DNA of 64,000 bases from an uncultured Candidatus Saccharibacteria bacterium (GTDB taxonomy: Bacteria; Patescibacteriota; Dojkabacteria; GCA-002793355). Position numbers and translations under genes: made by a program. Within the stretch, counting starts at the first letter, position 1. The number at the start of each line of letters is the position of its first letter. The notes below the pieces were generated by a model that made no database searches, was not told the DNA's origin, and saw nothing but the letters and a program-made list of their open reading frames with translations. The DNA is taken from positions 504,662 to 568,661 of the forward strand of contig CAZGEO010000001.1 in assembly GCA_964525295.1 (NCBI GenBank), written 5' to 3'. Positions 1-64,000 of this stretch are shown here, in pieces.

Positions 1-2009
1 TGATTCGACCTAATGGCAAACGTTGTAATATTTGAATCATTGCCAAGTTCGATAGTAAAATTTTTGACCAACTCAGCATCTGAAATACGCACAATACCAT
101 TGACACGATCATATTTACTATTACACTCACCTACTTTTGCAGTAACCTCCGACACGATGGCAGCTATTGACTGTTTTACTTTGTCAGTCTTGATCTTACC
201 AATAATCGCTTTTTCTTTATCAAATACCGGTTGAGCTTCTGCAGCACAAAGTTCCAATTGCTTTTCTGTGTCTTCTTTATCGATAGGAACGATATTTTGT
301 TCATAGAAACTAACAAACTTTGATTGAACCTGCTGAATCTCAGTCAACAATGACTTTTCTAACTTGTTCTGCGCATTAGTTGCACTAATGCGCCAAATAA
401 CAAACACCACAACTATCACAAAAATCAACCAGAAGCCTGGTGCAATTTTCTTTGGCCAAAGAACTGAAGGTTTACCTGAAAGATACATTTTTTGCGTGGT
501 GTCCGTAGACTTTTTGCCCACTAATGAAAGTATTTTTTCAATTAATAATCTGAACAGTCCACTAACCATTGCAATCGCAGATCTTACTGTTGGATGTCTC
601 GAAATCTTCGCCCACGGCGAATGCATTGATTTCAATTCTTGTACATAGTTGTTACTGCGCACATTTCCATTTGAAATTCTACCTATTGGCTGAGCTTTAA
701 CTGGTAGGGTTGATTCTTGCTTAATAATAGGAGCTGGCTCTTCTGAGATTGTTTCATCACCCCAATCTTGCGAAGTAAATTTTTTTAACTTCTCATCGGG
801 AGTTAAAACATCAGAAATCGATTCTACTTCTGACTTCTTCTCTTCTTCTTCTTTTACTGCATCATCAACGATTTCTTGGTACGTTCCTTTATCTAGAATC
901 ATTGCCGTCGTAACTTCTTCAGTAACTTCAAAATCATCAAAAGATACCGATCTATTTGCTACAGACTCAACTATCTCCTCTGACTCTTCTTCGGCAACCA
1001 CTTCAGAGTTTCGTGCCCTAATAACAGGGGGTGGAGCGACAAATCCTTGCACATTATTATTCTTTTCTAGCGGACTTTCTGCTACAGTTTCTTGTTCTTT
1101 GCCCTCAAACTCAAGTTCATCAATTTCTGGCGCAGGTTGTACTACTTCTTGAGGTTCAATGTTAGGCTCTATTGGCAAAGTAGCCTTCTCAGTAACAAGT
1201 TTTGGCTGAGAGACTTCAACAGGAACATCTTCCTCTTTTTTCTTCTTAAATCTGTCAAAGAAGGTGCCGACACTAGTAACAAATGATGAATATACTGCTT
1301 TTGCCCTGTCGATTGGCGAAGAAATTCCATTTTTTTGAACACTTGTTGTGCCAGCAACTTCCGCATCGCCAAGCGCAATGAGGAATAGTTTCTTGCTACC
1401 AAAAAGATTCTCTCTAAACGACTCAAGTGATTGCAGAAGAGCTTCAAGCGACGTCATTGCAAGCATATCAGCCTCGAAAGCATTACGAAGCAACGTTTTG
1501 TTGCCAAGCATTAAAACATCACCTCTATCGAGTTCTACTTCCAAGAACTTCAGGTCATATAACGATGCATTTGTTGGCACGAGCTTGCCCATATCTGCGA
1601 ACTTACTATTTCTAACGACGAAAATGTCAGCATCACCGAAACTAATGAGCTTTAGCATATACCCTTTTTCAGATGGAACTACATTGGCAAGTACAATATT
1701 TACATCAATACCTTCTTCTACGTTGAAGTTTCTAAGCAACTGAATAAACATCTTAATTGATGTTTTCAATGCTTGCTCAAAACCTACCGTGTAAAAATGA
1801 TCGTTAAAAGTTTCCCAAAAACGCTTTGTTATCTGTTCGTATACTGAATCGTCAACATCTCCCGAAAGAACCTCAAAGAACAATCCTATTCCACCGCTTT
1901 GCGCACGTAACGAATCGAGTGGATAATACCAGAAGATTCGAGAATAACTACCGCTCTCCAAATCATCTGAGAGGTATTGTTTTACTAAAAATGGGGCGTG
2001 TAAGCTCAT
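1..2009 (-). CDS. Large membrane protein, 5' part only (runs off window start): N-terminal PP2C/SpoIIE-like (possibly degenerate) domain, acidic low-complexity linker, one TM helix, extracytoplasmic C-terminal region
   Basis: Every codon of the minus-strand frame was checked and it is open from ATG at 2009-2007 to position 1 (669 codons, no TAA/TAG/TGA). Motifs ISFGDADIFVV and GDVLMLGNKTLL resemble PPM phosphatase motifs. The E/K-rich linker and the hydrophobic segment GFWLIFVIVVVFVIW are visible. The ORF track has no entry because the stop lies outside the window. Confidence 0.6.
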   Translation of the reverse strand, partial: MSLHAPFLVKQYLSDDLESGSYSRIFWYYPLDSLRAQSGGIGLFFEVLSGDVDDSVYEQITKRFWETFNDHFYTVGFEQALKTSIKMFIQLLRNFNVEEGIDVNIVLANVVPSEKGYMLKLISFGDADIFVVRNSKFADMGKLVPTNASLYDLKFLEVELDRGDVLMLGNKTLLRNAFEADMLAMTSLEALLQSLESFRENLFGSKKLFLIALGDAEVAGTTSVQKNGISSPIDRAKAVYSSFVTSVGTFFDRFKKKKEEDVPVEVSQPKLVTEKATLPIEPNIEPQEVVQPAPEIDELEFEGKEQETVAESPLEKNNNVQGFVAPPPVIRARNSEVVAEEESEEIVESVANRSVSFDDFEVTEEVTTAMILDKGTYQEIVDDAVKEEEEKKSEVESISDVLTPDEKLKKFTSQDWGDETISEEPAPIIKQESTLPVKAQPIGRISNGNVRSNNYVQELKSMHSPWAKISRHPTVRSAIAMVSGLFRLLIEKILSLVGKKSTDTTQKMYLSGKPSVLWPKKIAPGFWLIFVIVVVFVIWRISATNAQNKLEKSLLTEIQQVQSKFVSFYEQNIVPIDKEDTEKQLELCAAEAQPVFDKEKAIIGKIKTDKVKQSIAAIVSEVTAKVGECNSKYDRVNGIVRISDAELVKNFTIELGNDSNITTFAIRSN

Positions 2010-2012
2010 GTA

Positions 2013-2300
2013 CTAGAAGAGTAGCAAAAGTCCTAGGAAGATTGCAAGTCCCAGCACGGCAAAAAAATGAATTAACGCAATATATCGCATAACCCCCGAA
2101 CCTGGAGTAGAGAGGGTTAATGACAATATTCTGATTCGTAAATAAAGAAAAAGTGCGAAGAACACATACATTGCAATAACAATAATGATGAGGAACTTCA
2201 ACCCGTACGAGACAAATAACCCAGCTGTCTCACTCAAATCAAGATCCATTATACTAAAGTTCGTCGTCAGGGATGGCGCCATTTTGCTTCTCATTCTCAA
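2013..2300 (-). CDS. Small two-TM membrane protein (start probably at an internal Met near 2249)
   Basis: Hydrophobic 78-95 aa ORF packed between two minus-strand genes. Its stop TAG sits 3 nt before the next gene's ATG. Confidence 0.4.
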   Translation of the reverse strand: MRMRSKMAPSLTTNFSIMDLDLSETAGLFVSYGLKFLIIIVIAMYVFFALFLYLRIRILSLTLSTPGSGVMRYIALIHFFAVLGLAIFLGLLLLF

Positions 2301-2883
2301 CTAAGTCCATAATAATATCTTGAACATCTCTTGCCTTCGGCATATTTTTAAGTTCAAAATTTTCTTTGTGCGAGGCCGTCAAAATCACGAGATTTGCCAT
2401 GTCAAACAAGGTATTAATGAATCCTGGAGTCGAATACGACACATCTTGAACAGCACGTAACATGGTTGTGCTCCAACGTGATTCAGTAATCGAATCGAAA
2501 TCGAGATCTACAATACGACTAGAAGTGATTAAGGTTACAGTAAAATACCACTTGAAAAAATCATAAATCAGTGAGGTTAATGCAATACCTGAACCCCCAA
2601 CGAGTAATGCAAAAGAGATTCCAAGCAATTGCGTATACGATGCGAATGCGGTATTTAGTGCCCACACAATCAAGCCAATAAGAAAGAACGTTCCAATTCC
2701 TCTAAGGAAACCAGGGATCAAAACAATTGGATGTTGGCGTAAAAACAGAATAATCTGCTCTTCATTATCACGCCCATCGAAGTTGACATTTTCTGGATAC
2801 ACACGAACAGCATCAAGCAGACGTATTCGTGAAAGTTGTTGGACCTTTGAATACGAAGATTGACTAACTTTTATTTCAGCCAT
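2254..2883 (-). CDS. Membrane protein with bacterial PH-like (YdbS/YdbT-type) domain
   Basis: Two TM helices followed by a soluble domain. Its start overlaps the upstream SpoIID gene stop (2883). Confidence 0.55.
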   Translation of the reverse strand: MAEIKVSQSSYSKVQQLSRIRLLDAVRVYPENVNFDGRDNEEQIILFLRQHPIVLIPGFLRGIGTFFLIGLIVWALNTAFASYTQLLGISFALLVGGSGIALTSLIYDFFKWYFTVTLITSSRIVDLDFDSITESRWSTTMLRAVQDVSYSTPGFINTLFDMANLVILTASHKENFELKNMPKARDVQDIIMDLVENEKQNGAIPDDEL

Positions 2884-4913
2884 TAGTTGTACTCAATTTT
2901 TATCTCAGTATTTGCAGGAACTGTTTTTATAACTGAATTTCCATCAGAAATCTGGATTTCGGCCCTTGACGTTACCGTCATAACCCGAGAACCGACCTTT
3001 GATAGTGCAATTCTTACGTTTCTGCCTATATCGTATTGTACTACATTTGCCCCATTATAGTAATAGGAAAGTATCGACTTATAGGACTGCCCTGCTTGAG
3101 CTCGCCCCTGAGCACCGTACTGACTCATCCCAACGCGATGGCCATAACCACGTGACCACATTTGCCAATCTTCAGAAGAAACCTTTTTTATATCGTACAG
3201 GCTCGACCATAGCGAATTATTCCCAGGAGAACGAACATTATATGAGGTCTTAAACCCTACTCCCGAAATTCGCATCGTTCCTTTTGCTCCGGTTACTTCA
3301 ATAAATGAGGTCTGTTTTGTGTTCTCAACAATTGTTTTACCCCCCTGATCGTAAATTTGCTCAACCTTGTCTATTGCACCAATTTTATTTTGTATTGAAT
3401 TTGCACCAAGTGCCGAAGCTAACGCAGATGCAGACTGCTCTCCAGTAGTTTTAACCGTTTTGTGAATATCGTAATATATCGCGCCATTCAAGTAATCTGT
3501 CATAAGTGCCATCGTATTCGTATGAGTTTGTTTCAACCAATACGAGAGAGAGCCATTTCCATAAGGCTTCCAATTTCCTTCAGCATCTTGGTATCTATCT
3601 GGTTTTGCCTGCAAATAATCACGATATCCTCCAAAAGAAGGAGATTCATTAGAAGCTAAGGTGTGCCCACCAGTTTCTGCTGAATACAATGCTTGAATGA
3701 TAGAACCATTGTGAGAAGCTACTTCTTTAGTTGTGCTATCTACCGCTGATTTCCAATTATTTCCCGAGGCACCCTTAATTTTTGAAGTTCCTACGTAATC
3801 TTGATCACGAACTGAATCATAAAGATCAAATGCTCCATATCCGCCACGTTGCATTTTATATACTGCGTAACTTCTCCCCGCAACTGCTTGCACTTTCAAC
3901 GCTTCACTATGCCACGAGGATGGCATTTCACCGAGCCCATAAAGATATTGATCGAGAGGAAGTTCGTTAATTGCAAAAATTCCTGAATTTTTATTGAATT
4001 CGATAACACCAAAATATTCAGTAGTCCACGCTCCTTTAAGTGTTATTTCATTATTTGCCGACCTAACACGAACAATATTATTGGTTCTTTGCAATAAACT
4101 ACCTCCAACGAGTATAGAAATTGCTCCAGATGGATTCGGTGTTACCGCCGGAGGAGCAGTTGAGCCCCCACCCGCCCCAGAACCTGACCCGCCACTTGGA
4201 GGTTGAACTGAGTTTGCTTTTTGATTCAATATTGCCTGCGCAGCTTTTGAAAGATTTGATATATCTGAAACCAAACTATTTCTTTGTGCATAATTTTTCG
4301 CCAAAGCAGCTGCCAATTGAGCTTGTTGATTTTCTAAATCTGCAATTTTCTGATTAACATCTGAAAGTGACGCTTGTAACTGCTTTTGCTCATTTGCAAT
4401 AGAACTTTTACGTTCTGCTAAGGCAGTTTGCTGCGTTAAAAGATACTCTCGCTCGTTGCTAAGTAACTTCTCTTGAACATTATAAAAGAGTAACTTGTCT
4501 AACAAACGTGCCAAATCAGCAGTTTCAAACAATGTAATTAGCAGACTCTTTTGCGATTCTACGTAAAACAAAGCTTGTTGTAGTGAATGTTTTTTTGCCA
4601 AATCGGCCAATTGCGCTTCTTGGTCTTTTGAGGCACTCTCTAAAGATGATAAATCTGCATTCATTGAAGCTACAAGCGCTTCTAGCTTCTCTTTGTCTTT
4701 CTTTAATTCTGAAATTTTTGTGGAAATACTCTGCTTTGATGATGCAGTTGTTGAAATTTCTTTCATTATTGCATCGAGTTCACGTTGCTTTTGTGATTTT
4801 TGTTGCGCAATCTCTTCTTCTGTTTGAGCATATACTGAGGCGCCTTTAATAACAACCCCGCTAATTATGACAAATAATAAAAGAAGTAGGAGTAATGCGC
4901 GGGGAGTTCTCAT
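2883..4913 (-). CDS. SpoIID/LytB-domain protein with long N-terminal coiled-coil (EnvC-like) region and Gly/Ser/Pro linker
   Basis: Signal/TM at the N-terminus and a Q/K/E-rich coiled coil. A C-terminal SpoIID signature LYGLGEMPSSWHSEALKVQAVAGRSYAVYK is present. Confidence 0.8.
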   Translation of the reverse strand: MRTPRALLLLLLLFVIISGVVIKGASVYAQTEEEIAQQKSQKQRELDAIMKEISTTASSKQSISTKISELKKDKEKLEALVASMNADLSSLESASKDQEAQLADLAKKHSLQQALFYVESQKSLLITLFETADLARLLDKLLFYNVQEKLLSNEREYLLTQQTALAERKSSIANEQKQLQASLSDVNQKIADLENQQAQLAAALAKNYAQRNSLVSDISNLSKAAQAILNQKANSVQPPSGGSGSGAGGGSTAPPAVTPNPSGAISILVGGSLLQRTNNIVRVRSANNEITLKGAWTTEYFGVIEFNKNSGIFAINELPLDQYLYGLGEMPSSWHSEALKVQAVAGRSYAVYKMQRGGYGAFDLYDSVRDQDYVGTSKIKGASGNNWKSAVDSTTKEVASHNGSIIQALYSAETGGHTLASNESPSFGGYRDYLQAKPDRYQDAEGNWKPYGNGSLSYWLKQTHTNTMALMTDYLNGAIYYDIHKTVKTTGEQSASALASALGANSIQNKIGAIDKVEQIYDQGGKTIVENTKQTSFIEVTGAKGTMRISGVGFKTSYNVRSPGNNSLWSSLYDIKKVSSEDWQMWSRGYGHRVGMSQYGAQGRAQAGQSYKSILSYYYNGANVVQYDIGRNVRIALSKVGSRVMTVTSRAEIQISDGNSVIKTVPANTEIKIEYN

Positions 4914-4971
4914 TAATTATTATACCACGAACAAGATATTGACCTTTTTATCGTAGGTATTTGAAATCGAA

Positions 4972-5343
4972 CTAATTTGTAGGTAAGGTCAGCTTGAATA
5001 GCGACCCGACTCCACCGGTAAAATTGACGACACCTGTTGCAAGCCCAATAAGAAGAAAACCCACTAATGCGACAACATATCCAATAATTGCATAAAACAA
5101 AACTTGTGACGACTGCTTCACTGCCTGAGGATTATCCATTGCGAGCAAGCGCATACCGCCTGCATAAGCGATCATTATCACGAGAAGAACTAGAGCAACA
5201 GTAAACAGAAATGTATTAATTAGATTGACGCCAAGTGCCAAGACACTGGCGAGAGTTGGTGGCTCGTAAGTAGGAAAACCATTCTGCCCAGCATTCCCAA
5301 CATCTACACTAAACAAAAAATTTGCTAGTTTTGATAATGGCAT
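4972..5343 (-). CDS. T4SS pilin-like (TrbC/VirB2-family-like) small membrane protein
   Basis: 123 aa with two TM helices, in the same family as the five paralogs in this window. Confidence 0.6.
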   Translation of the reverse strand: MPLSKLANFLFSVDVGNAGQNGFPTYEPPTLASVLALGVNLINTFLFTVALVLLVIMIAYAGGMRLLAMDNPQAVKQSSQVLFYAIIGYVVALVGFLLIGLATGVVNFTGGVGSLFKLTLPTN

Positions 5344-5359
5344 CTGTATGTGTAATCAA

Positions 5360-5719
5360 TTACTGAGCTTCTGTTGGTAATGCAATTGCATCGCTATCAA
5401 CACCAAGTTGTCTCAAAATGAATGAAACTAAGAAGTATGCTGCAAATGCTACCAATAAACCTACAATTGCGTTAGTAATACTTGACATTGCAGTCTTTGC
5501 TTTTTGTGCATCACCTTGGCTGGTTACATATTGCAACCCTGCAAACATAATATAGACAACTGCTGCAATAACAACAACGATCAAAATTGTGTCAAGAATT
5601 TTCTTTACTAAATCGTTTGCATTACCGGTAACGCCAGTATCTGGAGCCCAGCTTGATGCCTGAACTGATGGAATTACGATGTCTTTAATGTACTCTATTG
5701 GGTTGATCATTTGTTGCAT
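5360..5719 (-). CDS. T4SS pilin-like small membrane protein
   Basis: 119 aa. Motif TSQGDAQKAKTAMSSITNAIVGLLVAFAAYFLV matches the GGDP/GDP-K-x-A-x-I-G-L core shared with the 11598-12602 paralogs. Confidence 0.65.
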   Translation of the reverse strand: MQQMINPIEYIKDIVIPSVQASSWAPDTGVTGNANDLVKKILDTILIVVVIAAVVYIMFAGLQYVTSQGDAQKAKTAMSSITNAIVGLLVAFAAYFLVSFILRQLGVDSDAIALPTEAQ

Positions 5720-5824
5720 AACTATGTTATTTCGCTATTTTAACAAGACTTAGCCCGCTCGTCAAATAATACCGCACAATTTTTCAGTATCGATTTGCGA
5801 CCTACGTTAATTAGAACTAAGTAA

Positions 5825-5854
5825 TTGTTAAATGGTTCGAACAGCTTGTATAAT
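5825..5854 (+). promoter_or_regulatory. Sigma70-like promoter of metG (TTGTTA -35, TGtATAAT extended -10), leaderless
   Basis: TTGTTA at 5825-5830, TG at 5847-5848, TATAAT at 5849-5854, and ATG at 5861 only 6 nt downstream. Confidence 0.5.
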
Positions 5855-5860
5855 ACTTTA

Positions 5861-7330
5861 ATGAGCAAGTTTTACATCACAACAACATTACCTTACGTTA
5901 ATGCACTGCCACATATTGGGCATACCCTCGAATTTTTGCAAGCAGATGTTATTGCTCGCTACATGCGTACTAGAGTTGGCGCTTCAGAAGTTTTCTTTAA
6001 CATAGGCACAGATGAACATGGGCAAAAAATATATACGAAAGCAATCGAAGAAGGGTTAACTCCCCAAGAATTTGTCGATAAATATGTATCAGGCTGGAAA
6101 GATTTTTGTGAGCTATATCAGATATCATATACAAACTTCTACCGTACAAGTGACCAGAGACATGTAGAGCTAGCAAAAAAGTTATGGCAGATACTCGTCG
6201 ATAAAGGGCAGATTTACAAAAAAAAATATGCAGGCCTCTATTGTGTAGGTTGCGAATCGTTCAAAATGGAGAAAGAATTGGTAGATGGCAAATGTCCCGA
6301 TCACGATAAAGCACCAATACCAATGGAAGAAGAGAACTATTTCTTAAAACTTTCAGAGCACACAGAGAAAATCCTTGATCATATCGAAAAAAACAAAGAA
6401 TTCGTAAAAAGTCCCGAGAAACAGAAACATCTCGTGAATTTTCTCAAAGAAGGATTGCAAGATATAAGCGTTTCTCGATTGAAAGAGAAGCTACCTTGGG
6501 GAATTGACATTCCAGGCGACGATAAGCAAGTAATGTATGTTTGGCTAGATGCGTTGAGTAACTATATTTTTGCAGTAGATTATCTGCAAAATGAGGAAAA
6601 TTACAAAAAATTATGGCCAGGTGTACAAATCTGTGGGCCTGACAATCTCAAATTTCAAGGCGCTATTTGGCAAGGAATCCTCGCAGCTCTTGAAGAGCCA
6701 TTTACCAAAAAGATTCTTGTACATGGGATGATCAACGATGAACATGGACGAAAAATGAGTAAAACACTCGGAAATGTAATATCTCCTTTTGAAATTCTTG
6801 AAAAATATGGGCTTAAAGCAGTTCGCTACTACCTAACAGTCGGCATTCCAACATACGATGATGCTGCATTTTCAGAAACACGCCTAGTGGATCTTTACAA
6901 TGATGGCTTGGCTGATAAATACGGTAACCTTCTAAACAGGGTAATTCACTTGGCTAATAAAAATTCCATTACGTTGGGGCTAGAAACTGAAAAAGACCCT
7001 GAAATTGTAGAAAAAGTTAATGCCACAATGAAACGCTATCATGAATTAATGGGAGAATATGAGCTATCCGAAGCTTTTCAGTGTATCTATGAACTATCAA
7101 GTTTCGGAAATGAATACATCTCTATCAAGCAACCTTGGGGAAAAGACAAATCAATTAATGAAATTACCGTAGTTCTCAATTCCCTTGCCTACATACTAGA
7201 AGCTGTAATTGCTGGATACGAACCAATATTATTGGAGACTACACAAATCGCAAAAGATGCGCTTAAATCACAATCTCCAGTAATTCTATTCGACAAAATA
7301 ACTGTTTCACCATCTGAACCAAAAGAATAA
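5861..7330 (+). CDS. metG: Methionyl-tRNA synthetase
   Basis: Class I HIGH motif PHIGH and KMSKS (KMSKTLGN) are present. The start is placed at Met13 (5861) because the track start 5825 coincides with the -35 box. Confidence 0.9.
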   Translation: MSKFYITTTLPYVNALPHIGHTLEFLQADVIARYMRTRVGASEVFFNIGTDEHGQKIYTKAIEEGLTPQEFVDKYVSGWKDFCELYQISYTNFYRTSDQRHVELAKKLWQILVDKGQIYKKKYAGLYCVGCESFKMEKELVDGKCPDHDKAPIPMEEENYFLKLSEHTEKILDHIEKNKEFVKSPEKQKHLVNFLKEGLQDISVSRLKEKLPWGIDIPGDDKQVMYVWLDALSNYIFAVDYLQNEENYKKLWPGVQICGPDNLKFQGAIWQGILAALEEPFTKKILVHGMINDEHGRKMSKTLGNVISPFEILEKYGLKAVRYYLTVGIPTYDDAAFSETRLVDLYNDGLADKYGNLLNRVIHLANKNSITLGLETEKDPEIVEKVNATMKRYHELMGEYELSEAFQCIYELSSFGNEYISIKQPWGKDKSINEITVVLNSLAYILEAVIAGYEPILLETTQIAKDALKSQSPVILFDKITVSPSEPKE

Positions 7331-7780
7331 TATCGCTCTTACTGTCAATCAGAACGATTTGAGAGATTGATTCACAGACGCAGAGATATACTGCCTGTGG
7401 AATTTTCAGAACAAAATGAGTGATGTGGACAACTTGCCCGAGAGAATATTTATGATGCGGAAAACAAGAAATTATTTTGTCTCTCTTCGAATTTGCACAT
7501 AAATCCTCACAATTTCAATAGAAAATGCGACTTCTATAAATATATACCCACAACTAACCAATTATGACTGAGTTCAATTTCCACAGAATGCGAAGAACGC
7601 GAAAAGTAATCCACGAGATATCCACACGCAAAAAACAGATAATTAATTCCAATATATCAGATGGAATTGAAACAACACCACAAATCCACACTCCCTACTA
7701 CCACTTCTATAAATATAAATAGAGTAAGAAAACAAACAGTTCTGTGATAAAATCAGAATAATAATTTATTCGGAGAAGTT
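7331..7780. other. Candidate chromosomal replication origin (oriC): AT-rich 450-bp non-coding region with about 8 DnaA-box-like TCCACA-core 9-mers, immediately upstream of dnaN
   Basis: Sites include atgtggaca (7423), atatccaca (7618), taatccacg (7608), aaatccaca (7682), tttccacag (7580), tacccacaa (7547) and ctgtggaat (7396). Gene orientation switches from minus to plus around 5.7-7.8 kb. Confidence 0.5.
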
Positions 7781-8935
7781 ATGGAGTTTAAGATCGGGGC
7801 TGAAGTCCTTTCAAGTTACGTCAATATCGTAAGTCGCGTAGTGAATGCAAAAGCAAACCTGCCTCTTCTTAATAATATCCTTATTGATGTCTCTAAAGAC
7901 ACCATCCTTCTTTCGGGTACTGACCTAGAAGTGCAAATTACTGCAGCTGCACAATTAAACACAAAAGAAGCCGGTAAAACATCTGTTAATGCAAGAATGT
8001 TTGCCCAGTATGTGAATACTATTCCAAAAAGCGAAACATTAACTATTTCTCAAGAAAAAGGATTACTGAAAGTATCTTCTGGTGTGGGCTCAGCTGAGTT
8101 TGCAACTCGTGAAGTTGAAGACTTCCCTCTCTTTGAAGATACTGAAATGCTTCAATTATTTGAGATCCCTGCAGAATCTTTTGCTACAATGGTCGACAAA
8201 ACGATTGTTGCTTGTGCTAAAAATGATATCCGCCCAATTTTGACAGGTGTTAATGTAGAAATAGATGGTGATTCAGTAACCTTCGTCGCTCTAGATACTT
8301 TTAGACTTTCAAAGATTTCGACCACGTCACAATCTAAATATGTTGGAAAAAAACAGGTTGCAATTCCAGCAGCTGCAATGGAGAATATGGTAAGAATCGT
8401 TCGCGACTCGTTTATTTCTTCTCTTGCTGACTCTCCTATTGTGTCTTGTAAACTTGCTTCTTCTGGTAATTTCGTGTTGTTGCAGTATGGTGAAGTAAAG
8501 TTGTATGCACGCTTGATAGAAGGCGAATACCCTGAATATAAAGCAGTAATTCCAGTAGCTCATCAAATGGAAGCAACTGTTAATCGTGTCGCTTGGTTGG
8601 AATCATTGAAGCGTGTTGGTGTTTTCGCTCAATCTGCAATTAACCAGAAAGTTATCTTGTCATTTGATTCAGGAAAGATTGTAATGGAATCTCAGGTGCC
8701 TGAAATTGGTAATATTCGTGAAGAATTGGAGGCGACAATTGATGGCGCGACACTTCGTGTCGCCTTCCAAATTAAGTATCTCACTGATATTTTGACACTT
8801 GTTTCTGATGAAGCTGTTATATTTAGGGCATCGATTACAGGAACTGCTCCGCAAGAATTCATCAAAGGTTCATTCTTAGAACCATCTCAGGAGACCTTCC
8901 TGCATATTTTAATGCCTCTTAAGTTAGACGAGTAA
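7781..8935 (+). CDS. dnaN: DNA polymerase III beta sliding clamp
   Basis: 384 aa with a typical DnaN N-terminus (MEFKIGAEVLSSYVNIVSRVV...LLSGTDLEVQI). An SD GGAG lies 6 nt upstream. Confidence 0.9.
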   Translation: MEFKIGAEVLSSYVNIVSRVVNAKANLPLLNNILIDVSKDTILLSGTDLEVQITAAAQLNTKEAGKTSVNARMFAQYVNTIPKSETLTISQEKGLLKVSSGVGSAEFATREVEDFPLFEDTEMLQLFEIPAESFATMVDKTIVACAKNDIRPILTGVNVEIDGDSVTFVALDTFRLSKISTTSQSKYVGKKQVAIPAAAMENMVRIVRDSFISSLADSPIVSCKLASSGNFVLLQYGEVKLYARLIEGEYPEYKAVIPVAHQMEATVNRVAWLESLKRVGVFAQSAINQKVILSFDSGKIVMESQVPEIGNIREELEATIDGATLRVAFQIKYLTDILTLVSDEAVIFRASITGTAPQEFIKGSFLEPSQETFLHILMPLKLDE

Positions 8936-9409
8936 TTGCGCATGCAATCCAAGCAGGGTGAGAACCCGCAACTAACATTGGCAGTTAAAGTTAATCCATT
9001 TCAATCGTGGTTAATTTCAACGAAAAAGGCAATTCGCCATATTAAGTATTCACCAGTTTTATTACTGATAAGAAACTTCCTTTTTTGGGTTCAACTCGGC
9101 ATAGTTTTTATGTCGTTTCTTGTGAGAATTCTTTTTGCTGAAAAATTACAGGTAAGTTTTGCAGTTTTAAATATGGCTGCGTCAACCGTTCAAGGATTTG
9201 TATCTAAATCAGTTCGTTCACTTGCGCAGGTTGATGAACTTCTTTTGCTTATTTCTGGTGTGACCGTACTGTCGTGGATCGTTGCGGTCGCCTTTTACTC
9301 TTTTGGCAAGCAAGGTATTGTTCCGTATGTTTTAGTTTCAGCAATATTAATTATTTTATTGTTGGTCAAAATAATTGTGACTCCAATCTTACTTTTAGGA
9401 ATTAACTAA
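8936..9409 (+). CDS. Hypothetical polytopic membrane protein (TTG start abutting dnaN stop)
   Basis: Hydrophobic 157-aa ORF in the operon context. Confidence 0.4.
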   Translation: MRMQSKQGENPQLTLAVKVNPFQSWLISTKKAIRHIKYSPVLLLIRNFLFWVQLGIVFMSFLVRILFAEKLQVSFAVLNMAASTVQGFVSKSVRSLAQVDELLLLISGVTVLSWIVAVAFYSFGKQGIVPYVLVSAILIILLLVKIIVTPILLLGIN

Positions 9410-9411
9410 TT

Positions 9412-10587
9412 ATGGATATTCTTACCTTTGCAATTGCCTTTGTCGTCGCTTTAGTACTGGCTTTACTAATAACGCCATGGATTGCAGTTTTGGCAAAAAA
9501 GTTTGGAGCTATGCAACTTCCACCTGCGCAGGTATTACAAAAGATTCAAGAACAGCGAGAAAGAGGATTGCTTTCTGATGCAGAATATGAAGCAAAATTG
9601 CAAGCAGCGCGAAGAAGGCTTGATAAACCACCACTAATTATGTGGGGTGGTATTGCCTATGTTGTACCCTTTTTGTTAGTTTCTGGGGTGATTTTACTCA
9701 CCTCAAAGGTTATTAATTTACCTGTTCCCGAGTTTACCAATTATCTACTTTGGTTTGCGACGATAGGGGTACTCTTTGTTATGGGGATTTTAGATGATGT
9801 TTTTGAATTTCCCGGAAAAGTTCAATTGATTTTTCACCTCCTTGCAACGTTACTTTTTGTACTTTCACCGATAGATTTTGATGGTTTTAGAAATCCACTA
9901 TCAAATACTTTTGTGAATCTTGATTGGTGGCATTTGGTTGCTGGCTCTTTTCCTTGGCAAATAAGTCTAGTATTCCCTGGTGATTTCGTTTTGTTCTTTT
10001 GGATTTGGCCGATGATTATGGCTCTCAAGATGCAAGCAGGTAGCGATGGCCTTATGGAAGGTAATGTCGCAATCGGTGCATTTATGCTCTTTTTGGTAAG
10101 TTTCTTTTACGGGCAACCAGCCTCGGCTCTTTTCTCAATTACCTTATCAGGGGCAATGTTAGGATTTTTGTATTTCAATTTTTACCCAACTAAGATTCTT
10201 TCAGGCTCAGCAGGTAAAAGTGTGGTAGGTTTCATATTGGCAGGATTGTCAGTAATTAGTAACTCAAAATTCGCAATCAGTCTTGTTATTTTTGCACTTC
10301 CGTTGTTTGATATGTTTTGGGTATATTTACGAAGAATTCTTTACTATCGTCCACGTTCAATTAAACAACTTTTATTGATTAGTGACAGATTCCATTTTCA
10401 CCATAGTTTAATGAAGTTAGGATTTTCTGAAACAAAAATAGCATTGATTGAGTATGGTATTACCCTGGGGCTTGGTCTTTTAGCAGTATTTGCGCCACCA
10501 CAATTCAAACCAATGATTATCATTGGCTCCTGGGGTTTTGTTGCCAGTTTAATAATTTTTGTCACCAGTAAAGCTAATGCCGTCTAA
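9412..10587 (+). CDS. Glycosyltransferase family 4 polyprenyl-phosphate sugar-1-phosphate transferase (MraY/WecA-like)
   Basis: About 10 TM helices and a GILDDVFEF aspartate-rich motif. A SHOCT-like EYEAKLQAARRRL motif follows TM1. Confidence 0.7.
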   Translation: MDILTFAIAFVVALVLALLITPWIAVLAKKFGAMQLPPAQVLQKIQEQRERGLLSDAEYEAKLQAARRRLDKPPLIMWGGIAYVVPFLLVSGVILLTSKVINLPVPEFTNYLLWFATIGVLFVMGILDDVFEFPGKVQLIFHLLATLLFVLSPIDFDGFRNPLSNTFVNLDWWHLVAGSFPWQISLVFPGDFVLFFWIWPMIMALKMQAGSDGLMEGNVAIGAFMLFLVSFFYGQPASALFSITLSGAMLGFLYFNFYPTKILSGSAGKSVVGFILAGLSVISNSKFAISLVIFALPLFDMFWVYLRRILYYRPRSIKQLLLISDRFHFHHSLMKLGFSETKIALIEYGITLGLGLLAVFAPPQFKPMIIIGSWGFVASLIIFVTSKANAV

Positions 10588-11566
10588 TATTGATGCGAAA
10601 GATTTTGTTGCAAATTATGAACTAAATGACTATCGTTATAGTGCTTTTTGGGTCGGTCGTGAATATGAACATGAATCTGAGGTTTTACTTCTCAATCGAT
10701 TAATTGCGCAATACTTACCCGATCTCAAAGAACGTAGAATTATTGACCTCGGAGGTGCTTATGGTCGTTTAGCCCCAATTTACTCACACGCAAAAGAAAT
10801 AGTTTTAGCAGATTACTCTACCGGTGAATTGAAAGATGGTCAAAAAAGACTTCAAAAAGTGTCGTATGCTAGTAAATTGAAATATGTTGCGCTTAATGCA
10901 TATCGCCTTCCATTTGCAGAAAACAGTATTGATGCGTTGTTAAGTGTTCGAGTAATGCATCACTTGAAAGACGCGAATATATTCCTACAACAACTAGCTA
11001 CTGCCCTAGTTCCAGGCGGAGTTGCAATAATTGAATTCGCACATAAAAATCACCTACTTTCGTTATTAAAAAATCTTTTTAGAGGAAAATTGCGAAGCTT
11101 TTTATCGCAACAGATACTTGAAGTGAATCATCGTGCAGATTCGCAAGGAGTTGCAACAGAGAAAGGACAGATTTCGATTATGTACAACTTCTCTTTTGAG
11201 TATTTTCGTGACAATGCAATTAAATCAGGTCTTCGCGTCGAAGGGGTTTACCCTTGCTCGTTTTTACGTTTAGGATTTTTGAAGAAGAGATTTAAGGTTG
11301 CAACACTATTAAAATTCGAAAATTTTTTACAGAGATTCCTCTCTTTTCTTCGGGTTACTCCAAGTCTGTTCATTGTGTTAAGTAAGAATGGTAGATTCGA
11401 ACCTAGCTCGTTATCTCTTGAGGAAACTTTGCAATGTCCCACGTGCTCTACTCAGGTTAAATCAGCGAAAGAGTCACTAAAATGCGTTAATGGTCATGAT
11501 TTTCCTCAGTCACAAAAAGATATAATCGATTTGCGTGATCCTCGCCCTGAAGAAGTCAACTTTTGA
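10577..11566 (+). CDS. Class I SAM-dependent methyltransferase with C-terminal zinc-ribbon
   Basis: Motif I IIDLGGAYGRL, LVPGGVAIIEF, and a C-terminal CPTCST...CVNGHDF. The alternative start 10559 overlaps the upstream gene. Confidence 0.7.
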   Translation: MPSNIDAKDFVANYELNDYRYSAFWVGREYEHESEVLLLNRLIAQYLPDLKERRIIDLGGAYGRLAPIYSHAKEIVLADYSTGELKDGQKRLQKVSYASKLKYVALNAYRLPFAENSIDALLSVRVMHHLKDANIFLQQLATALVPGGVAIIEFAHKNHLLSLLKNLFRGKLRSFLSQQILEVNHRADSQGVATEKGQISIMYNFSFEYFRDNAIKSGLRVEGVYPCSFLRLGFLKKRFKVATLLKFENFLQRFLSFLRVTPSLFIVLSKNGRFEPSSLSLEETLQCPTCSTQVKSAKESLKCVNGHDFPQSQKDIIDLRDPRPEEVNF

Positions 11567-11597
11567 ATCTCTTTGGGTATCCTGATATAATTCACCA

Positions 11598-11933
11598 ATG
11601 ACACCGTTTTTGGGGCAAATAACAACTTTACCATTCAGTGCGCAAACGATGCCTATTATTGATGGTGTTCTTGATTTATCTACTGAACCAGGAGCTTTTG
11701 TCACTTGGGGGCTTGCTGCTGGTGTCGGTCTTGGTAGTGGTATCGCCCTGATTCTAGTTACCCTTGGCGCATACAAAATTCTTACTAGTGGTGGAGATCC
11801 GTCAAAAGTAAAAGATGGCAAAGATCAAATACAAAATGCCATTATTGGGTTACTTCTCATTATTCTATCTTTTGCGATTGTTAGCACAATATTTAACCTT
11901 TTAGGGTTAGGCTCAATAATTAAATTTGGTTAA
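11598..11933 (+). CDS. T4SS pilin-like small membrane protein
   Basis: SGGDPSKVKDGKDQIQNAIIGLLLIILSFAIV core with two TM helices. Confidence 0.65.
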   Translation: MTPFLGQITTLPFSAQTMPIIDGVLDLSTEPGAFVTWGLAAGVGLGSGIALILVTLGAYKILTSGGDPSKVKDGKDQIQNAIIGLLLIILSFAIVSTIFNLLGLGSIIKFG

Positions 11934-11939
11934 AGAACA

Positions 11940-12248
11940 ATGAACGGATTTCTTGCGACCTCATATACAATTAAACCTCCTCCAGGAGTTCCTACTTCGA
12001 TTACGGTGTGGGGCGTTACAAATAATGCATTAACGGCGATATTAGCTCTCGCTGCTGTTGGCGTTGTAATCACATTTGTTTATGCAGGAATTTCATTCAT
12101 TATGAGTCATTCTGACCCTGGTAAGATTAAGGGAGCTCAAGCAATGATGACTAATGCAGCAATTGGATTTGTAATTATCGTCGCTGCATTCTTTATTCTG
12201 CAATTAATCAACTTCGCCATTACTGGTCAAACTATTGGCGGTATTTAA
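11940..12248 (+). CDS. T4SS pilin-like small membrane protein
   Basis: SHSDPGKIKGAQAMMTNAAIGFVIIVAAFFIL core, tandem paralog. Confidence 0.65.
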   Translation: MNGFLATSYTIKPPPGVPTSITVWGVTNNALTAILALAAVGVVITFVYAGISFIMSHSDPGKIKGAQAMMTNAAIGFVIIVAAFFILQLINFAITGQTIGGI

Positions 12249-12254
12249 TCTTTC

Positions 12255-12602
12255 ATGAAAACAATGATGCTATCAATTTTTCAAAAAGCCTTTGCTTTTG
12301 GGGTAAATGTTATCGGAAATCCTTCTGTGCCTTCAGGGTATATTAAATCTAATGAAGGGGCCGAAAGAATTAGTTCCGCTCTAAGCGTCATATTTGTATT
12401 AACTGCCATTACGGCCGTATTTACTATTATGTGGGCAGGTTTTGCCTATATAACGAGTACAGGTGATCCAGGTAAGATTAAGCAGGCAATGAGTACCCTG
12501 CAATGGGCTGTTGTAGGTTTGATCATCTCAGGTCTAGGTTATCTCATCGTTTCTATTATTGCCGGAATCATGGGAATCAATAGTCTTGAATTGCCGTTCT
12601 AG
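12255..12602 (+). CDS. T4SS pilin-like small membrane protein
   Basis: STGDPGKIKQAMSTLQWAVVGLIISGLGYLIV core, tandem paralog. Confidence 0.65.
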   Translation: MKTMMLSIFQKAFAFGVNVIGNPSVPSGYIKSNEGAERISSALSVIFVLTAITAVFTIMWAGFAYITSTGDPGKIKQAMSTLQWAVVGLIISGLGYLIVSIIAGIMGINSLELPF

Positions 12603-12676
12603 TTACTAATTACAATCTATCCAATCAATTTCTCTTTGTTTGAGCTTTTTTTTGGGGAAGATTGTGATCAGACACT

Positions 12677-12705
12677 TTGTTCAAAGTAAAAATTTAAGGT
12701 ATAAT
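12677..12705 (+). promoter_or_regulatory. Sigma70-like promoter TTGTTC-17-TATAAT upstream of the DUF4870 gene
   Basis: Exact 17-nt spacer. TATAAT lies at 12700-12705, 28 nt before the ATG at 12734. Confidence 0.5.
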
Positions 12706-12733
12706 GCACCATTAAGTTAAACTGTTCACTCAC

Positions 12734-13105
12734 ATGGCAGAAGTCGTCGAAACAAAGCCAGTTGCAACCGAATCAGCAGCATCAACTGTTGATAGCAACG
12801 CAAAATTAATGGCAGCAATTGCATGGTTCTTTGCACCAATTGCATCTGTCGTATTCATCGTTCTTGATAACTACAAGAAAGATAAATATGTTCAATTCCA
12901 TGCTTGGCAATCATTAGCATTCGGTATTGCAAACATCGTTGTTTCATTCGTTTTAGGTTGGACTTGTATTCTTCCACTTGCAATGTTTGTTGTTGCAATC
13001 GTTGGAATTATCAAGGCATTCCAAGGTGAAATGTGGAAGCTTCCAGTTATTGGTGACTGGGCAGAACAACAGGCAAATAGCACTGTTGCAAGCGCAAGCA
13101 AATAG
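12734..13105 (+). CDS. DUF4870-family small membrane protein
   Basis: Motif YVQFHAWQSLAFGI with two or three TM helices. Confidence 0.65.
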   Translation: MAEVVETKPVATESAASTVDSNAKLMAAIAWFFAPIASVVFIVLDNYKKDKYVQFHAWQSLAFGIANIVVSFVLGWTCILPLAMFVVAIVGIIKAFQGEMWKLPVIGDWAEQQANSTVASASK

Positions 13106-13139
13106 GGTTAGCACTATTGCCACGTGAGTGGTTTTGCGT

Positions 13140-14756
13140 TTATTGTTGGTTGCGCTGCGTAGCAGCGCAACTTTCTATGGAGAGGTGGCCGAGTGGCTGA
13201 AGGCACCTCACTGCTAACGAGGCAAGGATGAAAATCCTTCCCGGGTTCGAATCCCGGCCTCTCCGCCAGTTGTTTGTTATTCGGACTTCCCGAATCTTTA
13301 TTAGTTGAGCAACCACAGGGTTGTATTCAACTCGCACAATTTGTTTATTATCAACGTAAATTCCTTCAAAAAACATTCTCAAATACTTTCTTTTTAGTGT
13401 TGCATCGGCTTTTATATAGCTTGAGAAGATATTTTCAGATAATGACAGTATGCTATCGAGAATCTTTACTTTGTCGGTATGGTCATTCTGAATACTCGCC
13501 AAATCACTCATAGCAACGGATAGCTCATCTTTTAACCTCATATAAATATCCGTAAATTCATCGCTAGATACAATCCTATCCATTCTGTCATCTTCGGCGT
13601 TTTTCATGCGTGTTTTAATCTTCGCAATCCTGTTCTTAATGATTTTTTCTTCTTCTGATTCAGTTTCTCGTACTTCTGCAAGGATTGATTTTGCGGTTTT
13701 AATAACATCTTTCTTAAAGTCTTCCGTAAACTCAATCTTCTTGAATTCTTCGGATACTAACTGCTCTAGTACTTCCATACGGACATAGTTTTTTGAGCAG
13801 TTTTTGCTCTTTTTTCTGCTTTTGCATCCAAAGTAAAAGAATTCCTGTTGTTTTCCGTTTAGGTATTTCTTGATTTTCTGCTCTCCAACAAGTCTTGAAC
13901 CACAGTTACAATAAACATGACCTCTAAGCATGAAATTATGCGTTCTATCACGAGTTCCTTTCACCTTGCGAATATCGAGTAATTGCTGAACAGTATCAAA
14001 TAACTGCTTTGTTATGATTGGTTCATGCTTTCCTTTGTGTAGTTCGCCTTTCCAGTCAAAATCTCCATAATAAATGGGGTTTCTTAACATTCGTGATACT
14101 GCACTTCTTGATATTGGTTTACTCTCTGTTGAAAGCATACCTTTCTTTTGGAGTGTTTCCGTTAAAGAGGTTATAGAATGATCACCACTTGCAAAGAGCT
14201 GAAAGGCGTATAAAACGAGTTTTGCTACATCGGGTACTGGTCTTATATATCTTTTGTGTTTCTCTCCATAATTTTCATATCCGATGGGTGCAAATGTTGG
14301 CCACCAACCATTCTTTATCTTTTGAGAAACACCTTTTTTGACTTCAAAACCGAGATTAGCAGAATAAAACTGTGCTTGAGCCGACATTATTCCCATTAAG
14401 AATTGGTCTGCTGGGTTATCATCGTTGAAATTCTCCGATACTGACATGAGTTTTACTTTTTTGTCATTGAGAATCTTCTTGATAGTCCAAAAATCAGCCA
14501 TATCACGAGATAACCTATCAGACTTATGGATAATAAGTCCATCTACTTCATGTTCTGATATAAAAGAGATCATTTCAAGAAGTGCAGGTCTATCTGCTGT
14601 TCGTGCTGATTTCCCTGCATCTTCAAATTCTTTTACGACTACATATCCGTTAGCTTTCGCAAATTCGTTACATTTTTCACGCTGAAAAGGTAGCGATAAA
14701 TCATGCTTTGCCTGTTCATCTGTGGATACTCTCGTGTATATGACTGCTGTTTTCAT
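13140..14756 (-). CDS. Large serine recombinase (resolvase/invertase N-domain + recombinase domain + zinc-ribbon); the frame continues antisense across the whole tRNA-Ser gene
   Basis: N-terminal YTRVSTDEQ with the catalytic Ser, and DRLSRD. Cys pairs lie in the C-terminal region. The last ~43 codons are the reverse complement of the tRNA. Confidence 0.8.
   Translation of the reverse strand: MKTAVIYTRVSTDEQAKHDLSLPFQREKCNEFAKANGYVVVKEFEDAGKSARTADRPALLEMISFISEHEVDGLIIHKSDRLSRDMADFWTIKKILNDKKVKLMSVSENFNDDNPADQFLMGIMSAQAQFYSANLGFEVKKGVSQKIKNGWWPTFAPIGYENYGEKHKRYIRPVPDVAKLVLYAFQLFASGDHSITSLTETLQKKGMLSTESKPISRSAVSRMLRNPIYYGDFDWKGELHKGKHEPIITKQLFDTVQQLLDIRKVKGTRDRTHNFMLRGHVYCNCGSRLVGEQKIKKYLNGKQQEFFYFGCKSRKKSKNCSKNYVRMEVLEQLVSEEFKKIEFTEDFKKDVIKTAKSILAEVRETESEEEKIIKNRIAKIKTRMKNAEDDRMDRIVSSDEFTDIYMRLKDELSVAMSDLASIQNDHTDKVKILDSILSLSENIFSSYIKADATLKRKYLRMFFEGIYVDNKQIVRVEYNPVVAQLIKIREVRITNNWRRGRDSNPGRIFILASLAVRCLQPLGHLSIESCAATQRNQQ
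13150..13176 (+). terminator. Perfect 9-bp inverted repeat TTGCGCTGC-gta-GCAGCGCAA followed by CTTTCT; possible intrinsic terminator between the DUF4870 gene and tRNA-Ser
   Basis: The palindrome is read directly in the sequence. The U tract is weak, and the hairpin also lies inside the 3' tail of the recombinase reading frame. Confidence 0.35.
13179..13268 (+). tRNA. tRNA-Ser (anticodon GCU) with long variable arm and encoded CCA
   Basis: Acceptor GGAGAGG/CCTCTCC, anticodon loop CUGCUAA (U33, GCU, A37), variable-arm hairpin AAGGATGAAAATCCTT, T-arm CCGGGTTCGAATCCCGG, discriminator G + CCA. Confidence 0.85.
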
Positions 14757-14913
14757 TTTAGGCTTTATTAGGTTTCAATTTAGCTTTTCGCATAGCTTTC
14801 ATTTCCCTTATCATGGCGTAGTAATAATCCTTTTGTGCGTTCACAAAATTTTGGATAAATAAATCGACTGGTTTTAATTTCTTTTTCATATTGTATTAGT
14901 GTTAATAAATAAA

Positions 14914-15023
14914 AAAGGGCGACTCGTTGGACACAACTCTGTATCACAGAATTGTACGAATCGCCCTTTACATCATTTAAACCTAAATGACTAAGGTCTG
15001 TGATACGATTAAGTTGTGTCCAG
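14914..15023. repeat. Two interleaved imperfect inverted repeats upstream of the recombinase gene: AAAGGGCGA/TCGCCCTTT and TTGGACACAAC..GTATCACAGA/TCTGTGATAC..GTTGTGTCCAG
   Basis: Read directly in the sequence. Candidate recombinase-binding or att-like or operator site. The 85-aa track ORF 14780..15037 here is probably spurious. Confidence 0.5.
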
Positions 15024-16001
15024 TTATATCTTACCATAGTTTTGTTTTTCTGTTAATTTTTCTACCTCCTTTTTTATAAAATTAAGTAAATTGAAGTTTT
15101 CGGCGTTCATATTGAGAAATTCTGTACTAAATCCGTTTTGCTCAAAGGTCGCATAATCAATAAAAAGAAATCTATCCTTTTGCAAAAAGTCATCTACAAC
15201 ATAATCAGACATACTGCGAATATCATCTGCCATTGTTACCCCCTTTAAAACAACATTTTTGAAGTTCATACTAGCATGACTCCAACTCCACTGACCTGTA
15301 TATTCAGGCTCAAATACAACAAGGTTTTTAAGCCTTTCTCTTGTGCTTTCGGTGATAAACAGGATATTCGGGTAAGTGTTTACTTTTTGTTGTTTGAGTT
15401 GATCAAAATATTCAAAGTATTTCATGTACTTAACCGCAACATCTTTTGAATACTCTGTTCCTCTGTCGTATTCAATCCAAAATGAAAAGACAATGTTTTC
15501 TATTTGAATTTCAACTTCTGCATCAGGCATTACATATCTTTTGATAATCCTGCCCGATGATGTGTTGCGAAACTGATATTCATACCTTGTAAAATGGTCA
15601 CCTGTAAACTTTCTTAATATTAGGTTGTGTTTTTGGCACTCCCGAAGCAAAAGCAAATACAAATTAGCGACTTTTACTGTATGCTCTAAAGCAAAGAAAT
15701 TCACACCAGTTAGCCTTTCAGGACAATTAATAGAATCCTCACTCACACCTGTACCAGTAGCCAGTTGTTTTGCCCCAAGTCGTGATAAAAATATGATTTT
15801 GGCATTGTTGGTATAGTAGGTCGTTCTAATTAATCCATGCTCCCTTAATCTGTTTACTGTTCTACTAACTGCTTGATAACTTCCGTATAACTTCTTCTCC
15901 AATAAAATCTTAGTCAAAACTTGAAGCGGTAAAAATCTAAAACTATTAACTATCCCTAATATCTGAATATCATTGTACTTTGCAATATAACTTTCTTTCA
16001 T
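15024..16001 (-). CDS. Replication-relaxation family protein (plasmid-type, wHTH N-terminus)
   Basis: N-terminal wHTH (LTKILLEKKLYGSYQAVSRTVNRLREHGLIRT) and a PDAEVEI...FWIEYDRGTE motif typical of the Replication-relaxation family. Confidence 0.55.
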   Translation of the reverse strand: MKESYIAKYNDIQILGIVNSFRFLPLQVLTKILLEKKLYGSYQAVSRTVNRLREHGLIRTTYYTNNAKIIFLSRLGAKQLATGTGVSEDSINCPERLTGVNFFALEHTVKVANLYLLLLRECQKHNLILRKFTGDHFTRYEYQFRNTSSGRIIKRYVMPDAEVEIQIENIVFSFWIEYDRGTEYSKDVAVKYMKYFEYFDQLKQQKVNTYPNILFITESTRERLKNLVVFEPEYTGQWSWSHASMNFKNVVLKGVTMADDIRSMSDYVVDDFLQKDRFLFIDYATFEQNGFSTEFLNMNAENFNLLNFIKKEVEKLTEKQNYGKI

Positions 16002-16033
16002 AATAAAAATAACTAAAAAATTAAATAAAAAAG

Positions 16034-16196
16034 TAAGGTCTGTCGATCACACACTTTTCACAGAACTTAATGTGTAACACACACACATTAATCGTTGTCG
16101 AGGGAGTGATTGGGTGGAAGGCATTAGGAAACGCAGTTTCGCCTTCCACCCAATCAGTCACGAGGTTCTGTAAAAGTGCGACAGACCGTAACTTTC
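16034..16196. repeat. Nested inverted-repeat (cruciform-capable) region: outer arms GGTCTGTCG..CACTTTTCACAGAAC / GTTCTGTAAAAGTGCGACAGACC, palindrome TTAATGTGT-aacac-ACACATTAA, inner perfect 13-bp IR TTGGGTGGAAGGC / GCCTTCCACCCAA
   Basis: Read directly in the sequence. It is located just downstream of the Rep-like gene inside the element. Candidate element origin, oriT or a structured RNA. Confidence 0.55.
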
Positions 16197-16286
16197 GTGT
16201 TTGACAACATGGTGAGAAACTGGATTCATAGAAACGCCCTTTTCGGTAGGATACATTCAACATTTAATCAATCATGGTTTTCATAG

Positions 16287-17075
16287 TTAAAATTTAGATT
16301 TTTCTAAGAATTTAGCTCTCATTGTTTCAAGTTTTGACAGTTGCTCTTTGCGTTTTCGTTTCTCCTGTAAATCTTTGAGAGTTTTAACAAACAACCCTGC
16401 TGGGTTTGAGAGTGGTTTTGTTCCATCAACTTGAGCAGTGCGAATTTGAGTTCTTGTGAAAATTAAAGCATCTGTAACATCATCGGAATTAACAATTCCT
16501 TTGTTCTTTTGGCTGATTAGCTTTTGGTAGTATTTAATGCTTTTAAGGTAGTTTAGCTCTTTAGCGATTTCTACTGCTTCTTCTGAAAAAGATTTAAAAT
16601 CATCGTTTAACGTTAACTTATTATTTTTAATCTTTTCTTCTTCAACTTTATATTCTTTGTAGGTCAAATTTGACTCACCTTGATGTGTCAATTCTGAAAC
16701 ATCTGGTTGTTGCAATTCTGACACATCCGCAAGACTATCGAGTTTTTCAGCATATATTTCTGATATTGGCTCAAGAATATACAAGTTTGTTTTATTAAGT
16801 CCTCTTGTTTTCCAAGACATAAGCCCACGACTTCTAAGCTCATCTAATCCTCTAAATATTGAACTTCTACTTTTACCGATTGTTTCTGCTAGTTTATTTT
16901 GTCCTGGAAAACAATAATTTTTGTTCATAGCGTATTTGAGAAGTGCCAAATATACTCTAACTGCAAGATCTGAAAGCAATCTATCTTCTGTTATTAAATG
17001 ACTAATTTGAGCAAATCCGTATTGCTTTTCAAAATCTCGAAATATTACTTTGTCTTGCTTATCGGTCATTTTCAT
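16287..17075 (-). CDS. HTH-domain replication-initiator-like protein (DnaD/replisome-organizer-like N-terminus)
   Basis: The N-terminal VYLALLKYAMNKN...NKLAETIGKSRSSIFRGLDELRSRGLM resembles Rep/DnaD-type wHTH. The C-terminus is charged. Confidence 0.45.
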   Translation of the reverse strand: MKMTDKQDKVIFRDFEKQYGFAQISHLITEDRLLSDLAVRVYLALLKYAMNKNYCFPGQNKLAETIGKSRSSIFRGLDELRSRGLMSWKTRGLNKTNLYILEPISEIYAEKLDSLADVSELQQPDVSELTHQGESNLTYKEYKVEEEKIKNNKLTLNDDFKSFSEEAVEIAKELNYLKSIKYYQKLISQKNKGIVNSDDVTDALIFTRTQIRTAQVDGTKPLSNPAGLFVKTLKDLQEKRKRKEQLSKLETMRAKFLEKSKF

Positions 17076-17254
17076 GTACTTTTCGTTTTTGTAAATAACT
17101 TGCTTTTTCGAAGTAGCTCAATTGCTGATTTAGACTTCTCCTGCTTTCCAATTAATCGGCTATAACCTAATTGTTCAAAACAAAGCAAAACCCATTCACG
17201 AATGAATAGTTCTCTTGCGGTCATAGGTTTTGTTTTTTGTTTCTCTTTTGCCAT
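17072..17254 (-). CDS. Small basic hypothetical protein (60 aa), translationally coupled (ATGA overlap) to the downstream Rep-like gene
   Basis: 4-nt start/stop overlap with 16287..17075. Confidence 0.4.
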   Translation of the reverse strand: MAKEKQKTKPMTARELFIREWVLLCFEQLGYSRLIGKQEKSKSAIELLRKSKLFTKTKST

Positions 17255-17257
17255 TTT

Positions 17258-17335
17258 TAAAACAAAAAAAGAGGTCTAAATCAAAAAGGCTGTAAGCGTT
17301 ACGCTTAACAAATGACCTTTAAGACTTAGACCTCT
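17258..17335 (-). terminator. Intrinsic terminator: 10-bp perfect stem AGAGGTCTAA/TTAGACCTCT (with inner GCGTAACGC hairpin) followed on the minus strand by U7-rich tract
   Basis: Plus-strand aacaaaaaaagaggtctaa...ttagacctct, downstream of gene 17384..17599. Confidence 0.5.
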
Positions 17336-17383
17336 CTACAACTCAACTAAGGGTAGCTGAGGGCTAATATCTAAATTATTTAC

Positions 17384-17599
17384 TTATTGTTTCGTTTTTC
17401 TTTTACCTGTTTTTATATGTAATATCGTGCTATCAATTCTTTTGTTTGATATTTTAATTTCGTAAGTTCCAAATTCAAATTTTACGAATTCTTCAATGAT
17501 TTTCTTGAGATCTTCCAAGTGGATATTATAGATTTCAGGGCTTTGTAATAGCTCAAGAAATTGTTTTTTGAGTTCAAGTGATATTTTAGATTGTGTCAT
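17384..17599 (-). CDS. Hypothetical small protein (71 aa)
   Basis: 14-nt overlap with the upstream ORF and the same orientation as the element genes. Confidence 0.4.
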   Translation of the reverse strand: MTQSKISLELKKQFLELLQSPEIYNIHLEDLKKIIEEFVKFEFGTYEIKISNKRIDSTILHIKTGKRKTKQ

Positions 17600-18365
17600 A
17601 TGAGATATTTTTGTCTAATAAATCTAAATAATCCGTACTATCGCTATCTGTTTTCATAGCGTAATTCTTGTAAATCATTAACGGCTCTAAATACTCAATA
17701 CTTGATACTCCATCAACTATTGAAACTCGTTTAAAACCCTCTTGTTTGAGGTACTCGTTATCAGTACGAAGTACTGAAAAGATATTTGCTTCTTGAGTTG
17801 TTAAGTTCTTTTTAGGGATTAAAACAACATAGAATGGGTCAAGTTTTGAGTGGTAATAGTCAAATATTGTAAGTTTCCAACATGGAATTGAGACTTTTTG
17901 AGTGTATACAGTCATTTCTTCAATAACTGGGAGGGCTACAAACAGCTTTTTATTAAGTCTGAGGTTGTATAGGACTCTTTCTTCCATTGGAGTATTTTCA
18001 ACTGGTTTTGGTGGCAATTGGCTTGAAAAATAGTTATATACATGGATTCGTATTTCATCATGTTTATATCCTCGTTTAAATAATTGGTGAATGTACCATA
18101 TCATCATTGGTACTTTAATTTTGTGATAGCCTACTGTACCACCAAGAGCAGAGGTTAAGCCCATTTTCTTTGCAGAGGGAAGAAAGCTATGTCGGGAGTA
18201 GTAAATGAGTTTCTTTCTATCACATTCAATGTTCCAAGAGCTTTTTATGATTAAATCGACAACTGTATCTGAGGATAGATCGTATCTATTTGTTGTATCG
18301 GAGACTAAACCCCATTCATACATTTGTTTTACGAAGTTACTAATTGTTTTATCTAAGATATTCAT
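17586..18365 (-). CDS. Hypothetical protein (259 aa), element-encoded
   Basis: Long ORF with no recognisable motif. Confidence 0.5.
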   Translation of the reverse strand: MNILDKTISNFVKQMYEWGLVSDTTNRYDLSSDTVVDLIIKSSWNIECDRKKLIYYSRHSFLPSAKKMGLTSALGGTVGYHKIKVPMMIWYIHQLFKRGYKHDEIRIHVYNYFSSQLPPKPVENTPMEERVLYNLRLNKKLFVALPVIEEMTVYTQKVSIPCWKLTIFDYYHSKLDPFYVVLIPKKNLTTQEANIFSVLRTDNEYLKQEGFKRVSIVDGVSSIEYLEPLMIYKNYAMKTDSDSTDYLDLLDKNISYDTI

Positions 18366-18580
18366 AGTATCGAGTTAAATATATCAATGTTTGTCACTAT
18401 ACTAATATATACCACTCAAAATAGTTTGTCAATAAATTTGCTATGTTTTACACTCAAGCTCAAAACTAAGAAACTAAGTATAAATTTAAAGCTTCGCTTT
18501 CTTATTATAATGTCGTTTCAGGTAAAATTGGGTAATGTATAAGCCGATTTAATACGGGAATAATTAATTATTAAAACAAA

Positions 18581-19657
18581 ATGAATGAAGCTGTAAATAA
18601 GTATCTTGAGGAAGTACAAAGCAAGTTTAAAACTGGACACGCTAGAGAACACGCCTATCACCCAGCGTTACAAAAACTTATTGAAGATATTAATAGCTCA
18701 ATCAATGCGGTAAATGACCCAAAACAACAAAAGGTCGGTGCTCCTGATTTTGTTTTACTAAAAAGTAAAACACCTATCGGCTATGTAGAAGCAAAAGACA
18801 TAGATATTGCACTTGATAAAGAATTTAAAACAAAGAATCAATTTAACAGATATAAAGCCTCACTCAATAACTTGTGTTTTACGAATTATCTCGACTTTCA
18901 CTTTTACCTAAATGGTGAAGAAGTAGCAAAAGTTGCTATCGGAAAACTGGAAAATAACAAAATCGAAGTTTTACCAGATAATATTCCACTGCTTGAAAGC
19001 TTACTCAAGAATTTTACAACACAGAAATCTATTTCTATCAGAAGCCCGAAAGAACTTGCTTCTCTTATGGCTGAAAAAGCAAAGATGCTTAAGAATGTTG
19101 TTTATTTGTCATTAAAAGAAGAATCAGAAGTTAAAGGACAAGTTGAACAACAATACCAAGTGTTTAAGCAAATGCTTATTCATGACTTATCACTTGAACA
19201 ATACGCTGATTTATACGCTCAGACTGTTGCTTACGGAATGTTTGCGACTAGATACTACGACCCTTCTTTGGAGAACTTTAATAGAGGTGAAGCAAACAAG
19301 CTTTTGCCAAAGTCAAACCTTTTTTTGCAGAACTTCTTGAAAACTATGGAAAAGATACAAAACGAAGTGATGTCATTGTTCCTTTTACGAAACTTTCTTG
19401 GCAGAATATGACCCTAAAATGCGTAAATCAAGAGGTGTTTACTATACTCCTGAACCAGTAGTTGATTTTATCGTAAGGGCTGTTGATGACATTTTGAAAA
19501 CCTAGTTTGGAATTACTGACGAATTAGCAGATATAAGCAAGATTGAAGTTGAAAAAGAGTTACAGGGTAATAAGAAGAAGCAGAAAGTAACGGAACACAG
19601 TATTCAAGTTCTTGATCCTGCGACTGGGACAGGTATATTCCGAAATCTTGCCACCCT
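18581..19657 (+). pseudogene. N-terminal remnant (~330 aa equivalent) of a Type IIG restriction-modification / BREX PglX-like N6-adenine DNA methyltransferase; frameshift near 19395-19411, in-frame TAG at 19507-19509, truncated right after motif I
   Basis: ORF 18581..19411, then in the +1 frame YDPKMRKSRGVYYTPEPVVDFIVRAV, then TAG, then ...HSIQVLDPATGTGIF (motif I). This runs in frame into the RibB-like/E1-alpha gene, and no catalytic NPPY/DPPY region follows. Confidence 0.6.
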
Positions 19658-19682
19658 ATCTGTGTTGAGTTATACTTATGTT

Positions 19683-21269
19683 ATGTCAGAACAGATAAAA
19701 CGTATTGTTAAATCAGGCAATCCCTTTCTTATTTATCATAATTCTGAAAATGAGACGGCGTTAGTGATTCCTGCAGAATTCATGACTGAAGCAAAATATA
19801 GATTATTTCGAGAATATGCAACCTCTGATGTCGCAATGATGTTTCCTGTAGACATTGCAGAAAGTCTTGGAATCGAGTACATCTCAGACGCACTATTTCT
19901 TAGTGCAGAATACGATTCAATTGTAGATAGTGCAGTAAGAAAATCTCACGCTGGACCAACCCTCGATTTAAAAAGTGTTGAAACAGGAAGTGCTGATGCG
20001 GACAAGGTCAAGACAATAACAAGATTTGCAGAAGTTATATCTTCTCAGAACTTCACAGATTTTTTCAATGAATTCTCAATACCAGGGCATGTTAGAACTT
20101 ATCTTGCCGACCAAGATTTATTAGATGGGCGTAGTGGTCACACTGAGTTAGGTGTATACTTGTCACTTTACACACAGCTTTCAGGTGTCGTATGTATGGT
20201 GACTATTAGAGATAAGGTAACTGGAAAACCATTCAACCTTATTGAGTCGGAGCGTTTTGCAGAAAAAAATAATTACACAATCTTCTATGAGAATGATATT
20301 TTAGACCTATATAGACGGGAGTTTTTACCTTACTGTAAAGCGTCGTTTGAGCAAAAGCAAAACAAGATTATTGAAGATTATAGAAAACTACTAGATATCA
20401 GAAAGTTTGAACAAACCTTAGAAAAGTTGTTTAAAAGTCAAAAAATTCGAGGTTCCTATCATTTAGCCATTGGACAAGAGGCAACAGGAGTGGCTTTAGG
20501 TAAAGTCATTAGCTTGAAAGAAGGAGATAGCGCATTTGTAACACATAGGGGACATCATATTGCTCTCGGTTTAGGGTTAAATAGTCGAGATTTTTTCTTT
20601 GAATGTATTGGAAGTGAACAAGGTCTAAACAACGGGAGATCTGGTCCTATGCACTTTTTTTACAAGCCTAATGGATTAATAAGCGCGAATGGTATTGTAG
20701 CTGCAAATGCACCTATTGCTGCAGGTCTTGCACTGTCAAACAAGCTTAAAAATAATAATAACGTAGTTGTTAATGTTGTAGGAGAAGGCTCCTTAGATGA
20801 AGGAGTCGTGCATGAAACATTGACAGATATGAAAATATGGGGAATTCCATTGATAATACTATGTGAAAATAATTTTTATTCTCAGTCTACGGTAATTGAA
20901 AAACATTTGCCATATGAGAGAGTCACAACAGCGATGCGACAGTTTTACGGCATCAAAGTAGAAAGAATCGAAAATGGTACCGATTTAATTCATTTACAAA
21001 AAAGGCTTAATCATATTGTAGGATGGGTAAGAAAAAATAAAATGCCGGTTTTTGTTGAAATTCAAACATATCGCCAATGTGGACATTCGATGAGTGATAC
21101 TGAGCAAAGTTATATGGATCCGAGTTTAGATTCTGCTTGGCTTAGAAAAGACCCGGTAAGCTTATTGAAACAGTATATTTTAAATCATAATCTTTCAAAT
21201 AACGCTGCTTTAGAAAAGATAGAATCAGAAGTTATAGAATTTTATATGAATCTAGAAACACAAGTATGA
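19683..21269 (+). CDS. Fusion protein: degenerate RibB-like (3,4-dihydroxy-2-butanone-4-phosphate synthase-like) N-domain + TPP-dependent 2-oxoacid dehydrogenase E1 alpha subunit
   Basis: The N-terminal ~200 aa align to RibB (PGHVRTYLADQDLLDGRSGHTE) but the acidic DDEDRENEGD motif is replaced by YHNSENETAL. The C-terminal E1-alpha has YHLAIGQEA, GSEQGLNNGRSGPMH and a TPP motif GEGSLDEG...ENNFY. The likely leaderless start is ATG 19683 (TATACT 6 nt upstream); the track start is 19662. Confidence 0.7.
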   Translation: MSEQIKRIVKSGNPFLIYHNSENETALVIPAEFMTEAKYRLFREYATSDVAMMFPVDIAESLGIEYISDALFLSAEYDSIVDSAVRKSHAGPTLDLKSVETGSADADKVKTITRFAEVISSQNFTDFFNEFSIPGHVRTYLADQDLLDGRSGHTELGVYLSLYTQLSGVVCMVTIRDKVTGKPFNLIESERFAEKNNYTIFYENDILDLYRREFLPYCKASFEQKQNKIIEDYRKLLDIRKFEQTLEKLFKSQKIRGSYHLAIGQEATGVALGKVISLKEGDSAFVTHRGHHIALGLGLNSRDFFFECIGSEQGLNNGRSGPMHFFYKPNGLISANGIVAANAPIAAGLALSNKLKNNNNVVVNVVGEGSLDEGVVHETLTDMKIWGIPLIILCENNFYSQSTVIEKHLPYERVTTAMRQFYGIKVERIENGTDLIHLQKRLNHIVGWVRKNKMPVFVEIQTYRQCGHSMSDTEQSYMDPSLDSAWLRKDPVSLLKQYILNHNLSNNAALEKIESEVIEFYMNLETQV

Positions 21270-22195
21270 AATATTTAGATGCTATCACGAGCTGTTTAAA
21301 GTTTGAACTATCAAAAGAGAATTTATATATTCTTGGACAGGATTTACTCAATTGGAAGGGGCGGGGTCGCTTCTTACATTCATTAATAACTGATTATAGT
21401 GACAAGATAATTGATACTCCAATTTCTGAATCCGCAACTTCAGGAATCGCAACCGGTTTAGCACTGGGAGGATTCAGAGTTATGGTGGAATATGCATTTT
21501 TAGATTTTATATTACATAGTACGGATCAAATAGTTAACAATTCGACTAAGCTTCAATTCTTTGCGGGTTCAAAACACGCCATAAATCTACCAATCGTCTA
21601 TTACTCAACGATTAATTCTGCTATGGGATATGGAGCAACTCATTCACAACCATTGGAGTATCTTTTCTGTAATATTCCTAATTTATTAACAGTTTATCCT
21701 TCCAATAGTACGGATGCTCAGTCTCTATTAAAGGAGGCTCTGAATGCCTCTTCGCCTACCCTTTTTATAAATCATAAACTACTCCACGATACTGAGGACG
21801 ATTTACCCGTAATAGATGCCGGTAAGGCACGAGTTTTTTCTCAAACTAATGATAAGTCGGAAAAGATTGTAATTGTAACTTATGGAAGATCTACTCAATT
21901 GGTTCGAGAAATTTTGACTCAACTTCCAGAACCAGTATATCATGTGGATTTAAGATATCTATCGAAATTTGATTATCAATCAATCCTTCATCCTGCAAGA
22001 AAAATAGTATTTGTAGAGGAAGGTTCTGGTGTGATTATGAAACAGCTTATTGCTGATTTAGTAACCTATTACAACTTAACCTCGAAAGATATCAGATTGA
22101 TAAGCTCAAAAGCTATGCAAATTGGTGCCGGAAGAGCACATGAAGAAATGGTCTTTGTTTCAAAGTCTGATATTTTAGATGCAATACAGTCCTAA
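21266..22195 (+). CDS. TPP-dependent dehydrogenase E1 beta subunit / transketolase-like pyrimidine-binding + C-terminal domains (divergent)
   Basis: 4-nt overlap with E1-alpha and an E1-beta-like layout (TPISESATSGIATGLALGGFRVMVEY). No E2/E3 is nearby. Confidence 0.65.
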   Translation: MKYLDAITSCLKFELSKENLYILGQDLLNWKGRGRFLHSLITDYSDKIIDTPISESATSGIATGLALGGFRVMVEYAFLDFILHSTDQIVNNSTKLQFFAGSKHAINLPIVYYSTINSAMGYGATHSQPLEYLFCNIPNLLTVYPSNSTDAQSLLKEALNASSPTLFINHKLLHDTEDDLPVIDAGKARVFSQTNDKSEKIVIVTYGRSTQLVREILTQLPEPVYHVDLRYLSKFDYQSILHPARKIVFVEEGSGVIMKQLIADLVTYYNLTSKDIRLISSKAMQIGAGRAHEEMVFVSKSDILDAIQS

Positions 22196-22399
22196 GAGGC
22201 TTTATTTTTGACGCTGTTTCAGAGCATTCGAACTTAATTAATCAACCCTAGAATAATGGCCACAGATCTACTTGTATTTAAGCTCGTCGATTAGCGTTAA
22301 TGTTTTGCCTTTTCCTGGGCCAAATTGCACAGGGGATGGAGGAATCTTCCTTAATAGTTCTACCAAGAATAAGAGTGCGAATAAGCGACCTCATCGTCC

Positions 22400-22514
22400 G
22401 TTTTTACAAAAATTCTCTCCTTCCTTACAAAAAAGAAAATTCTTTCTTTTTTGTTACAGTCAGGATCCGAATTTTGTAAAAATCGGTATTAAGGAGGGAG
22501 TTTTTGTAAAAAAG
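22400..22514. repeat. Array of four palindromic TTTTTGTAAAAA / TTTTTACAAAAA motifs inside a 520-bp non-coding region
   Basis: gtttttacaaaaa (22400), ttacaaaaaag (22425), attttgtaaaaa (22471), tttttgtaaaaaa (22501). Confidence 0.5.
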
Positions 22515-22713
22515 GAAAATGGTTGTTGGGATTTGAAACTTGAGGAGAACATGACCAACGTCATGTTTGACGAGAGCGGGGCTGCGCCTAACAACATTTA
22601 GAGTATATATGTGCATTTTCAGTGATGAAGAATGAATCCTGAAAATGTTGGGTAGCCGAATCCCGGCATGATGCATTCTTTGTTTCAATAAAACTGTAGT
22701 AAAATTCACTATT

Positions 22714-23214
22714 ATGCTACAAACCTCCGATGAACTTATAGATATAGTCAATGACAAAGACATTGTAATAGGTCAAGATTTCAAGGTAAATGTTCACGCA
22801 AAAAGTAGAGTTTTACACCGCGAAATTGGCGTACTTATCTGTGATGAAAAGGGAAGATTTTTACTGCAACAGCGAAGTTTTAAGAAGAAATTCTTTCCGG
22901 GCACCTGGAGTGTTAGTGCAGTTGGGCATGTGCCGGCAGGCATGACCCCCGAAGAAGCAGCGCACAAAGAATTATTTGAGGAGTTGGGGTTTGATACCGA
23001 ATTACAATTCATAGAAAAGCGCGTCTACGATTCGGGAGAACACTGTTCTTTTGGATATTTTTATAAAGGTCTTTGTTCAAGTGAGGTGAAAATCAAACTA
23101 GATCCAAACGAGGTTGAGCAGGCAAAATTTGTTACAAAAGAAGAATTACATCAAATGATGCACTGTGGAATCGTTGATTACCATACTGTTGAAACAATTA
23201 ACAAGTTCGGTTAA
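22714..23214 (+). CDS. NUDIX hydrolase, isopentenyl-diphosphate delta-isomerase (type 1)-like
   Basis: Nudix box GHVPAGMTPEEAAHKELFEELGF. HREIGVLICDEKGRFLLQQRSFKKKFFPGTWSVSAVGH parallels the IDI KK.WPG.W..S.CGH motif. Confidence 0.6.
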   Translation: MLQTSDELIDIVNDKDIVIGQDFKVNVHAKSRVLHREIGVLICDEKGRFLLQQRSFKKKFFPGTWSVSAVGHVPAGMTPEEAAHKELFEELGFDTELQFIEKRVYDSGEHCSFGYFYKGLCSSEVKIKLDPNEVEQAKFVTKEELHQMMHCGIVDYHTVETINKFG

Positions 23215-23933
23215 GCGTATTTTCGTGCCAAAAACATTAATCGTGTAGGGATCACAGAGTATTTATAAAAATTGGCTGGCTCGACTCTCCCCTGTTCTAG
23301 TGGTGTAGGTTCCCAAATATTTTCAATATACATCTCCGCTTTACGTAAAGAATGCAAATAATCACTAAATGTGTGTTGTTGAATAGTTAATTGAGTACCC
23401 CAGGGAGTTAGAATATTTCGTGATTGAGGAGCAAAATATGAGTATTTGCGATTATTTATCCAACGCATAGGATGGGCTGTGATTGCGAGCATGCAACCAT
23501 CTTGAACAAGGGAAGTGCTTATCTGTTGAAAAATTGAGATCAATTCTTCTGTTACAAAAAAATGCAACACATGAACAGAAATGCAAAGATCGAATTTTTC
23601 GGCTTTGAGCTCTTTGATCGTAGTAAAATTTTTCACATCACCAAGAAAAATATGTGAAGAGGGAAAATCGTTTTTTGCTTCTTGCAGGAAAGTTTCATCG
23701 ACATCGATGCCATAAATGTTCTCTTCTTTGAATCCTTTCTTAATTAAATATTCGAATATTTTACCGCTTCCGCAACCCAAATCGAGTACTTTGAGATCTT
23801 CGACTTTCTTAGCGCATGTTGAAAGATAAAGATCAAGAATTTCTAGAAATTTTGGTAAATCTACATATTTCCAGCTAAACAGATTATGTTCTTGTTGGGC
23901 ATATTTTTTTCCAAGTCCTTTGATTGCTACCAT
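23211..23933 (-). CDS. Class I SAM-dependent methyltransferase
   Basis: Motif I VLDLGCGSGKIFEYL, acidic residue after beta-2 (GIDVDE). Confidence 0.7.
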   Translation of the reverse strand: MVAIKGLGKKYAQQEHNLFSWKYVDLPKFLEILDLYLSTCAKKVEDLKVLDLGCGSGKIFEYLIKKGFKEENIYGIDVDETFLQEAKNDFPSSHIFLGDVKNFTTIKELKAEKFDLCISVHVLHFFVTEELISIFQQISTSLVQDGCMLAITAHPMRWINNRKYSYFAPQSRNILTPWGTQLTIQQHTFSDYLHSLRKAEMYIENIWEPTPLEQGRVEPANFYKYSVIPTRLMFLARKYA

Positions 23934-23987
23934 TTTCTAGAGTACTCCCGAAAATGGCTTTTGGCAATAGTTTGAGTATAATACCGT

Positions 23988-24314
23988 ATGAATGAAGATT
24001 TGATTTTGCAATATTATAGGAATCCAGAACATTATCGAATTATCGACGGAATTATTCCTATTGCAAGCCTAAATCCAACCTGTGGAGACGAATTGTTGTT
24101 CTACATAAAAAGAAATGATGCGGGCGAAATTGTAGACATGACTTATCAAGGAGCAGCATGCTCTGTTTGTCTTGCATCTGCCGAAATCGTTTGCGAATTC
24201 GCTGAGAAAAACAAGCGATTAATGACCAGTGATGAATTGTTGAAATTACTTGAGATGACACCAGATCATAAGCGTTTGCGCTGCGCAACCCTAGCGATAG
24301 TTAGCAATTCCTAG
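23988..24314 (+). CDS. SufU/IscU/NifU-like Fe-S cluster scaffold protein (N-terminal NifU domain)
   Basis: NPTCGD...YQGAACSVCLASAE with three conserved Cys. Confidence 0.6.
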   Translation: MNEDLILQYYRNPEHYRIIDGIIPIASLNPTCGDELLFYIKRNDAGEIVDMTYQGAACSVCLASAEIVCEFAEKNKRLMTSDELLKLLEMTPDHKRLRCATLAIVSNS

Positions 24315-24377
24315 TGCCCAATTTTTCAAGAACAATATTTCAATGCGCCAACTCAATTGGAAGTTGATAATTGGCAG

Positions 24378-25145
24378 TTATCTTCCAACTTCAGGAAGTG
24401 CTTTCATGAGGAAGGTGTCATTAACGGTCGTTGGAAGTTTACCATCCCATTTCTCGATAAACATTTTGCGAAGAGTGAATTCGTTGAGTGATTCAGCTTG
24501 CAATTTGTATTTTTCTACCTCTTTTTTAGCCTGATCAAGCTCGTATGATGCCTGTTTTGCTTTCTGCTCTGCAACTTGTTTAGCCTCGATTGCGTTAGAA
24601 AATTGAGCGCTAAATTGGAAGTTCGTAATTGCGACAGTCTCTAACGTAACATTGTAACCCTGCAATTTATCGGATAATTGTAGGTCAACTTCTTGTTTAA
24701 CTGCTTCTCTCTTGGTAATAAGTTCCTCTGCAGTGAATTTTGCAGTTGTTTGCTTTACTGCCTCTTGAATGATTGGTTGCAGAATAACATCTTTCACATT
24801 TTCATCAACACCAATTTGCGTATAGAGTTTTGTGACATCATTTTTATTGATTCGATAGACAACTGCGATAGTTGTGTTGACGTCTTGTAAGTCTTTTGTT
24901 GCTGCTTGAGCTTCAGCTTCGTATTTCTGTGATCGAAGATTGAAGACAATAACTTTATCAATGAAAGGGACTCTCCAGTTCAAACCAGGGTCGAGAATTC
25001 TTCCTGAAAGGCTACCAAATCTGGTTACAATACCAACTGAACCAGTATCGATGGTCTTTACTGGGTTCCCTGCTGCAGCCACTATGAGGGCAACTGCGAT
25101 CAATGCGATTGTTGTGAATAATTTTGTTGAATTTTGTTGTGTCAT
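24378..25145 (-). CDS. SPFH/band-7 (prohibitin/HflC-like) membrane protein
   Basis: N-terminal TM, then PVKTIDTGSVGIVTRFGSLSGRILDPGLNWRVPFIDKV and a coiled-coil tail. Confidence 0.75.
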   Translation of the reverse strand: MTQQNSTKLFTTIALIAVALIVAAAGNPVKTIDTGSVGIVTRFGSLSGRILDPGLNWRVPFIDKVIVFNLRSQKYEAEAQAATKDLQDVNTTIAVVYRINKNDVTKLYTQIGVDENVKDVILQPIIQEAVKQTTAKFTAEELITKREAVKQEVDLQLSDKLQGYNVTLETVAITNFQFSAQFSNAIEAKQVAEQKAKQASYELDQAKKEVEKYKLQAESLNEFTLRKMFIEKWDGKLPTTVNDTFLMKALPEVGR

Positions 25146-25229
25146 TGGTAAGTATATCGTGAAAAAGCTGTATAATACAATACTGCCAGAATTTTAAAAC
25201 ACTAGTAATACATTAGAAATTATACGTAG

Positions 25230-27083
25230 ATGGGCAATAATACCGACATTCAAGAAGTTAAGGCTCGTGCAGACATCGTTCAAGTCGTGTCTCGGTATGT
25301 CAATTTAAAGAAATCAAGCGCAAATTTTGTCGGCCTCTGCCCTTTTCATGGAGAGAAAACGCCATCATTTAACGTCAACCCAGCATTGGGTATTTATAAA
25401 TGTTTTGGGTGCGGAGTTACTGGAGATGTGATCAAGTTTATTCAAGAAATTGAACATATAGAATTTCCTCAGGCACTCGAAAAATTGGCAGATGAGTTTG
25501 GCGTGAAGTTACATAAAGCAGATGATCCTAACGTCAAGTTAGTTGGTAAGTTGCGGGAAATTAATAAGTTGGCGGCTGAATTCTTCCATTACATGCTGAC
25601 TAAGCACCCTTCGGGTGTTGATTGTTTGGAATACACGCTAAAAAAACGTAGACTATCAAAAGAGACTATCGTTGCAAATAAGATAGGTTTTGCTCCGAAA
25701 GATAGTTTTGTCTTACAAAATTTTCTTAAGAAAAAAGGGTTTACACTTCAAGAGATTCATGATGCAGGGTTAATAAATGAGAAAGGTTATGATAAATATA
25801 CCGACAGATTGATGTTTCCGGTATTTGATCTGAGTGGGCACGTCGTTGCGTTTAGCGGAAGGGTCTACAGAAAAGAAGATGAGCGACCAAAATATTTGAA
25901 CTCTCCTGAAACTTTAGTATTTAAAAAACGTTTTACGCTGTTTGGGCTTTATGGTGCCAAAGATCAAATAGCTAAACAGAATATTGCGATACTTTGTGAG
26001 GGCCAAATAGATGCCATCGTTTCGCAACAGGTTGGGGTTAAGCATACTGCCACACCACTTGGTACGGGGTTAACAGATACTCAACTCTCAATATTAAGTA
26101 GATTTACAAAAAATGTTGCCTTTTGTTTTGATAATGATGCTGCTGGGCAGAAATCAATAATGCGTGGCGTTCAGTTGGCGCTTGCGCAAGATATGAGGCC
26201 TTTTTTGATTCTCTTGCCAGAAGATGTCAAAGATATCGATGACTTAGTACAAAAAAGGCCAGACGATTGGATTGATAGAGCGACTCATCCACTAGATTTT
26301 TTTGAGTACCAGATTACGCAATTGAAACAGTTGATTAAAAAAGATATGGCGACATTTGAGAAACGTTTGCAAGAAGTTCTTGCAGTTGCCGGAGCAGCCA
26401 CAGAATTGAAGCAAGGGATTATTGCGAAGCAATTCGCGGAATCGTTAGGATTAGGTGAGCAGGGACTTTTAGCTGCAATGCGCAAATCGGCACCAGTGAG
26501 TCTCATTCGTGATGAAATGAAGCAAAAACAAGGGGCGCTAACTACTGCAGAATATGTTTTGAGCGTGGTTATCGCATTTCCTCTAGTGACTTTGGTCATG
26601 GGTAATATCGAAAAAGTATCGCTTTATTTTGTGACTGCAGATCAACAGCAATTGTTCAGAAAGTTGTATGAGTTCGCAAAATTGCACGAGAATATAGTTA
26701 CTAGCGTTCAAGATAAAAAGACAAAAGAATTGCAGGTTTCTTGGGAGATAGTCTATGGTAGATTTTTAAATGAATTAATGGCAGATTACTCACTATACTT
26801 AGGTAAAATTCAAGAAGAAGAGCCGTCATTGGCGACTCTTCTCGAGCGGGTTGGACTTGCGGAACAGACCTCGAATATTTCGATAACTGATGAAATCGTG
26901 ACCGATTTTTTCCAGGCCTGGATTCGCTTACAGCGCCAAATGGTTAATGCGCGACTCGAAATGTTAAGAAAAAAACTCGGTGCTGCAGAATTATCGCAAG
27001 ATGAGAAGACAATAGAACAACTGCAAGCAGAAACAATTGAATTGATGATCCTTTTACGTAAAATTGAGAAGAAGACAAAGTAA
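25230..27083 (+). CDS. dnaG: DNA primase
   Basis: CHC2 zinc finger CPFHGEKTPSF...CFGCG, TOPRIM EGQIDA / DNDAAG. Confidence 0.9.
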   Translation: MGNNTDIQEVKARADIVQVVSRYVNLKKSSANFVGLCPFHGEKTPSFNVNPALGIYKCFGCGVTGDVIKFIQEIEHIEFPQALEKLADEFGVKLHKADDPNVKLVGKLREINKLAAEFFHYMLTKHPSGVDCLEYTLKKRRLSKETIVANKIGFAPKDSFVLQNFLKKKGFTLQEIHDAGLINEKGYDKYTDRLMFPVFDLSGHVVAFSGRVYRKEDERPKYLNSPETLVFKKRFTLFGLYGAKDQIAKQNIAILCEGQIDAIVSQQVGVKHTATPLGTGLTDTQLSILSRFTKNVAFCFDNDAAGQKSIMRGVQLALAQDMRPFLILLPEDVKDIDDLVQKRPDDWIDRATHPLDFFEYQITQLKQLIKKDMATFEKRLQEVLAVAGAATELKQGIIAKQFAESLGLGEQGLLAAMRKSAPVSLIRDEMKQKQGALTTAEYVLSVVIAFPLVTLVMGNIEKVSLYFVTADQQQLFRKLYEFAKLHENIVTSVQDKKTKELQVSWEIVYGRFLNELMADYSLYLGKIQEEEPSLATLLERVGLAEQTSNISITDEIVTDFFQAWIRLQRQMVNARLEMLRKKLGAAELSQDEKTIEQLQAETIELMILLRKIEKKTK

Positions 27084-27097
27084 CAGTACAATAGGCT

Positions 27098-28333
27098 ATG
27101 ATTGTTAATCGTTATTCACTTTCACAAGCTCCAGTAAATCTGCGTAAAGCAGTACTTGTTTGTAATCCGAAGGAGTTGAGCGAATTATTCAAAATTGCAG
27201 AAGTATCTGTTAAAACACAATTATTTATTGAGAATGCAGGTGTGTCTGCAGTATGTTTGCAAATTCCAGCGAAGAAATTGCGATATCATGGCGAACAGGT
27301 CGTTTCCGAAGGGTATCTTTTTGTAAGACTTCCCCATTCGGCAGAAGAAAAGGAATATTTCGATAATCTAGCTGAGGCGGAAGTTTGGGAAGTTTCTGGT
27401 GAAGATGAAGGAATCTTGAGAGTCTCAGGCTCACATCTGTTAGAAATTAAAGAACATGCTGCTAATAAACGAGCAGAAGCACTATGGCGAACACTTCCAG
27501 AACAAGAGAAGCGATGGGGAGTGAATAAATTGCCGTTGTTTAGATCAAATTTCTTGTCGATATTTTGGAAAAGTAAAAAAGAAGCCCTTGAACTGCTGTT
27601 CGAGCGCTTGCGTATGCGTTATGAAGAAAACAGAACAATGGAAAAAATTGGTCCAGGCATTGTTGTTACTCCCAACTTAGACCATTTGCGCATGCTTTTC
27701 GAGGATAATAATGAAGCATTTCAACAAGTGTATGCAAACGCAATCTTGCAAACGCCAGATGGGTATCCTCCGTTGGTGAAATTTGCCAAACAGTCGATCG
27801 GATACCAAACGCAGGAGCAGATTACTGGCGTAGATATGTTTATGCAATTAATCAACACAATTGGCCGTGAATCGTTGCCGTATACGATATATTTAGTCGG
27901 GGGGTTTGGTAATGTACCATATCAGGCGCGTGATTTCTTTGTAAGTATTTACCCCAATTTAGCGTCGAACTTCGTAGGAATAAGCACTCCGCCGATAGGA
28001 TTTTTGAAAAATGAACAGATTATGACTGCGATAGTAGAAGATATTAATAAAAAGAAGCCTGATTTGATTTTTGCTGGAATGACTGCTCCCGTGCAGGAGC
28101 TTTTTATACAAGAGTTAATAAACCGAAAAGTAAATTTCGGTTTAGGCTTTGGTGTTGGTAGAGCAATCGAGATTCTAACCGGTTTTCAAAAAAAGGAGCC
28201 AGCAGTTTTTGAAAAATTGCACGTCAGTTGGATATACAGAGCATTCACCGGAAGCTCAAAAGATATTGTTAGGCGTAATTTTGATCGTGTGAAGAAAGAT
28301 CTGCTATTCGCTTTCAGAAGGTTGACTAAATAG
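27098..28333 (+). CDS. WecB/TagA/CpsF-family glycosyltransferase with ~190-aa unknown N-terminal extension
   Basis: The C-terminal half matches the WecB/TagA family (VTPNLDH..., LVGG..., IFAGMTAPVQE, GLGFGVG). Confidence 0.6.
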   Translation: MIVNRYSLSQAPVNLRKAVLVCNPKELSELFKIAEVSVKTQLFIENAGVSAVCLQIPAKKLRYHGEQVVSEGYLFVRLPHSAEEKEYFDNLAEAEVWEVSGEDEGILRVSGSHLLEIKEHAANKRAEALWRTLPEQEKRWGVNKLPLFRSNFLSIFWKSKKEALELLFERLRMRYEENRTMEKIGPGIVVTPNLDHLRMLFEDNNEAFQQVYANAILQTPDGYPPLVKFAKQSIGYQTQEQITGVDMFMQLINTIGRESLPYTIYLVGGFGNVPYQARDFFVSIYPNLASNFVGISTPPIGFLKNEQIMTAIVEDINKKKPDLIFAGMTAPVQELFIQELINRKVNFGLGFGVGRAIEILTGFQKKEPAVFEKLHVSWIYRAFTGSSKDIVRRNFDRVKKDLLFAFRRLTK

Positions 28334-28552
28334 TCTAATTCCATTGTTATTTAAGAAGGGTAAGTTACTACGCCTGTTTATCAACAACTCGGTACGTCTG
28401 TGAAACTGTTGTGGCGCAATCTTTGTTTGGAATATGTTATCCACTCCCGTGAAATAGCCGTGGAATGTATTCAAGCAGCGAAATATTGATAACTCAGTAA
28501 AAAAATCTCAACATAAGTGAGAAGAGAGATATGAATAGGAAGGAGGCTTACT

Positions 28553-29464
28553 CTACCCTTTTGAAGCAATGCTCTCTACAGCGATAGCAGCTTCAGCAGC
28601 AGCGGTAACAAGTTGAGCGAATTTGTTTGAAGCGGTGGTACTGTCGCCGGCTGCAAGTATTCCGGGTACTGAAGTTCGTTGCTCTTTATCGACAATTATG
28701 AAACCGTGGTCGTCGAGTTGTATCCCGAGGTCGGTAGTCAGTTCAGTTATTGGTTCGTGGCCAATTTCAATAAATACACCTTGAATTGATAATTCAGTGA
28801 TAGTGCCAGAAAGAATAAGTTTTTCTACAACTTGATTGCCCGTAATTTCTTGTATTTGCGTGCTGAAATGAACTTTGATGTTACTCTTTTCTTCAAGCTT
28901 TTTTATCCAATAAGGTTCGGCTCGCAGTTTGTCGCTTCTCACTAGTAAATGGACAGTTGTGCAAAGTTCAGATAAAAATAAGGCTGCAGTTACCGCGGAA
29001 TCACCGCCACCGACTACCGCAACTTCTTTTCCTTTGAAGAATGCGCCGTCGCAGGTAGCACAGTAAGTGACGCCTTTTCCGTAAAATTCTGCCTCTCCTG
29101 TAACATGTAGCTTTTTTCGTTTCATGCCGATTGTTAAGAGAATATTCTTCGCTTTGATTTGTTCGTTTTGCTCGGTTGTAAGGGTGAATGGATATTTTTC
29201 TTCGGAATTTTTCTCAATCTTTGCAACTTTACTGTAAATTTCTTCAACACCTAGTTTGATAGTCTGTTGTTGTACTTTTTGCATGAGTTCCATGCCGGTA
29301 ATTTCCTCGAAACCAGGATAATTCCCTATTATGTGTGCTTCTGCTGTTTGTCCGCCAAAATTATCGCCGAAAATTACAGTTTTCAAACCGTAACGGGCAG
29401 CATAAATTGCACCAGTATATCCAGCAAATCCCATGCCAACAATTGCAAGATCATAATTTTTCAT
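28553..29464 (-). CDS. trxB: Thioredoxin-disulfide reductase
   Basis: FAD site YDLAIVGMGFAGYTGAIYAA, redox CATCDG, NADPH site VAVVGGGDSA. The start was moved to MKNYDL (29464); the track start 29680 adds 72 non-conserved residues. Confidence 0.85.
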   Translation of the reverse strand: MKNYDLAIVGMGFAGYTGAIYAARYGLKTVIFGDNFGGQTAEAHIIGNYPGFEEITGMELMQKVQQQTIKLGVEEIYSKVAKIEKNSEEKYPFTLTTEQNEQIKAKNILLTIGMKRKKLHVTGEAEFYGKGVTYCATCDGAFFKGKEVAVVGGGDSAVTAALFLSELCTTVHLLVRSDKLRAEPYWIKKLEEKSNIKVHFSTQIQEITGNQVVEKLILSGTITELSIQGVFIEIGHEPITELTTDLGIQLDDHGFIIVDKEQRTSVPGILAAGDSTTASNKFAQLVTAAAEAAIAVESIASKG

Positions 29465-29492
29465 ATGAATAATTATAACATACCCCCGGGGG

Positions 29493-30131
29493 GTGTCGTG
29501 CGTGCTATACTCTTCTATGAAGGAATTGTTGTCAAAAGTTAGTATTATTTTGGTCGGAGTAATTGCACTTTTTGTCGGTTTTCTCGTTGGTAGATATCTA
29601 TTCCCTATGCAGAAATCTGACGTTCCTGAGGTAAGTACGCAAGCGATATTGCAAAGTGTTTCTGCGCAAGGTTTTCTCATTACGCAAACGGTAATTTCTA
29701 GTCAAGACGTTACCTATACTGTAGATCAAGGCTCAGATTGGTCTAACTTCTGGTGGGGGCATGAAATTACTGCGGAAGCGACAATGCAATCTCATATAGG
29801 TATTGACTTATCACAAATGAGTGAGAAAGATGTAGTTGCTGATTCTCGCACGAAAACAGTTTGTTTTAGATATCCAACTCCTGAAATTAAGGAGACTGTA
29901 ATTATCGGAGATATTGAAGTGATGACAAAAAGTGGAATTTTGAAAAAATTGCTTGCTTCAGACACCAATAATGATTACAACATTGCACTTGCACAGTTAA
30001 AAACGAATGCGCAAAAAGCTGCGGCAACTCTACCGAATATGTCTGGTGAAGCATTTGCTAACGCCGATAAGGTTTTGAGCTTTATTGTTTCCGAAACAGG
30101 TTATCGTGTCGCGCCAGAGTGCAGAAAATAG
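29493..30131 (+). CDS. Hypothetical membrane-anchored protein (N-terminal TM, extracytoplasmic domain; DUF4230-like?)
   Basis: ORF with a single TM and no clear motif. Confidence 0.45.
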   Translation: MSCVLYSSMKELLSKVSIILVGVIALFVGFLVGRYLFPMQKSDVPEVSTQAILQSVSAQGFLITQTVISSQDVTYTVDQGSDWSNFWWGHEITAEATMQSHIGIDLSQMSEKDVVADSRTKTVCFRYPTPEIKETVIIGDIEVMTKSGILKKLLASDTNNDYNIALAQLKTNAQKAAATLPNMSGEAFANADKVLSFIVSETGYRVAPECRK

Positions 30132-30225
30132 CTCAAGAATTGGCTTTTTTGTGATGTGTAGAAATGTTCTTCGCAAGGTAGATGATTTCACCATGCAGTG
30201 CTCATAATTTGGTGTATAATGACAA

Positions 30226-32580
30226 ATGGCGAAGAGAGGACGACCATCAAGATCAAAAGAATTGACAATAAAAAGTAGAGAAACACAGGTCTTTATGGGC
30301 TTTGTTTTTGTAGTTCTTGGCGTTTCATTATTTATTACGAATAGCCTGACTGGTGCAATTCCTTTATTTATTCAACTCAATTTTGGGCAGACGACTTACA
30401 TTTTAGGAGTTATCTCTATTGTGCTCGGGTTGCGTTTAATCGGGGTGAAATTGTATATAACGAGTGATCGCTTTCTTATTGGATTGATACTATTATTACT
30501 TGCGATGCTCCCCTTGTTTACGTCTATTGCAGTTGGGGGTGATCCACAATTGGCATATTCAGAGGCATTACAAGTTAAAGGCGGTGGTGCTATCGGGGCA
30601 ATGCTTCATCAATGGTTGGTTGGGTGGCTTGGGCATACGGCGGAAGTGGGTATTTTGTGGGCGATAGTTCTTCTTGCAGCCTCAATTATTAGTGGAATTT
30701 CACTAGAACAGGCAGGAGATATTTTGACTGCAATATTTGGATTTATCTGGAATGGTATCCTCGCTTTATTTGGTGCAGCTACGACAAAAGTACCAGATAG
30801 TGAAGCTAAACCAGAAATTGTGAATCGTCAAGCAGAACTTAAGAAAGTTCACGATGGTGTTGCTGGGCAAACTGACGAATCGAAAGAATTAGAAATTGAG
30901 AATACACTAAATCCTAGCATTAAAGAAGTTGATGTCGCCGATGTGGATCTGCCAGAGTTAGATGCAGACAAAGGGCCCACCAAACAAGATGCTGGACATA
31001 GAATATCAATGAGTTTTGGTCCAGATTTACGAGGTGGTGGTAAAACAGGTCTTGATGACGCAGAAAGTGACTCGTTGCAGGTTTCTGATTTAGAACAAGA
31101 TTTTTCTTCGCGATATGAGCCAAAATTTGTGACTTGGTCAAATGTTCCAATGAATCTGCTCGACCCTGCTGTTCCTGAAAATATGCAAGAAGACGATCTC
31201 CTTGAAAAGAGTAAATTGATCGAAAAAACTCTCTCTAGCTTTAAGATTCAAGCTCGGGTAGCAAAGGTTTTTGTTGGTCCGTCAGTAGTGCAATATGCGT
31301 TGAACCTTGCGGTTGGAACTAAAGTTTCAAAGGTAAAGAATCTTGCTAAAGATATCGGGTTAGCTCTTGCAGCTTCTTCAGATACAATTCGTATCGAAAC
31401 AATTGGTGGAACATCGTTAGTTGGTATAGAGGTCGCTCGAAAATCGGCACGTATGGTTCGTGCAAGAGAAATCATTGAATCGGGTGAAATGTCTCGACAA
31501 GTTAAGAAGTTACCACTTGCTCTTGGCGCCGATATTCGCAATGATATTGTTGCAATTGATCTTGATTCCATGCCACATATCCTGGTTGCCGGTTCGACTG
31601 GTACAGGTAAGTCAGTCGCGATAAACACCATCATTGTTGGGTTACTCTCGAAATTTACACCAGATGAGTTACGTTTGATCTTGGTTGATCCAAAGATGGT
31701 AGAAATGGCACTTTATAATGGCATGCCATACTTGATTACTCCAGTTATCACCGACATGGATAAAGTCATTGGTGCTTTAGACTGGGCAATTGATGAAATG
31801 ACTAAACGTTACAAGCTCTTCAAAGAGAAAATGGTGCGTAAATTAGAAGAATTCAATGAAAAGTCAGAATACAAGCTTCCGCACATTATTGTTGTGATCG
31901 ATGAGATGGCAGACCTTATGTTGACTAAAGGGAAAGAAGTTGAACAGAAGATAGTTAGATTGGCACAGCTCGCGCGTGCGACTGGAATTCACTTGATTTT
32001 GGCAACGCAGAGGCCTAGCGTTAATGTTATTACTGGGTTGATTAAAGCAAACATTCCTGCGCGAATTGCCTTGGCAGTAACAAGTGGTGTTGATTCGCGC
32101 GTTATTATCGATCAACAAGGTGCAGAAAGCCTTATTGGAAAAGGTGATATGTTAGTGAAATCGCCAGATAACTCGAAAATACGACGTGTTCAGGGTGCTT
32201 TTGTTTCAACAAAAGAAGTTCAAAAAGTTACTGATTATATTCGCGAACATGCTGAAAAACTTGATCCTGGTGGAGATTGGTATATGGCAGGATTTGAAGA
32301 ATTTATTGCTGGCAACGGCATGACTGCAGGTGGAATTGGTACAAATGTCGAAGATGCTGAATTAAATGACCCAGTTTTCCGCAAAGCTGTTGAGGTCGTC
32401 ATTAGTCAAGGGAAAGGTTCTGCCTCAACTCTACAACGATACCTGAAAATTGGTTTTAATAAAGCTGCACGCTACATCGATATGATGGAAAACTTGGGGA
32501 TTGTTGCTGCATCAAATGGGAGTAAGCCACGTGAAGTTTTGGTGAGTAGTATCTCTGAAGTTGAAGAACTGAACAATTAG
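30226..32580 (+). CDS. ftsK: DNA translocase FtsK/SpoIIIE
   Basis: Four N-terminal TM helices, Walker A VAGSTGTGKS, Walker B IIVVIDEMAD, and a C-terminal gamma (wHTH) domain. Confidence 0.9.
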   Translation: MAKRGRPSRSKELTIKSRETQVFMGFVFVVLGVSLFITNSLTGAIPLFIQLNFGQTTYILGVISIVLGLRLIGVKLYITSDRFLIGLILLLLAMLPLFTSIAVGGDPQLAYSEALQVKGGGAIGAMLHQWLVGWLGHTAEVGILWAIVLLAASIISGISLEQAGDILTAIFGFIWNGILALFGAATTKVPDSEAKPEIVNRQAELKKVHDGVAGQTDESKELEIENTLNPSIKEVDVADVDLPELDADKGPTKQDAGHRISMSFGPDLRGGGKTGLDDAESDSLQVSDLEQDFSSRYEPKFVTWSNVPMNLLDPAVPENMQEDDLLEKSKLIEKTLSSFKIQARVAKVFVGPSVVQYALNLAVGTKVSKVKNLAKDIGLALAASSDTIRIETIGGTSLVGIEVARKSARMVRAREIIESGEMSRQVKKLPLALGADIRNDIVAIDLDSMPHILVAGSTGTGKSVAINTIIVGLLSKFTPDELRLILVDPKMVEMALYNGMPYLITPVITDMDKVIGALDWAIDEMTKRYKLFKEKMVRKLEEFNEKSEYKLPHIIVVIDEMADLMLTKGKEVEQKIVRLAQLARATGIHLILATQRPSVNVITGLIKANIPARIALAVTSGVDSRVIIDQQGAESLIGKGDMLVKSPDNSKIRRVQGAFVSTKEVQKVTDYIREHAEKLDPGGDWYMAGFEEFIAGNGMTAGGIGTNVEDAELNDPVFRKAVEVVISQGKGSASTLQRYLKIGFNKAARYIDMMENLGIVAASNGSKPREVLVSSISEVEELNN

Positions 32581-32605
32581 CCTAAGGTTTTGTGTGTAGT
32601 GATTA

Positions 32606-33424
32606 TCACTCTATTTCTCCTGTTGCAATGAATGTGGCAATTCTATTTCGAAATGCTTCAATAACTAAAGCATCGGTTATTACCAAATCACCTTCTTTCT
32701 GTGAGATTTCTACTTCTTCGGGTAAAAGTTCTGCCAGACGTAAAATAGCAAAATGCTCATCGATAGCTGCAAGAGCATTTTTAATGGTTTGTTGGCGTGG
32801 GAAAGTAAGTTTTGCGGAATTCTCTGCGGTTGTAATTGTCAGTAATGAGTGTCGGAAGGCATGAAGAACTAAAGTTTCAATATTTGCAAATTCTTCAGGC
32901 AATTCAGTTTGAACGTTAAGCTCAAGATGATGCTGTATTTCATACTGAGCGTCTGATGTTCTTAATGTGCGCTGGCTTCTTGAATTTACACTCGGAGATG
33001 AGGGGCTTGGTTGTTCATCGGAGGATTGAATATTTCTGGAAATGGTAAGCAGTTCTGTTCCGATATAAAGGGTTGGTTCACCATTAAGAAATCGCGATCC
33101 GTTTGAATTTCCTTCTGCTTGAAAGGTAAAGCTTGTTGCACTATTTTGGTTTTCAACTAAGGCAGTATATTCATAGGTTGGTTGTTCATGTATTGGAGCT
33201 GCTTCTGTTAGGGTTAATGTTAAAGGAAGTTTCCTTGTTTGCGAAGAAATTACTTCATGAAGTATTACGGGTTGAGTACTAAGAAGTTCATTAAAACATC
33301 TAACTACGTGTTTGTGAATGGTGTAGGTATGTATAGGTGGAATTTCAATTTCAGCAGAATTAATGGTAGGAGCTTGCAGAGAAGGTTTGTTGTCTGACAT
33401 CGGAAGAAAGTTTGACATAATCAA
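32606..33424 (-). CDS. Hypothetical protein (272 aa)
   Basis: Long ORF with no recognisable motif. Confidence 0.45.
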   Translation of the reverse strand: MIMSNFLPMSDNKPSLQAPTINSAEIEIPPIHTYTIHKHVVRCFNELLSTQPVILHEVISSQTRKLPLTLTLTEAAPIHEQPTYEYTALVENQNSATSFTFQAEGNSNGSRFLNGEPTLYIGTELLTISRNIQSSDEQPSPSSPSVNSRSQRTLRTSDAQYEIQHHLELNVQTELPEEFANIETLVLHAFRHSLLTITTAENSAKLTFPRQQTIKNALAAIDEHFAILRLAELLPEEVEISQKEGDLVITDALVIEAFRNRIATFIATGEIE

Positions 33425-33513
33425 TAAATTTTTGTCTTATAGTGTAATTATACTCTTTTCACATGGTTGAGTAAATATGAGTTATAATTGTCTAGTAAAC
33501 TAATTGTTGAATT

Positions 33514-34662
33514 ATGAATGACTTCACTTTGTACAATCCTAATCGCTACATTTTTGGTAAGTCAGCTATATCTCACATTGCTGAACAAGTCGCCAAATTT
33601 GGTAAAAAAGTATTCCTCACGTACGGTGGTGGTAGCATAAAAAAGAACGGTACCTACGATAAAGTAATGGCTCAACTGAAAGATTGTGAAGTGCTGGAAT
33701 TCGGGGGAATAGAACCAAATCCACATGTTGAAACATTGCGAAAAGCAATTGAATTAGCGCGAGAATTTGAACCAGATATTATCCTTGCTGTTGGTGGCGG
33801 AAGTGTGATTGACGGATCAAAATTAATCGCAGGGGCAATTCACTACTCTGGCGATGCGTGGGATATCGTTGAAAAAAAGAATATAACTGGGCAGAAAATC
33901 GTTCCTTTGGGCTGTGTTTTGACGATGGCTGCTACTGGTACCGAAATGAATGGCAATGCAGTTATCACAAGATGGGAAACAAATGACAAAGATTATTTCT
34001 CTGGCGAAGAGTATATTCCGGCATTTTCAATTGTTGACCCCCAAGTAATGCAAAGTTTACCAGCTGATCAAACGGCATACGGCATTGTTGATGCCTATTC
34101 ACACGTGCTGGAGCAATATCTTACAATCGACATTTCTAGCCCAATTCAAGAGCGTTTCTCGGAAGGGATCTTGTGTACATTAATAGAATGGGGGCCAATG
34201 GCCGTTTCGAATCTAGAGAATTATGAAGCCCGTGCCAATATTGCCTTTGCAGCCACGATGGCGCTAAATGGGCTAATTGGAGTTGGCGTCTCTCAAGATT
34301 GGCTTACCCACGATTTAGAACACATGTATAGCGGCTTGTACAATATTCCACACGGAGCAGGGCTTGCGATTATTCATCCTCGATATTTAGCAACGATTGC
34401 GGTTCAGAAGAAACTAGCAAAAATGGTTCAATACGGTAAACGCGTCTTTGGCCTTACCGGTACTGATGCCGAGATTGCAAAGAACGCAGCGCAAAAGACT
34501 TTTGATTTCTTTGCATCGTTAGGAATAAAAATGACATTTACAGAGTGGGGATTGTCGCCTTCGGAAGTTAACAAAATCATTGAGAAGTTGCCGAATGCAC
34601 CTAGTAGTGACATTCCAGTTGCTGATGAAGAAATGGTAGCACTTTTACGAAACTGCTATTAA
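33514..34662 (+). CDS. Iron-containing (group III) alcohol dehydrogenase, YqhD/BdhA-like
   Basis: GGGSVIDGSKLIA nucleotide-binding motif and metal-binding His cluster (HDLEH, HG). Confidence 0.8.
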   Translation: MNDFTLYNPNRYIFGKSAISHIAEQVAKFGKKVFLTYGGGSIKKNGTYDKVMAQLKDCEVLEFGGIEPNPHVETLRKAIELAREFEPDIILAVGGGSVIDGSKLIAGAIHYSGDAWDIVEKKNITGQKIVPLGCVLTMAATGTEMNGNAVITRWETNDKDYFSGEEYIPAFSIVDPQVMQSLPADQTAYGIVDAYSHVLEQYLTIDISSPIQERFSEGILCTLIEWGPMAVSNLENYEARANIAFAATMALNGLIGVGVSQDWLTHDLEHMYSGLYNIPHGAGLAIIHPRYLATIAVQKKLAKMVQYGKRVFGLTGTDAEIAKNAAQKTFDFFASLGIKMTFTEWGLSPSEVNKIIEKLPNAPSSDIPVADEEMVALLRNCY

Positions 34663-36434
34663 TTCTTTGCAAAAAGCCTTTTAATTCCAGTCTTTTCGAG
34701 AATTTTCTCGAGAGTCATAAACTGTTCCCAAACAGATTTTGTTATGACGAGATAAAGAAGTCCTGATCCCAAGGCTGTCACTGTTGCCAGGATGAGAACA
34801 GAAATTGTTTTGGTTGTATCCATGGTGTAATCCATAAAGCGATATAAGGCATAACTTCCGGCAAAGGTGACGATACTTGCGAGTGCTAGTAAGCGTAACG
34901 ATGCGAATAGCTTGTTGCGAAGTCCATAAGCTAGAAGACCAATTTTCTTTGAAAGAAGGAAGAAGCTGACAGCAACTTCAATAAATAAGCCGGCTGATAT
35001 TCCGAATGCTAAGCCTGCGACTGCAGCAAATGAGCCATTTCGTGCGAAGAACCAAGAAAAGAGTGTCGGGATTGAAGAGAGCCATAATTCTGGTGCTTTT
35101 AGAATTGCGAGAATGTCATGGTAATGTGAAAAAAAGTTGGTAAATCCGATACTGAAGAGAATATTTAGTGTTACGCCAACGAAGCTGACGATTAGTGGCG
35201 TTCGTGTATTATGTATTGCGTAAAATGTACGAATATTTAGCGCTGCCATCGCCTGCAATAAGATAGCAGGGGTAAAAAACACCAGGGTAAAACTCGTCAC
35301 AATTGTGGCGGTCCAGGTAAATTGTCCGGCACCGAAGATTAATCGAACGATTGGAAGGCGGAGAACAATGAACAAAATCATTATTGGAATAGCCACAAAA
35401 CACAATAGCAAGAGTGCTTTCCAGTATAGTTTATTTAGAGATTCATAATTATCATTCTCATTTGCTTTATCATTTAAATGCGGAAATATGGCCTGCAAAA
35501 AACTTCCTGAGAGAATGTCTACTGGTACTGAATGAAGTGAGCTTGCAAACCAATATACTGAAAGGGCTCCAGCTCCGAGCGTAAAGCTCCAAAAGGTATT
35601 GAACATTATGGCAATCTGCTCTACTCCAAGCCCAAAAATTCGGGGGAGTGAAAGTTTTCCGATTTCTTTGACGTAGTTATTAATTTTAAAAGACCAGGAA
35701 TAATCATTATCATGTAGATTGAAAATGCCGATCAATTGGGTAACAAAATGTAATACTGTACCAAGTAGCACAGAATAGCTCAATGCATAAATACCGAATT
35801 CAGGTGCAAATTTTACGAACCCAATGATACCAATCACAATACCAATGTTGTACATTACTGGTGCCAATGCAGTCGTAATGAAGCGTTTATGAGCTTGTAA
35901 ATATGCGCCAAAAACGCTACTTACTGCGAGAAGTAGCGGTGACAAAAGCATTAATCGTGAAAGGTTGATAAACAGCGCCTCGTAATATTCTGCTGAACCT
36001 TTTGACAGTACCAAAGAAATGTTAACTGCTCGCATTACCTCCTTTGAGGAGAACAAGTAATGCGCAATCCATGGCATTGCGAAGTAAATTACTGCCAAAA
36101 TCGCAAACATTGCAACAAATAGAATGGTAATAACGGTATTGAGTGTTGTATGCAATTCTTTTTGCTCATTTTTACGAATCATCTTGATAAAAATTGGCAC
36201 CAATGCTGCATTTACGGTGCCAATAACAAGAAGTGCAAAAACAAGATCGGGTAATGCAAAAGCTGCGCGAAAAACGTCTAACTCTTGGCTGACACCGAAG
36301 ATTCTTGCCATGAAGTGCAGCTTTACAAAACCGATGACTTTACCTAAGAGTGTGGTCCCAACTAAGATAATTGACGCGCTTCCGATTTTGCTTTCAAAAA
36401 TCGACAATTTACTCTTAATATCTGACAATTTCAT
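34659..36434 (-). CDS. murJ: Lipid II flippase MurJ (MviN) with C-terminal extension
   Basis: 14+ TM helices and an N-terminal signature FGVSQELDVFRAAFALPDLVFALLVIGTVNAALVPIF. Confidence 0.8.
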   Translation of the reverse strand: MKLSDIKSKLSIFESKIGSASIILVGTTLLGKVIGFVKLHFMARIFGVSQELDVFRAAFALPDLVFALLVIGTVNAALVPIFIKMIRKNEQKELHTTLNTVITILFVAMFAILAVIYFAMPWIAHYLFSSKEVMRAVNISLVLSKGSAEYYEALFINLSRLMLLSPLLLAVSSVFGAYLQAHKRFITTALAPVMYNIGIVIGIIGFVKFAPEFGIYALSYSVLLGTVLHFVTQLIGIFNLHDNDYSWSFKINNYVKEIGKLSLPRIFGLGVEQIAIMFNTFWSFTLGAGALSVYWFASSLHSVPVDILSGSFLQAIFPHLNDKANENDNYESLNKLYWKALLLLCFVAIPIMILFIVLRLPIVRLIFGAGQFTWTATIVTSFTLVFFTPAILLQAMAALNIRTFYAIHNTRTPLIVSFVGVTLNILFSIGFTNFFSHYHDILAILKAPELWLSSIPTLFSWFFARNGSFAAVAGLAFGISAGLFIEVAVSFFLLSKKIGLLAYGLRNKLFASLRLLALASIVTFAGSYALYRFMDYTMDTTKTISVLILATVTALGSGLLYLVITKSVWEQFMTLEKILEKTGIKRLFAKN

Positions 36435-36436
36435 AG

Positions 36437-36625
36437 TTATTGCGGTGTTAAAATTTCAATGCCAGAAGGAGTTTGCAAATTGCTCCATAAATAGGTAAAT
36501 CCGCCGAAGCAAAAGATGCAAAATGCGATAAAAAGTATGTAAAACCAAATATTTTGAGGAGATTCTGTAATAGTTTTCTTCATGGCTGTGGTCATTATAC
36601 TAGAACGGAACAAACTCGGAAACAT
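36437..36625 (-). CDS. Small membrane protein (62 aa)
   Basis: Single TM, tightly packed upstream of murJ. Confidence 0.35.
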   Translation of the reverse strand: MFPSLFRSSIMTTAMKKTITESPQNIWFYILFIAFCIFCFGGFTYLWSNLQTPSGIEILTPQ

Positions 36626-36679
36626 AACAGGTCATTATTAATTTTGAATTGAAATTTAATAGTTAATAATTAATAAGTA

Positions 36680-37297
36680 TTATCTCCATAATCCCCTCTT
36701 CTCTTCTCTTGCGAGTTGTTGCGCAGCAAGAAATTTTGTTTGAAACATAACATTCGGTTGTATCGTGAGTATTGTTGCGTACCCCATTCTAATAATTGCG
36801 TAGTTAACCATAGTACCGTCTTCAAGATAAACATAACTTAATCGCCTGCCATATTTATCAAGTTCTGCGACATCTTGAAATAGGTATACGAACTTGTTGA
36901 GCACTAACATTTCATTTACTTTTGTTGCTTCTGGTCCGAACGGTTCATTTGTGCCGTTACCTTGATGCTGAATTTCTGGTGTATCTATGCCAATATAGCG
37001 AACAGTTATTGTTTCTTCATCTTTAGTTACTTTAATTGTGTCACCATCAACAATATCATGCACAAAGACCTTTGTACCTTTTTTCAGGTCGACATCAGCC
37101 TTTAAGAGTTGATTTTGCTCATTTAATTGAAGAAATTCAGTTTCATAATTGTTCGCCTCTGTCTTTTGTGTCGGATTAAGAAACACAACAAACAAACTAA
37201 TAATTGCAATGAATGTAATTACTAGATTAACCGTACTTCTTCCGAAAAGTTTCGAAAGAAGGCTCTTATTTACATTTATGCGAATTTCTTTTTGCAT
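36680..37297 (-). CDS. Membrane-anchored thermonuclease (staphylococcal nuclease/SNase-like)
   Basis: N-terminal TM and SNase motifs DGDTIKV, RYIGIDTPE, GRRLSYVY. Confidence 0.8.
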   Translation of the reverse strand: MQKEIRINVNKSLLSKLFGRSTVNLVITFIAIISLFVVFLNPTQKTEANNYETEFLQLNEQNQLLKADVDLKKGTKVFVHDIVDGDTIKVTKDEETITVRYIGIDTPEIQHQGNGTNEPFGPEATKVNEMLVLNKFVYLFQDVAELDKYGRRLSYVYLEDGTMVNYAIIRMGYATILTIQPNVMFQTKFLAAQQLAREEKRGLWR

Positions 37298-38502
37298 TCC
37301 TGTAATATTGTAAAGAAATAATCAATTTCAGTTATCGTATTGTAAAAACTAAGTGATGCTCTAATCGAGTGTTGCACGCCGAGAGCTTGATGTAATGGCT
37401 GCGCGCAGTGGTGCCCTGCTCTTACGGCTATTCCAGCGTTATCTAGAAAATCGGCAACATCATGGGGATGCAGTGATAAAGAAAGGCTAAAAAGTGGAAT
37501 ATCCAAGTTTTTTTCATCAGAAAGCAATTTAACTGATGGATCAAACTTTTTGTATTCAGCTAATTTCTGCAAAAAATGTTGGGTAAGAATTTTTTCTTTT
37601 GTAAGAATATCTTCTCTCCCGATTGTATCAATGTAGCGCAATGCAGCACGTAATCCTGCAATTCCTGCGGTATTTGGGGTCCCTGCTTCAAATTTTTCCT
37701 CATTCGTTTTGAATGTGTAGTCGGTAGTACTGACCTGTGAAATCATTCCTCCCCCAATATTTTGAGGTTCCATTTGTTGCAGTGTTTCTTTTGAAGCGAC
37801 TAGCATACCAACGCCTTCTGGCGCAAAAAGCTTGTGACCTGAAGCAACCAGAAAATCAATCTTATGTTGTCGAAGAGAAATCATTTTGTGTGGAAGTAGT
37901 TGCGTAGCATCAATAAGGACCTTACATGCATATTTCTGCGCAAGTTGACTGATTATTTCGAGGTCAGTACATAAGCCTGTAACATTTGAGCAGGCGGTAA
38001 TTGCAATATAGGCGCCGGGATGTTCAGAAACTAATAGAGCTAAGCTTTCGTAGTTGATTTCCCCGGTGTTTTTTACAGGTGCGATTTCTAGAGAAATTTG
38101 CTTGTTTTTGTGTAAACGTAACCAAGGTAAGAAATTAGCATGATGTTCTACCTGAGTCGTGATTACTGTTATTTTCTCACCTTTTCTCACTAAGTCTGCA
38201 AAGTAGTAGGCAATCATATTGAGCGATTCAGTCGCGTTTTTGGTAAAAACAGTTGAGTAATTTTCTGGGGCGTCGATAAATTGTAAAAATGAGGTTCGTG
38301 TATTTTCAATGATTTGCGATGCTGTAAGCGCTAAAGAATGTGTTCCTCTCCCTGGATTGCCGTTGTTTATTTGATAATGCTCGCTTAGCGCAGCTATCAC
38401 TGCCTTTGGTTTTGGTGTTGTTGCAGCATTATCGAAATATACCAACTCGTGGTCGTTAATTATCTTTGTAAGTAAAGGAAAATCGCCTGATAGGTTGTTC
38501 AT
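37276..38502 (-). CDS. Cysteine desulfurase (class V aminotransferase, SufS/NifS-like)
   Basis: PLP-lysine motif ASGHKLFAPEGVGML and a C-terminal active-site Cys region HHCAQPL. Confidence 0.8.
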   Translation of the reverse strand: MNNLSGDFPLLTKIINDHELVYFDNAATTPKPKAVIAALSEHYQINNGNPGRGTHSLALTASQIIENTRTSFLQFIDAPENYSTVFTKNATESLNMIAYYFADLVRKGEKITVITTQVEHHANFLPWLRLHKNKQISLEIAPVKNTGEINYESLALLVSEHPGAYIAITACSNVTGLCTDLEIISQLAQKYACKVLIDATQLLPHKMISLRQHKIDFLVASGHKLFAPEGVGMLVASKETLQQMEPQNIGGGMISQVSTTDYTFKTNEEKFEAGTPNTAGIAGLRAALRYIDTIGREDILTKEKILTQHFLQKLAEYKKFDPSVKLLSDEKNLDIPLFSLSLSLHPHDVADFLDNAGIAVRAGHHCAQPLHQALGVQHSIRASLSFYNTITEIDYFFTILQECKKKFA

Positions 38503-38553
38503 ATTTGCCCTGAAATACGATATAATTCAGTAATTCAATTATAGCACGAAAAT

Positions 38554-39231
38554 GTGAAACGAATACTTTGGCAATTACGCCTAAAAATAAGAGCTTTGGT
38601 TAGAAATGTGATAAGGCGTGTTCGAAGTGTCTTTTTTCCAATAAGTGTTAGTTCATTGAAGCAGGCAGAATATCAAAAGCTTCCAGCGCCAATAGCATGG
38701 GAGAAAATTGCACAAAACCGCGATTTGCACGTTGAAATTGGTTCAGGTCACGGCGAGGTGTTATTAGCGAATAATAAAGAGAAGTCAATCATTGTTGGGT
38801 ATGAAATTAAATCACGTTTCTTTAGACTTTCACAACGAAAAACTCGCAAGCGCCAAGACATTTTCATTTACAAAGGAAATGGCTATGAATCAACACTTTC
38901 CCATTATAAAAATGCAAGTATTTCAACAATCTTTATACTTTTCCCTGATCCCTGGCACAAAGCGAAGCATAACAAAAGAAGACCGTTGATAGCAGAATAC
39001 TTTTTAGCAGTAGCACAAAAGTTGAAAAATGATGGAAGAATTGTAATTGCGACTGACTGGCCAGATTATGCTGAATTCATTAAAAATGAGGTCGCAAAAA
39101 TCACAGAAGTTTATGAGGTAGCTGTTCGACCGTATAATCCGGAAGAATTCGACTTACCAATAACGCATTATCACCAGAAATGGGTACGAAAAGGTAGATC
39201 ATTTACTGCTTTCGTATTACAAAAAAGATAG
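38554..39231 (+). CDS. trmB: tRNA (guanine46-N7)-methyltransferase
   Basis: FPDPWHKAKHNKRR signature. Confidence 0.8.
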   Translation: MKRILWQLRLKIRALVRNVIRRVRSVFFPISVSSLKQAEYQKLPAPIAWEKIAQNRDLHVEIGSGHGEVLLANNKEKSIIVGYEIKSRFFRLSQRKTRKRQDIFIYKGNGYESTLSHYKNASISTIFILFPDPWHKAKHNKRRPLIAEYFLAVAQKLKNDGRIVIATDWPDYAEFIKNEVAKITEVYEVAVRPYNPEEFDLPITHYHQKWVRKGRSFTAFVLQKR

Positions 39232-39261
39232 TGATCACAATTGTCATGTCACAATTGATTT

Positions 39262-40101
39262 GTGAGAAGACAAGAAGTGCCTACTCCTGAACGGAAATTG
39301 TGTACAGAAAATTGGTGGGTTCGTAGTGTAGATAAATTGTGGCGTTTTCTGGGCTTCTATCGCTGTGCTGGATGCGATAAGTTTTCGTACACTCTTTGTA
39401 ACACATGTTGTGACAGATTGACCTTTGCTGTGCCTACTTGTTGTCGTTGCGGAAAATTTTCAAGGAATGGTACGATTCACCAAATCTGTGTACCTAATTC
39501 GCAATTCTATCAAAAAACAATATCATTTTTCTCATACACAAAAGTTGTAAAAAGTCTTTTTGCTGCCTATAAGTTTCGGCGACAATTTCAATATCAGCAG
39601 GTATTAGCCGAGTTAATCAAACAATACTTTTTGCTTGACCCTTTTCATTTATTGTCGTGTAACTTTAATTCTGGCGACAAAATTGCACTTATACCTGTGC
39701 CAATGCACAAAAGAAAGCAGAGTGACCGTGGATTTTCACCAGCATATGAACTCACTCTCCTACTCTACCGTGAATTCTTTCAGAATTTTAGCAACGAAAT
39801 TGAAATTTTTGGGCATACTATAACCAAAGTAACTGACAGTTCTGCTCAGTCTTCGCAGAAGCACCGTAATAGGATGCTTTCACTTCAGCGGTCTATACAA
39901 ATTTTGCCAGAAAATGTGTCGGAAGCTTCGCGACTTCTAAAATTCGCACCAACAAAACTTGTTATTGTCGATGACATTTTAACTACTGGCGCGACCGCAA
40001 CGGTTGTTATTGAATCTTTAGCAAAAAATTTACCAGAACTATGCAAAAACACAGAACGAATAGTAATAACGTTTGCTAGAAGCGATAAAAAGCTTTACTA
40101 G
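39262..40101 (+). CDS. ComF-family protein (N-terminal zinc-finger + phosphoribosyltransferase domain)
   Basis: CAGCDKFSY..CNTCC..CCRCGKF and PRPP-binding VIVDDILTTGATAT. Confidence 0.75.
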   Translation: MRRQEVPTPERKLCTENWWVRSVDKLWRFLGFYRCAGCDKFSYTLCNTCCDRLTFAVPTCCRCGKFSRNGTIHQICVPNSQFYQKTISFFSYTKVVKSLFAAYKFRRQFQYQQVLAELIKQYFLLDPFHLLSCNFNSGDKIALIPVPMHKRKQSDRGFSPAYELTLLLYREFFQNFSNEIEIFGHTITKVTDSSAQSSQKHRNRMLSLQRSIQILPENVSEASRLLKFAPTKLVIVDDILTTGATATVVIESLAKNLPELCKNTERIVITFARSDKKLY

Positions 40102-43100
40102 ACAACAATTTTCAGTTGTAGCGGTGTTTTTTCTGCGCCTACTTCAACAGTCGTAAAACCTGCGCCTTCAGGAGAAGTTGCTAGGATACTAACTTCACTT
40201 AAGAATGTCGTTGTTGCCAACTTTTCCTGATACTTGTTAATCATTTCATTGAGTTTTTTCTCTTCGCTGTAAACTTCAAGTTTTGCTCTTTGTCCAATTG
40301 CAAGGTTAGCATTCTTTCTAGCTGCCTGAACAGCACGAGAAATCTCGCGCAGTAGCCCCATCTCTGCAAGTTCTGGCGTAATCTCAGTTTCGAGCCCAAT
40401 AGTAACATCCTTTTCTGATTTGGTAACAATAGTAGTTGATTCTGGCATTACTTCAACCATTTCTACTGATTGCACATTGAGTTCTTCAGCGATTAAATCG
40501 AGATATTCCTGCTCAAGTTTCTTGTCAGCCTGATACATTACTTTTTGGAGAGGTTGCTTCAATGCTAATGCTTTTTCAACACGAATGTTCTGCCCGAGTG
40601 AGGCAACTTCACGAGTAAATTCCATTGTGGTTAACGCCTTTTCTTCTGCGGTTGTCAAAGCATTCACTTCTGGATACAACTCAAGATGCACAGATTCAAG
40701 CGTTAAGACAGTTGGTGCACCTTTTCTCAATTCTTGATAAATGTAATCGGCTATAAATGGCACTATGGGAGCAAAGATTTTTGCCACTGAAACAAGAACC
40801 GAAAAGAGCGTTTGTAACGCAGCTTTATCACCTGCAACGAATCTTTCTCGTGAACGACGAATGTACCACGTAGAAATGTCATCTATAAGAGGTTTTATCT
40901 CAGAAACAGCCTTTGGTACATGATAGGAACTTAGATGTTTATCAATATCAATGGCGGTCTTTTTAATTCGTGCAAGTACCCATTCATCGAGAACAGTTGG
41001 GGTAACTTTCGTTTCTGTAGCGTCAAAATTGTGTTGATTAGCGTATAGAGCGAAATATTTGTACACATTCATAAGTGGGAGTAAAACGTCTTTTATCGGC
41101 TGCGCAATTGCTTCTTCTGAAACGTTCAGATCTTCGCCAACCGGAAGAACGCTACCTGCGACATAAACTCTAAATGCATCTCCCCCATATTTTTCAATTA
41201 CTCCCTTTGGATCAGGATAATTCTTGAGACTCTTGCTCATCTTTCTGCCGTCAGTACCTTTGATAGTTCCTGTTACGATGACATTCTTAAACGCATTCGA
41301 TTTGAAAAGAATTGTTGAAACAACGTGCATGACATTGAACCACGCTCTTGTTTGTCCAACATATTCGATAACGAAATCTCCTGGGAAATTGTTTTCAAAT
41401 TTCTCTTTATTTTCGAAAGGATAGTGATATTGAGCAAAAGGCATTGATGCCGATTCAAACCAACAGTCTAAAACTTCTGGGACTCGTGTCATCGTACCTT
41501 TCTGGCATTCTTCACATTTCCACGTATGCGTATCAATGTATGGACGATGCAGGTTGTCTATTTTCTTTCCTGATTTTGCTTCAATTTCTGCAATTGAGCC
41601 CATGACTTCACGATGGTGACAGGTTGGTTCGGAACATTCCCAAATAGGCATAGGTGTCGCCCAGTAGCGGGTTCGTGAAAGTCCCCAATCAGGGAAGGTT
41701 TTGATCGCTTCGCTGAATCTACCGTATTTTAGATGTTCTGGAACCCAGTTGATGTTTTCGTTGTTTGCAAAAAGTTGCTCCTTTATCTGTTGAATATCGA
41801 CATACCAAGCGCCTTGAGCCTTGTAAACAAGTGGCGTTTTACAGCGATAACAGATTGGATAACTGTGAGTGATTCTCTCCTCTTTGTATAAAATACCTCG
41901 TTCCTTTAGATTCTCGGTTATTGCTGGATCAGCCTTTTTGAAATAAATGCCCGCATAATCGGCTACTTCTGAAATAAACTTTCCTTCATCATCAATGGTT
42001 TCGTGCATCGAAAGGCCAATTTCTTTTCCTAGTGCGGTATCATCTTCACCGAATCCTGGTGCCATGTGAATGATTCCCGTACCATCTTCAATACTGACGA
42101 AATCTGCGTGATAGATTTTGAAATCCTTGTCACCTGCTGGGAAGTAGTTGAACAGCGGTTTGTAGGTATTGCCAACTAATTCTTTACCTTTATAGGTATC
42201 AACTACCGTAAAGGGAGTTTCCTTTAACACTTTTTCTACTAAATTTGCAGCGAGAATGACATATTCCTCACCAATTTTGGCGGTAACGTAGTCTTGTTCT
42301 TTATCTACAACAAGTGCTGTATTGGCCGGCAGCGTCCATGGAGTCGTTGTCCAGGCCATTACAGAAACCTTAGGTTTGCTAATGTTAGGCTCTACTGTTT
42401 GCTCATTGATAATTGAAGATTGATAATTAACAATTGAGGGTTTGTTCTCTAGGATGTCTTTCAAGCAGTTCCTTGTTGGAATATGCATGTCGTTCCATGG
42501 AATATCGTTTTTGTCGAACCATTCAATGTTTTTATCAAGTCCCGCTTCGTCGGTAACTTTAATGTCACCTGTAACTTTCGCCTTAAAATGGTGAGTCTTG
42601 AACAATCTACCTTCGAAAATATCGATTGCGTAACCATAATATTCAAGAGCAGCAATATCGCAACCTATCTCCTCTTTAATCTCTCGGGCAACCGTGTTTT
42701 TTAAGTCGCCATTATCTTGCTCTTCATATTTTCCCCCGACGATTCCGTATACTCTATCTCGACCAGGTTCGTTTCTGCGAATCATCATTACTTGGCCCTT
42801 TTCATTTTCAATAACAACACCTGCGCCAACTCCGGTTTTGTAGTAATTCAATTCGAATTTAACAAAGACGGCTGGATCTTCCAGATCTGCATACGAGTTA
42901 TCCATTGCAATCTCGAAGTTAGAAAGTGGAGTTCCACATCGAGTGCAGTACAAAGAAACTCGTTTTCCTTGATAGACAAGCCCTTTTTCGAAGAATTGTT
43001 TGAAAACCCACATAACGGTTTCCATGTAATTCAAATCCATTGTTCGGTAGGGCTTTTTCATGTCAACCCAACGTGCAATTCTGTCGATATACCATTCCCA

Positions 43101-43505
43101 TTCACCAGAAACGTCGGTTACGTAGGAATAGCAAGAATCGATAAATTGTTGGATACCAATCTTAGTTTCGATCTCACGACGATTTTTAGTTTCGAATTTG
43201 CGTTCAACAATTTCTTCAATTGGCAAACCGTGACAGTCCCATCCCCAAACGCGTTTTACTCTCTTTCCTTTCATTGTTTGATAGCGAGGAACGATGTCTT
43301 TTATGATACTTCCGAGTAAGTGTCCGTAGTGAGGAAGTCCTGTAACGAATGGAGGCCCATCATAGAAAATGAAATGATCTTTTTCAGAACGGCTGGTAAT
43401 AGATTTCTCAAAAATGGAGTTTGATTTCCAATAATCAAGTATCGGTTGTTCCACCTCGTTGTAAAACGAGCGTACATTGGGAACTGAAAAAGAAGATTTA
43501 GTCAT
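40098..43505 (-). CDS. ileS: Isoleucyl-tRNA synthetase (type 2, eukaryote-like C-terminus) carrying a ~150-aa NUDIX-hydrolase insertion (about 42381-42833) between the catalytic-core Zn-knuckle region and the CP1 editing domain
   Basis: HIGH = PHYGHLLGS, KMSKS = KMSKSLKNYP, CP1 WTTTPWTLPAN. The insert holds a Nudix box GIVGGKYEEQDNGDLKNTVAREIKEEIGC. The gene is leaderless (TATAAT 5 nt before the ATG). Confidence 0.9.
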   Translation of the reverse strand: MTKSSFSVPNVRSFYNEVEQPILDYWKSNSIFEKSITSRSEKDHFIFYDGPPFVTGLPHYGHLLGSIIKDIVPRYQTMKGKRVKRVWGWDCHGLPIEEIVERKFETKNRREIETKIGIQQFIDSCYSYVTDVSGEWEWYIDRIARWVDMKKPYRTMDLNYMETVMWVFKQFFEKGLVYQGKRVSLYCTRCGTPLSNFEIAMDNSYADLEDPAVFVKFELNYYKTGVGAGVVIENEKGQVMMIRRNEPGRDRVYGIVGGKYEEQDNGDLKNTVAREIKEEIGCDIAALEYYGYAIDIFEGRLFKTHHFKAKVTGDIKVTDEAGLDKNIEWFDKNDIPWNDMHIPTRNCLKDILENKPSIVNYQSSIINEQTVEPNISKPKVSVMAWTTTPWTLPANTALVVDKEQDYVTAKIGEEYVILAANLVEKVLKETPFTVVDTYKGKELVGNTYKPLFNYFPAGDKDFKIYHADFVSIEDGTGIIHMAPGFGEDDTALGKEIGLSMHETIDDEGKFISEVADYAGIYFKKADPAITENLKERGILYKEERITHSYPICYRCKTPLVYKAQGAWYVDIQQIKEQLFANNENINWVPEHLKYGRFSEAIKTFPDWGLSRTRYWATPMPIWECSEPTCHHREVMGSIAEIEAKSGKKIDNLHRPYIDTHTWKCEECQKGTMTRVPEVLDCWFESASMPFAQYHYPFENKEKFENNFPGDFVIEYVGQTRAWFNVMHVVSTILFKSNAFKNVIVTGTIKGTDGRKMSKSLKNYPDPKGVIEKYGGDAFRVYVAGSVLPVGEDLNVSEEAIAQPIKDVLLPLMNVYKYFALYANQHNFDATETKVTPTVLDEWVLARIKKTAIDIDKHLSSYHVPKAVSEIKPLIDDISTWYIRRSRERFVAGDKAALQTLFSVLVSVAKIFAPIVPFIADYIYQELRKGAPTVLTLESVHLELYPEVNALTTAEEKALTTMEFTREVASLGQNIRVEKALALKQPLQKVMYQADKKLEQEYLDLIAEELNVQSVEMVEVMPESTTIVTKSEKDVTIGLETEITPELAEMGLLREISRAVQAARKNANLAIGQRAKLEVYSEEKKLNEMINKYQEKLATTTFLSEVSILATSPEGAGFTTVEVGAEKTPLQLKIVV

Positions 43506-43555
43506 TGGGTATTATAGCGATTAATGCGGTAAAGTGGTAGAGCTATTGAGATAAA

Positions 43556-44356
43556 TTAACGTGCGACTTGTCTCAATGTTTGCAGGAAGTTTAGTCCCTG
43601 AAAATAGATGAAAAGGTCTTTTTCGTAAAGTAATTTTTCAAAAGTCTTTTCTTCGCTATAAAGTGGCGCGGTGAAATAAAATATTACCGCTGAGAGCAAT
43701 TGAGCCTGTTTACGAGTGTAAAGGTCGGCAGAATTAAGAGGGTTAGGGTTTTCTGCAATATAAGGAAATGGAAAGTTTTTGATTAAAAAGTTTGCCGGCA
43801 TCTGTGGAAATTCCGAGACAATTACGGAGTGCAATTGGTTTAATACATGCGTCGAAAAAGTAGGATCAATTGTCTTCACAATATTCAACAATCGTTTTGC
43901 ATTTCGAAACTTCTCTGATTTGGGCATGCAAGAAAGAATTCCACGGGCAACTTTGAGTGCGTAAAATTCTGGAGGATATTCACTGGTCTGACAATTCGCA
44001 TCGCGAATATGCATTCCTATATATTCGAAAAACTGGTCGATATACTCTTCTGAATGTTTTCTGATCCAAGTATCTCTGTAGAAGTAAAGTGTTGGTAATT
44101 CATATAATTTTTTTGCGTTGAGTAAGTGCGCAGTAACCCGGGGGAGAAAGTATTCTTTATTACTGAGACCAACAACCGATGAAGGAGTATTAATCCACAT
44201 ACTAACGTTGTTGGGATTATCTACCTCTTTAACCTCGTTAAATATTCCTCGAAGAAACGGCCCTCCGTCAGTACTTACGTTAGCCAATTCAGTAACAACA
44301 AGAGCTTCAACACGTGAAATTGGGGAGGTCTTTGGCAGTTCAATCGTTTGAGCCAC
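43556..44356 (-). CDS. Hypothetical protein (266 aa)
   Basis: Long ORF divergent from the ligase gene. Confidence 0.45.
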   Translation of the reverse strand: MAQTIELPKTSPISRVEALVVTELANVSTDGGPFLRGIFNEVKEVDNPNNVSMWINTPSSVVGLSNKEYFLPRVTAHLLNAKKLYELPTLYFYRDTWIRKHSEEYIDQFFEYIGMHIRDANCQTSEYPPEFYALKVARGILSCMPKSEKFRNAKRLLNIVKTIDPTFSTHVLNQLHSVIVSEFPQMPANFLIKNFPFPYIAENPNPLNSADLYTRKQAQLLSAVIFYFTAPLYSEEKTFEKLLYEKDLFIYFQGLNFLQTLRQVAR

Positions 44357-44435
44357 TGCAGTAGTATAAAAGATTTGCTTATGAATCGCAAAATTATGAA
44401 ATTCGCTAATACTTACATTACTTGTATAATTGGTT

Positions 44436-46280
44436 ATGACAACAACTCAGCTTTCTACTCTTTTTTCTGCAATAGAAACGACTCCAAAAAGACTCGAAAT
44501 GCAGGCATTACTCACAGATTTTTACGCAAATGCTTCTTCTGAAGAGGCTGCAATAGTGTCGTATTTACTTATTGGCCGATTGGTGCCTGATTTTATTGCG
44601 GTTGAGTTCCAATTATCAGACAAAACATTGCGTGCAGTAGTTGAAGAACAACAAGATCAGGATATCTCAGAAAAATTGGCTAAATTGGGGGACATTGGTT
44701 CAGTTTGGGAAGCCTCGTCTACGACATCGGGTGAAATAACGGTAGAAGATTTGTATCAGAAACTCTGGGAAATTGCCCAAACAACCGGAACTGGCTCTCA
44801 GAAGAAAAAACAGGAATTGATTAAGAAATTGTTGCAACAAGTATCACCTCTTTCAGGAAAGTACGTATTGCGAATTATGAATAGTAAATTGCGATTAGGG
44901 GCGAGTGAACGAACTATTTTAGAAGCTCTGGGAAAATTACCAGGTGGAGAAATCGAGAAATTAAAGGAATTGTATGCTAATACGAGCGATATCGGTCACA
45001 CAGCATTTCTTTTCAAAAAATACGGAACTGAATGTTATAAACAAGCTTCGTTTCAGCCTGGTGTTCCTGTGTCAGCAAAGTTGGTTGAACGTGAAGATTC
45101 AATTGAATCGATATTTAAGCGAATTCCTGCTCCACTAGAAGAACCGAAATATGATGGCTTACGCATACAAATACACGTATTTCGAACCGATGCAGCAAAA
45201 GTTGCGTATGCAGAACGAGTGTGGGCAAATAATTATCAATTATCAATTACCAATGCTCAATTAAAAGACGAAAAGGCAGCGACATTGTCACTCTTTGCCG
45301 AGCCGGTCGAACTGAAAGAAGACGAATTTACTGTGCAATTGTTCTCTCGCAATCTTGAGAATATGACTGAAATGTTTCCTGAAGTGGTTGAAGCAGCAAA
45401 GAAGTTACCTGAGCAATATTCGAGAAAGTTCGGTGAAAAGGTAGATTCCATTGTCCTAGATGGTGAAGTTATTGGTTACAACGATGTAGTTCAAGAATAT
45501 CTTCCTTTTCAGCAGACAATGACTCGAAAGCGCAAACATGACGTTGGCAATGCCTCAGATGCCGTACCAGTCAAAGTTTTTTCCTTCGATATTTTGTTGC
45601 TAGGTGATCGCAATCTTATGGCTCTTCCATTGCGTGAGCGTAAGGCACTACTAACATTTCTTGATGAGAATGCTGATGTGCAGCAAACAATTGTTAAGAC
45701 ACCAATCCATGAGCCAAAGACTCTTGAAGAAGGTGAGAAAATCTTCGAAACATACATTGCGCAAGGATTAGAAGGCGTAATATTTAAAGATAGTGATTCT
45801 GTTTATACTCCAGGAACTAGGAATTTTGATTGGTTAAAATTCAAACGAGCAATGCGTAGCGATCTTGCGGATAGCGTTGATATTGTACTTTTAGGGTATT
45901 ATCGAGGCGAGGGAAAACTGGCAACTTTTGGTATTGGAGCTCTTCTTGCAGGTGTATACGACCGAAAAAGTGACAAATTCTTAACGGTGACAAAAATAGG
46001 AACAGGAATTACCCATGAACAGTGGCAATCGATCAAAATCGCTTGTGATGCCGTTAAAAGTGACCGCCATTTGGACAATGTTATCGTTCCAAAATCATTA
46101 GAGCCTGATGTTTGGCTTTTACCTTCATTGGTAGTTGAGGTCGAGGCAGATGAAATTACGAAAAGTCCGTTGCATACGTCAGGATATGCTTTGCGATTTC
46201 CAAGATTTAAGAAATTCCGTGAGAAAAAGGCTGAAGATGCAACAACAATTGAAGAACTCAAAGAAATAGCCAAGATCTAA
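44436..46280 (+). CDS. ATP-dependent DNA ligase (Lig1/LigB-type: DNA-binding, adenylation and OB domains)
   Basis: Motif I EPKYDGLRIQ (KxDGxR), later motifs IVLDGEV, EGVIFK, DIVLLGYYRG. The leaderless start is 44436 (TGTATAAT then 5 nt then ATG); the track start is 44430. Confidence 0.85.
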   Translation: MTTTQLSTLFSAIETTPKRLEMQALLTDFYANASSEEAAIVSYLLIGRLVPDFIAVEFQLSDKTLRAVVEEQQDQDISEKLAKLGDIGSVWEASSTTSGEITVEDLYQKLWEIAQTTGTGSQKKKQELIKKLLQQVSPLSGKYVLRIMNSKLRLGASERTILEALGKLPGGEIEKLKELYANTSDIGHTAFLFKKYGTECYKQASFQPGVPVSAKLVEREDSIESIFKRIPAPLEEPKYDGLRIQIHVFRTDAAKVAYAERVWANNYQLSITNAQLKDEKAATLSLFAEPVELKEDEFTVQLFSRNLENMTEMFPEVVEAAKKLPEQYSRKFGEKVDSIVLDGEVIGYNDVVQEYLPFQQTMTRKRKHDVGNASDAVPVKVFSFDILLLGDRNLMALPLRERKALLTFLDENADVQQTIVKTPIHEPKTLEEGEKIFETYIAQGLEGVIFKDSDSVYTPGTRNFDWLKFKRAMRSDLADSVDIVLLGYYRGEGKLATFGIGALLAGVYDRKSDKFLTVTKIGTGITHEQWQSIKIACDAVKSDRHLDNVIVPKSLEPDVWLLPSLVVEVEADEITKSPLHTSGYALRFPRFKKFREKKAEDATTIEELKEIAKI

Positions 46281-46432
46281 TTATTAATTATTGATCTTCA
46301 ATTCTCAGTGATAAGTGCGTTCTGCTAGATATTTTTGTATTGATAATTGAAAATTAATAATTATGAATTAATTATGGTATCCTACAGTATCGGCGTATTG
46401 TTACTATAAGTAATTTCTATCGTAAATAAAGA

Positions 46433-47137
46433 ATGGCAAGTTCATCTGAAATTGTCCCGCTTACTCATCTTGTAGTAATTCCTGATGGCAATCGTCGATG
46501 GGCAAAATCGCGTAATCTTCCCGCTTGGGAGGGGCATCGTCGAGGTGCAGAAAATACACGACAGGTACTTGATGCATGCAAAGAGAAAAATGTGAAATAT
46601 CTTACTTTGTGGGGATTTTCAACAGAAAACTGGAAACGCGATAAGCAGGAAGTTGATTTTTTGATGAAACTATTCAAAGAGTTTCTGGTAAAAGAACGTG
46701 ATGAAATGATTAAGTCAAAAGTGCGTTTTAGACACTTAGGGCGTAAAGATCGCCTAGATAGTGATTTGCTTCAGATGATAACATCGCTAGAAAATGAAAC
46801 AAATGACTTTTCTGATTGGCATTTGCAAATAGCCCTTGATTATGGTGGAAGAGATGAAATCGTACGTGCAACGCAAAAGATTTTGGCTTCGGGTTTGCAG
46901 CCTGCCGAGGTAACACTCGATGTTTTCGCAAACTATCTCGATACCGCAGGTATACCTGATCCTGATTTAATAGTGAGAACTTCTGGTGAGCAACGACTTT
47001 CGGGAATGATGCCATTTCAAGGAACATATGCAGAATTGACTTTCGTGCCATTGCTATTTCCCGATTTCACGAAAGACAAAGTACTTGCGGTAATTGATGA
47101 ATATTATCAGCGTCAGCGCCGTTTCGGAGGGAGTTAG
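46433..47137 (+). CDS. uppS: Undecaprenyl-diphosphate synthase (cis-isoprenyl transferase)
   Basis: VIPDGNRRWA, the RxG substrate motif and ERLSGMMPFQ. Confidence 0.85.
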   Translation: MASSSEIVPLTHLVVIPDGNRRWAKSRNLPAWEGHRRGAENTRQVLDACKEKNVKYLTLWGFSTENWKRDKQEVDFLMKLFKEFLVKERDEMIKSKVRFRHLGRKDRLDSDLLQMITSLENETNDFSDWHLQIALDYGGRDEIVRATQKILASGLQPAEVTLDVFANYLDTAGIPDPDLIVRTSGEQRLSGMMPFQGTYAELTFVPLLFPDFTKDKVLAVIDEYYQRQRRFGGS

Positions 47138-47193
47138 TCGTCTAAAAGCTTATTCATAACGACATTTCTTGAAATTTGCGCTAATATAGTCGT

Positions 47194-47493
47194 ATGAATC
47201 CGTACGGAAGGAAATTTCTGTTATTAGTTTTGGTTATTGGGGTTTGGTATGCTTTGTACGTACTTTTTCAAACTGGAATTGTTCAAACAGTTGGAAATTG
47301 CCCTACTCCATCTGGTTCTGCCCCAACTGGAGTAATTCCTGCGCCATTTATTTGTAACGGAATCAATGCATTCGGATTTATCTTCACTCCTCCTAATTGG
47401 TTGTTTCTTTCAATTATGCTACTGAAACAATTGATGCCCTTGGCGGTTGCGCTTTTTACTGGAGTTATCTTTCTGAAAAAAACAAAACAATGA
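47194..47493 (+). CDS. Small membrane protein (99 aa)
   Basis: Two TM helices, ATGA-coupled to the next ORF. Confidence 0.4.
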   Translation: MNPYGRKFLLLVLVIGVWYALYVLFQTGIVQTVGNCPTPSGSAPTGVIPAPFICNGINAFGFIFTPPNWLFLSIMLLKQLMPLAVALFTGVIFLKKTKQ

Positions 47494-47918
47494 ATGTCAT
47501 AATCCCACTTTTACTTATCGCGTTTATTTTACTTGTTGCCGTTGTTTTTCCTAAATTCGCTGATACCGAAGGAAAAGCTTTGCGACAACGCGCAAAGCAG
47601 CTATCAGATGAATATTTTTACGCACATTCAGAGCAAAACCTAGAGAAAAGAAGGTTGTTGTTTGAACGTTTAACGTTAGCGACAGATAGGGTACTTTCGC
47701 ATACTCTTTCACATTTTGGCATTAAAGAGCAAAGTGTTAAGCAACAGTTACGTCAAGCAATGCAGCAAAAAACAATAACGTATGACCAATTTCAGTTGGT
47801 TAAACGATTTCATCATTTCAGAAATGAAGTAGTTCACGAAGGATTGCAGGTTTCTGGGGAGAATGAGAAGTTTATTTACGAGGCAATTACGGTTATTCGA
47901 TCAATTCTAGGTGATTAA
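47489..47918 (+). CDS. Hypothetical membrane-anchored protein (143 aa from MNVIIPLLL)
   Basis: N-terminal TM and an ATGA overlap with the upstream ORF. The track start 47397 is inside the upstream gene. Confidence 0.45.
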
Positions 47919-48791
47919 ATTCTCGGCAAGTAATTTCCATTCGTTGAGCGATAATTCGTGTGCTCGTAAATGCAGTAGATGAGCAATTGTATCGGGTGCA
48001 TTGCTGTGTAGGTCTTTTTTGAATACTGAGGCAATGACTTTTCGTTTCGCTGTAAAGCCTGCTCTAATCACTTTTGCTAATGCAGTATCACATTCAGCAT
48101 CTTTAACCATAGATTTGCGATCTTTCCACGCAATTTCTAATATTGCGCTATCAACTTTTGGTGGTGGATAAAAAGCTCCTGGTGGCAGATTACGGGTAAT
48201 GCGACGTGTGGTCGCGTAGAGAGAGAGCTCCGTGCCAAGAAAAGCTGCGGTGGGCGGGTGGGAAATATAGTCATCAGCCACTTCTTTTTGAATAACAAAA
48301 CGAGAAGGAAGGGTGATGACCTCTTGAGAGATTTTCTGATAAATTTGACAATTCCACTTTACAATTTTCTTAGAAATATTGTAAGGCAACGATCCAAAAA
48401 TGTAACAAAATTCTTGTTTGCGGAAGAACTCGGGAAAGTACTTTAAAACATCGATATGCTCGAGGGAAAACGAAATTCTTTGAGGCAAATTTAAGGCTTC
48501 AACTCTTGTTTTTGTCGTCTGAATCGCTTCTAAATCAACATCTACAGCAGTATATGAAATTCGTAAGTGTGAAAAGGGAAGTAATTGTTGCAAAACGGCT
48601 TCTGTTACATTTCCGCTGCCTGGCCCGATTTCAACGATTCCGATAACAGCAGTTTTCTGCAGTGATTGTAATTTTTCTAATTCGTCGAGTGGAAACAATA
48701 GTTCCTTTGGAACTTGTCGTAAAAAGTGTTGTCCAAATTGTTTCTTATAGGTGAACGCCATGGTTGACTGTAGCATGTATGATAAAGTCAT
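47907..48791 (-). CDS. rsmA: 16S rRNA (adenine1518/1519-N6)-dimethyltransferase
   Basis: IVEIGPGSGNVTE motif I and the N6-MTase motif IV region FGSLPYNIS. Confidence 0.8.
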   Translation of the reverse strand: MTLSYMLQSTMAFTYKKQFGQHFLRQVPKELLFPLDELEKLQSLQKTAVIGIVEIGPGSGNVTEAVLQQLLPFSHLRISYTAVDVDLEAIQTTKTRVEALNLPQRISFSLEHIDVLKYFPEFFRKQEFCYIFGSLPYNISKKIVKWNCQIYQKISQEVITLPSRFVIQKEVADDYISHPPTAAFLGTELSLYATTRRITRNLPPGAFYPPPKVDSAILEIAWKDRKSMVKDAECDTALAKVIRAGFTAKRKVIASVFKKDLHSNAPDTIAHLLHLRAHELSLNEWKLLAENLIT

Positions 48792-48807
48792 GCTACTATA
48801 GAACTGT

Positions 48808-49494
48808 ATGAAGAGGGTGTTTCAATTTTTAGTAGTTATGGTAACAAGTTTATTGTTGCTTTCATTTCCTTCGGTTTCAGCGCAGTCAACAACGGCTACT
48901 TTGGTATTTTCACCAGGCTCTAAGAGTGCGCAGGTAAATGAATCATTTCCAGTTGATGTGATGCTTCGTGCAACTGGAGCAAAACGAGTAGGTTATACTC
49001 GTGCTGTCGTTACTTTTGACCCAACATTGCTTGAAGTTACGCAGGTTCAGCACAGTCAATTGTTTTGTAACTTTCCTACGGATGAAGCAAATTATGAAGT
49101 AGACAATACCGCGGGAACAATTATGATTACTGGTATTGCGACAGGAACTGAGCAGTGTCCTTTTCCTGAAATTACTGAACAAGCAACGATATTTGCAAGA
49201 ATTACCCTGAAAGCCAAATCAAGAGGTACTGCAACGCTAGAATTTCTTTATAACGGGCAAGCGGGTGAAACTGTATCAGGAATTACCGACACAAATAGCC
49301 CTTCACAGTTTATTATGACTGCTCCAGCAAAAGCGACGTATTCAATCGGCGCAATCGCAACAACAGCTGCGCCTCCTGGTGATTTAGGTGTTGATCCTCG
49401 CATTGTGATTGGTGGTGCGTTAATTGTTGTTGCCATTGGTTGGCTAACACGCCCCAAAAAGCAAGAACAACGAGTTGTATCAGTAAGTGAATAA
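48808..49494 (+). CDS. Cell-surface protein, cohesin-domain-like fold, signal peptide + C-terminal TM anchor
   Basis: Signal peptide, beta-rich domain (ATLVFSPGS...VDVMLRATG...VVTFDPTLLEV), C-terminal anchor IVIGGALIVVAIGWLTRPKK. Confidence 0.5.
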   Translation: MKRVFQFLVVMVTSLLLLSFPSVSAQSTTATLVFSPGSKSAQVNESFPVDVMLRATGAKRVGYTRAVVTFDPTLLEVTQVQHSQLFCNFPTDEANYEVDNTAGTIMITGIATGTEQCPFPEITEQATIFARITLKAKSRGTATLEFLYNGQAGETVSGITDTNSPSQFIMTAPAKATYSIGAIATTAAPPGDLGVDPRIVIGGALIVVAIGWLTRPKKQEQRVVSVSE

Positions 49495-49735
49495 AACTTC
49501 CCAGTCACTATTTCGAATTCATTTTATGGATATCTTTGGCCTTACCGCCTCATAACTACGTTGTGAAAATCACTTCGGGGTTTAGGGCTCGATATTTCGA
49601 CACTTTGAGTCCACTTTATGATTTTGCTTTCACCCACGCCCTAACGGACGTGGAATTCATGTTCCGAACTAGAATAATGCCCCAAGCCTTGCTTGCGTAG
49701 TATCAGCGTAACGTATTACGCCTTATGACAAATGA

Positions 49736-51244
49736 TTATTGTAATTTTACGAGTGTTAGTGCAGTGCTTCCCGCGGTTGCTTGTTGAACAGTTTTGGATA
49801 CTGCTTGATACCAAATGTCTCCGTTAGATGCGATGCAAATGGCGTTGCTTATGACAGTGTCTGTTGCACTCGGTGCAAAATATGCGTTCAATGATGAGTT
49901 TCTGATAGGAGCAAGATTAACCGCCCAATTTTTACCCGAAGTTGGCAATGTTGTTACTACCGACGAATACGTGTTGCCACGTTTCAGTTGGGTGCGAACG
50001 ACGCAATCTCCAATAGAATTTGTGATAGTTCCACTAATTACCGTTTGTGTCGTTGGAAGTGCGATTGGCGCAGGAGTAGAGAAGGATCGAACGACTGTTG
50101 AGTTTGCCGATTTGAAGAAATAGCCAGTATTTGAACTGAGTCCTGAAAGAGTCATGTGGTGTAATCTTCTGGGGGTGATATTTACGGCGTCTCGATCATC
50201 CTTCTTGGTGCTTGTTAGGGAGGTGCTTGATGTTCCGTAAGAAAGTGCCTCGGCTTCTGCCTCGCTACTAATCCACATAATGCTAATTAAGGCATCGGTT
50301 ACATTCGACATTGAAGGAGTTTCAAAGGAATTCAATATATCTGCCTTGCTAACGCTTGGTTGTGATGTCGTTACTGTTGGTGTGACTGCTCCTGTTACTG
50401 TAGTTGTAACGCCAATTGGTAAAAGTGGTACATCTTGTTTGCGGGTTACGCTAGGGGTTGCAGTTACTGTTGTTGTGGGTGTCGTGGTTGCCTGCAACAC
50501 AGCATTTATCGAATCTTGTGAGAATGACGGCATCAATTCAACTGTTACCGGTACTGATGCCGCAGTTTGTGTGGCAACGCTTCCAGCGTTGCCACCATCT
50601 GTAATTATGGCGACTTGTGTGTCTGTAGACACCTTCAAGTAGTCGCCATTTGTTAATGATCTTGCGCCATTTAGGTTGATTAGCCACGTGCCGTCATTGT
50701 TAGGTACTACTGCAAGGGGCATGCTCGTGGCGTAAGAACCAGAAGTGTTTACGTAAGCGTATATTATTGCATCGGTAGTAGTTGTTGCTACGTCACCATA
50801 AAGTGATACGGTTGCAGATTGCGTTGAAACAGGCGCAGACATGGTTCTGAAAGTCGCGGGAGCTTGGTCTAGGGCGGGGTAGGGGGTTGCTCCTACATAT
50901 AAACGATAGTAATAAACTTTATTTGGGAGCAAATTACTAATAGTAACTAAATGCGATCTGCGAGCCTTTGTTGTGCCATCGCGTTTGTCTCGAACATCTA
51001 TGGCAGTTGTTCCGAGAGATTCGGTTTCGCCGTATTGAATAGTACCAATCGAAGGAGCTCCAGCTGTTGCCCAGCCAATAGACATTGTTGTATCACTTCC
51101 GTTTGCAAAAGTGATTCTTTGTGGCAAGTTATTTGAGGCCTGTGGTGTAAAAATGTTGAATCGTTGCAAAGCGATTGCAAGTAGCGGAATGCTGACAGCA
51201 GCGAATATAAGTACCCATAAGGCAGTTGATTTCTTTCCATTCAT
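49736..51244 (-). CDS. Secreted protein with two purple-acid-phosphatase-N/fibronectin-III-like domains
   Basis: Signal peptide. Two copies of the FN3-like pattern (SIGWAT...TIQYGET...VTISNLLPNKVYYYRL; ISIMWIS...LSYGTS...MTLSGLSSNTGYFFK). Confidence 0.6.
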   Translation of the reverse strand: MNGKKSTALWVLIFAAVSIPLLAIALQRFNIFTPQASNNLPQRITFANGSDTTMSIGWATAGAPSIGTIQYGETESLGTTAIDVRDKRDGTTKARRSHLVTISNLLPNKVYYYRLYVGATPYPALDQAPATFRTMSAPVSTQSATVSLYGDVATTTTDAIIYAYVNTSGSYATSMPLAVVPNNDGTWLINLNGARSLTNGDYLKVSTDTQVAIITDGGNAGSVATQTAASVPVTVELMPSFSQDSINAVLQATTTPTTTVTATPSVTRKQDVPLLPIGVTTTVTGAVTPTVTTSQPSVSKADILNSFETPSMSNVTDALISIMWISSEAEAEALSYGTSSTSLTSTKKDDRDAVNITPRRLHHMTLSGLSSNTGYFFKSANSTVVRSFSTPAPIALPTTQTVISGTITNSIGDCVVRTQLKRGNTYSSVVTTLPTSGKNWAVNLAPIRNSSLNAYFAPSATDTVISNAICIASNGDIWYQAVSKTVQQATAGSTALTLVKLQ

Positions 51245-51396
51245 ACTAATTCATTATACCTTTTCGATACTAATTATCAATTGTTAATTTTCAATACTCA
51301 ATTTTAAGGAGTAAATAACGAAGTGTTAATTTGTAAAAGTCATCTATTAAAAACAAACTTCTTGCGAAAAATGTAAATACTCGATACACTGTTCCT

Positions 51397-52905
51397 ATGA
51401 AAGGATATATCTCACGACTAGTTCAGGAGCGTCTTGAACAATCAATTGCAAGTAATCTTATTACCATGATAATTGGCCCGCGACAGGTGGGGAAAAGTAC
51501 GTTAATGCAACATGCCCAAGAAATGGTAGAAAAGAAGCAGAGAACTGAGAAGAAAGATGGCGCAATGATAATTTCTCGTAACGTTTTCACGTATATTCTT
51601 GATGATATGCAATTGCGAAGTGCATTGAAAAAAGATGTTCGCTATATCCAAAAAGATATTGAACTTTCATTGGGCGAAATGCTTGAAAAAACAGAACAAA
51701 CAGTTCATATTTTTATTGACGAAGTACAAAAAATGCCTGCCTTGTTCGATTGGATGAAGCAGGTTTTTGATTCAAATAGTGAGCATGTCAAATTCATTCT
51801 CTCTGGTTCTTCTGCGGTATCGATCACGTCAGTCGCGAGCGAGACACTCGCAGGAAGAGTTGAATATATCAATGTCTATCCATTCGTTTATAACGAATTG
51901 CTTGGTGCAAAAGCTGGCATAGAACAATCATTTTTTGAAGACTTGATAAAAGAAATTGATTCTTACGCTGGTGGTGAAGCCTCGAGTGAAAGCGCAGATG
52001 ATATTTTGGCTCAACTAACAGCAGCCAGACCTGGTGCTGCTGATATTATGGCTTCTCTGATGGCATACTTTGATAAAAAACTTCCTGAATATCATAGTAA
52101 ACTGTCACCTGTCGTGCGTGAAGCTACGGCTTGTGTTGTAGAAACATTGTTTTATGGTGGTTTACCGAGAGTAATTACCGCTCCAATCGAAGAAAGAATA
52201 CGCATGATAAAAAACTATATTGATGTCTACATGGAAAAAGAGATCGGGACACTTGCAAGAAATCTCGATCTGGAGCTTTTTGGTTTGAGTTTGCAGTCAT
52301 TTGCACAGCAAAATGGGTCAACACTCAATATTAATCAAGTAAGTAAAGATGTTGGTATTTCTCGCCCAAGTTTATACAAGTATCTTGATTTATTGGAAAA
52401 TACCTATTTGATCAAGAAAATTCATCCATATGCAGCAGGCGGAGTATCAGAAGAAGCCACAAAAAGCGTGGTCATGTACTATCTAGATACTGGAATCCTG
52501 AACAATTTATCTTACGTTACGTCAATGCAAGAGATGATGCGTCCTGATGTCTTTTCTCGTATTTTAGGTACTTGGATGATGGGAAGTATGCTCGCCTCAT
52601 TTAGTATGTTGCCTCATGTGCCGGCGGTATCGTATTGGCAAAATTATGCTGGTCACAAATTAGACTTGGTGTTTGAACGTGGCGATATAGCATTTGCCTT
52701 TATGCTCCAGAAACCAAAAGATCCACGAAGAATTCGCTCAACTATTGAAAAATTTGCCGAAACTACGAGTCGTTCGAATGTTGTCATCTTCATGCCTTAT
52801 CTTGATGCTGTAGGTATGTCACTTGCGTATAAAATCGAGGTTAGCGAAGTTGAGGCAGGTAAACGAGTTCTAACGGTCGAAATTCCAGTACAGTTTCTTG
52901 GATAA
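51397..52905 (+). CDS. AAA-family ATPase (AAA_14 + DUF4143-like)
   Basis: Walker A IIGPRQVGKST, Walker B HIFIDEVQ. Confidence 0.65.
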   Translation: MKGYISRLVQERLEQSIASNLITMIIGPRQVGKSTLMQHAQEMVEKKQRTEKKDGAMIISRNVFTYILDDMQLRSALKKDVRYIQKDIELSLGEMLEKTEQTVHIFIDEVQKMPALFDWMKQVFDSNSEHVKFILSGSSAVSITSVASETLAGRVEYINVYPFVYNELLGAKAGIEQSFFEDLIKEIDSYAGGEASSESADDILAQLTAARPGAADIMASLMAYFDKKLPEYHSKLSPVVREATACVVETLFYGGLPRVITAPIEERIRMIKNYIDVYMEKEIGTLARNLDLELFGLSLQSFAQQNGSTLNINQVSKDVGISRPSLYKYLDLLENTYLIKKIHPYAAGGVSEEATKSVVMYYLDTGILNNLSYVTSMQEMMRPDVFSRILGTWMMGSMLASFSMLPHVPAVSYWQNYAGHKLDLVFERGDIAFAFMLQKPKDPRRIRSTIEKFAETTSRSNVVIFMPYLDAVGMSLAYKIEVSEVEAGKRVLTVEIPVQFLG

Positions 52906-52984
52906 TTTGCAATTCATAATTATCAATCGTCAATAGCAGTGATTCAGGCTTATTAAGAATTGAGTATTGAAAATTAATAATTAT

Positions 52985-53590
52985 TTATGGCAGCATTGCG
53001 CCTTGCGATAGAATCAAAAACCATCCTAGTCCGACTATCGCACCTAATCCAGCGCCAACGATAACGTCCATGATATAGTGAACACCTAATAATGGCCTGT
53101 TAAATACGTTTATGAATGCAAATGCGTAAATGACTTCTTTGTAAGGAAACGGTAAAAAGAACGTGGAAAAAAATATCAATCCAGAAGCAAAAGCGTGAGA
53201 CGATGGAAACGAAAAGCCTTTTTTTCTTCCAGCACTTAGTGGTCGCTGTCTTTTGAATATCCGCTTTATGGACAATTCATGAAAGAAAATGAAGAAAAGA
53301 ATGTACGCATCAAATGTTAATGGTGAGGGCTGTCGAGAAAAGCCATACCAAAAGAGAATTAAGGGAAGTGCTGGGCCATCCGAAATCCAGCCGATCGCTT
53401 TACTGAAAAACGAGAGTAGCGTATACTGTTGTGTAGTCTCGTAGAGGTAAGTTGAGTATTTATGGTCTAAATAATGGAGCTTCTGATAAAACTTCGTGAC
53501 ATATTCCAAGAACTTCGCTGGCAACAGTGGTGGAAAAATTTGTTTATCTTTTTGGTTCTCCTTTGGGCTCCTCATGTAACATATAGTCAA
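52985..53590 (-). CDS. PAP2-family lipid phosphatase (start uncertain; the 5' end overlaps the divergent UbiA gene)
   Basis: PAP2 motifs KRQRPLSAG, PSSHA, and H..D in GVHYIMDVIVG. Confidence 0.7.
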   Translation of the reverse strand: MTICYMRSPKENQKDKQIFPPLLPAKFLEYVTKFYQKLHYLDHKYSTYLYETTQQYTLLSFFSKAIGWISDGPALPLILFWYGFSRQPSPLTFDAYILFFIFFHELSIKRIFKRQRPLSAGRKKGFSFPSSHAFASGLIFFSTFFLPFPYKEVIYAFAFINVFNRPLLGVHYIMDVIVGAGLGAIVGLGWFLILSQGAMLP

Positions 53591-54346
53591 GTTAGTGCTT
53601 TAGGGGTCGGATTTATCGCCCTCTGCATTTCTAGTAGTATAGTTTATATATTCAACGATTTAAAGGATATCGAACTCGATAGAAAGCATCCTTTGAAAAA
53701 AGAACGCCCGATCGCAGCGGGAAAAATCACTGGAATTGAAGCATATTCGCTACTTCTGATTTTGACAGGCTTACTGTTTATTATTGTGGCACTACTGAAC
53801 AATGTGTGGTTTACTGGCTTGATTTTAGTTCAAATTATCGTCAATCTTGCTTACACTTTCGGGTTAAAACATGTTAGCTATGTTGATCTTTTCACGGTTG
53901 CGTCGCTTTTGATTTTGAGAGCGATTACAGGATTTATGTTGCTTGATGTTGCTATTCCGATTTTTATGATGATAGCGATTTTCTTCTTCTCGATGTTTAT
54001 TATGACAATGCAGCGAATTGCAGAATATGAAATCGTTAGATCAGCAGCACGACCAGCGCTTAAGGGCTACTCGTTGCAAATGCTTCATTTACTCTTAACA
54101 GTATCGATGATGATTACATCGGTTTTTTACTTTATTGCGTTTGCATTTGTATCACTACCACTTGCGTACACCGATATTTTGTACTTTCTTTCACTCGCAA
54201 CAATTAACGATTTTATGACATCTTCTACAACTAAGAAAGATTTGGCACAGAATGAACTTATGATTCTTTTCACCAATAAACGGGTGCTTACATATGTAGT
54301 TTTGTTTATTCTGGTAGTGATTACCATTCTTATTTGGTTTAGGTAA
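53474..54346 (+). CDS. UbiA-family prenyltransferase, decaprenyl-phosphate phosphoribosyltransferase (DPPR synthase)-like
   Basis: N-terminal LRWQQWWKNLFIFLVLL and NDLKDIELDRKHPLKKERPIAAGKI. This subfamily signature NDxxDxxxDxxHPxKxxRPxAxG is the one used by Rv3806c-type enzymes. Confidence 0.7.
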   Translation: MELLIKLRDIFQELRWQQWWKNLFIFLVLLWAPHVTYSQVSALGVGFIALCISSSIVYIFNDLKDIELDRKHPLKKERPIAAGKITGIEAYSLLLILTGLLFIIVALLNNVWFTGLILVQIIVNLAYTFGLKHVSYVDLFTVASLLILRAITGFMLLDVAIPIFMMIAIFFFSMFIMTMQRIAEYEIVRSAARPALKGYSLQMLHLLLTVSMMITSVFYFIAFAFVSLPLAYTDILYFLSLATINDFMTSSTTKKDLAQNELMILFTNKRVLTYVVLFILVVITILIWFR

Positions 54347-55200
54347 TGAATTTTAGGTTTTTTCTTTTATTGTTGAGGCAATGGCGAGTAGAGAGTTGGT
54401 ATAAACAGTGGCAAGTTTTTATTCCTTTAGTTTTTGTATTTAGTGTCGAAAATGCGATTCTTTTGGCTGGTGTAGCAGTAATCATGTGTTTTGCAAGTGG
54501 TATTGTTTACTCAATCAACGACGCAATTGATCTTAATTATGACTGCAAACATAATACCAAATCAAAGCGTCCGTTGGCTGCCGGAAATCTGACACTTTTT
54601 CAGGTGATTTGTGGGGTGATTTTTCTTGTCGTGGCAATTTTATTTTTATTGCTAATGTATAAAAATGTGTTTCTTTTGCTTGTCGTAATCTTATTTGTTC
54701 TCATGAATATATTTTATGCAAAAGTTGCCAAGAAACTGCCATATTTTGAGGTCCTATTCTACGGTATTGTGTTGCAATCATTTCGCTTTCTTGCCGGCTA
54801 TGCGGTATTTCCAATCATTGACTCACTATCTGTGTTGCTAGTGTTGGCTGCCTCAGGAATTTTTATGTTAAGTTTTTTGCGCTATACGGAAAAAGCCCTC
54901 TATGGTGATGAATCACGTGCAATATTACGAAAGTATTCATTGAGAGGTTTACGGAATTTTTCGATTTTAGCGCTATTGCTATTTGCCGCCTCGCATGTGC
55001 TCCTTCAGGCTGAAGTTTCTGCGCTTTTTGTGATTATTGTTGGTGGCAGGATGTACTCCGTTTTGTTGGATGAGAGAATTGATAAAGCGCAAAAAGATGA
55101 TTGGTTCAAGCTCTTCTTTGTTGATAGAGTGTTGAGAATTCTAGGATTTCTTTATGTTGCAACAATTCTTCTGTATATCGCAAGATTCCTGCTACAATAG
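54346..55200 (+). CDS. UbiA-family prenyltransferase, second tandem DPPR-synthase-like paralog
   Basis: NDAIDLNYDCKHNTKSKRPLAAGNL, about 8 TM helices. Its start abuts the upstream paralog's stop. Confidence 0.65.
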   Translation: MNFRFFLLLLRQWRVESWYKQWQVFIPLVFVFSVENAILLAGVAVIMCFASGIVYSINDAIDLNYDCKHNTKSKRPLAAGNLTLFQVICGVIFLVVAILFLLLMYKNVFLLLVVILFVLMNIFYAKVAKKLPYFEVLFYGIVLQSFRFLAGYAVFPIIDSLSVLLVLAASGIFMLSFLRYTEKALYGDESRAILRKYSLRGLRNFSILALLLFAASHVLLQAEVSALFVIIVGGRMYSVLLDERIDKAQKDDWFKLFFVDRVLRILGFLYVATILLYIARFLLQ

Positions 55201-55203
55201 GGC

Positions 55204-56583
55204 ATGGAACCAATGCAATTTTTTGAGAAAAACAAACAGCGCTTGCTTGAAGAGATTGTAGAGTTATTGAAAATTCCTTCGATTTCTACGAGAGATGAAA
55301 ATAAAAAGGATATCGCAGCAGCGGCAAATTGGGTTGAAAAGAAGTTGCAGCAGATGGGAATGGACAATGTTACGCAAGTAACCGTGAATGGGGGCAATCC
55401 TGTGATTGTTGCCGAAAAAATATTTGATAACAACCTACCAACCCTTCTTGTTTATGGACATTATGATGTGCAACCGGCTGAACCTCTAGAAGAATGGCAA
55501 AGCTCTCCTTTTGAGCCAGAAATTCGTGAAGGAGCGATTTATGGAAGAGGCACGACAGATAATAAAGCCCAATTTCTAACAAATTTTGCAGCATTGGAGT
55601 ATTATTTATCAGAACAAACTAATAAAACGTGGAATATCAAAGTAGCCATTGAAGGTGAAGAAGAGATTGGTGGGCCATCAATTGACGCCATGATTGTTGA
55701 TCCCCACTATAGCGAGCATTTTAAGGCTGACTATGCGTATATTTCTGATGGTCCATGGGTAAAAAATGATGTTCCTTCGATTGAATTTTCCTTGCGCGGA
55801 TTGGTGTATTTTGACCTAACACTGCGAACGTCACGTTCAGATATGCATTCTGGATTATTTGGTAACAGCGTTATGAATCCAGCTAATTTGGCTGGTTATG
55901 TGATCTATAAATTAAAGGATGTGTTGGCAAATCGCATAAAGGTAGCAAATATTTACAAACAGGTTCGTAAATTGTCGGAAGAGGAGATTGAATCGATTAA
56001 TACCGGTTCTATGAGCTGGGCTGATGTTAAGGAGCATTCTGGGGCATTTGTGATTACTCCAACCAGAAAAGACGGTAAATTGATGACTCCAGCGGTACTC
56101 ACAGGTACAAAACCAAGTCTTGATGTTCATGGTATTTCTACAGGTTTTACCGAAGTCGGTCGTATGAAAACGGTTATCCCTGCAACTGCTTTTGTGAAGT
56201 TCAGTATTCGTTTAGTTCCGTTTATGAATCCAGATGAAGTGGTAGCTTTGGTTGAAAAGTACGTAAAAAAGATTATGCCAAAAAATGTTGAATATGAACT
56301 AGTCTGTTTGTCGAAGGGCAAACCCTACTTGACTGATCCAAATGATGAACGGGTTCGTCACTTGATCGCTTCGTACGAAACTGCTTTCGGTAAATCACCA
56401 GTCCTGGCTCCAAGTGGCGGTTCCATTGGACTGGTGACAACGCTCGCAGAGGCTCATGGTGTCAAATCTCTGCTCGCCTCATACGGACTTCCAGATGATC
56501 GCCTGCACGGCCCTAACGAAAAGTACAATTTGAGCCAATTCGAGGGTGGATTTAGAACACTAGTGGAGTTTTTAAAACAATAG
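55204..56583 (+). CDS. M20-family metallopeptidase (dipeptidase/ArgE-DapE-like)
   Basis: LVYGHYDVQPAEPLEEWQSSPFEPEIREGAIYGRGTTDNKAQ, EGEEEIGG. Confidence 0.75.
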   Translation: MEPMQFFEKNKQRLLEEIVELLKIPSISTRDENKKDIAAAANWVEKKLQQMGMDNVTQVTVNGGNPVIVAEKIFDNNLPTLLVYGHYDVQPAEPLEEWQSSPFEPEIREGAIYGRGTTDNKAQFLTNFAALEYYLSEQTNKTWNIKVAIEGEEEIGGPSIDAMIVDPHYSEHFKADYAYISDGPWVKNDVPSIEFSLRGLVYFDLTLRTSRSDMHSGLFGNSVMNPANLAGYVIYKLKDVLANRIKVANIYKQVRKLSEEEIESINTGSMSWADVKEHSGAFVITPTRKDGKLMTPAVLTGTKPSLDVHGISTGFTEVGRMKTVIPATAFVKFSIRLVPFMNPDEVVALVEKYVKKIMPKNVEYELVCLSKGKPYLTDPNDERVRHLIASYETAFGKSPVLAPSGGSIGLVTTLAEAHGVKSLLASYGLPDDRLHGPNEKYNLSQFEGGFRTLVEFLKQ

Positions 56584-56586
56584 TGA

Positions 56587-56650
56587 ATTAAAGCGGTAAA
56601 GTAGTAAAGCACTAGCGCGCGAAAGCATTAAAGCGCTAAAGCAGTAATGC
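56587..56650. repeat. Octanucleotide tandem array (8 x NNTAAAGC-like units)
   Basis: attaaagc ggtaaagt agtaaagc actagcgc gcgaaagc attaaagc gctaaagc agtaatgc. Confidence 0.7.
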
Positions 56651-56675
56651 TTTAATATGGTGATTCCAAGTAAAT

Positions 56676-57689
56676 TCAACTTTTGTCATTCTCCATCAGC
56701 CATGCTGTGAATGAGTCTGGAGCAACGTTCAGTATTCGTAAGAATGGGTATTGAGGGCGTGCGACGTCTCTTGCAATGTAGGGAGCTTTGTGGAGATCGC
56801 GGGGAACAATTGTTGGATGTTCAGTATCTTTGAAGATTTTTATTACTGTTGGTCCGAGATTTTTGTGGAAAACTTCATGACGAATACCAGAATATTCTAG
56901 CCATACTTGGAGTGGTATTGCGAAGCTCAGTGGAAGTTCGTATTTTTTGATTATTTTTTGGAGGGTAAGATAATTGAATCCTGAGGCGCATAGCTCACTT
57001 AATTTCGTTGAGTGCACGATCTGCAACATTCTTTCTCGCCCAATTGAATAGCTTTCTGGCCATGAATAGCCAAATATCTTTCGAGTTAAGGCGAGGTGAG
57101 TCTCTTGTGTGGTATTGACGGGTAGAATGATGGGAATTTCGAAAAAAATTTCGGGACGATCAAAAGATGACAATAGAATGTATCCACCTGGCTTCGTTCT
57201 TTCCCACATGCGGTTAAGTATTTCGCCAGAATCAGTCATCGAAAAAAGTGCATTAAAAGAAGCCACAACGTCAAACTGTTCATTGTGCAGATAGCCTCCG
57301 TTGCCTAGGTCATGAGCATCGCAAATGAAGGGGCGAATTCGAGTATTTATATAATCTGGTGTGCTTCTCCATCTAGATTCAAATCGCTGAATAATATCTA
57401 AAGCTGTGTAACGAATTCTTTTTCTTGCTTGAAGTGCTAATGCAACAATTTCGCGTGCTATGTCAGATGATTGTGCACCAATTTCCAATATTTCACATTT
57501 CTCTGGTAAGTTCGGTATTTCTAATGCACGGAGAATCTCTGGCAAGTGATATTTTTCTGCCCATTCACGGTTATAGTCGGCATGAGAGTACCCATTATAG
57601 TGTTCTGTCGGTGCATTTAACTTTGCAACTAGGTCATAGTTGGCTTCCTTTCCGACTTTCGGCGCGGGCAGCAGATTGTGGTTCTGCAT
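56676..57689 (-). CDS. Putative SAM-dependent methyltransferase-like protein (337 aa)
   Basis: Weak motif I CEILEIGAQSSDIAREI. The gene is flanked on both sides by octamer arrays. Confidence 0.45.
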   Translation of the reverse strand: MQNHNLLPAPKVGKEANYDLVAKLNAPTEHYNGYSHADYNREWAEKYHLPEILRALEIPNLPEKCEILEIGAQSSDIAREIVALALQARKRIRYTALDIIQRFESRWRSTPDYINTRIRPFICDAHDLGNGGYLHNEQFDVVASFNALFSMTDSGEILNRMWERTKPGGYILLSSFDRPEIFFEIPIILPVNTTQETHLALTRKIFGYSWPESYSIGRERMLQIVHSTKLSELCASGFNYLTLQKIIKKYELPLSFAIPLQVWLEYSGIRHEVFHKNLGPTVIKIFKDTEHPTIVPRDLHKAPYIARDVARPQYPFLRILNVAPDSFTAWLMENDKS

Positions 57690-57726
57690 TGTTATGTATT
57701 ATCCCATAATGTTAAGCGGGACTCAA

Positions 57727-57846
57727 GATAAAGCATGAGGGAGGTAAAGAATTAAAGCAGTAAAACGGTAAAACACGGAAGCACTAGAGCATTAAAGCAT
57801 TAGAGTACTAAAGCGCTAAAGCAAGAAAGTAGGAAAGTTATAAAGC
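57727..57846. repeat. Octanucleotide tandem array (about 15 x NNTAAAGC-like units); its 3' end is the left boundary of the 5079-bp tandem duplication
   Basis: ...ggtaaaga attaaagc agtaaaac ggtaaaac acggaagc actagagc attaaagc attagagt actaaagc gctaaagc aagaaagt aggaaagt tataaagc. Confidence 0.7.
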
Positions 57847-57847
57847 G

Positions 57848-57876
57848 CAAAAAAATTAATGCTTTATCGCATTAAT
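57848..57876 (-). terminator. Intrinsic terminator of the nth-like gene: ATTAATGC-loop-GCATTAAT hairpin overlapping the stop codon, followed by U7 on the minus strand
   Basis: Plus strand gcgcAAAAAAATTAATGCtttatcGCATTAAT. An identical copy lies at 62927..62955. Confidence 0.5.
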
Positions 57877-58516
57877 CTGCTACCTTGTACTTGTTGAGAA
57901 TATTGTTTGGGTCTTTCATCTGAATGTGATTCGACAAGTGTTGTCCAACAAGCACGAGAATGCGGTTCGTTTTGATCCATAATTCTTTTGGAAGTTTCTT
58001 GCGTAAGGCAAATTCTGTTTGTTCAGGAGTTTTGGTTGTAACGTACCCAATATGATTCATGATGCGATGCACGTGAGTGTCAACACAAATTGCAGGAATG
58101 TCAAAAACTACCGATTGCACAAGATTTGCAGTTTTACGACCAACACCAGGGAGTTCGAGTAGCTGTTCCATTTCGCTAGGTACATTTCCTTGATATTTTT
58201 CGATGAGTATCGAAGAAAGTTCTTTGAGGTGCTTTGCTTTTGTCGTGTAAAAGTTGATAGGTCGGAGCAATTGTGCAAGCCTATCGATTGGTATTGCCAT
58301 CATTTTTTCGGGGGTACTTGCTTCTTGCCACAATCCAGGCATACGTGTATTCGTTAAGCTGTCTTTGGTTCTTGCAGAAAGTACTATCGAAACCAAGGTA
58401 AAAAAAGGTGATTTGTAGGTTTCATGAACTGCTTCTGCGAATGAAAGCGGCGCTTCAATCGATTGCAATTCTTTTTCAAGAGCTTCGTAAAATTCGGCTA
58501 TAGAAACAGTATTCAT
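57872..58516 (-). CDS. nth: Endonuclease III-like HhH-GPD DNA glycosylase/lyase lacking the C-terminal [4Fe-4S] Cys cluster (copy 1)
   Basis: HhH-GPD LLELPGVGRKTANLV with the catalytic Lys, VDTHVHRI with Asp, and no C-x6-C-x2-C-x5-C at the C-terminus. Confidence 0.75.
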   Translation of the reverse strand: MNTVSIAEFYEALEKELQSIEAPLSFAEAVHETYKSPFFTLVSIVLSARTKDSLTNTRMPGLWQEASTPEKMMAIPIDRLAQLLRPINFYTTKAKHLKELSSILIEKYQGNVPSEMEQLLELPGVGRKTANLVQSVVFDIPAICVDTHVHRIMNHIGYVTTKTPEQTEFALRKKLPKELWIKTNRILVLVGQHLSNHIQMKDPNNILNKYKVAD

Positions 58517-58548
58517 AAAATTCTTATTAACTTAATGTTACGTATCAC

Positions 58549-60204
58549 TTAGTAAATTGCGCACTTCACGTCAATGAAGTCGAAGTCGTTGATGCTGCTT
58601 AGTTTGTCGTTTGCTTGGCTTGCTACAGTAACGGTTGCCTGCGCTGCCTGGTATTCTGTGCAAGTTTTTTGTTCGGCGACCTCTGGTGGGTAGTAAACCA
58701 CAACAGGAATTAGGTTTTCTGCTAAACAGGCGTCTTTTCTGAAGAAGAGTATGCCATACCACATACAGCGATTGTATGACTCTTTTTTCTCATCAATTTC
58801 TGCTTGGGTTGGAAGGTTGAGGCTGGCAATTCCAGCTTTTCCGGTGACAGCACCTTGACCAACTACAATATAATCTGAATAATCGATTATTGAAGATATT
58901 GTTGAACCGACAAAAGCTCCTGTAAGAGGCATTATAACAAGTCCCGATTCTCCTTTCTCAGGTGATAGGATTTCCAATGCATTTGGTTCTGGAGCTGGAT
59001 TCGGTGTGGCTGTATTCGTTGGTGCATAAGTCGGGGTACTTGTTGCGGTTTGAGAGGGAGTATTAGTGGCAGTAGGTGTCGTTGTCTGTATTACTGTCAT
59101 TGAAGTACATTGACCATTAGATTCAATGTAGCCACTCGAACAGGTAGCATGTTCTGTGTCTGTAGCATCATAACAGGGGATCGAATTAGGTGTTCCTTTT
59201 TTAACAGTTCCGCTTTTTGGACATTGAGGTTCGCGTCTACATAAAACTCCAGATGCAGTAAATGGAGGCTTACACTCAAAGCGAGACGCATTTTGTTTAT
59301 CGTAACATTGTGTCGCATTTTTGACGTTGTTACCCACGGTTGGATAAGAACATTGTGGCGTTTTGAGGGTACTTGCAACACAAACCCCGTCTTTCAACAT
59401 ATATCCTGAATTGCATTCATTAAGCTCTTTATTGGTTTTATCGTAACAAGTATGTGAATAGAGTATAACTTTTGAGGTTGTTGCTCCAGAACATTGTGGC
59501 GTTTTGAGTATGATGGTTGGCGTCGGTGTGTGCCCTGTGCATTCACCTTCTTCGTGAGTGGATGTTGTTGTTGTGTATGCACAGCACTTCAAGGCATTGT
59601 TCCATTCTTCACCTGATCTACAGGTTGTTGGTGTTGTAGCAATGGTCGTTATTGCGGGGCATCGTGTTGTAGTTTTTGACAAAGCGGTTGCACCATTTGC
59701 TTTCTTTGCGCATCTATACATAAAGCCATCTCTACCACATCTATCGGGTGTGCCGAGATCACATTCATCCCCATCGTTTGCACTGCCAGTCGGCGCTACA
59801 GGTGTTGTTGTCGTTGGTACTGACGCTACTGAGACTCCACAGTCTTCTTCCATTTTGCCTGGACGATAACGATAATCTTTACCTTTAGGACTATCAGCAG
59901 GGCATCGTTCACCTAATTTTGTTTCGGGGCCGTAATATTCAACTGCTTTGGCTGGCGAAGTACATGAGCAGTTGCCCTGTTTGTTACAAACGGCAACTTT
60001 CTTGCTTCCGCAATCGAGGTCTGAAGGTTTTTTTGCTTTTTCAGCATTTTTGCTTTTTGCAAACGAACCAAACACAAATTCTTGCGTTTCAGTTCCTGAG
60101 ACAATAAACGTGGTTACCACAAGGAGCGAGAGCGCCGCGAATGCGATAATTACGTTCTTTACCGAGAAAACCTTAGCAATTGATGATTTTTTAACTTTTA
60201 CCAT
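58549..60204 (-). CDS. Secreted/membrane-anchored cysteine-rich modular protein: N-terminal signal-anchor, Cys-rich region, 3-4 tandem ~45-aa six-Cys modules (TPQCS..C.D...EC.SGY...G.C), Thr/Pro-rich linker, C-terminal domain
   Basis: Repeats KTPQCSGATT...CYDKTNKELNECNSGYMLKDGVCVA / KTPQCSYPT...CYDKQNASRFECKPPF..GVLC / PQCPKSGT...CYDATDTEHATCSSGYIESNGQCTS, then TTTPTATNTPSQTATSTPTYAPTNTATPNPAPEP. Confidence 0.7.
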   Translation of the reverse strand: MVKVKKSSIAKVFSVKNVIIAFAALSLLVVTTFIVSGTETQEFVFGSFAKSKNAEKAKKPSDLDCGSKKVAVCNKQGNCSCTSPAKAVEYYGPETKLGERCPADSPKGKDYRYRPGKMEEDCGVSVASVPTTTTPVAPTGSANDGDECDLGTPDRCGRDGFMYRCAKKANGATALSKTTTRCPAITTIATTPTTCRSGEEWNNALKCCAYTTTTSTHEEGECTGHTPTPTIILKTPQCSGATTSKVILYSHTCYDKTNKELNECNSGYMLKDGVCVASTLKTPQCSYPTVGNNVKNATQCYDKQNASRFECKPPFTASGVLCRREPQCPKSGTVKKGTPNSIPCYDATDTEHATCSSGYIESNGQCTSMTVIQTTTPTATNTPSQTATSTPTYAPTNTATPNPAPEPNALEILSPEKGESGLVIMPLTGAFVGSTISSIIDYSDYIVVGQGAVTGKAGIASLNLPTQAEIDEKKESYNRCMWYGILFFRKDACLAENLIPVVVYYPPEVAEQKTCTEYQAAQATVTVASQANDKLSSINDFDFIDVKCAIY

Positions 60205-60239
60205 AATTTCATAGTACCGAATCTATAAAACTTGTCAAG

Positions 60240-60947
60240 TCAATAGTCTTCGGCTTCTGCCACATCTTCAACGTATTCGAAAGGCATTTCTAAATATTCG
60301 TTTACAGTTTTTAGCGAAAAAGTGTCAAAGAGGTCTGTTCTTTGAGCAATTTCTTCTGCTGTATTCCAAATATTCTCTTGATGAGCGGTTTGTTGAATGA
60401 ATTCACCACCAATATCAGTAACTAAGTGACGGTAAAAAATTACATCTTGGACTGTTGATTCACCGTGCTTACGAATTTTATGATAAATATTGATCAGCTT
60501 AATATTTTTGGCAGTTAGGCCTGTTTCTTCAAAAAGCTCTCTGAGTACAGCATCTTTTAAAGTTTCGCCAAAGCGTACTTTGCCACCGAGAAAGCCAACT
60601 TTTCCATAATATGGTTGTCGAAGACGCTTTGAGAGTAAAAATTCATCGTGATTCGTGCCTGTACGTTTGCGTGTAACAATGAAGATAACGGAAGTCTTCG
60701 GCTGTTTTTCGATCTCTGTGATTGTGTCATCCATCAAATTTGCGTAATCTTTTCCGGTATCAGTTAATTCATAATGTCCATTTCTTCGGCGAACGAACTC
60801 AAGTTCCATCAATTTCTGTAGATGGTAATTCATGTGTTCGCTTTCAATTCCTTCGATTATTAGGTCGTTGAATCGAAGTGGATCTTTATGCAGAGTCAGC
60901 TTTCGCAAGAGCTCTTTTTGTAAATTGTGTAATTTTGTTTCTGTCAT
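60240..60947 (-). CDS. NUDIX hydrolase with N-terminal winged-helix domain (reverse domain order relative to NrtR)
   Basis: Nudix box GGKVRFGETLKDAVLRELFEETGL. N-terminal wHTH-like LQKELLRKLTL...FNDLI...YHLQKLMELEFV. Confidence 0.65.
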   Translation of the reverse strand: MTETKLHNLQKELLRKLTLHKDPLRFNDLIIEGIESEHMNYHLQKLMELEFVRRRNGHYELTDTGKDYANLMDDTITEIEKQPKTSVIFIVTRKRTGTNHDEFLLSKRLRQPYYGKVGFLGGKVRFGETLKDAVLRELFEETGLTAKNIKLINIYHKIRKHGESTVQDVIFYRHLVTDIGGEFIQQTAHQENIWNTAEEIAQRTDLFDTFSLKTVNEYLEMPFEYVEDVAEAEDY

Positions 60948-61083
60948 GATTGATTATTATGCGATTTTAGCATTGATTCAACTGAAAAATATTTTAGTAA
61001 GAGAAATAATCTGCGATATCGATTCTCCAAGTAATTGAGCATTAATGATTGATAATTAATAATTAAACAGGTTATAATCCTCA

Positions 61084-62883
61084 ATGCAGCGAACAATTTC
61101 ATCTCAACTCCTTCCTCTTGCAGGTCAAAAAGCACGCGTTGAAGGGTGGTTACATAACTTCAGGGAACTCGGAAAAATCGGTTTTTTGATACTTCGAGAT
61201 CGTGGTGGGTTGGTACAGGTAGTTGTTGATAACGCTGATTCGTTAAAGAAAATTAAGGATTTGCAACCAGGTTCAGTAATTCGAGCAATTGGTGAAGTAA
61301 AAGAAACAAAGGCAACAGACAATAAAGTGGAACTCGTGAATCCAGAAATTGAGGTGTTGGTTCCTATTCATGAAATTCCACCGGTCGCATATAACAAGAA
61401 GGGGCTTGATGTAAATATTGATACTGAGCTTGATTATCGTCCTTTGGTTATTCGCAACTTGAAGAAACAAGCGATATTTCGAGCGCAGGCAGTTATATTG
61501 CAAAAGTTCGCAGAATCACTACGGAATCAAGGGTTTACCGAATTTCGTTCCCCGGTTTTGATGAATGCGCCGTCTGAAAGTGGAGCAAGCGTTTTTGAAG
61601 TTAATTATTTTGAAGGAAAGGCATATCTTGCACAATCACCGCAAATATATAAGCAGATTATGGTTACTGCGTTTGAGCGCGCATTTTGCGTTGGTACGGT
61701 ATTTAGAGCAGAGAAACACAATACAACAAGGCACTTGATGGAGATTACTCAGATGGACGCAGAAATGGGCTTCATTGAGAATTATGATGAAGCAATGGAA
61801 GTAGCAGAAACCGTCATTCGTGACATTATGACTGCTGTTTCGTCACAATTCGAGAAAGAATTGGCAGAATATGGCGTAGATTTGCCCAAATTGCCGACAG
61901 AAAGATTTCCAAAAGTGAAAGTTAAAGAAGCATTGAAGATTATTGAAGAGCGCATCGGAAAAAGCGCAGCACGTGAAGAATTGGATCTTGATCCAGAAGA
62001 TGAGCGAGAATTAAGTAAATGGGCCCTAGAAAAGTTTAATTCAGACTTTTTGTGGGTACTGAACTTTAAAGGAAACAAGAACTTTTACACTTGGGATAAT
62101 CCAGAAGATGCAGAAGAATCATTGAGTTTTGACCTCGAGTTTCGAGGACTTGAAATGTTGTCTGGAACTCATCGTATTCATGATTATGAAAAACTACATG
62201 AAAGATTCTTGAAACAGGGGTTAACTGAAGCTTACTACGAACATTATTTTCAGGCCTTCAAATACGGTATGCCATCTGAAGCTGGATTTTCTTTCGGTCT
62301 AGAACGTTTGACCATGAAATTGTTCAACTTGCCGAATGTTCGAGAGGCTACATTGTTCCCTTCAGATTTGAAGCGAATAGCTGCAATGAACAGAATAAAG
62401 GAAGTTATCAAAGGTGAAAAAGAAGTTGTCGCTAAAATTAAGCAAATTCTCGATACTCGCGCGATGGAGTACACTTTCGAAGAACATGAAGCTGTACAAA
62501 CTAGTGAAGAAGCTGCAGCTTTGCGTGGCGTTCCTCTCTCTTCTGGAGCTAAAGCGCTCATTCTCAAGGGAAAAAAGAGCAGTAAGCATGTTATGGTTGT
62601 TGTTCCTGGAGATAAAAAACTCGATATGCGGGCAGTATCTGAAAAGGTCGGTGAAAAAGTTGAATTTGAAAAACCTGAAGCTATTCTCGATACTTACGGT
62701 ATTATGGTCGGTGGCGTGCCTCCATTCGGTAACGTTCTCGGAATGCGAGTGTTGCTAGATGAAAATGTTGCCAATAATCCAAAAGTTTCGTTTAATGCAG
62801 GAATGCGAACGTGCTCGATTTCGATGAATGGTGCAGATCTTGCCGAGGCAAATGAGGGAGAAATTGGGAAATTTAGTGCCTAG
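61084..62883 (+). CDS. Archaeal/eukaryotic-type aspartyl/asparaginyl-tRNA synthetase fused to a C-terminal YbaK/ProX-like aminoacyl-tRNA deacylase domain (about 62416-62883)
   Basis: N-terminal OB fold, class II motifs (QSPQIYKQ, FRAEKHNTTRHLMEITQMD, GLERL). C-terminal KALILKGKK..KHVMVVVPGDKKLDMRAVSEKVGEKVEF..PE....GIMVGGVPPFG....VLLDE....VSFNAG matches YbaK. Leaderless (TTATAAT 6 nt upstream). Confidence 0.8.
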   Translation: MQRTISSQLLPLAGQKARVEGWLHNFRELGKIGFLILRDRGGLVQVVVDNADSLKKIKDLQPGSVIRAIGEVKETKATDNKVELVNPEIEVLVPIHEIPPVAYNKKGLDVNIDTELDYRPLVIRNLKKQAIFRAQAVILQKFAESLRNQGFTEFRSPVLMNAPSESGASVFEVNYFEGKAYLAQSPQIYKQIMVTAFERAFCVGTVFRAEKHNTTRHLMEITQMDAEMGFIENYDEAMEVAETVIRDIMTAVSSQFEKELAEYGVDLPKLPTERFPKVKVKEALKIIEERIGKSAAREELDLDPEDERELSKWALEKFNSDFLWVLNFKGNKNFYTWDNPEDAEESLSFDLEFRGLEMLSGTHRIHDYEKLHERFLKQGLTEAYYEHYFQAFKYGMPSEAGFSFGLERLTMKLFNLPNVREATLFPSDLKRIAAMNRIKEVIKGEKEVVAKIKQILDTRAMEYTFEEHEAVQTSEEAAALRGVPLSSGAKALILKGKKSSKHVMVVVPGDKKLDMRAVSEKVGEKVEFEKPEAILDTYGIMVGGVPPFGNVLGMRVLLDENVANNPKVSFNAGMRTCSISMNGADLAEANEGEIGKFSA

Positions 62884-62885
62884 TA

Positions 62886-62925
62886 AGTAAAGCGCTAAAG
62901 CAAGAAAGTAGGAAAGTTATAAAGC
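62886..62925. repeat. Octanucleotide array (5 units), second copy at the duplication junction
   Basis: agtaaagc gctaaagc aagaaagt aggaaagt tataaagc, identical to 57807-57846 except for the first unit. Confidence 0.7.
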
Positions 62926-62950
62926 GCAAAAAAATTAATGCTTTATCGCA

Positions 62951-63595
62951 TTAATCTGCTACCTTGTACTTGTTGAGAATATTGTTTGGGTCTTTCATCT
63001 GAATGTGATTCGACAAGTGTTGTCCAACAAGCACGAGAATGCGGTTCGTTTTGATCCATAATTCTTTTGGAAGTTTCTTGCGTAAGGCAAATTCTGTTTG
63101 TTCAGGAGTTTTGGTTGTAACGTACCCAATATGATTCATGATGCGATGCACGTGAGTGTCAACACAAATTGCAGGAATGTCAAAAACTACCGATTGCACA
63201 AGATTTGCAGTTTTACGACCAACACCAGGGAGTTCGAGTAGCTGTTCCATTTCGCTAGGTACATTTCCTTGATATTTTTCGATGAGTATCGAAGAAAGTT
63301 CTTTGAGGTGCTTTGCTTTTGTCGTGTAAAAGTTGATAGGTCGGAGCAATTGTGCAAGCCTATCGATTGGTATTGCCATCATTTTTTCGGGGGTACTTGC
63401 TTCTTGCCACAATCCAGGCATACGTGTATTCGTTAAGCTGTCTTTGGTTCTTGCAGAAAGTACTATCGAAACCAAGGTAAAAAAAGGTGATTTGTAGGTT
63501 TCATGAACTGCTTCTGCGAATGAAAGCGGCGCTTCAATCGATTGCAATTCTTTTTCAAGAGCTTCGTAAAATTCGGCTATAGAAACAGTATTCAT
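62951..63595 (-). CDS. nth: Endonuclease III-like HhH-GPD glycosylase (copy 2, identical to 57872..58516)
   Basis: The 214-aa translation is identical. Confidence 0.75.
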   Translation of the reverse strand: MNTVSIAEFYEALEKELQSIEAPLSFAEAVHETYKSPFFTLVSIVLSARTKDSLTNTRMPGLWQEASTPEKMMAIPIDRLAQLLRPINFYTTKAKHLKELSSILIEKYQGNVPSEMEQLLELPGVGRKTANLVQSVVFDIPAICVDTHVHRIMNHIGYVTTKTPEQTEFALRKKLPKELWIKTNRILVLVGQHLSNHIQMKDPNNILNKYKVAD

Positions 63596-63627
63596 AAAAT
63601 TCTTATTAACTTAATGTTACGTATCAC

Positions 63628-64000
63628 TTAGTAAATTGCGCACTTCACGTCAATGAAGTCGAAGTCGTTGATGCTGCTTAGTTTGTCGTTTGCTTGGCTT
63701 GCTACAGTAACGGTTGCCTGCGCTGCCTGGTATTCTGTGCAAGTTTTTTGTTCGGCGACCTCTGGTGGGTAGTAAACCACAACAGGAATTAGGTTTTCTG
63801 CTAAACAGGCGTCTTTTCTGAAGAAGAGTATGCCATACCACATACAGCGATTGTATGACTCTTTTTTCTCATCAATTTCTGCTTGGGTTGGAAGGTTGAG
63901 GCTGGCAATTCCAGCTTTTCCGGTGACAGCACCTTGACCAACTACAATATAATCTGAATAATCGATTATTGAAGATATTGTTGAACCGACAAAAGCTCCT
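63628..64000 (-). CDS. 3' portion of a second copy of the cysteine-rich modular protein gene (truncated by window end)
   Basis: The C-terminal 71 aa are identical to the copy-1 C-terminus, and the frame stays open to the window edge. Confidence 0.6.
   Translation of the reverse strand, partial: GAFVGSTISSIIDYSDYIVVGQGAVTGKAGIASLNLPTQAEIDEKKESYNRCMWYGILFFRKDACLAENLIPVVVYYPPEVAEQKTCTEYQAAQATVTVASQANDKLSSINDFDFIDVKCAIY

Follow-up and report, generated by a model that had tools for sequence, protein, structure and literature searches.

In most bacteria the site directly upstream of dnaN, the gene for the beta sliding clamp, belongs to dnaA. In the 64-kb stretch of DNA analysed here (the window) that site is filled by metG, which encodes methionyl-tRNA synthetase (MetRS), and the intergenic spacer between metG and dnaN contains a cluster of sequences resembling DnaA boxes. 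We asked whether this spacer is the chromosomal origin of replication (oriC) of the organism, as a model had proposed from the DNA alone and without database searches (the sequence-only reading), and where its dnaA gene might lie.

The spacer and its genomic context

The earlier description of a 450-bp AT-rich spacer, bounded by metG and dnaN and missing its dnaA, was borne out. The spacer (7331-7780) has a GC content of 34.0%, compared with approximately 37-39% in its flanks; Pfam matches established the identity of the gene on each side (Table 1), and no DnaA homologue was found across the window. The true start of metG is probably the ATG at 5861, 12 codons downstream of the start of the ORF. 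Within the spacer there were only short, unconserved ORFs and no terminators, and a generic promoter scan reported nothing. It also matched zero Rfam families, and a riboswitch or other noncoding RNA was rejected as a reading of the spacer.

The neighbouring proteins place the window taxonomically. Homologues of its DnaN at 51-70% identity are either named Candidatus Dojkabacteria (WS6, Patescibacteria/CPR) or lie on Dojkabacteria records, and the protein is about equally distant, at roughly 29% identity, from every lineage outside this clade. We also compared MetRS proteins (loci L008-L012, L091 and L171-L173). The closest relatives encode, in the same place, a MetRS of approximately 555 aa that shares only approximately 25% identity with that of the window; for the approximately 481-aa MetRS of a larger Dojkabacteria group the figure is 50-69%. 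This looks like an in-place swap for a different type of MetRS beside the candidate origin.

Genes diverge from the neighbourhood of the spacer, as they do at an oriC. All genes are on the minus strand from -4.7 kb (on a contig that extends the window to the left) to 5719, and all are on the plus strand from 5825 to 13105. The sequence-only reading had put the switch from minus to plus at the spacer itself, which is incorrect: the gene to its left, metG, already has the plus orientation, and the switch occurs in the 105-bp gap (5720-5824) between a type IV secretion system (T4SS) pilin gene and metG, 1.6 kb to the left of the spacer. In one relative (L091) the switch coincides with the spacer.

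T4SS pilin genes (PF18895) are found on both sides of the candidate origin, at 4972-5719 and at 11598-12602, and a gene for a T4SS coupling protein (VirD4-like) is present on contig L001, about 4 kb to the left of the window. T4SS genes of CPR bacteria have been reported to cluster near the origin (10.1101/2025.01.22.634366), and the positions of the PF18895 and VirD4-like genes here fit that report.

Strand composition was examined over approximately 69 kb of the source genome and over ±10 kb in relatives. Top-strand GC skew was -0.08 to -0.11 on the left side of the spacer (up to 5.7 kb) and +0.06 to +0.11 on its right. Minus-strand genes taken by themselves show the same change of sign in the top strand, from -0.074 to the left (n=4) to +0.063 to the right (n=11); coding strand is therefore not the whole explanation. 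In 6/7 relatives, the cumulative skew minimum was within 250 bp of the dnaN start. The raw cumulative minimum of the window is at 17.7 kb, which counts against an origin in the spacer; we attribute this dip to an integrated element of low GC content (13.1-19.4 kb). When the element was removed from the calculation, the minimum was at 5929, on a flat floor extending from 5.3 to 8.3 kb. Since this minimum and the switch in gene orientation lie 1.4-1.6 kb to the left of the spacer, metG would be head-on to the leftward fork, a further point against an origin in the spacer. No parS site was found near the candidate origin.

The element itself is a probable integrated mobile element (13140-19411, GC 32-35%) beside the gene for tRNA-Ser(GCT) at 13179-13268. 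An ORF for a large serine recombinase (13140-14756, minus strand) reads through the tRNA-Ser gene on the opposite strand, and the element additionally encodes Replic_Relax, HTH_36 and HSDR_N-like proteins. The relative L004/L012 has no such element at this position, and no convincing att-type direct repeats were identified for it.

Two other genes of the window have unusual domain compositions. A 1135-aa protein resembling isoleucyl-tRNA synthetase (40098-43505, minus strand) has a NUDIX domain inserted at residues 224-336. A 535-aa ORF (19662-21269, plus strand) combines an N-terminal DHBP-synthase domain with a dehydrogenase E1 (TPP) domain, an unusual fusion, and is followed by a transketolase-pyrimidine-binding gene.

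DnaA boxes and a predicted unwinding module

The sequence-only reading had counted about eight nine-mers with the TCCACA core in the spacer, three of them matching the DnaA box at 8/9 positions. The cluster is real, yet it was overstated, and the observation was confirmed in part. Only five cores are exact, and a count of eight is obtained only when two mismatches are allowed; likewise the sites at 8/9 number two and not three, TTGTCCACA at 7424-7432 (minus strand) and ATATCCACA at 7618-7626 (plus strand). The exact cores are at 7396 and 7424 on the minus strand and at 7580, 7621 and 7685 on the plus strand. With 24 such cores in the whole 64 kb, 0.17 would be expected per 450 bp, and 2/2000 block shuffles placed five in any 450 bp. 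The eight nine-mers with at most two mismatches to the consensus TTATCCACA are the maximum for the window (mean 1.64, sd 1.24, z about 5), and this number was matched somewhere in the 64 kb by 31/200 shuffles. Because that count alone is not significant against shuffled sequence, it is the exact cores and the conservation that carry the case. A non-coding cluster of DnaA boxes, as looked for in an oriC, is present in the form of five exact cores and eight sites at 7/9 or better, including the two at 8/9. No perfect DnaA box was found anywhere in the window, which counts against an oriC.

Farther to the right, at 28378-28694, three DnaA boxes with one mismatch each (TTATCAACA, TTATCCACT and TTATCGACA) are present on the plus strand, in or beside a 219-bp gap between a gene for a WecG-type glycosyltransferase and a pyridine-nucleotide-disulphide oxidoreductase gene. 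Judged by these motifs, the region may be a secondary DnaA-binding site.

Table 1. Features of the metG-dnaN spacer and its two flanking genes, in window coordinates
Feature	Position	Strand	Support or remarks
metG (methionyl-tRNA synthetase)	5825..7330	+	Pfam tRNA-synt_1g, 1.9e-93
Candidate oriC, entire metG-dnaN spacer	7331..7780	.	34% GC, box cluster, skew
DnaA-box-like TGATTCACA, 2 mismatches	7368..7376	+	L008 and L009 keep a TTTCACA core in the corresponding place
DnaA-box-like AATTCCACA, 3 mismatches, exact TCCACA core	7396..7404	-	11-nt inverted repeat with 7576-7586
DnaA box TTGTCCACA, 8/9	7424..7432	-	L008-L011 have a perfect TTATCCACA here, same strand
DnaA box TTTTCCGCA, 7/9	7456..7464	-	32 bp from the 7424-7432 box; 33-bp-spaced pair in L008 and L010
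Direct repeat ACTTCTATAAATATA, exact, 15 nt	7530..7544 and 7703-7717	+	Copies 173 bp apart
DnaA-box-like ATACCCACA, 7/9	7544..7552	+	Mismatch scan
DnaA-box-like ATTTCCACA, 7/9, exact core	7577..7585	+	Core and mismatch scans
DnaA box TAATCCACG, 7/9, first of a same-strand pair, 11-bp offset	7607..7615	+	Aligns with TTATCAACA-type boxes in relatives
DnaA box ATATCCACA, 8/9	7618..7626	+	Aligns with boxes of relatives
Degenerate upstream module box AACACCACA, 4 mismatches	7674..7682	+	One-base overlap with the next box, like B. subtilis boxes 6/7
Trio-proximal module box AAATCCACA, 7/9	7682..7690	+	Scan and relatives' profile
GC-rich 4-bp spacer CTCC, box to trios	7691..7694	+	GGCC in B. subtilis; CTCC in Kerfeldbacteria L072
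DnaA-trios CTA CTA CCA CTT CTA	7695..7709	+	Bottom strand 3'-GAT GAT GGT GAA GAT-5'; third trio non-canonical
AT-rich candidate DNA-unwinding element	7707..7736	.	Least stable duplex of the spacer, nearest-neighbour scan
Extended -10 TGATAAAAT, candidate dnaN promoter	7745..7753	+	TG-N-TA(A/G)AAT kept in 6/6 aligned spacers
dnaN (beta sliding clamp)	7781..8935	+	3/3 DNA_pol3_beta Pfam domains

At the end of the spacer, positions 7674-7721 read AACACCACA-AATCCACA-CTCC-CTA CTA CCA CTT CTA-TAAATATAAATA. A strict scan for this architecture of boxes, spacer and DnaA-trios yielded one occurrence in the 64 kb. The dnaA-dnaN spacer of Bacillus subtilis (incC) reportedly contains a basal unwinding system (BUS) that consists of boxes 6 and 7, a GC cluster, DnaA-trios and an AT-rich region (Richardson 2016; Pelliciari 2021, PMC8287927). 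The experimentally defined B. subtilis scaffold reads TTATCCACA-AATCCACA-GGCC-CTA CTA TTA CTT CTA CTA (PMC8287927 supplement). Like its B. subtilis counterpart, the module of the window is located immediately upstream of dnaN and points towards it; it has two same-strand boxes that overlap by one base (9 + 8 bp), a GC-rich 4-bp spacer, trios of the form CTA CTA xxA CTT CTA in the same phase, and then an AT-rich stretch. It is unlike the B. subtilis system in that metG rather than dnaA lies upstream, the upstream box has four mismatches, the third trio is without the conserved middle base, and the clade of the window has no known second box cluster upstream of dnaA; the function of the module here is also a prediction from sequence. 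The module is homologous to the B. subtilis BUS and would be expected to work alike.

An AT-rich unwinding element adjoining the boxes is a further feature of an oriC, and the candidate at 7707-7736 directly follows the trios. Its instability ranks in the top 0.02% of the window for 20-mers and 0.16% for 30-mers, with an overall range of 0.02-0.4%.

Published rules for calling a BUS (PMC8287927, Pelliciari 2021) specify a box with at most two mismatches, a tandem second box with at most four, a distance of 0-16 bp from the first box located to the trios, with about 4 bp of GC-rich gap, and at least three consecutive middle-adenine trios, (.A.){3,}, on the trio strand. The boxes of the window conform to these rules, with two mismatches in AAATCCACA and four in AACACCACA, 8 bp upstream, as does the 4-bp spacer CTCC. 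The trios do not: when offsets 0-16 were examined by hand, no frame had three in a row. Because the third trio is CCA, the array fails by the single base at 7702; this shortfall and the four mismatches of the upstream box both count against an oriC. Among relatives there are 3-7 trios in a row in L007, L008, L010, L011 and L012, and at least three by eye in L014 and L091, but not in L009 or L013 (4-bp-spacer frame). On account of this base, we regard the element of the window as a BUS homologue with a degenerate trio array, and not as a rule-passing BUS. Homology is indicated by its near-identity to the B. subtilis scaffold and by the match to a profile built from relatives that is described below.

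Two other features lie within or next to the module. The extended -10 sequence TGATAAAAT, to which the generic promoter scan assigned no promoter, is probably an element of the dnaN promoter, as suggested by its conservation. The direct repeat ACTTCTATAAATATA has a second copy that overlaps the trios and the unwinding element and a first copy that directly precedes the box-like ATACCCACA and gives a weak match to the profile; the repeat is absent from relatives.

Conservation of the module and the whereabouts of dnaA

To place the spacer in an evolutionary context we took advantage of the dnaN neighbourhoods of the clade, which comprised nine GTDB species and further contigs, with DnaN proteins 44-70% identical to that of the window. 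A metagenome scan with a DnaN alignment added three more clade loci only, and none of these had dnaA. The spacers upstream of dnaN in relatives are 450-800 bp long and barely alignable save for the module, the extended -10 (TG-N-TAAAAT) and the start codon. In the spacers of related Dojkabacteria the module is the only strongly conserved block, with 24/56 invariant alignment columns in 7679-7721. Relatives have perfect TTATCCACA boxes where those of the window are imperfect, the minus-strand pair is kept at a spacing of 32-33 bp, and some loci carry 5-7 consecutive trios; both boxes and trios of the window are more degenerate than those of its relatives.

A sequence-only profile of the module was built from ten relatives, with the window excluded. 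Searched against the 64-kb window, it gave one match, at 7678-7727 (33.6 bits, E about 2e-9), and the next independent match had an E value of 0.4 or worse. Over 1.17 Mb of loci from outside the Dojkabacteria there were 10 matches, all just upstream of dnaN and nine of them in the orientation of dnaN. These matches come from WWE3, Kerfeldbacteria and Omnitrophota, and wherever a DnaA homologue could be placed, it is encoded directly upstream of dnaN, so that the matches fall in the dnaA-dnaN spacer. The same arrangement, with dnaA directly upstream of dnaN, was seen in approximately 60 non-Dojkabacteria loci fetched with the DnaN alignment.

The larger Dojkabacteria group provides a particularly close comparison. 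One of its loci (L173, JGI Ga0172382_10001821, 4997-10483), which was reached from a MetRS match, encodes a canonical DnaA in the order rpmH-rnpA-yidD-yidC-jag | dnaA, then a 493-bp spacer, then dnaN. The profile matches this dnaA-dnaN spacer at 24.1 bits. The boxes of the L173 module are of the TTATACACA type, not TTATCCACA. The window shares with L173, and with loci from WWE3 (L049) and Kerfeldbacteria (L072), a homologous module at the same distance upstream of dnaN that is detected by the same profile; it differs from L173 in that its clade is without rpmH-rnpA-yidD-yidC-jag | dnaA directly upstream. Because the profile finds dnaA-dnaN spacers elsewhere, we consider the spacer of the window to be a homologue of the ancestral dnaA-[oriC]-dnaN origin.

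The gap upstream of dnaN is short in two clade lineages that are more distant. In one (L087) a box cluster is found just downstream of dnaN and a small ORF, at 11565-11829, and not upstream; in the other (L090) the cluster is 6.7 kb from dnaN, at 17701-17951, and coincides with the local minimum of the skew. Going by these two lineages, the origin seems to have changed its place relative to dnaN on more than one occasion.

We searched for dnaA by TBLASTN in the window and the clade loci, with E. coli DnaA, four CPR DnaA proteins and the DnaA of the larger Dojkabacteria group as queries. There was no dnaA from -4.7 to +56 kb around the spacer, a range covered by the window and a 98.8%-identical Logan contig that reaches 4.7 kb further left; at the right edge only a 5-kb contig was available, adding nothing beyond the window. 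Nor was there a dnaA within ±10 kb of dnaN in any clade relative, or near more distant DnaN homologues. TBLASTN searches for rpmH, rnpA, yidC and jag, as neighbours of dnaA, found none of them near clade dnaN genes. Proximity to dnaA and/or dnaN, another feature of an oriC, is provided here by the adjoining dnaN.

Complete or near-complete records from two groups offer one clue to the whereabouts of dnaA. The position of dnaN and the candidate origin is at 53% of CP129470.1 (L009), 51% of BOKM01000001.1 (L010) and 43% of CP129477.1 (L012). Such positions would be expected if the records had been rotated to start at dnaA, and would be unlikely with random starts. We tentatively suggest that dnaA in this clade might lie roughly opposite the origin, near the terminus, although we consider this doubtful. 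That the clade has no dnaA whatsoever would be a more extreme version and is much less likely. We found no papers on the CP129470 or CP129477 genomes or on BroJett019. If dnaA does lie opposite the origin, its dosage would be lowest when the dosage of the origin is highest, and tools that rely on dnaA to locate the origin would be off by half a chromosome.

Origins separated from dnaA are known in other bacteria. In E. coli, some 40 kb separate dnaA from oriC, which is flanked by gidA and mioC. The candidate origin resembles the E. coli oriC in being apart from dnaA, in having left and right groups of boxes in opposite orientation, and in having an AT-rich unwinding element. Unlike the candidate, the E. 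coli origin is not beside dnaN, and it uses 13-mer repeats, IHF and GATC/SeqA control, none of which were seen here; its BUS score is weak (PMC8287927). A closer likeness is to Synechococcus elongatus PCC 7942, whose oriC adjoins dnaN while dnaA is encoded separately, according to the account of Watanabe 2012 given in PMC7198777. That account also puts the S. elongatus origin at a shift point of GC skew, and the two have in common an origin beside dnaN with dnaA unlinked. The BUS table lists AAAAGGTGT AAAAGGTGT CGGG GATGATGATGAC on the complementary strand for S. elongatus (PMC8287927); there, as in the module of the window, boxes in tandem are followed by a GC spacer of 4 bp and by trios of the CTA type. 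The differences are that S. elongatus belongs to another phylum, that its box variant is TTTTCCACA, and that the cyanobacterial origin was mapped experimentally, whereas that of the window is predicted.

A probable origin that stayed with dnaN

We believe that the metG-dnaN spacer is very probably the chromosomal oriC of this Dojkabacteria bacterium, or at least the part of it in which DnaA assembles and unwinding takes place. The proposal of a candidate oriC upstream of dnaN, with dnaA missing from its usual place, is supported by the module, by its homology to dnaA-dnaN spacers, by the local change in the sign of the skew, by the diverging genes, and by the lack of a dnaA in the surroundings searched. 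From these observations we would predict that DnaA binds the spacer, that the DNA is unwound there, and that the organism uses it as its sole origin.

By analogy with B. subtilis, the arrangement of the elements suggests how such an origin could operate. DnaA would bind about ten boxes, those of a left group on the minus strand (7396-7464) and those of a right group on the plus strand (7544-7690). From AACACCACA/AAATCCACA, DnaA-ATP would oligomerise over CTCC onto the bottom-strand trios, 3'-GAT GAT GGT GAA GAT-5'. One strand would be stretched, so that the adjoining AT-rich region at 7707-7736 could open for loading of the helicase, and the putative dnaN promoter, with its extended -10 at 7745-7753, would lie just past the unwinding element. 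The likely starting point is an ancestral dnaA-[oriC]-dnaN origin from which dnaA, together with the rpmH-rnpA-yidC-jag cluster, would have split off; after this separation, metG or pilin genes would have come to lie upstream of dnaN, where they are now found.

Other explanations would account for a box cluster beside dnaN in different ways. The spacer could belong to a bipartite origin of the kind found in B. subtilis and Helicobacter pylori and make up one of its halves, the partner cluster having stayed with the distant dnaA or been lost. Box-like sites do occur upstream of dnaA as well in many of the dnaA-dnaN loci that we scanned, consistent with such an ancestral layout, and the spacer of the window corresponds to the dnaN-proximal half; yet its two oppositely oriented box groups and its module would suffice for a self-contained origin (compare S. 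elongatus), and we regard a bipartite origin as unlikely. The halves of the B. subtilis origin cooperate by looping, which a large separation would prevent, and a far-off partner could not cooperate with the spacer in this manner. We give somewhat less credence still to the spacer being a DnaA-dependent regulatory or titration site (control of the dnaN promoter, or a datA/DARS-like site) that was left behind when dnaA moved, with replication starting beside dnaA. DnaA boxes upstream of dnaN can control transcription, and a conserved extended -10 lies about 50 bp past the boxes; in addition, neither dnaA nor a box cluster accompanying it turned up in the loci searched, and the boxes and trios of the window are more degenerate than those of its relatives. 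A regulatory site would not need the succession of boxes, spacer, trios and AT-rich DNA, however, and this is the best conserved part of the spacer. It also would not account for the skew sign change and diverging genes at the locus, in the window and in 6/7 relatives. Since the L090 cluster is away from the dnaN promoter and yet at the skew minimum, a purely promoter-regulatory role is further argued against.

Two more explanations have a negligible probability in our estimation, and we rejected both. That TCCACA-like words came together in an AT-rich spacer by chance and have no function would be compatible with the shuffles that reached eight sites of at most two mismatches per 450 bp somewhere in the 64 kb (31/200), but hardly with the rarity of five exact cores (2/2000 shuffles), and it is contradicted by the conservation data: the position, strand and spacing of boxes are kept across relatives, and the profile that excludes the window still recovers its module with an E value of about 2e-9. 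The presence of a plasmid-like integrated element 5.4 kb to the right (13.1-19.4 kb, with serine recombinase, Replic_Relax and HTH_36) could mean that the spacer is the origin of that element and not of the chromosome. This is contradicted by synteny, as relatives without the element also have the spacer with its module, L004/L012 has the same gene order with pilin genes leading straight to dnaG, and the element is set apart from the spacer by chromosomal genes.

With the spacer read as the chromosomal origin, an oriC located beside dnaN while dnaA is elsewhere has a cyanobacterial precedent, and hence this is not a new kind of system. What the analysis provides for an uncultured class of CPR is an origin predicted at the level of sequence, in which the boxes, the unwinding module and the unwinding element are placed. 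It also reveals that a Bacillus-type unwinding module is present nearly letter for letter in Patescibacteria and remains with dnaN after dnaA departs. In this clade, dnaA would be a misleading stand-in for the origin when genomes are rotated, when replication-rate indices are calculated, and when genes such as those of the T4SS are said to be "near the origin" (10.1101/2025.01.22.634366). Better landmarks of the origin for the clade would be dnaN together with the box-trio module.

What the first reader, a model, noticed from the sequence alone, without database searches (positions are those of the whole stretch)
13140..19657. Plasmid/phage-like integrated element next to tRNA-Ser(GCU), with the serine recombinase read antisense through the tRNA
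A contiguous all-minus-strand block contains a large serine recombinase, a Replication-relaxation-family protein, a Rep-like HTH protein, small coupled ORFs and an internal intrinsic terminator. It lies directly beside tRNA-Ser and between host operons (pilins/DUF4870 on one side, primase and Fe-S genes on the other). The recombinase frame has no stop until 40 nt beyond the 5' end of the tRNA, so its last ~43 codons are the tRNA antisense. That suggests the attachment site lies inside the tRNA gene and the element supplies the reconstituting sequence. Mobile elements of CPR-like bacteria are poorly described, and a serine-recombinase element that carries a replication-relaxation/Rep pair would be unusual.
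Basis: partly seen in the sequence, partly recalled or inferred. Interest (0 to 1): 0.7.

Follow-up and report, generated by a model that had tools for sequence, protein, structure and literature searches.

The report
Serine-integrase mobile element at tRNA-Ser
A 5.2-kb plasmid-like mobile element sits at the last bases of a serine tRNA gene in a Dojkabacteria-like (CPR) genome; its serine integrase gene reads on through the tRNA only because the integrase cuts inside its own 3' end, a habit shared by a large, scarcely described group of tRNA-targeting serine integrases.

Summary
ORF 13140-14756 (-) is an intact large serine recombinase. Its conserved part ends at W497, whose TGG codon is the antisense of the tRNA-Ser(GCU) CCA end. 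The next 41 codons are host DNA: 29 tRNA antisense and 12 upstream. An 88%-identical copy in another metagenome (L001), at a non-tRNA site, matches the window only from 13263 to about 18448. That defines a 5.19-kb unit: integrase, MOB_C-type relaxase (Replic_Relax), a covarying hairpin with an invariant flank (candidate oriT), a Rep-like HTH protein, three small ORFs, a 259-aa orphan and one strong promoter. Relatives sit at tRNA-Ser GCU, UGA, CGA and GGA. Integrases at least 90% identical carry at least seven different tails, so the element has moved recently. Dyad symmetry and shared end sequences place the exchange at G73-C74. The element therefore supplies only the terminal CA, and unoccupied tRNA genes lack CCA. 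The read-through is a by-product and its length varies among relatives. About 53-72% of related recombinases in public data end in tRNA-antisense peptides. No empty site or circular junction was found. The adjacent 18581-19650 is a decayed MmeI-like restriction gene. Verdict: a new variant of a known kind, of moderate interest.

The parts
13179..13268 (+). Host tRNA-Ser(GCU), the integration target. Bases 13263-13268 (CCGCCA) are shared with an independent element copy. The proposed exchange dinucleotide is G73-C74 (13265-13266).
   Evidence: ARAGORN; Rfam; blastn boundary at 13263; dyad centre
13243..13295 (.). attL-like junction: GGTTCGAATCCCGGCCTCTCCG|CCAGTTGTTTGTTATTCGGAC. The T-loop GTTCGAAT and the element motif ATTCGGAC lie at mirror positions (14-21 nt) around G73|C74. 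13279-13295 also forms a terminator-like hairpin followed by CTTTATT, just downstream of the tRNA.
   Evidence: Sequence; motif TTATTCGRAC 11 nt after G73 in the junctions of window, L015, L016, L018, L019, L021 and L022; symmetry maximal at shift 0 in 6 of 6 tRNA-linked junctions; terminator-like hairpin
13140..14756 (-). Large serine recombinase (integrase), 538 aa as integrated. Residues 1-497 are element-encoded and residues 498-538 are read from host DNA. The predicted excised form ends ...VRITNNWLECKT* (502 aa).
   Evidence: Pfam; phrog_95 integrase 4.7e-100; PDB TP901-1 and A118 integrases; alignment A1; dN/dS 0.035 against the L001 copy; predicted C-terminus
14757..15023 (-). Region upstream of the integrase gene, with doubtful ORFs of 85 aa (14780-15037) and 43 aa. 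Its DNA is conserved even in elements that carry a different replication module. It is likely the integrase promoter or a regulatory region.
   Evidence: blastn matches to L016, L015, L001-el2, L022 and L026; the ORFs are not conserved
15024..16001 (-). Replic_Relax (PF13814) protein, 325 aa: MOB_C-type relaxase or nicking replication protein with an N-terminal wHTH.
   Evidence: Pfam 5.8e-10, 40 bits against a cutoff of 25.3; phrog_9381 'replication initiation by nicking'; family assignment in PMC5357655 and PMC3424549
16097..16159 (-). Conserved 16-bp hairpin (TGATTGGGTGGAAGGC...GCCTTCCACCCAATCA) plus the invariant 3' flank CTCCCTCGAC. It is a candidate oriT or nick site for the relaxase encoded just downstream. 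The overlapping 80-aa ORF 16021-16263 is probably not coding.
   Evidence: Inverted repeat I14; alignment of 8 elements; individual folds; 95.7% of cells paired, 6 of 16 pairs with compensatory changes, 0 of 500 shuffles reach the score
16287..17075 (-). Rep-like HTH_36 protein, 262 aa (replication initiator or DnaD-like loader).
   Evidence: Pfam HTH_36 5.4e-12; 13 PHROG replication-initiator or helicase-loader families
17072..17599 (-). Two small ORFs (60 aa at 17072-17254; 71 aa at 17384-17599) under purifying selection, of unknown function (candidates for a directionality factor or regulator). A small terminator-like site lies between them at 17293-17307.
   Evidence: ORFs; dN/dS 0.05 and 0.11 against L001; terminator scan
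17586..18365 (-). 259-aa orphan protein, the first gene of the operon and present in every element of the family. Function unknown.
   Evidence: Only 10 homologues at E<1e-5 in 5.8 billion proteins; no Pfam, PHROG or NCBIfam hit; AlphaFold2 model unusable, pLDDT 38.8
18404..18432 (-). Operon promoter TTGACA-17-TATATT, the best sigma-70 match in the region (11 of 12). The -35 box is conserved in all the elements.
   Evidence: Promoter scan; alignments
18433..18448 (.). Right end of the element (...TTTTACACTCAAGC|TCAAAAC), an attR-like junction. Homology to other copies stops here, and at least five unrelated right flanks occur in other genomes.
   Evidence: Right flanks: MmeI pseudogene (window), HTH_3/NgoPII restriction-modification genes (L001), ABC transporter (L016), ProRS 405 nt away (L025), PPDK genes 214 nt away (L015)
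18581..19650 (+). Adjacent and not part of the 5.2-kb unit: MmeI-like type IIG restriction-modification pseudogene with a frame change near 19400, an in-frame TAG, and a 3' truncation at the host promoter 19648-19676. G+C is 34%, like the element. It is probably the remnant of an older insertion.
   Evidence: 88.8% identity to the 5' end of an intact 1059-aa gene in L001; translations; weak N6_Mtase hit; G+C; promoter

Best explanation
Window 13263-18448 is an integrated 5.19-kb integrative, mobilizable, plasmid-like element of a Dojkabacteria-like (CPR) bacterium.

How it integrates. The large serine recombinase recombines an attP that overlaps the last codons of its own gene with an attB formed by the 3' end of a tRNA gene (T arm, acceptor 3' strand, G73). 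Strand exchange is at or next to the G73-C74 dinucleotide. The whole tRNA stays host-encoded. The element adds only the terminal CA, so an occupied tRNA gene acquires an encoded CCA that free tRNA genes in these genomes lack. Integration also removes the integrase's own stop codon, which lies in the P arm; the predicted excised form ends ...NNWLECKT*. The frame then runs on through whatever host DNA follows, here 41 codons of tRNA antisense and upstream DNA. The tail is a by-product and is not selected.

Rest of the element. It is a replication and mobilization module: one promoter drives a 259-aa orphan, two small ORFs and a Rep-like HTH initiator. A conserved hairpin with an invariant flank (candidate oriT or nick site) follows, then a MOB_C-type relaxase.

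Shown: gene content, both boundaries, the tRNA association across the family, recent mobility of near-identical integrases, hairpin covariation, and purifying selection.

Inferred: the exact exchange dinucleotide, replication of the excised form, mobilization through a type IV secretion system encoded elsewhere (by the host or by another element), and current excision competence.
For: Boundaries:
- An 88%-identical copy (L001-L008) at a non-tRNA site matches the window only from 13263 to about 18448.
- The right boundary recurs with unrelated, partly housekeeping flanks, including ProRS in L025 and PPDK in L015.

Family:
- The same 6-gene module sits at tRNA-Ser GCU, UGA, CGA and GGA.
- Integrases at least 90% identical end in at least 7 different tails after ITNNW-R. 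These encode at least 5 different acceptor stems and 2 non-tRNA sequences.

Exchange point:
- Dyad symmetry of 6 of 6 tRNA-linked junctions peaks exactly between G73 and the next base.
- GC is the only dinucleotide shared by the common left end (CCGCCA) and right end (CAAGC) that also lies at or left of the CCA.
- Free tRNA-Ser(GGA) and tRNA-Cys genes lack CCA.

Function:
- Integrase domains are intact. dN/dS is 0.035 at dS 0.6.
- PF13814 is the MOB_C relaxase family.
- The hairpin covaries.
- G+C is 33.7% in the element against 39.1% in the rest of the window.
- No phage structural genes are present.

Tail is a by-product:
- 78 of 108 close homologues and 70 of 133 representatives at 50% identity end in T-loop-antisense peptides, in three different reading frames. 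This argues against selection on the tail peptide.
Against: - No empty tRNA-Ser(GCU) site was found. The predicted circular junction TTTTACACTCAAGCCAGTTG... had no exact match in either collection.
- A GC central dinucleotide is palindromic. From general knowledge of large serine integrases, that should abolish orientation control, yet all copies have the same orientation.
- AG (13268-13269) also fits four close copies.
- The right junctions of L025 and L016 lack GC.
- The P arm shows no convincing symmetry with P'.
- No directionality factor or coupling protein was identified.
- The 259-aa protein is unexplained.
- The adjacent MmeI-like pseudogene recurs beside a remnant of the element in L001, so a larger composite island cannot be excluded.
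Confidence: 0.7

Rival explanations
1. The mobile unit is larger, about 13263-19650. Genes to the right of the 259-aa gene promoter (here the MmeI-like gene; elsewhere restriction-modification or ABC transporter genes) are cargo, and the true attR lies beyond them. The window copy has lost its distal end and attR by deletion and is locked in place.
For: - The MmeI-like sequence has the same low G+C (34%) and the same 88-89% identity to L001 as the element.
- In L001 the intact MmeI-like gene lies beyond a mini-remnant of the element.
- In L016 and L001, a 62-nt sequence ending CTTCCG behaves like a P arm or alternative site. It gives matching CCG on both sides of L016 and L001-el1.
Against: - The right boundary at about 18448 is sharp and is followed in other genomes by host housekeeping genes within 214-405 nt (ProRS, PPDK).
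- A 5218-nt contig (L022) holds the whole unit from the tRNA to about 85 nt past the boundary.
- The window contains no copy of the 62-nt sequence or of the L001 junction flank.
Confidence: 0.12
2. The element is a fixed, no longer mobile remnant in this genome, and the integrase is inactive or domesticated.
For: - No empty site or circular form was found.
- The neighbouring DNA is decaying.
- Solitary integrases without the module exist at tRNA-Ser in L019 and L020.
Against: - All ORFs of the unit are intact. The L001 copy, by contrast, has a split Rep gene.
- Purifying selection on the integrase is strong: dN/dS 0.035.
- Both ends are intact relative to other copies.
- Near-identical integrases occupy many sites.
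Confidence: 0.15
3. The tRNA-antisense C-terminal extension is functional. It could sense the integration state by changing integrase stability or activity, or by coupling integrase expression to convergent tRNA transcription. This would be analogous to integration-dependent immunity in mycobacteriophages.
For: - Integration necessarily swaps the C-terminus.
- The integrase and the highly expressed tRNA are convergent and overlapping.
- The arrangement is conserved across a very large clade.
Against: - Tail length and sequence are unconstrained: from about 3-10 residues (for example P0003 and P0009) to about 80, in three reading frames, through different tRNAs.
- Some relatives stop before the tRNA (P0016).
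- What is conserved is the position of attP, not the peptide.
Confidence: 0.1
4. The block is a prophage or phage satellite, or an assembly chimera of a plasmid with the chromosome.
For: - The integrase matches the phage integrase family phrog_95.
- A related hairpin-bearing contig is filed in IMG/VR.
- Logan contigs break inside the element.
Against: - There are no capsid, terminase, tail or lysis genes. Only integrase and replication hits were found.
- The size is 5.2 kb.
- Both junctions are present in separately assembled Logan contigs (L009 left, L011 right) and in a 659-kb NCBI contig.
Confidence: 0.03

Closest known systems
Integrative and mobilizable elements (IMEs) of Firmicutes, including the class with a Rel_PF13814/MobC relaxase and those with serine integrases (Coluzzi et al. 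2017, PMC5357655)
   Same: - Small integrated element with an outward-facing integrase at one end.
- A relaxase related to replication/nicking proteins (PF13814 = MOB_C).
- No type IV secretion genes of its own.
- Tandem accretion with decayed elements.
   Different: - Streptococcal serine-integrase IMEs insert inside protein genes (rumA, traG, snf2, maff2) and disrupt them. This element uses the 3' end of tRNA genes without disrupting them.
- The host is a CPR bacterium.
- It carries an additional Rep-like initiator and a family-specific 259-aa orphan.
[quoted passage not shown]
   Same: Serine integrase, tRNA gene target, and a plasmid-like replication gene.
   Different: - Those cases are predictions for one tRNA in one genus or are unverified calls; the authors wrote 'experimental proof will be required'.
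- They carry FtsK-like transfer genes.
- Here near-identical integrases occupy several different tRNA species, and the junction can be placed at G73-C74.
Classical tRNA-integrating islands and integrative plasmids with tyrosine integrases (P4-like islands, pSAM2, SLP1; own knowledge and PMC2440964)
   Same: Integrase gene adjacent to the tRNA 3' end; the tRNA stays functional; the element is plasmid-like.
   Different: - Tyrosine systems carry a 15-60 nt copy of the tRNA 3' part in attP and leave it as a direct repeat at the far end.
- No such repeat exists here. At most 2-6 nt are shared, as expected for a serine recombinase.
Phage large serine integrases (A118/LI, TP901-1, Bxb1, phiC31)
   Same: Resolvase catalytic domain, recombinase domain and zinc ribbon. 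Short att sites with a central dinucleotide are expected.
   Different: - Only 23-31% identical to any phage or plasmid integrase in the collections searched.
- attP overlaps the integrase stop region.
- The target is a tRNA end.
- The inferred centre GC is palindromic, unlike characterized sites (own knowledge).
Elements whose integration alters one of their own genes: mycobacteriophage integration-dependent immunity (attP inside the repressor gene) and SSV1 (attP inside the integrase gene). Cited from own knowledge, not checked here.
   Same: attP lies within a coding region of the element, so the integrated and excised forms encode different protein C-termini.
   Different: In those systems the change is functional (loss of a degradation tag; a split integrase). 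Here only a short, unconserved tail is exchanged, and no function is indicated.

Membership tests
Large serine recombinase (serine integrase) | N-terminal resolvase catalytic domain with the serine nucleophile motif | tested here: met
   PF00239 4.8e-36; motif IYTRVSTDEQ, with R9, V10 and S11 invariant in alignment A1; TP901-1 integrase catalytic domain 8.4e-16
Large serine recombinase (serine integrase) | C-terminal recombinase domain plus zinc-ribbon domain | tested here: met
   PF07508 4.2e-18 and PF13408 1.9e-9; invariant Cys283, 285 and 311, with Cys320 nearly invariant; A118 integrase C-terminal domain 3.2e-7
Large serine recombinase (serine integrase) | Short att sites with a 2-bp crossover and no long direct repeats flanking the element | tested here: inconclusive
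   There is no repeat of at least 12 nt of the tRNA end at the far end. The shared ends allow GC or AG as the core. The symmetry centre is at G73|C74. Cleavage was not demonstrated.
Large serine recombinase (serine integrase) | Catalyses attP x attB integration, with excision needing a directionality factor | not testable with these tools
   No empty site or circular junction was retrieved and no directionality factor is recognisable. There is indirect evidence of mobility: at least 7 different tails among integrases at least 90% identical.
Classical tRNA-gene genomic island (tyrosine-integrase type) | Tyrosine (phage-integrase family) recombinase | tested here: not met
   The only recombinase is of the serine type.
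Classical tRNA-gene genomic island (tyrosine-integrase type) | Direct repeat of the tRNA 3' segment at the distal end | tested here: not met
   The repeat finder over 12500-22000 finds none.
Integrative and mobilizable element (IME) | Own integrase plus own relaxase/oriT, with no mating-pore (VirB4/T4SS) genes | tested here: met
   Integrase and PF13814 relaxase-family protein. No other ORF of the unit has any family hit. Candidate oriT hairpin.
Integrative and mobilizable element (IME) | Excision and mobilization by a helper conjugation system | not testable with these tools
   T4SS_pilin genes flank the site in the host. A preprint reports chromosomal type IV secretion systems in CPR, with MOB_C the commonest relaxase class there. 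Transfer itself is untested.
MOB_C relaxase (Replic_Relax, PF13814) | Match to PF13814 above the gathering score | tested here: met
   40.0 bits against a cutoff of 25.3, covering profile positions 5-186 of 191
MOB_C relaxase (Replic_Relax, PF13814) | PD-(D/E)XK catalytic residues and nicking at a cognate oriT | not tested
   The fold assignment is taken from PMC3424549. Residues were not mapped. The adjacent conserved hairpin is only a candidate site.
Prophage or phage satellite | Virion, packaging or lysis genes, or hijacking functions | tested here: not met
   PHROG hits are limited to integrase and replication proteins. The unit is 5.2 kb.

The most novel reading that the evidence does not exclude
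This integrase belongs to a very large, essentially undescribed clade of serine integrases that read generic tRNA features: the T loop at a fixed distance plus C72-G73. One enzyme could then use many different tRNA genes as landing sites, exchanging strands exactly at the discriminator/CCA boundary and writing an encoded CCA onto genes that otherwise lack it. Placing attP inside the integrase 3' end makes the integrated and excised enzymes different proteins and puts the integrase under convergent tRNA transcription. If that difference is functional, it would act as a built-in sensor of integration state. It would also make these enzymes candidates for integration into native tRNA genes of many organisms.
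Probability: 0.25. Interest if true: 0.75.

Novelty: new variant of a known kind. Interest (0 to 1): 0.55.

Why it matters
- It gives a concrete, bounded example of a mobile element in a CPR (Dojkabacteria-like) genome. Such elements are barely described. A preprint on CPR type IV secretion reports MOB_C as the commonest relaxase class in CPR genomes (58 of 109 relaxase homologues) without describing the elements that carry them; elements like this one may be a source of such genes, but that was not tested here.
- tRNA targeting by serine integrases was rated rare and unproven in a survey of complete genomes (14 of 297). Here more than half of this recombinase's relatives in public metagenome-derived protein sets end in tRNA-antisense peptides.
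- The junction can be placed to within a few bases. That yields directly testable attP and attB sequences for a family whose natural targets exist in every cell.
- There is a practical annotation point: many database 'integrases' of this clade carry chimeric C-termini translated from host tRNA antisense.

Tried and rejected
Searches that found nothing useful:
- Empty site: pattern of the tRNA 3' end, N{0,30}, then the right flank, in metagenome contigs: 0 hits.
- Predicted circular junction CAAGCCAGTTRTTYGTTATTCGGAC in viral and metagenome contigs: 0 hits.
- Genome-collection scan with the right-flank E1-dehydrogenase protein returned only unrelated Saprospiraceae and Akkermansiaceae loci.
- Exact-protein look-ups of flanking host genes gave only contigs of the same strain, with the same junctions or ending inside the element.
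- Scan of viral contigs with the integrase alignment: no relatives.
- The hairpin motif found one IMG/VR contig (L026). It belongs to a sister element type and is not circular.
- L022 (5218 nt) was tested for terminal overlap: none. It is an integrated copy that ends in a tRNA T loop.
- Rfam search of the odd tandem units in L001: no family.
- AlphaFold2 model of the 259-aa protein: pLDDT 38.8, unusable, so no fold search was run.

Ideas considered and rejected:
- ABC transporter, restriction-modification or MmeI genes as cargo with a distal attR (Model 2). Housekeeping genes lie within 214-405 nt of the right end in L025 and L015, so this is kept only as a minor rival.
- CG as the core. It fits L016 only if the P arms vary, and it does not fit the window or L001.
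- The tRNA as cargo of the element. Rejected because homology to other copies stops 6 nt inside the tRNA, and near-identical integrases carry different tRNA tails.
- A dyad-symmetry scan of the attR regions was uninformative because the sequence is A+T-rich.

Full report
**What is in the sequence**

ARAGORN and Rfam find a single tRNA in the 64-kb window: tRNA-Ser(GCU) at 13179-13268 on the plus strand. On the minus strand, ORF 13140-14756 encodes 538 aa with the three domains of a large serine recombinase: PF00239, PF07508 and PF13408. It also matches phrog_95 'integrase' at 4.7e-100 and the TP901-1 and A118 integrase structures. The TGG codon for W497 is the reverse complement of the tRNA's CCA end. 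The next 29 codons are antisense to the tRNA body, 12 more read the DNA upstream of the tRNA, and the stop lies in the tRNA promoter region.

Behind the recombinase, all on the minus strand, lie:
- a Replic_Relax (PF13814) protein,
- a long hairpin,
- an HTH_36 Rep-like protein,
- ORFs of 60 and 71 aa,
- a 259-aa protein with no family.

One promoter, TTGACA-17-TATATT at 18432-18404, is the best sigma-70 match in the region.

It continues in another frame (YYTPEPVV, VLDPATGTG motifs), contains an in-frame stop, and is cut off at about 19650, where the promoter of the host DHBP-synthase/E1-dehydrogenase gene begins.

**Boundaries**

The closest recombinase in public data, P0001 (96% identical), lies on eight metagenome contigs (L001-L008) together with the same gene set. 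blastn aligns window 13263-18345 to L001 at 88% identity, and a further piece extends the match to about 18448.

In L001 the recombinase is not next to a tRNA. Its 3' end runs into the end of a convergent ABC-transporter gene, and P0001 diverges from the window protein immediately after ITNNWR. Two copies with different flanks on both sides therefore define a unit of 5.19 kb. Its left end falls within the last six bases of the tRNA (CCGCCA). Its right end is ...CACTCAAGC, about 16 nt upstream of the -35 box of the promoter.

The same right boundary recurs in other genomes with unrelated flanks:
- restriction-modification genes (L001),
- an ABC transporter promoter (L016),
- prolyl-tRNA synthetase 405 nt away (L025),
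- PPDK-like genes 214 nt away (L015),
- a roughly 200-nt 'mini' remnant in L001.

A 5218-nt contig (L022) contains exactly the unit, 28 nt of a tRNA, and about 85 nt of right flank. I first considered that the variable genes to the right were cargo and that attR lay further out. The housekeeping flanks argue against this, and I keep it only as a minor rival.

The element has 33.7% G+C against 39.1% for the rest of the window. The window contains no second copy or fragment. Both junctions are also present in separately assembled contigs of the same strain and in a 659-kb NCBI contig. A chimeric assembly is therefore unlikely.

**The family and its targets**

The same six-gene module occurs next to several tRNA-Ser genes:
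- tRNA-Ser(UGA) in L015. This is a 117-nt tRNA with a very long variable arm, missed by ARAGORN but scored at 53.4 bits by Rfam. It also lies beside a MamF_MmsF gene, as in the window.
- tRNA-Ser(CGA) in L016.
- tRNA-Ser(GGA) in L018.

A solitary integrase stops 12 nt short of tRNA-Ser(GGA) in L019 and L020.

In the junctions of the window, L015, L016, L018, L019, L021 and L022, the motif TTATTCGRAC lies exactly 11 nt after the discriminator G73. This motif also encodes the conserved V-R-I of the integrase. The 11 intervening bases differ between subfamilies: CCAGTTGTTTG, CCATCGGTCAG, AATCTCACCGC and others.

Clusters at 90% identity show recent movement. Integrases at least 90% identical to the window protein end, after ITNNW-R, in at least seven different tails. 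These include tRNA-antisense peptides that imply at least five different acceptor stems, plus two non-tRNA sequences. The P0007 cluster behaves likewise, and one of its members reads through two successive tRNAs.

Between the window and L001 copies, dN/dS is 0.035 for the integrase at dS 0.6, and 0.05-0.17 for three other genes. These are maintained genes, not relics.

**Where the exchange happens and what the element supplies**

Three observations converge.
1. The window, L001-el1 and the mini remnant share CCGCCA at the left end and CAAGC at the right end, then diverge. A serine recombinase leaves the same central dinucleotide at both junctions, which allows GC, CA or AG. L022 has GCC at both ends.
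2. Genes not occupied by an element lack an encoded CCA: tRNA-Ser(GGA) in L015 ends CTCCG|TATGA and tRNA-Cys in L019 ends CACCT|TAAATG. The L018 and L019 subfamily junctions read CTCCG|AAT. The CCA seen in the W-subfamily is therefore most simply element DNA.
3. Scanning every possible centre, the dyad symmetry of all six tRNA-linked junctions is maximal (10-12 of 24) exactly between G73 and the next base. The T loop GTTCGAAT mirrors ATTCGRAC at positions 14-21.

I conclude that the central dinucleotide is G73-N74: GC here and GA in the L018/L019 subfamily. The tRNA is entirely host-encoded, and the element adds only the terminal CA.

On that model, the excised attP is ...TTTTACACTCAA-GC-CAGTTGTTTG..., and the integrase of the excised form ends ...VRITNNWLECKT* at 502 aa.

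Caveats:
- GC is palindromic, which from general knowledge of serine integrases should remove orientation control.
- AG is not excluded.
- L025 and L016 do not show GC at the right end.
- Exact-match searches found neither the predicted attP nor the empty attB.

**The read-through**

Because attP overlaps the end of the integrase gene, integration replaces the natural stop with host sequence. Tails in relatives range from a handful of residues to about 80, and one relative stops before the tRNA.

In the wider family the T-loop antisense appears in all three frames..DSNP....GFEP....IRT... A tail motif is present in 78 of 108 full-length homologues, against about 1 expected. It is present in 70 of 133 full-length representatives drawn from the best 146 at 50% identity. 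In that library 2273 representatives match at E<1e-30.

What is conserved is the position of the site, not a peptide. I therefore read the antisense tail as a by-product. A regulatory role, through C-terminus switching or convergent transcription with the tRNA, remains possible but has no support here.

**The rest of the element**

PF13814 is the MOB_C relaxase family, with a PD-(D/E)XK fold. It has been found in integrative mobilizable elements of streptococci.

Just upstream of this gene lies a 16-bp hairpin followed by the invariant CTCCCTCGAC. It is present in all eight elements compared, including a sister type that carries a Phage_rep_O module. 95.7% of cells are paired, six of sixteen pairs show compensatory double changes, and none of 500 shuffles reaches the observed covariation. 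It has no T run. I interpret it as the nick site or origin rather than a terminator, and the 80-aa ORF drawn across it as spurious.

The HTH_36 protein matches many phage and plasmid replication-initiator families. There are no virion genes.

The element is thus an integrative, probably mobilizable, small replicon. The host encodes VirB2-like T4SS pilins right beside the site. A preprint reports chromosomal type IV secretion systems in CPR, with MOB_C as the commonest relaxase class found there (58 of 109), and does not describe the elements that carry them.

Homologues named by their sources are from Candidatus Dojkabacteria. The 259-aa protein has only ten homologues in 5.8 billion proteins, and its structure could not be predicted.

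**Comparison with what is known**

The protein is a member of the large serine recombinases. All sequence-defined features are met, and catalysis could not be tested here.

The element works like an IME or integrative plasmid. It is not a classical tRNA island, because it has no tyrosine integrase and no repeat of the tRNA 3' segment.

Use of tRNA genes by serine integrases is documented only sparsely:
- a predicted cluster of AICEs in a mycobacterial tRNA-Leu, and 'a few examples' (PMC3429521);
- 27 of 937 tycheposons and related elements that carry a large serine recombinase.

The nearest integrases in the phage and plasmid collections are only 23-31% identical.

**Verdict**

The finding is real, and its main interpretation is right in outline.

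The striking feature, an integrase read through a tRNA, is explained as a consequence of attP lying in the integrase 3' end with exchange at the discriminator/CCA boundary.

Three things go beyond the ordinary:
- the CPR host;
- the compact integrase-relaxase-Rep architecture with a covarying origin-like hairpin;
- evidence that a very large, little-described integrase clade targets tRNA ends, with near-identical enzymes found at several different tRNAs.

I rate it a new variant of a known kind, with interest 0.55.

Noticed in passing
window 18581-19650 (+): MmeI-like type IIG restriction-modification pseudogene with a frame change near 19400, an in-frame TAG near 19503, and a 3' truncation exactly at the host promoter 19648-19676. 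An intact 1059-aa homologue lies in L001 beside a remnant of the same element.
   Followed up: partly
window 40098-43505 (-): Class I aminoacyl-tRNA synthetase (Ile/Leu/Val/Met type, 1135 aa) with a NUDIX domain inserted at residues 224-336 (Pfam 5.3e-13).
   Followed up: no
window 61084-62883 (+): Class II synthetase (Asp/Asn/Lys type) fused at its C-terminus to a YbaK-like tRNA_edit domain (4.3e-27).
   Followed up: no
window 19662-21269 (+): One ORF fuses a DHBP-synthase (RibB-like) domain to an E1 dehydrogenase (TPP) domain. A transketolase-pyrimidine-domain protein follows.
   Followed up: no
window 13279-13295 (+): A terminator-like hairpin, ATTCGGACTTCCCGAAT followed by CTTTATT, lies 11 nt after the tRNA end, inside the integrase coding region. 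The element may supply the tRNA's transcription stop and, with the encoded CCA, may change 3' maturation of the tRNA.
   Followed up: no
L015 10480-10596 (-): A 117-nt tRNA-Ser(UGA) with a variable arm of about 44 nt. ARAGORN misses it; Rfam scores it at 53.4 bits.
   Followed up: yes
L016 3294-3354; L001 2634-2695, 17897-17957, 20423-20465, 21148-21208: A 62-nt sequence ending ...GAACAGAACTTCCG is 93-98% conserved between two genomes whose flanking genes are about 76% identical. In L001 it is joined at CCG|CCA to the 3' end of a second, split serine recombinase, whereas in L016 the same site reads CCG|TATAT. It behaves like a non-tRNA attachment site or a P arm. Its nature is unexplained.
   Followed up: partly
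L001 2080-2560 (minus strand): Two tandem units of about 130 nt each end in a tRNA-Ser-like 3' segment (CCCGCCCTCTCCG). The second unit carries a mini-element of about 200 nt: 188 nt of the integrase 3' end joined to the element's right end. There is no Rfam match.
   Followed up: partly
L001 13381-20265: A second, related element has a Phage_rep_O module, a split recombinase, the same hairpin/CACTCCCTCGAC motif and an IS1595 transposase. A truncated third copy lies upstream of a second ABC transporter gene. The region is a graveyard of these elements.
   Followed up: partly
proteins P0136/P0141 and P0151 (clusters of P0007 and of the window integrase): Near-identical integrases with non-tRNA tails (WRCFLIDVRTFFDENPEN*, WRSIRVWNLSV...). 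One is on a 5245-nt ENA contig, about the size of the element, and could be the circular form. The DNA could not be fetched.
   Followed up: no
L009 (ends at window 15323) and L011 (starts at window 18386): Logan contigs of the same strain break inside the element. In L022-L024, contigs from three samples start at the same base. This suggests graph branching from related element variants or from multiple insertion sites in the populations.
   Followed up: no
L021 1840-1900: Here the integrase 3' end abuts only a 3' tRNA-like fragment (TTCGAGCCTTGTCCCATACGCCCCGCCA), with no 5' half of a tRNA. It is either a decayed target or a pseudo-site.
   Followed up: no

Follow-up and report, generated by a model that had tools for sequence, protein, structure and literature searches.

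Which role does a nested inverted repeat play that lies between a Rep-like gene and a replication-relaxation gene in the genome of an uncultured Candidatus Saccharibacteria bacterium? The repeat belongs to a stretch of 64,000 nucleotides (GCA_964525295.1 CAZGEO010000001.1:504662-568661; hereafter the window, with positions counted from its first letter). The original prediction took it for a candidate origin (ori/oriT) of an element or, alternatively, for a structured regulatory RNA. Patescibacteria almost universally encode a T4SS and, because only a few relaxases and not a single transfer origin had been reported from them, it was proposed that their T4SS does not serve conjugation (PMC12102498). 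An oriT is never mentioned in that study of Patescibacteria relaxases (PMC12102498).

The analysis reported here supports the candidate origin, with oriT as the best reading. A neighbouring gene of the MOB_C family, synteny with this relaxase gene and a parallel in enterococcal plasmids suggest that the nested inverted repeat is probably the oriT of a small integrative mobilizable element of Saccharibacteria/Patescibacteria.

The inverted repeat lies in a small integrated element

As predicted, the repeat sits between the HTH_36 and Replic_Relax genes, in a gap of 285 bp. The element around it comprises the following features:

About 13243-18450, minus strand: integrated element of ~5.2 kb; its extent is the region homologous to related elements elsewhere
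13140-14756, minus strand: large serine recombinase (integrase of the element), with a 3' end that crosses a tRNA-Ser gene in antisense
13179-13268: tRNA-Ser(gct), overlapped antisense by the recombinase reading frame
Downstream of the relaxase gene, before the recombinase gene: ORF of 85 aa
15024-16001, minus strand: relaxase candidate, 325 aa, Replic_Relax (PF13814)
16287-17075, minus strand: Rep-like initiator of 262 aa with HTH_36, resembling the O-like/DnaD-like replication initiators of phages

The span of homology (13243-18450) and its flanks indicate an integrated element of ~5.2 kb, since the rest of the window carries housekeeping genes (MetRS, DnaG, FtsK, MurJ, IleRS, ATP-dependent ligase, AspRS). 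GC content is lower at 15-19 kb of the window. T4SS genes are not encoded within the window, and NCBIfam returned no match for any protein of the element.

Loci with related elements were gathered by profile search (55), by exact-protein look-up (13) and from IMG/VR (1). The relatives come from Saccharibacteria and Dojkabacteria MAGs, and they adjoin tRNA-Ser genes of four different anticodons and, once, a tRNA-Asp gene. These varied tRNA neighbours suggest repeated independent integrations. Circular contigs, representing an excised or plasmid form, were not found among the whole-contig loci. The structure was examined in a core set of 24 loci, namely the window and 23 relatives, with relaxase identities of 35-93%.

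The neighbouring gene encodes a MOB_C family protein

The 325-aa protein matches the Replic_Relax model (PF13814) with 40.0 bits against a cutoff of 25.3; the TraX homologue of pAM373 scores 27.1 bits on the same model. Residues 34-59 match MarR_2. In the AF2 model (pLDDT 90), the N-terminus forms a winged helix that matches MarR/PadR-type winged helices, and the core has the order alpha-beta5-alpha-beta. Residues E106, H107, D135, D160, E177, D179 and K191 are invariant in 27 relaxase homologues. We know of no solved MOB_C structure with which this model could be compared.

Proteins with PF13814 are typed as MOB_C by CONJscan (Coluzzi 2017, PMC5357655). The family has a PD-(D/E)XK nuclease fold that is usually fused to an HTH domain (Steczkiewicz 2012, PMC3424549), and relaxases of the MOB_C type are PD-(D/E)XK enzymes whose N-terminus forms a winged helix (PMC3424549, PMC12857230, PMC6736028). 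TraX of pAD1 and MobC of CloDF13 are the studied members, and those characterised are relaxases (PMC12857230, PMC6736028). By profile, the 325-aa protein is a member of the MOB_C relaxase family, and a PD-(D/E)XK-type core, a fold marked by conserved acidic metal ligands (the 'DEE' motif), is predicted for it. MOB_C is also the most frequent relaxase class in Patescibacteria (58/109; PMC12102498). In a direct profile comparison the CPR relaxases did not match the pAM373 TraX homologue significantly (E 0.07), the two having only their Pfam family in common, and a tblastn search of the relaxase against plasmids gave a single weak match, in Paenibacillus.

The locus folds into a three-way junction

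All three palindromes that had been predicted are present at their predicted position. They are not coaxial as first described; rather, the two inner hairpins stand side by side within the outer stem. The 151 bp at 16037-16187 thus form a three-way junction, in which a 23-bp outer stem encloses two adjacent hairpins:

16002-16036, minus strand: A/T-rich leader that joins the structure to the relaxase start codon; 88-97% identity in close relatives
16037-16066, plus strand: left arm of the outer stem, consisting of GGTCTGTCG, a 6-nt bulge ATCACA, CACTTTT, a 1-nt bulge C, and ACAGAAC
16067-16091: hairpin A, with arms TTAATGTGT (16067-16075) and ACACATTAA (16083-16091), a 7-nt loop AACACAC and a (GT)n tract
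16104-16159: hairpin B, with arms GAGTGATTGGGTGGAAGGC (16104-16122) and GCCTTCCACCCAATCAGTC (16141-16159)
16165-16187: right arm of the outer stem, consisting of GTTCTGT, AAAAGTG and CGACAGACC
16188-16286: conserved stretch that separates the structure from the stop codon of rep; 87-94% identical in close relatives

The outermost palindrome, predicted to have arms of ~23 bp, corresponds to the 23-bp stem. It pairs in three blocks (GGTCTGTCG with CGACAGACC, CACTTTT with AAAAGTG, and ACAGAAC with GTTCTGT) that are interrupted by the 6-nt and 1-nt bulges. The second predicted palindrome is hairpin A. The innermost one, TTGGGTGGAAGGC/GCCTTCCACCCAA, does occur, as a piece of a longer repeat with a spacer of 18 nt instead of 19 nt. 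This longer repeat is hairpin B, whose 19-nt arms match at 95%, with 16 nt in perfect register (TGATTGGGTGGAAGGC/GCCTTCCACCCAATCA), and whose spacer holds a 5-bp mini-hairpin, GAAAC-GCA-GTTTC (16128-16140).

Fold prediction returned the three-way junction with an MFE far beyond that of shuffled sequences on both strands. With RNA parameters, the plus strand reached -82.7 kcal/mol compared to -40.6 +/- 4.0 in dinucleotide shuffles (z -10.5), and the minus strand reached -77.9 (z -8.4); none of 200 shuffles reached these values on either strand. The z-scores calculated with DNA parameters for the structure in the window were -10.5 and -13.2. Its G+C content is 0.47, compared to ~0.33 in the surrounding kilobases.

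Two minor features lie in the flanks. Near 16000-16036 there is a weak A/T-tract repeat with a 12-bp period (three copies, score 44, low-complexity), and the spacer at 16188-16286 contains GTTGTCAAA, which is common to relatives L064 and L065 and is partly found in L018.

Structure and base pairing are conserved among relatives

The prediction of an origin implied conserved copies beside homologous genes elsewhere, and these exist: each of the 24 loci of the core set has the same architecture immediately upstream of its relaxase gene, with covariation in the stems. Its recurrent layout consists of a long outer stem, hairpin B, a core CTCCCTCGAC[AT]A and, usually, a second hairpin with a GTGTGT tract. 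In the relatives, hairpin B has TGATTGGGT/ACCCAATCA or a closely similar sequence at its base, and the whole structure measures 135-179 bp. Outer stems of the relatives are 10-35 bp long (most 16-35 bp); their sequences are unrelated between groups of elements and complementarity is kept, as illustrated by GGTCTGTCG.../...CGACAGACC, ATACTTATCCTACTTAAA/TTTAAGTAGGATAAGTAT, CTCTTGTCCA/TGGACAAGAG and GTTCCTATCGCC/GGCGGTAGGAAC.

Since the outer stems are too divergent for a full-structure alignment, in which MAFFT mis-registers them, they were compared sequence by sequence and the counting of pairs was limited to hairpin B. In an alignment of 18 sequences, 10 of its 19 pairs showed changes on both sides (24 cells). 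Pairing was retained in 91.8% of cells, compared to 31-44% in slid controls, and none of 500 shuffles equalled this value. Hairpin A carries a compensatory change in L064, where TTAATGTGT/ACACATTAA is replaced by TTATTGTGT/ACACAATAA. Other versions of it occur in L018, L061, L062 and L006, and it is degenerate in L059, L066 and L067. For nine diverse representatives, the DNA-parameter z-scores ranged from -7.5 to -14.2 on both strands.

No other segment of the element is as well conserved as the structure. Its identity between the window and seven relatives is 98-99.3%, compared to 72-88% for the relaxase gene, 70-91% for rep and 61-90% for the recombinase gene; values down to 69% (relaxase gene) and 64% (rep) also occur. 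Even in L064, where every gene has fallen to 62-70% identity, the structure is still 91% identical.

A near-invariant core occurs once per locus

One part of the structure is nearly invariant in sequence across the loci, the minus-strand consensus being ACCCAAYCACTCCCTCGAC[AT]A:

16095-16115, minus strand: core, reading ACCCAATCACTCCCTCGACAA; it covers the base of hairpin B on the 3' side and reaches into the junction

In 18 aligned sequences, the columns ACC.A..C.CTCCCTCGAC.A show no variation. The motif C[TC]CCCTCGAC occurs exactly once in each of the 24 loci, 81-228 nt upstream of the relaxase ATG, and once in the 64 kb of the window, where 0.05 occurrences are expected. In the predicted fold, TC and CGA of CTCCCTCGAC pair with a 5' flank TCG-N-GA and leave a conserved CCT bulge. 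We propose that the core at 16095-16115 is the recognition or nick region.

The structure accompanies the relaxase gene rather than rep

An origin next to a Rep-like gene might instead serve replication. Replic_Relax would then nick the core for rolling-circle or sigma-type replication, or the HTH_36 Rep would use the structure as its origin. The relaxase also matches phrog_9381, annotated as 'replication initiation by nicking' (E 1.6e-7), the name of the Pfam family spans replication and relaxation (with pUA140 as its reference), and the structure lies just downstream of rep in most loci. There it is flanked by rep on one side and the relaxase gene on the other, so that an association with either gene cannot be separated.

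Four relatives separate the two. In L061, L062, L068 and L069, a gene for an ATPase of 864-878 aa lies between rep and the structure. The ATPase has coupling-protein (T4CP) signatures that are weak but convergent: TrwB_AAD_bind reaches 21.6 bits (cutoff 20.5), TraG-D_C likewise 21.6 bits (cutoff 22) and DUF87 30 bits, and FtsK_SpoIIIE matches as well. The structure remains directly upstream of the relaxase gene in these loci and is 2.6 kb away from rep. Conserved copies are thus found beside the relaxase gene throughout the core set, whereas the proximity to rep that had been anticipated does not extend to these four. The resulting order in them is T4CP-like ATPase, inverted repeat, relaxase; the window itself has rep upstream.

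A further copy, on the IMG/VR contig L072, is typical in structure and lacks a relaxase gene. An EcoRI-type methylase gene lies upstream of it; downstream follow a gene for a weakly Rep_O-like protein of 139 aa, a segment resembling the 85-aa ORF, and a serine recombinase gene. Its position upstream of a Rep_O-like gene would suit a replication origin, but this protein shows no sequence relationship to the HTH_36 Rep, and yet the core is identical. As a cis site can be used in trans, an orphan copy without a relaxase gene is expected, and L072 fits an oriT-only element used in this way.

Other properties also speak against a replication origin. The structure is richer in G+C than its flanks; iterons, DnaA boxes and an unwinding element were not found in it, and candidate iterons lie inside rep instead (16663-16727). 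The characterised members of the family, moreover, are relaxases. Taken together, we consider a nick-type replication origin unlikely.

The pairing suggests a DNA element rather than an RNA

Lying between co-oriented genes and ending ~35 nt ahead of the start codon of the relaxase gene, the structure is probably transcribed, and its predicted RNA fold is very stable. It could therefore act as an RNA in cis within a rep-relaxase co-transcript, for example as an attenuator, a processing site, a stabiliser or an antisense RNA, and control relaxase expression. The pairing itself argues otherwise. In the MFE structures of 11 diverse elements, the gene-sense strand forms 615 Watson-Crick and 30 G-T pairs, compared to 630 and 18, respectively, in the antisense strand; wobble pairs are few and show no strand bias, and both strands fold. 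That almost all pairs are Watson-Crick on both strands suggests a DNA element rather than an RNA. The structure looks like a DNA-level palindrome that would extrude from either strand or fold in single-stranded DNA.

Searches for RNA signals point in the same direction. At gathering threshold, Rfam recognised only the tRNA-Ser in the whole window, and a permissive search of 15900-16400 returned only miRNA models at chance level (E 0.39-9.6). Consistent with the initial view that the repeat is not a simple terminator, a scan of 15900-16400 found no terminator-like site, and a promoter scan around the structure gave nothing beyond chance; the structure is thus framed by neither a promoter nor a terminator, nor does it have a U-tract. 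In addition, a regulation specific to the relaxase gene would leave unexplained both the single-copy, invariant core beside a nuclease gene and the L072 copy upstream of a different gene. The regulatory RNA, which had been offered as the alternative to an origin, is therefore disfavoured, and we regard a cis-acting RNA as distinctly unlikely.

An ORF of 80 aa (16021-16263, minus strand) runs across the structure. It was rejected as a gene: it has no family match, the stems covary at the DNA level, and the stop-free stretches over the structure differ in strand and length among relatives.

If the structure works as folded DNA, it might also do so after the nick, with the nick itself located elsewhere. 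In such a scheme, the junction would arise only in the transferred or displaced single strand and would recruit RNA polymerase or a primase to start synthesis of the complementary strand, in the manner of the single-strand initiation sites (sso/ssi) of plasmids. The plasmid ssoA/ssoU and ssi signals are imperfect palindromes that act as folded single-stranded DNA, and single-strand origins are similar in size to the imperfect palindrome of ~150 nt described here. The strand antisense to the genes is also slightly more stable in 13 of 13 elements, by a small margin (DNA parameters). However, the known signals are strand-specific and have characteristic motifs, whereas here the two strands differ little in how well they fold, neither is favoured in its wobble pairs, and ssoA-type motifs (RS_B, CS-6) were not recognised by eye. 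The element has no HUH rolling-circle Rep, and an invariant core of ~20 nt at the base of a hairpin, next to a gene of a nuclease family, better fits the recognition site of a nuclease. A priming site with the nick elsewhere is very unlikely.

A recombination site, whether an attP used by the serine recombinase or a site for multimer resolution, is highly improbable: the recombinase gene is 1.2 kb away and TraX is reported to recombine two copies of oriT (PMC5714925), but the structure persists in L062, where no recombinase gene is close by, and it cannot be the crossover site, since it is intact and internal in the integrated element, with the crossover at the tRNA end.

A parallel in enterococcal MOB_C plasmids

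The reading as oriT finds its closest parallel in the Enterococcus plasmids pAM373 and pTW9, typed as MOBC in PLSDB. We found in both the order T4CP gene (with a TraM-recognition domain), five direct repeats of 11-12 bp, inverted repeat, replication-relaxation gene. The inverted repeat is nested and perfect and measures 142 bp, with inner arms of 25 nt and outer arms of 18 nt. Across more than 230 plasmids its conservation is ~92%, whereas the repeats beside it vary. Francia & Clewell reportedly defined that region experimentally as oriT in 2002, with the TraX nick inside the large inverted repeat. The direct-repeat array is the binding site of TraX in pAD1 and pAM373. The enterococcal MOB_C oriT and its nick site are also summarised in a review (PMC12857230).

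The site described here resembles pAD1 oriT2 and the oriT of pAM373 in several respects. It is intergenic and upstream of a Replic_Relax/MOB_C gene, and four relatives have a T4CP-like gene on its other side. It is a large, nested, near-perfect inverted repeat of 151 bp, compared to 142 bp in pAM373, and in both systems the inverted repeat is better conserved than the neighbouring sequence. There are also clear differences: a three-way junction here contrasts with one long interrupted hairpin there, the distance to the relaxase start is 35-150 nt here and ~300-600 nt there, and the carrier is an integrative element of 5 kb with a serine recombinase in a CPR host rather than a conjugative plasmid.

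An array of about five direct repeats of 11-12 bp was not found in 15500-16700, and there is no sequence homology to the enterococcal inverted repeat; a hexamer ACTACG after the inner arm is all that is common to both, and it may be due to chance. Because the array and sequence homology are absent, we do not class the site as a homologue of the enterococcal oriT. By analogy, it probably represents a new oriT family of the same general kind as those of pAD1 and pAM373. The search of plasmid and phage origins that had been suggested for this locus gave no support of its own: a blastn search of 15990-16300 against 72,556 plasmids and 50,697 phages produced no match, and hence no similarity in sequence to any record.

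Beyond the enterococci, the CloDF13 system (MobC/MobB) has a relaxase of the same family by Pfam and CONJscan, a likeness that concerns the relaxase only and not the oriT. CloDF13, the MOB_C prototype in Enterobacteria, differs in being a small mobilisable plasmid of Gram-negative bacteria with a T4CP (MobB) of its own. In their general organisation, the streptococcal IMEs with Rel_PF13814/MobC are similar: they are small and integrated, encode an integrase and a PF13814 relaxase, and lack mating-pore genes (PMC5357655). They belong to a different phylum and have a different gene set, and no oriT is defined for them in the excerpts of that study (PMC5357655). The oriTs of HUH relaxases (R388, RP4, F) likewise combine the proximal arm of a hairpin and a conserved 3'-flanking sequence as recognition and nick region, whereas the enzyme encoded here is not an HUH/tyrosine relaxase and its inverted repeat is much larger and nested.

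We also surveyed 25 distant Replic_Relax loci from other phyla. No consistent hairpin was found upstream of the gene; the upstream hairpin ranked first in one of the 25 loci and among the top five in five. Large inverted repeats may thus not be universal for the family, or gene starts may be imprecise in this survey.

A model for mobilization of the element

The features described above can be arranged into a model of transfer. The serine recombinase would excise the element as a supercoiled circle. The MOB_C-type relaxase would then recognise the base of hairpin B together with the core ACCCAAYCACTCCCTCGAC[AT]A, either as an extruded cruciform or three-way junction, or as a fold that forms once the DNA is single-stranded, and would nick in or beside the core in a site- and strand-specific manner. 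A coupling protein, which appears to be encoded upstream in some relatives and would otherwise be supplied by a helper, might pass the nicked strand to a T4SS. In the recipient, the refolded junction could aid re-circularisation as well as the priming of the complementary strand. The data show the structure, its conservation and covariation, its DNA-like pairing, its place upstream of the relaxase gene and its enterococcal parallel; binding, the position and strand of the nick, transfer and the secretion system used are the steps that we infer here.

The model could be taken further. The junction might be the shared cis hub of widespread tRNA-targeting elements of Patescibacteria and be recognised structure-specifically as an extruded three-way junction, unlike the direct-repeat array of TraX. 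We hold this extension to be doubtful. If it were true, the apparently relaxase-less chromosomal T4SSs of CPR bacteria would conjugate DNA after all, and a ready-made cassette of oriT, relaxase, Rep and integrase would be at hand for genetics in these organisms.

Implications for conjugation in Patescibacteria

As such, an oriT is an ordinary kind of site and would not surprise a plasmid biologist. MOB_C relaxases of Patescibacteria are already known; in the literature searched, neither their oriT nor the compact tRNA-targeting element appeared. The locus adds a second MOB_C locus with a large nested inverted repeat, one that is unrelated in sequence to the first and does without a direct-repeat binding array. 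Its parts may be of use in building shuttle or integrative vectors for bacteria in which genetic manipulation is still very difficult. Above all, with a precisely delimited and strongly conserved candidate oriT next to a gene of the relaxase class that is most common in the phylum, the question of conjugation in CPR bacteria would become directly testable.

Variation and conservation around the junction

A copy of the nested inverted repeat (the junction, a candidate oriT) was also seen on a contig that has no relaxase gene. The contig L072 (IMGVR_UViG_3300028241_002699), which IMG/VR classes as viral, carries an orphan copy at 2428-2566 in which the base of hairpin B and its near-invariant core are identical. 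The contig has genes for an EcoRI-type methylase, for a weakly Rep_O-like protein of 139 aa and for a serine recombinase; a Replic_Relax gene is absent. At the opposite end of hairpin B, an insert, ATTCCCT[TA]CGGCAGGCTA..CGCCTGTC, is common to the distal part in four related loci (L005, L061, L068 and L069). This tip insert is kept across Dojkabacteria and Saccharibacteria elements, and the relaxases of the elements that bear it are only about 40-45% identical to that of the window.

The hexamer ACTACG comes directly after the inner inverted-repeat arm in the enterococcal oriTs (TTTTGCA/ACTACGAAAA):

L056 (pAM373), 14404-14409 region: ACTACG
L070 (pTW9), 1609-1614: ACTACG

In many Patescibacteria elements the same hexamer is found just behind the core (CCCTCG/ACTACGG). 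Its presence in both groups may be due to chance, or it may be the remnant of a common nick region.

The spacer between the junction and the Rep-like gene (16188-16286) is 87-94% conserved among close relatives and contains GTTGTCAAA, which is common to the more distant elements L064 and L065. The spacer is a candidate binding site that could serve the winged helix of the relaxase or an accessory protein.

Integration site and neighbouring genes

Homology to related elements starts within a tRNA-Ser gene, at 13243. The large serine recombinase ORF crosses the 3' half of this gene in antisense (window 13140-13268), where its C-terminal stretch reads '...GRDSNPG...'. Relatives (loci L001-L005, L016-L018 and L059) adjoin tRNA-Ser genes with four different anticodons and, once, tRNA-Asp. 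A serine integrase that targets a tRNA gene, with the att region within its own coding end, is unusual.

Among the housekeeping genes of the window, three unusual domain fusions were observed:

40098-43505, minus strand: IleRS with an inserted NUDIX domain
61084-62883, plus strand: AspRS carrying a YbaK-type tRNA_edit domain at its C terminus
19662-21269, plus strand: fusion of DHBP_synthase and a dehydrogenase E1 component

Probable transcription units, a possible replication origin and probable coupling proteins

One further hairpin follows the 71-aa gene and probably acts as an intrinsic terminator dividing the element into two transcription units:

17270-17335, minus strand: hairpin with 20-bp arms, then a T-run

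Within rep (window 16287-17075), two direct copies of GATGT[GT]TCAGAATTG are accompanied by a 20-nt palindrome (window 16663-16727). They fall where the gene encodes the linker of the HTH_36 Rep, a stretch in which 'DVSEL' occurs twice, and may give the element an oriV of the lambda-O style, with iterons inside the gene.

In four related loci, an ATPase gene occupies the interval between rep and the junction:

L061, 2043-4667: ATPase
L062, 2179-4773: ATPase
L068, 1974-4595: ATPase
L069, 2024-4660: ATPase

These proteins (864-878 aa, DUF8128) have weak TrwB_AAD_bind, TraG-D_C and DUF87 signatures, and they are probably coupling proteins of Patescibacteria elements, forming a divergent family.
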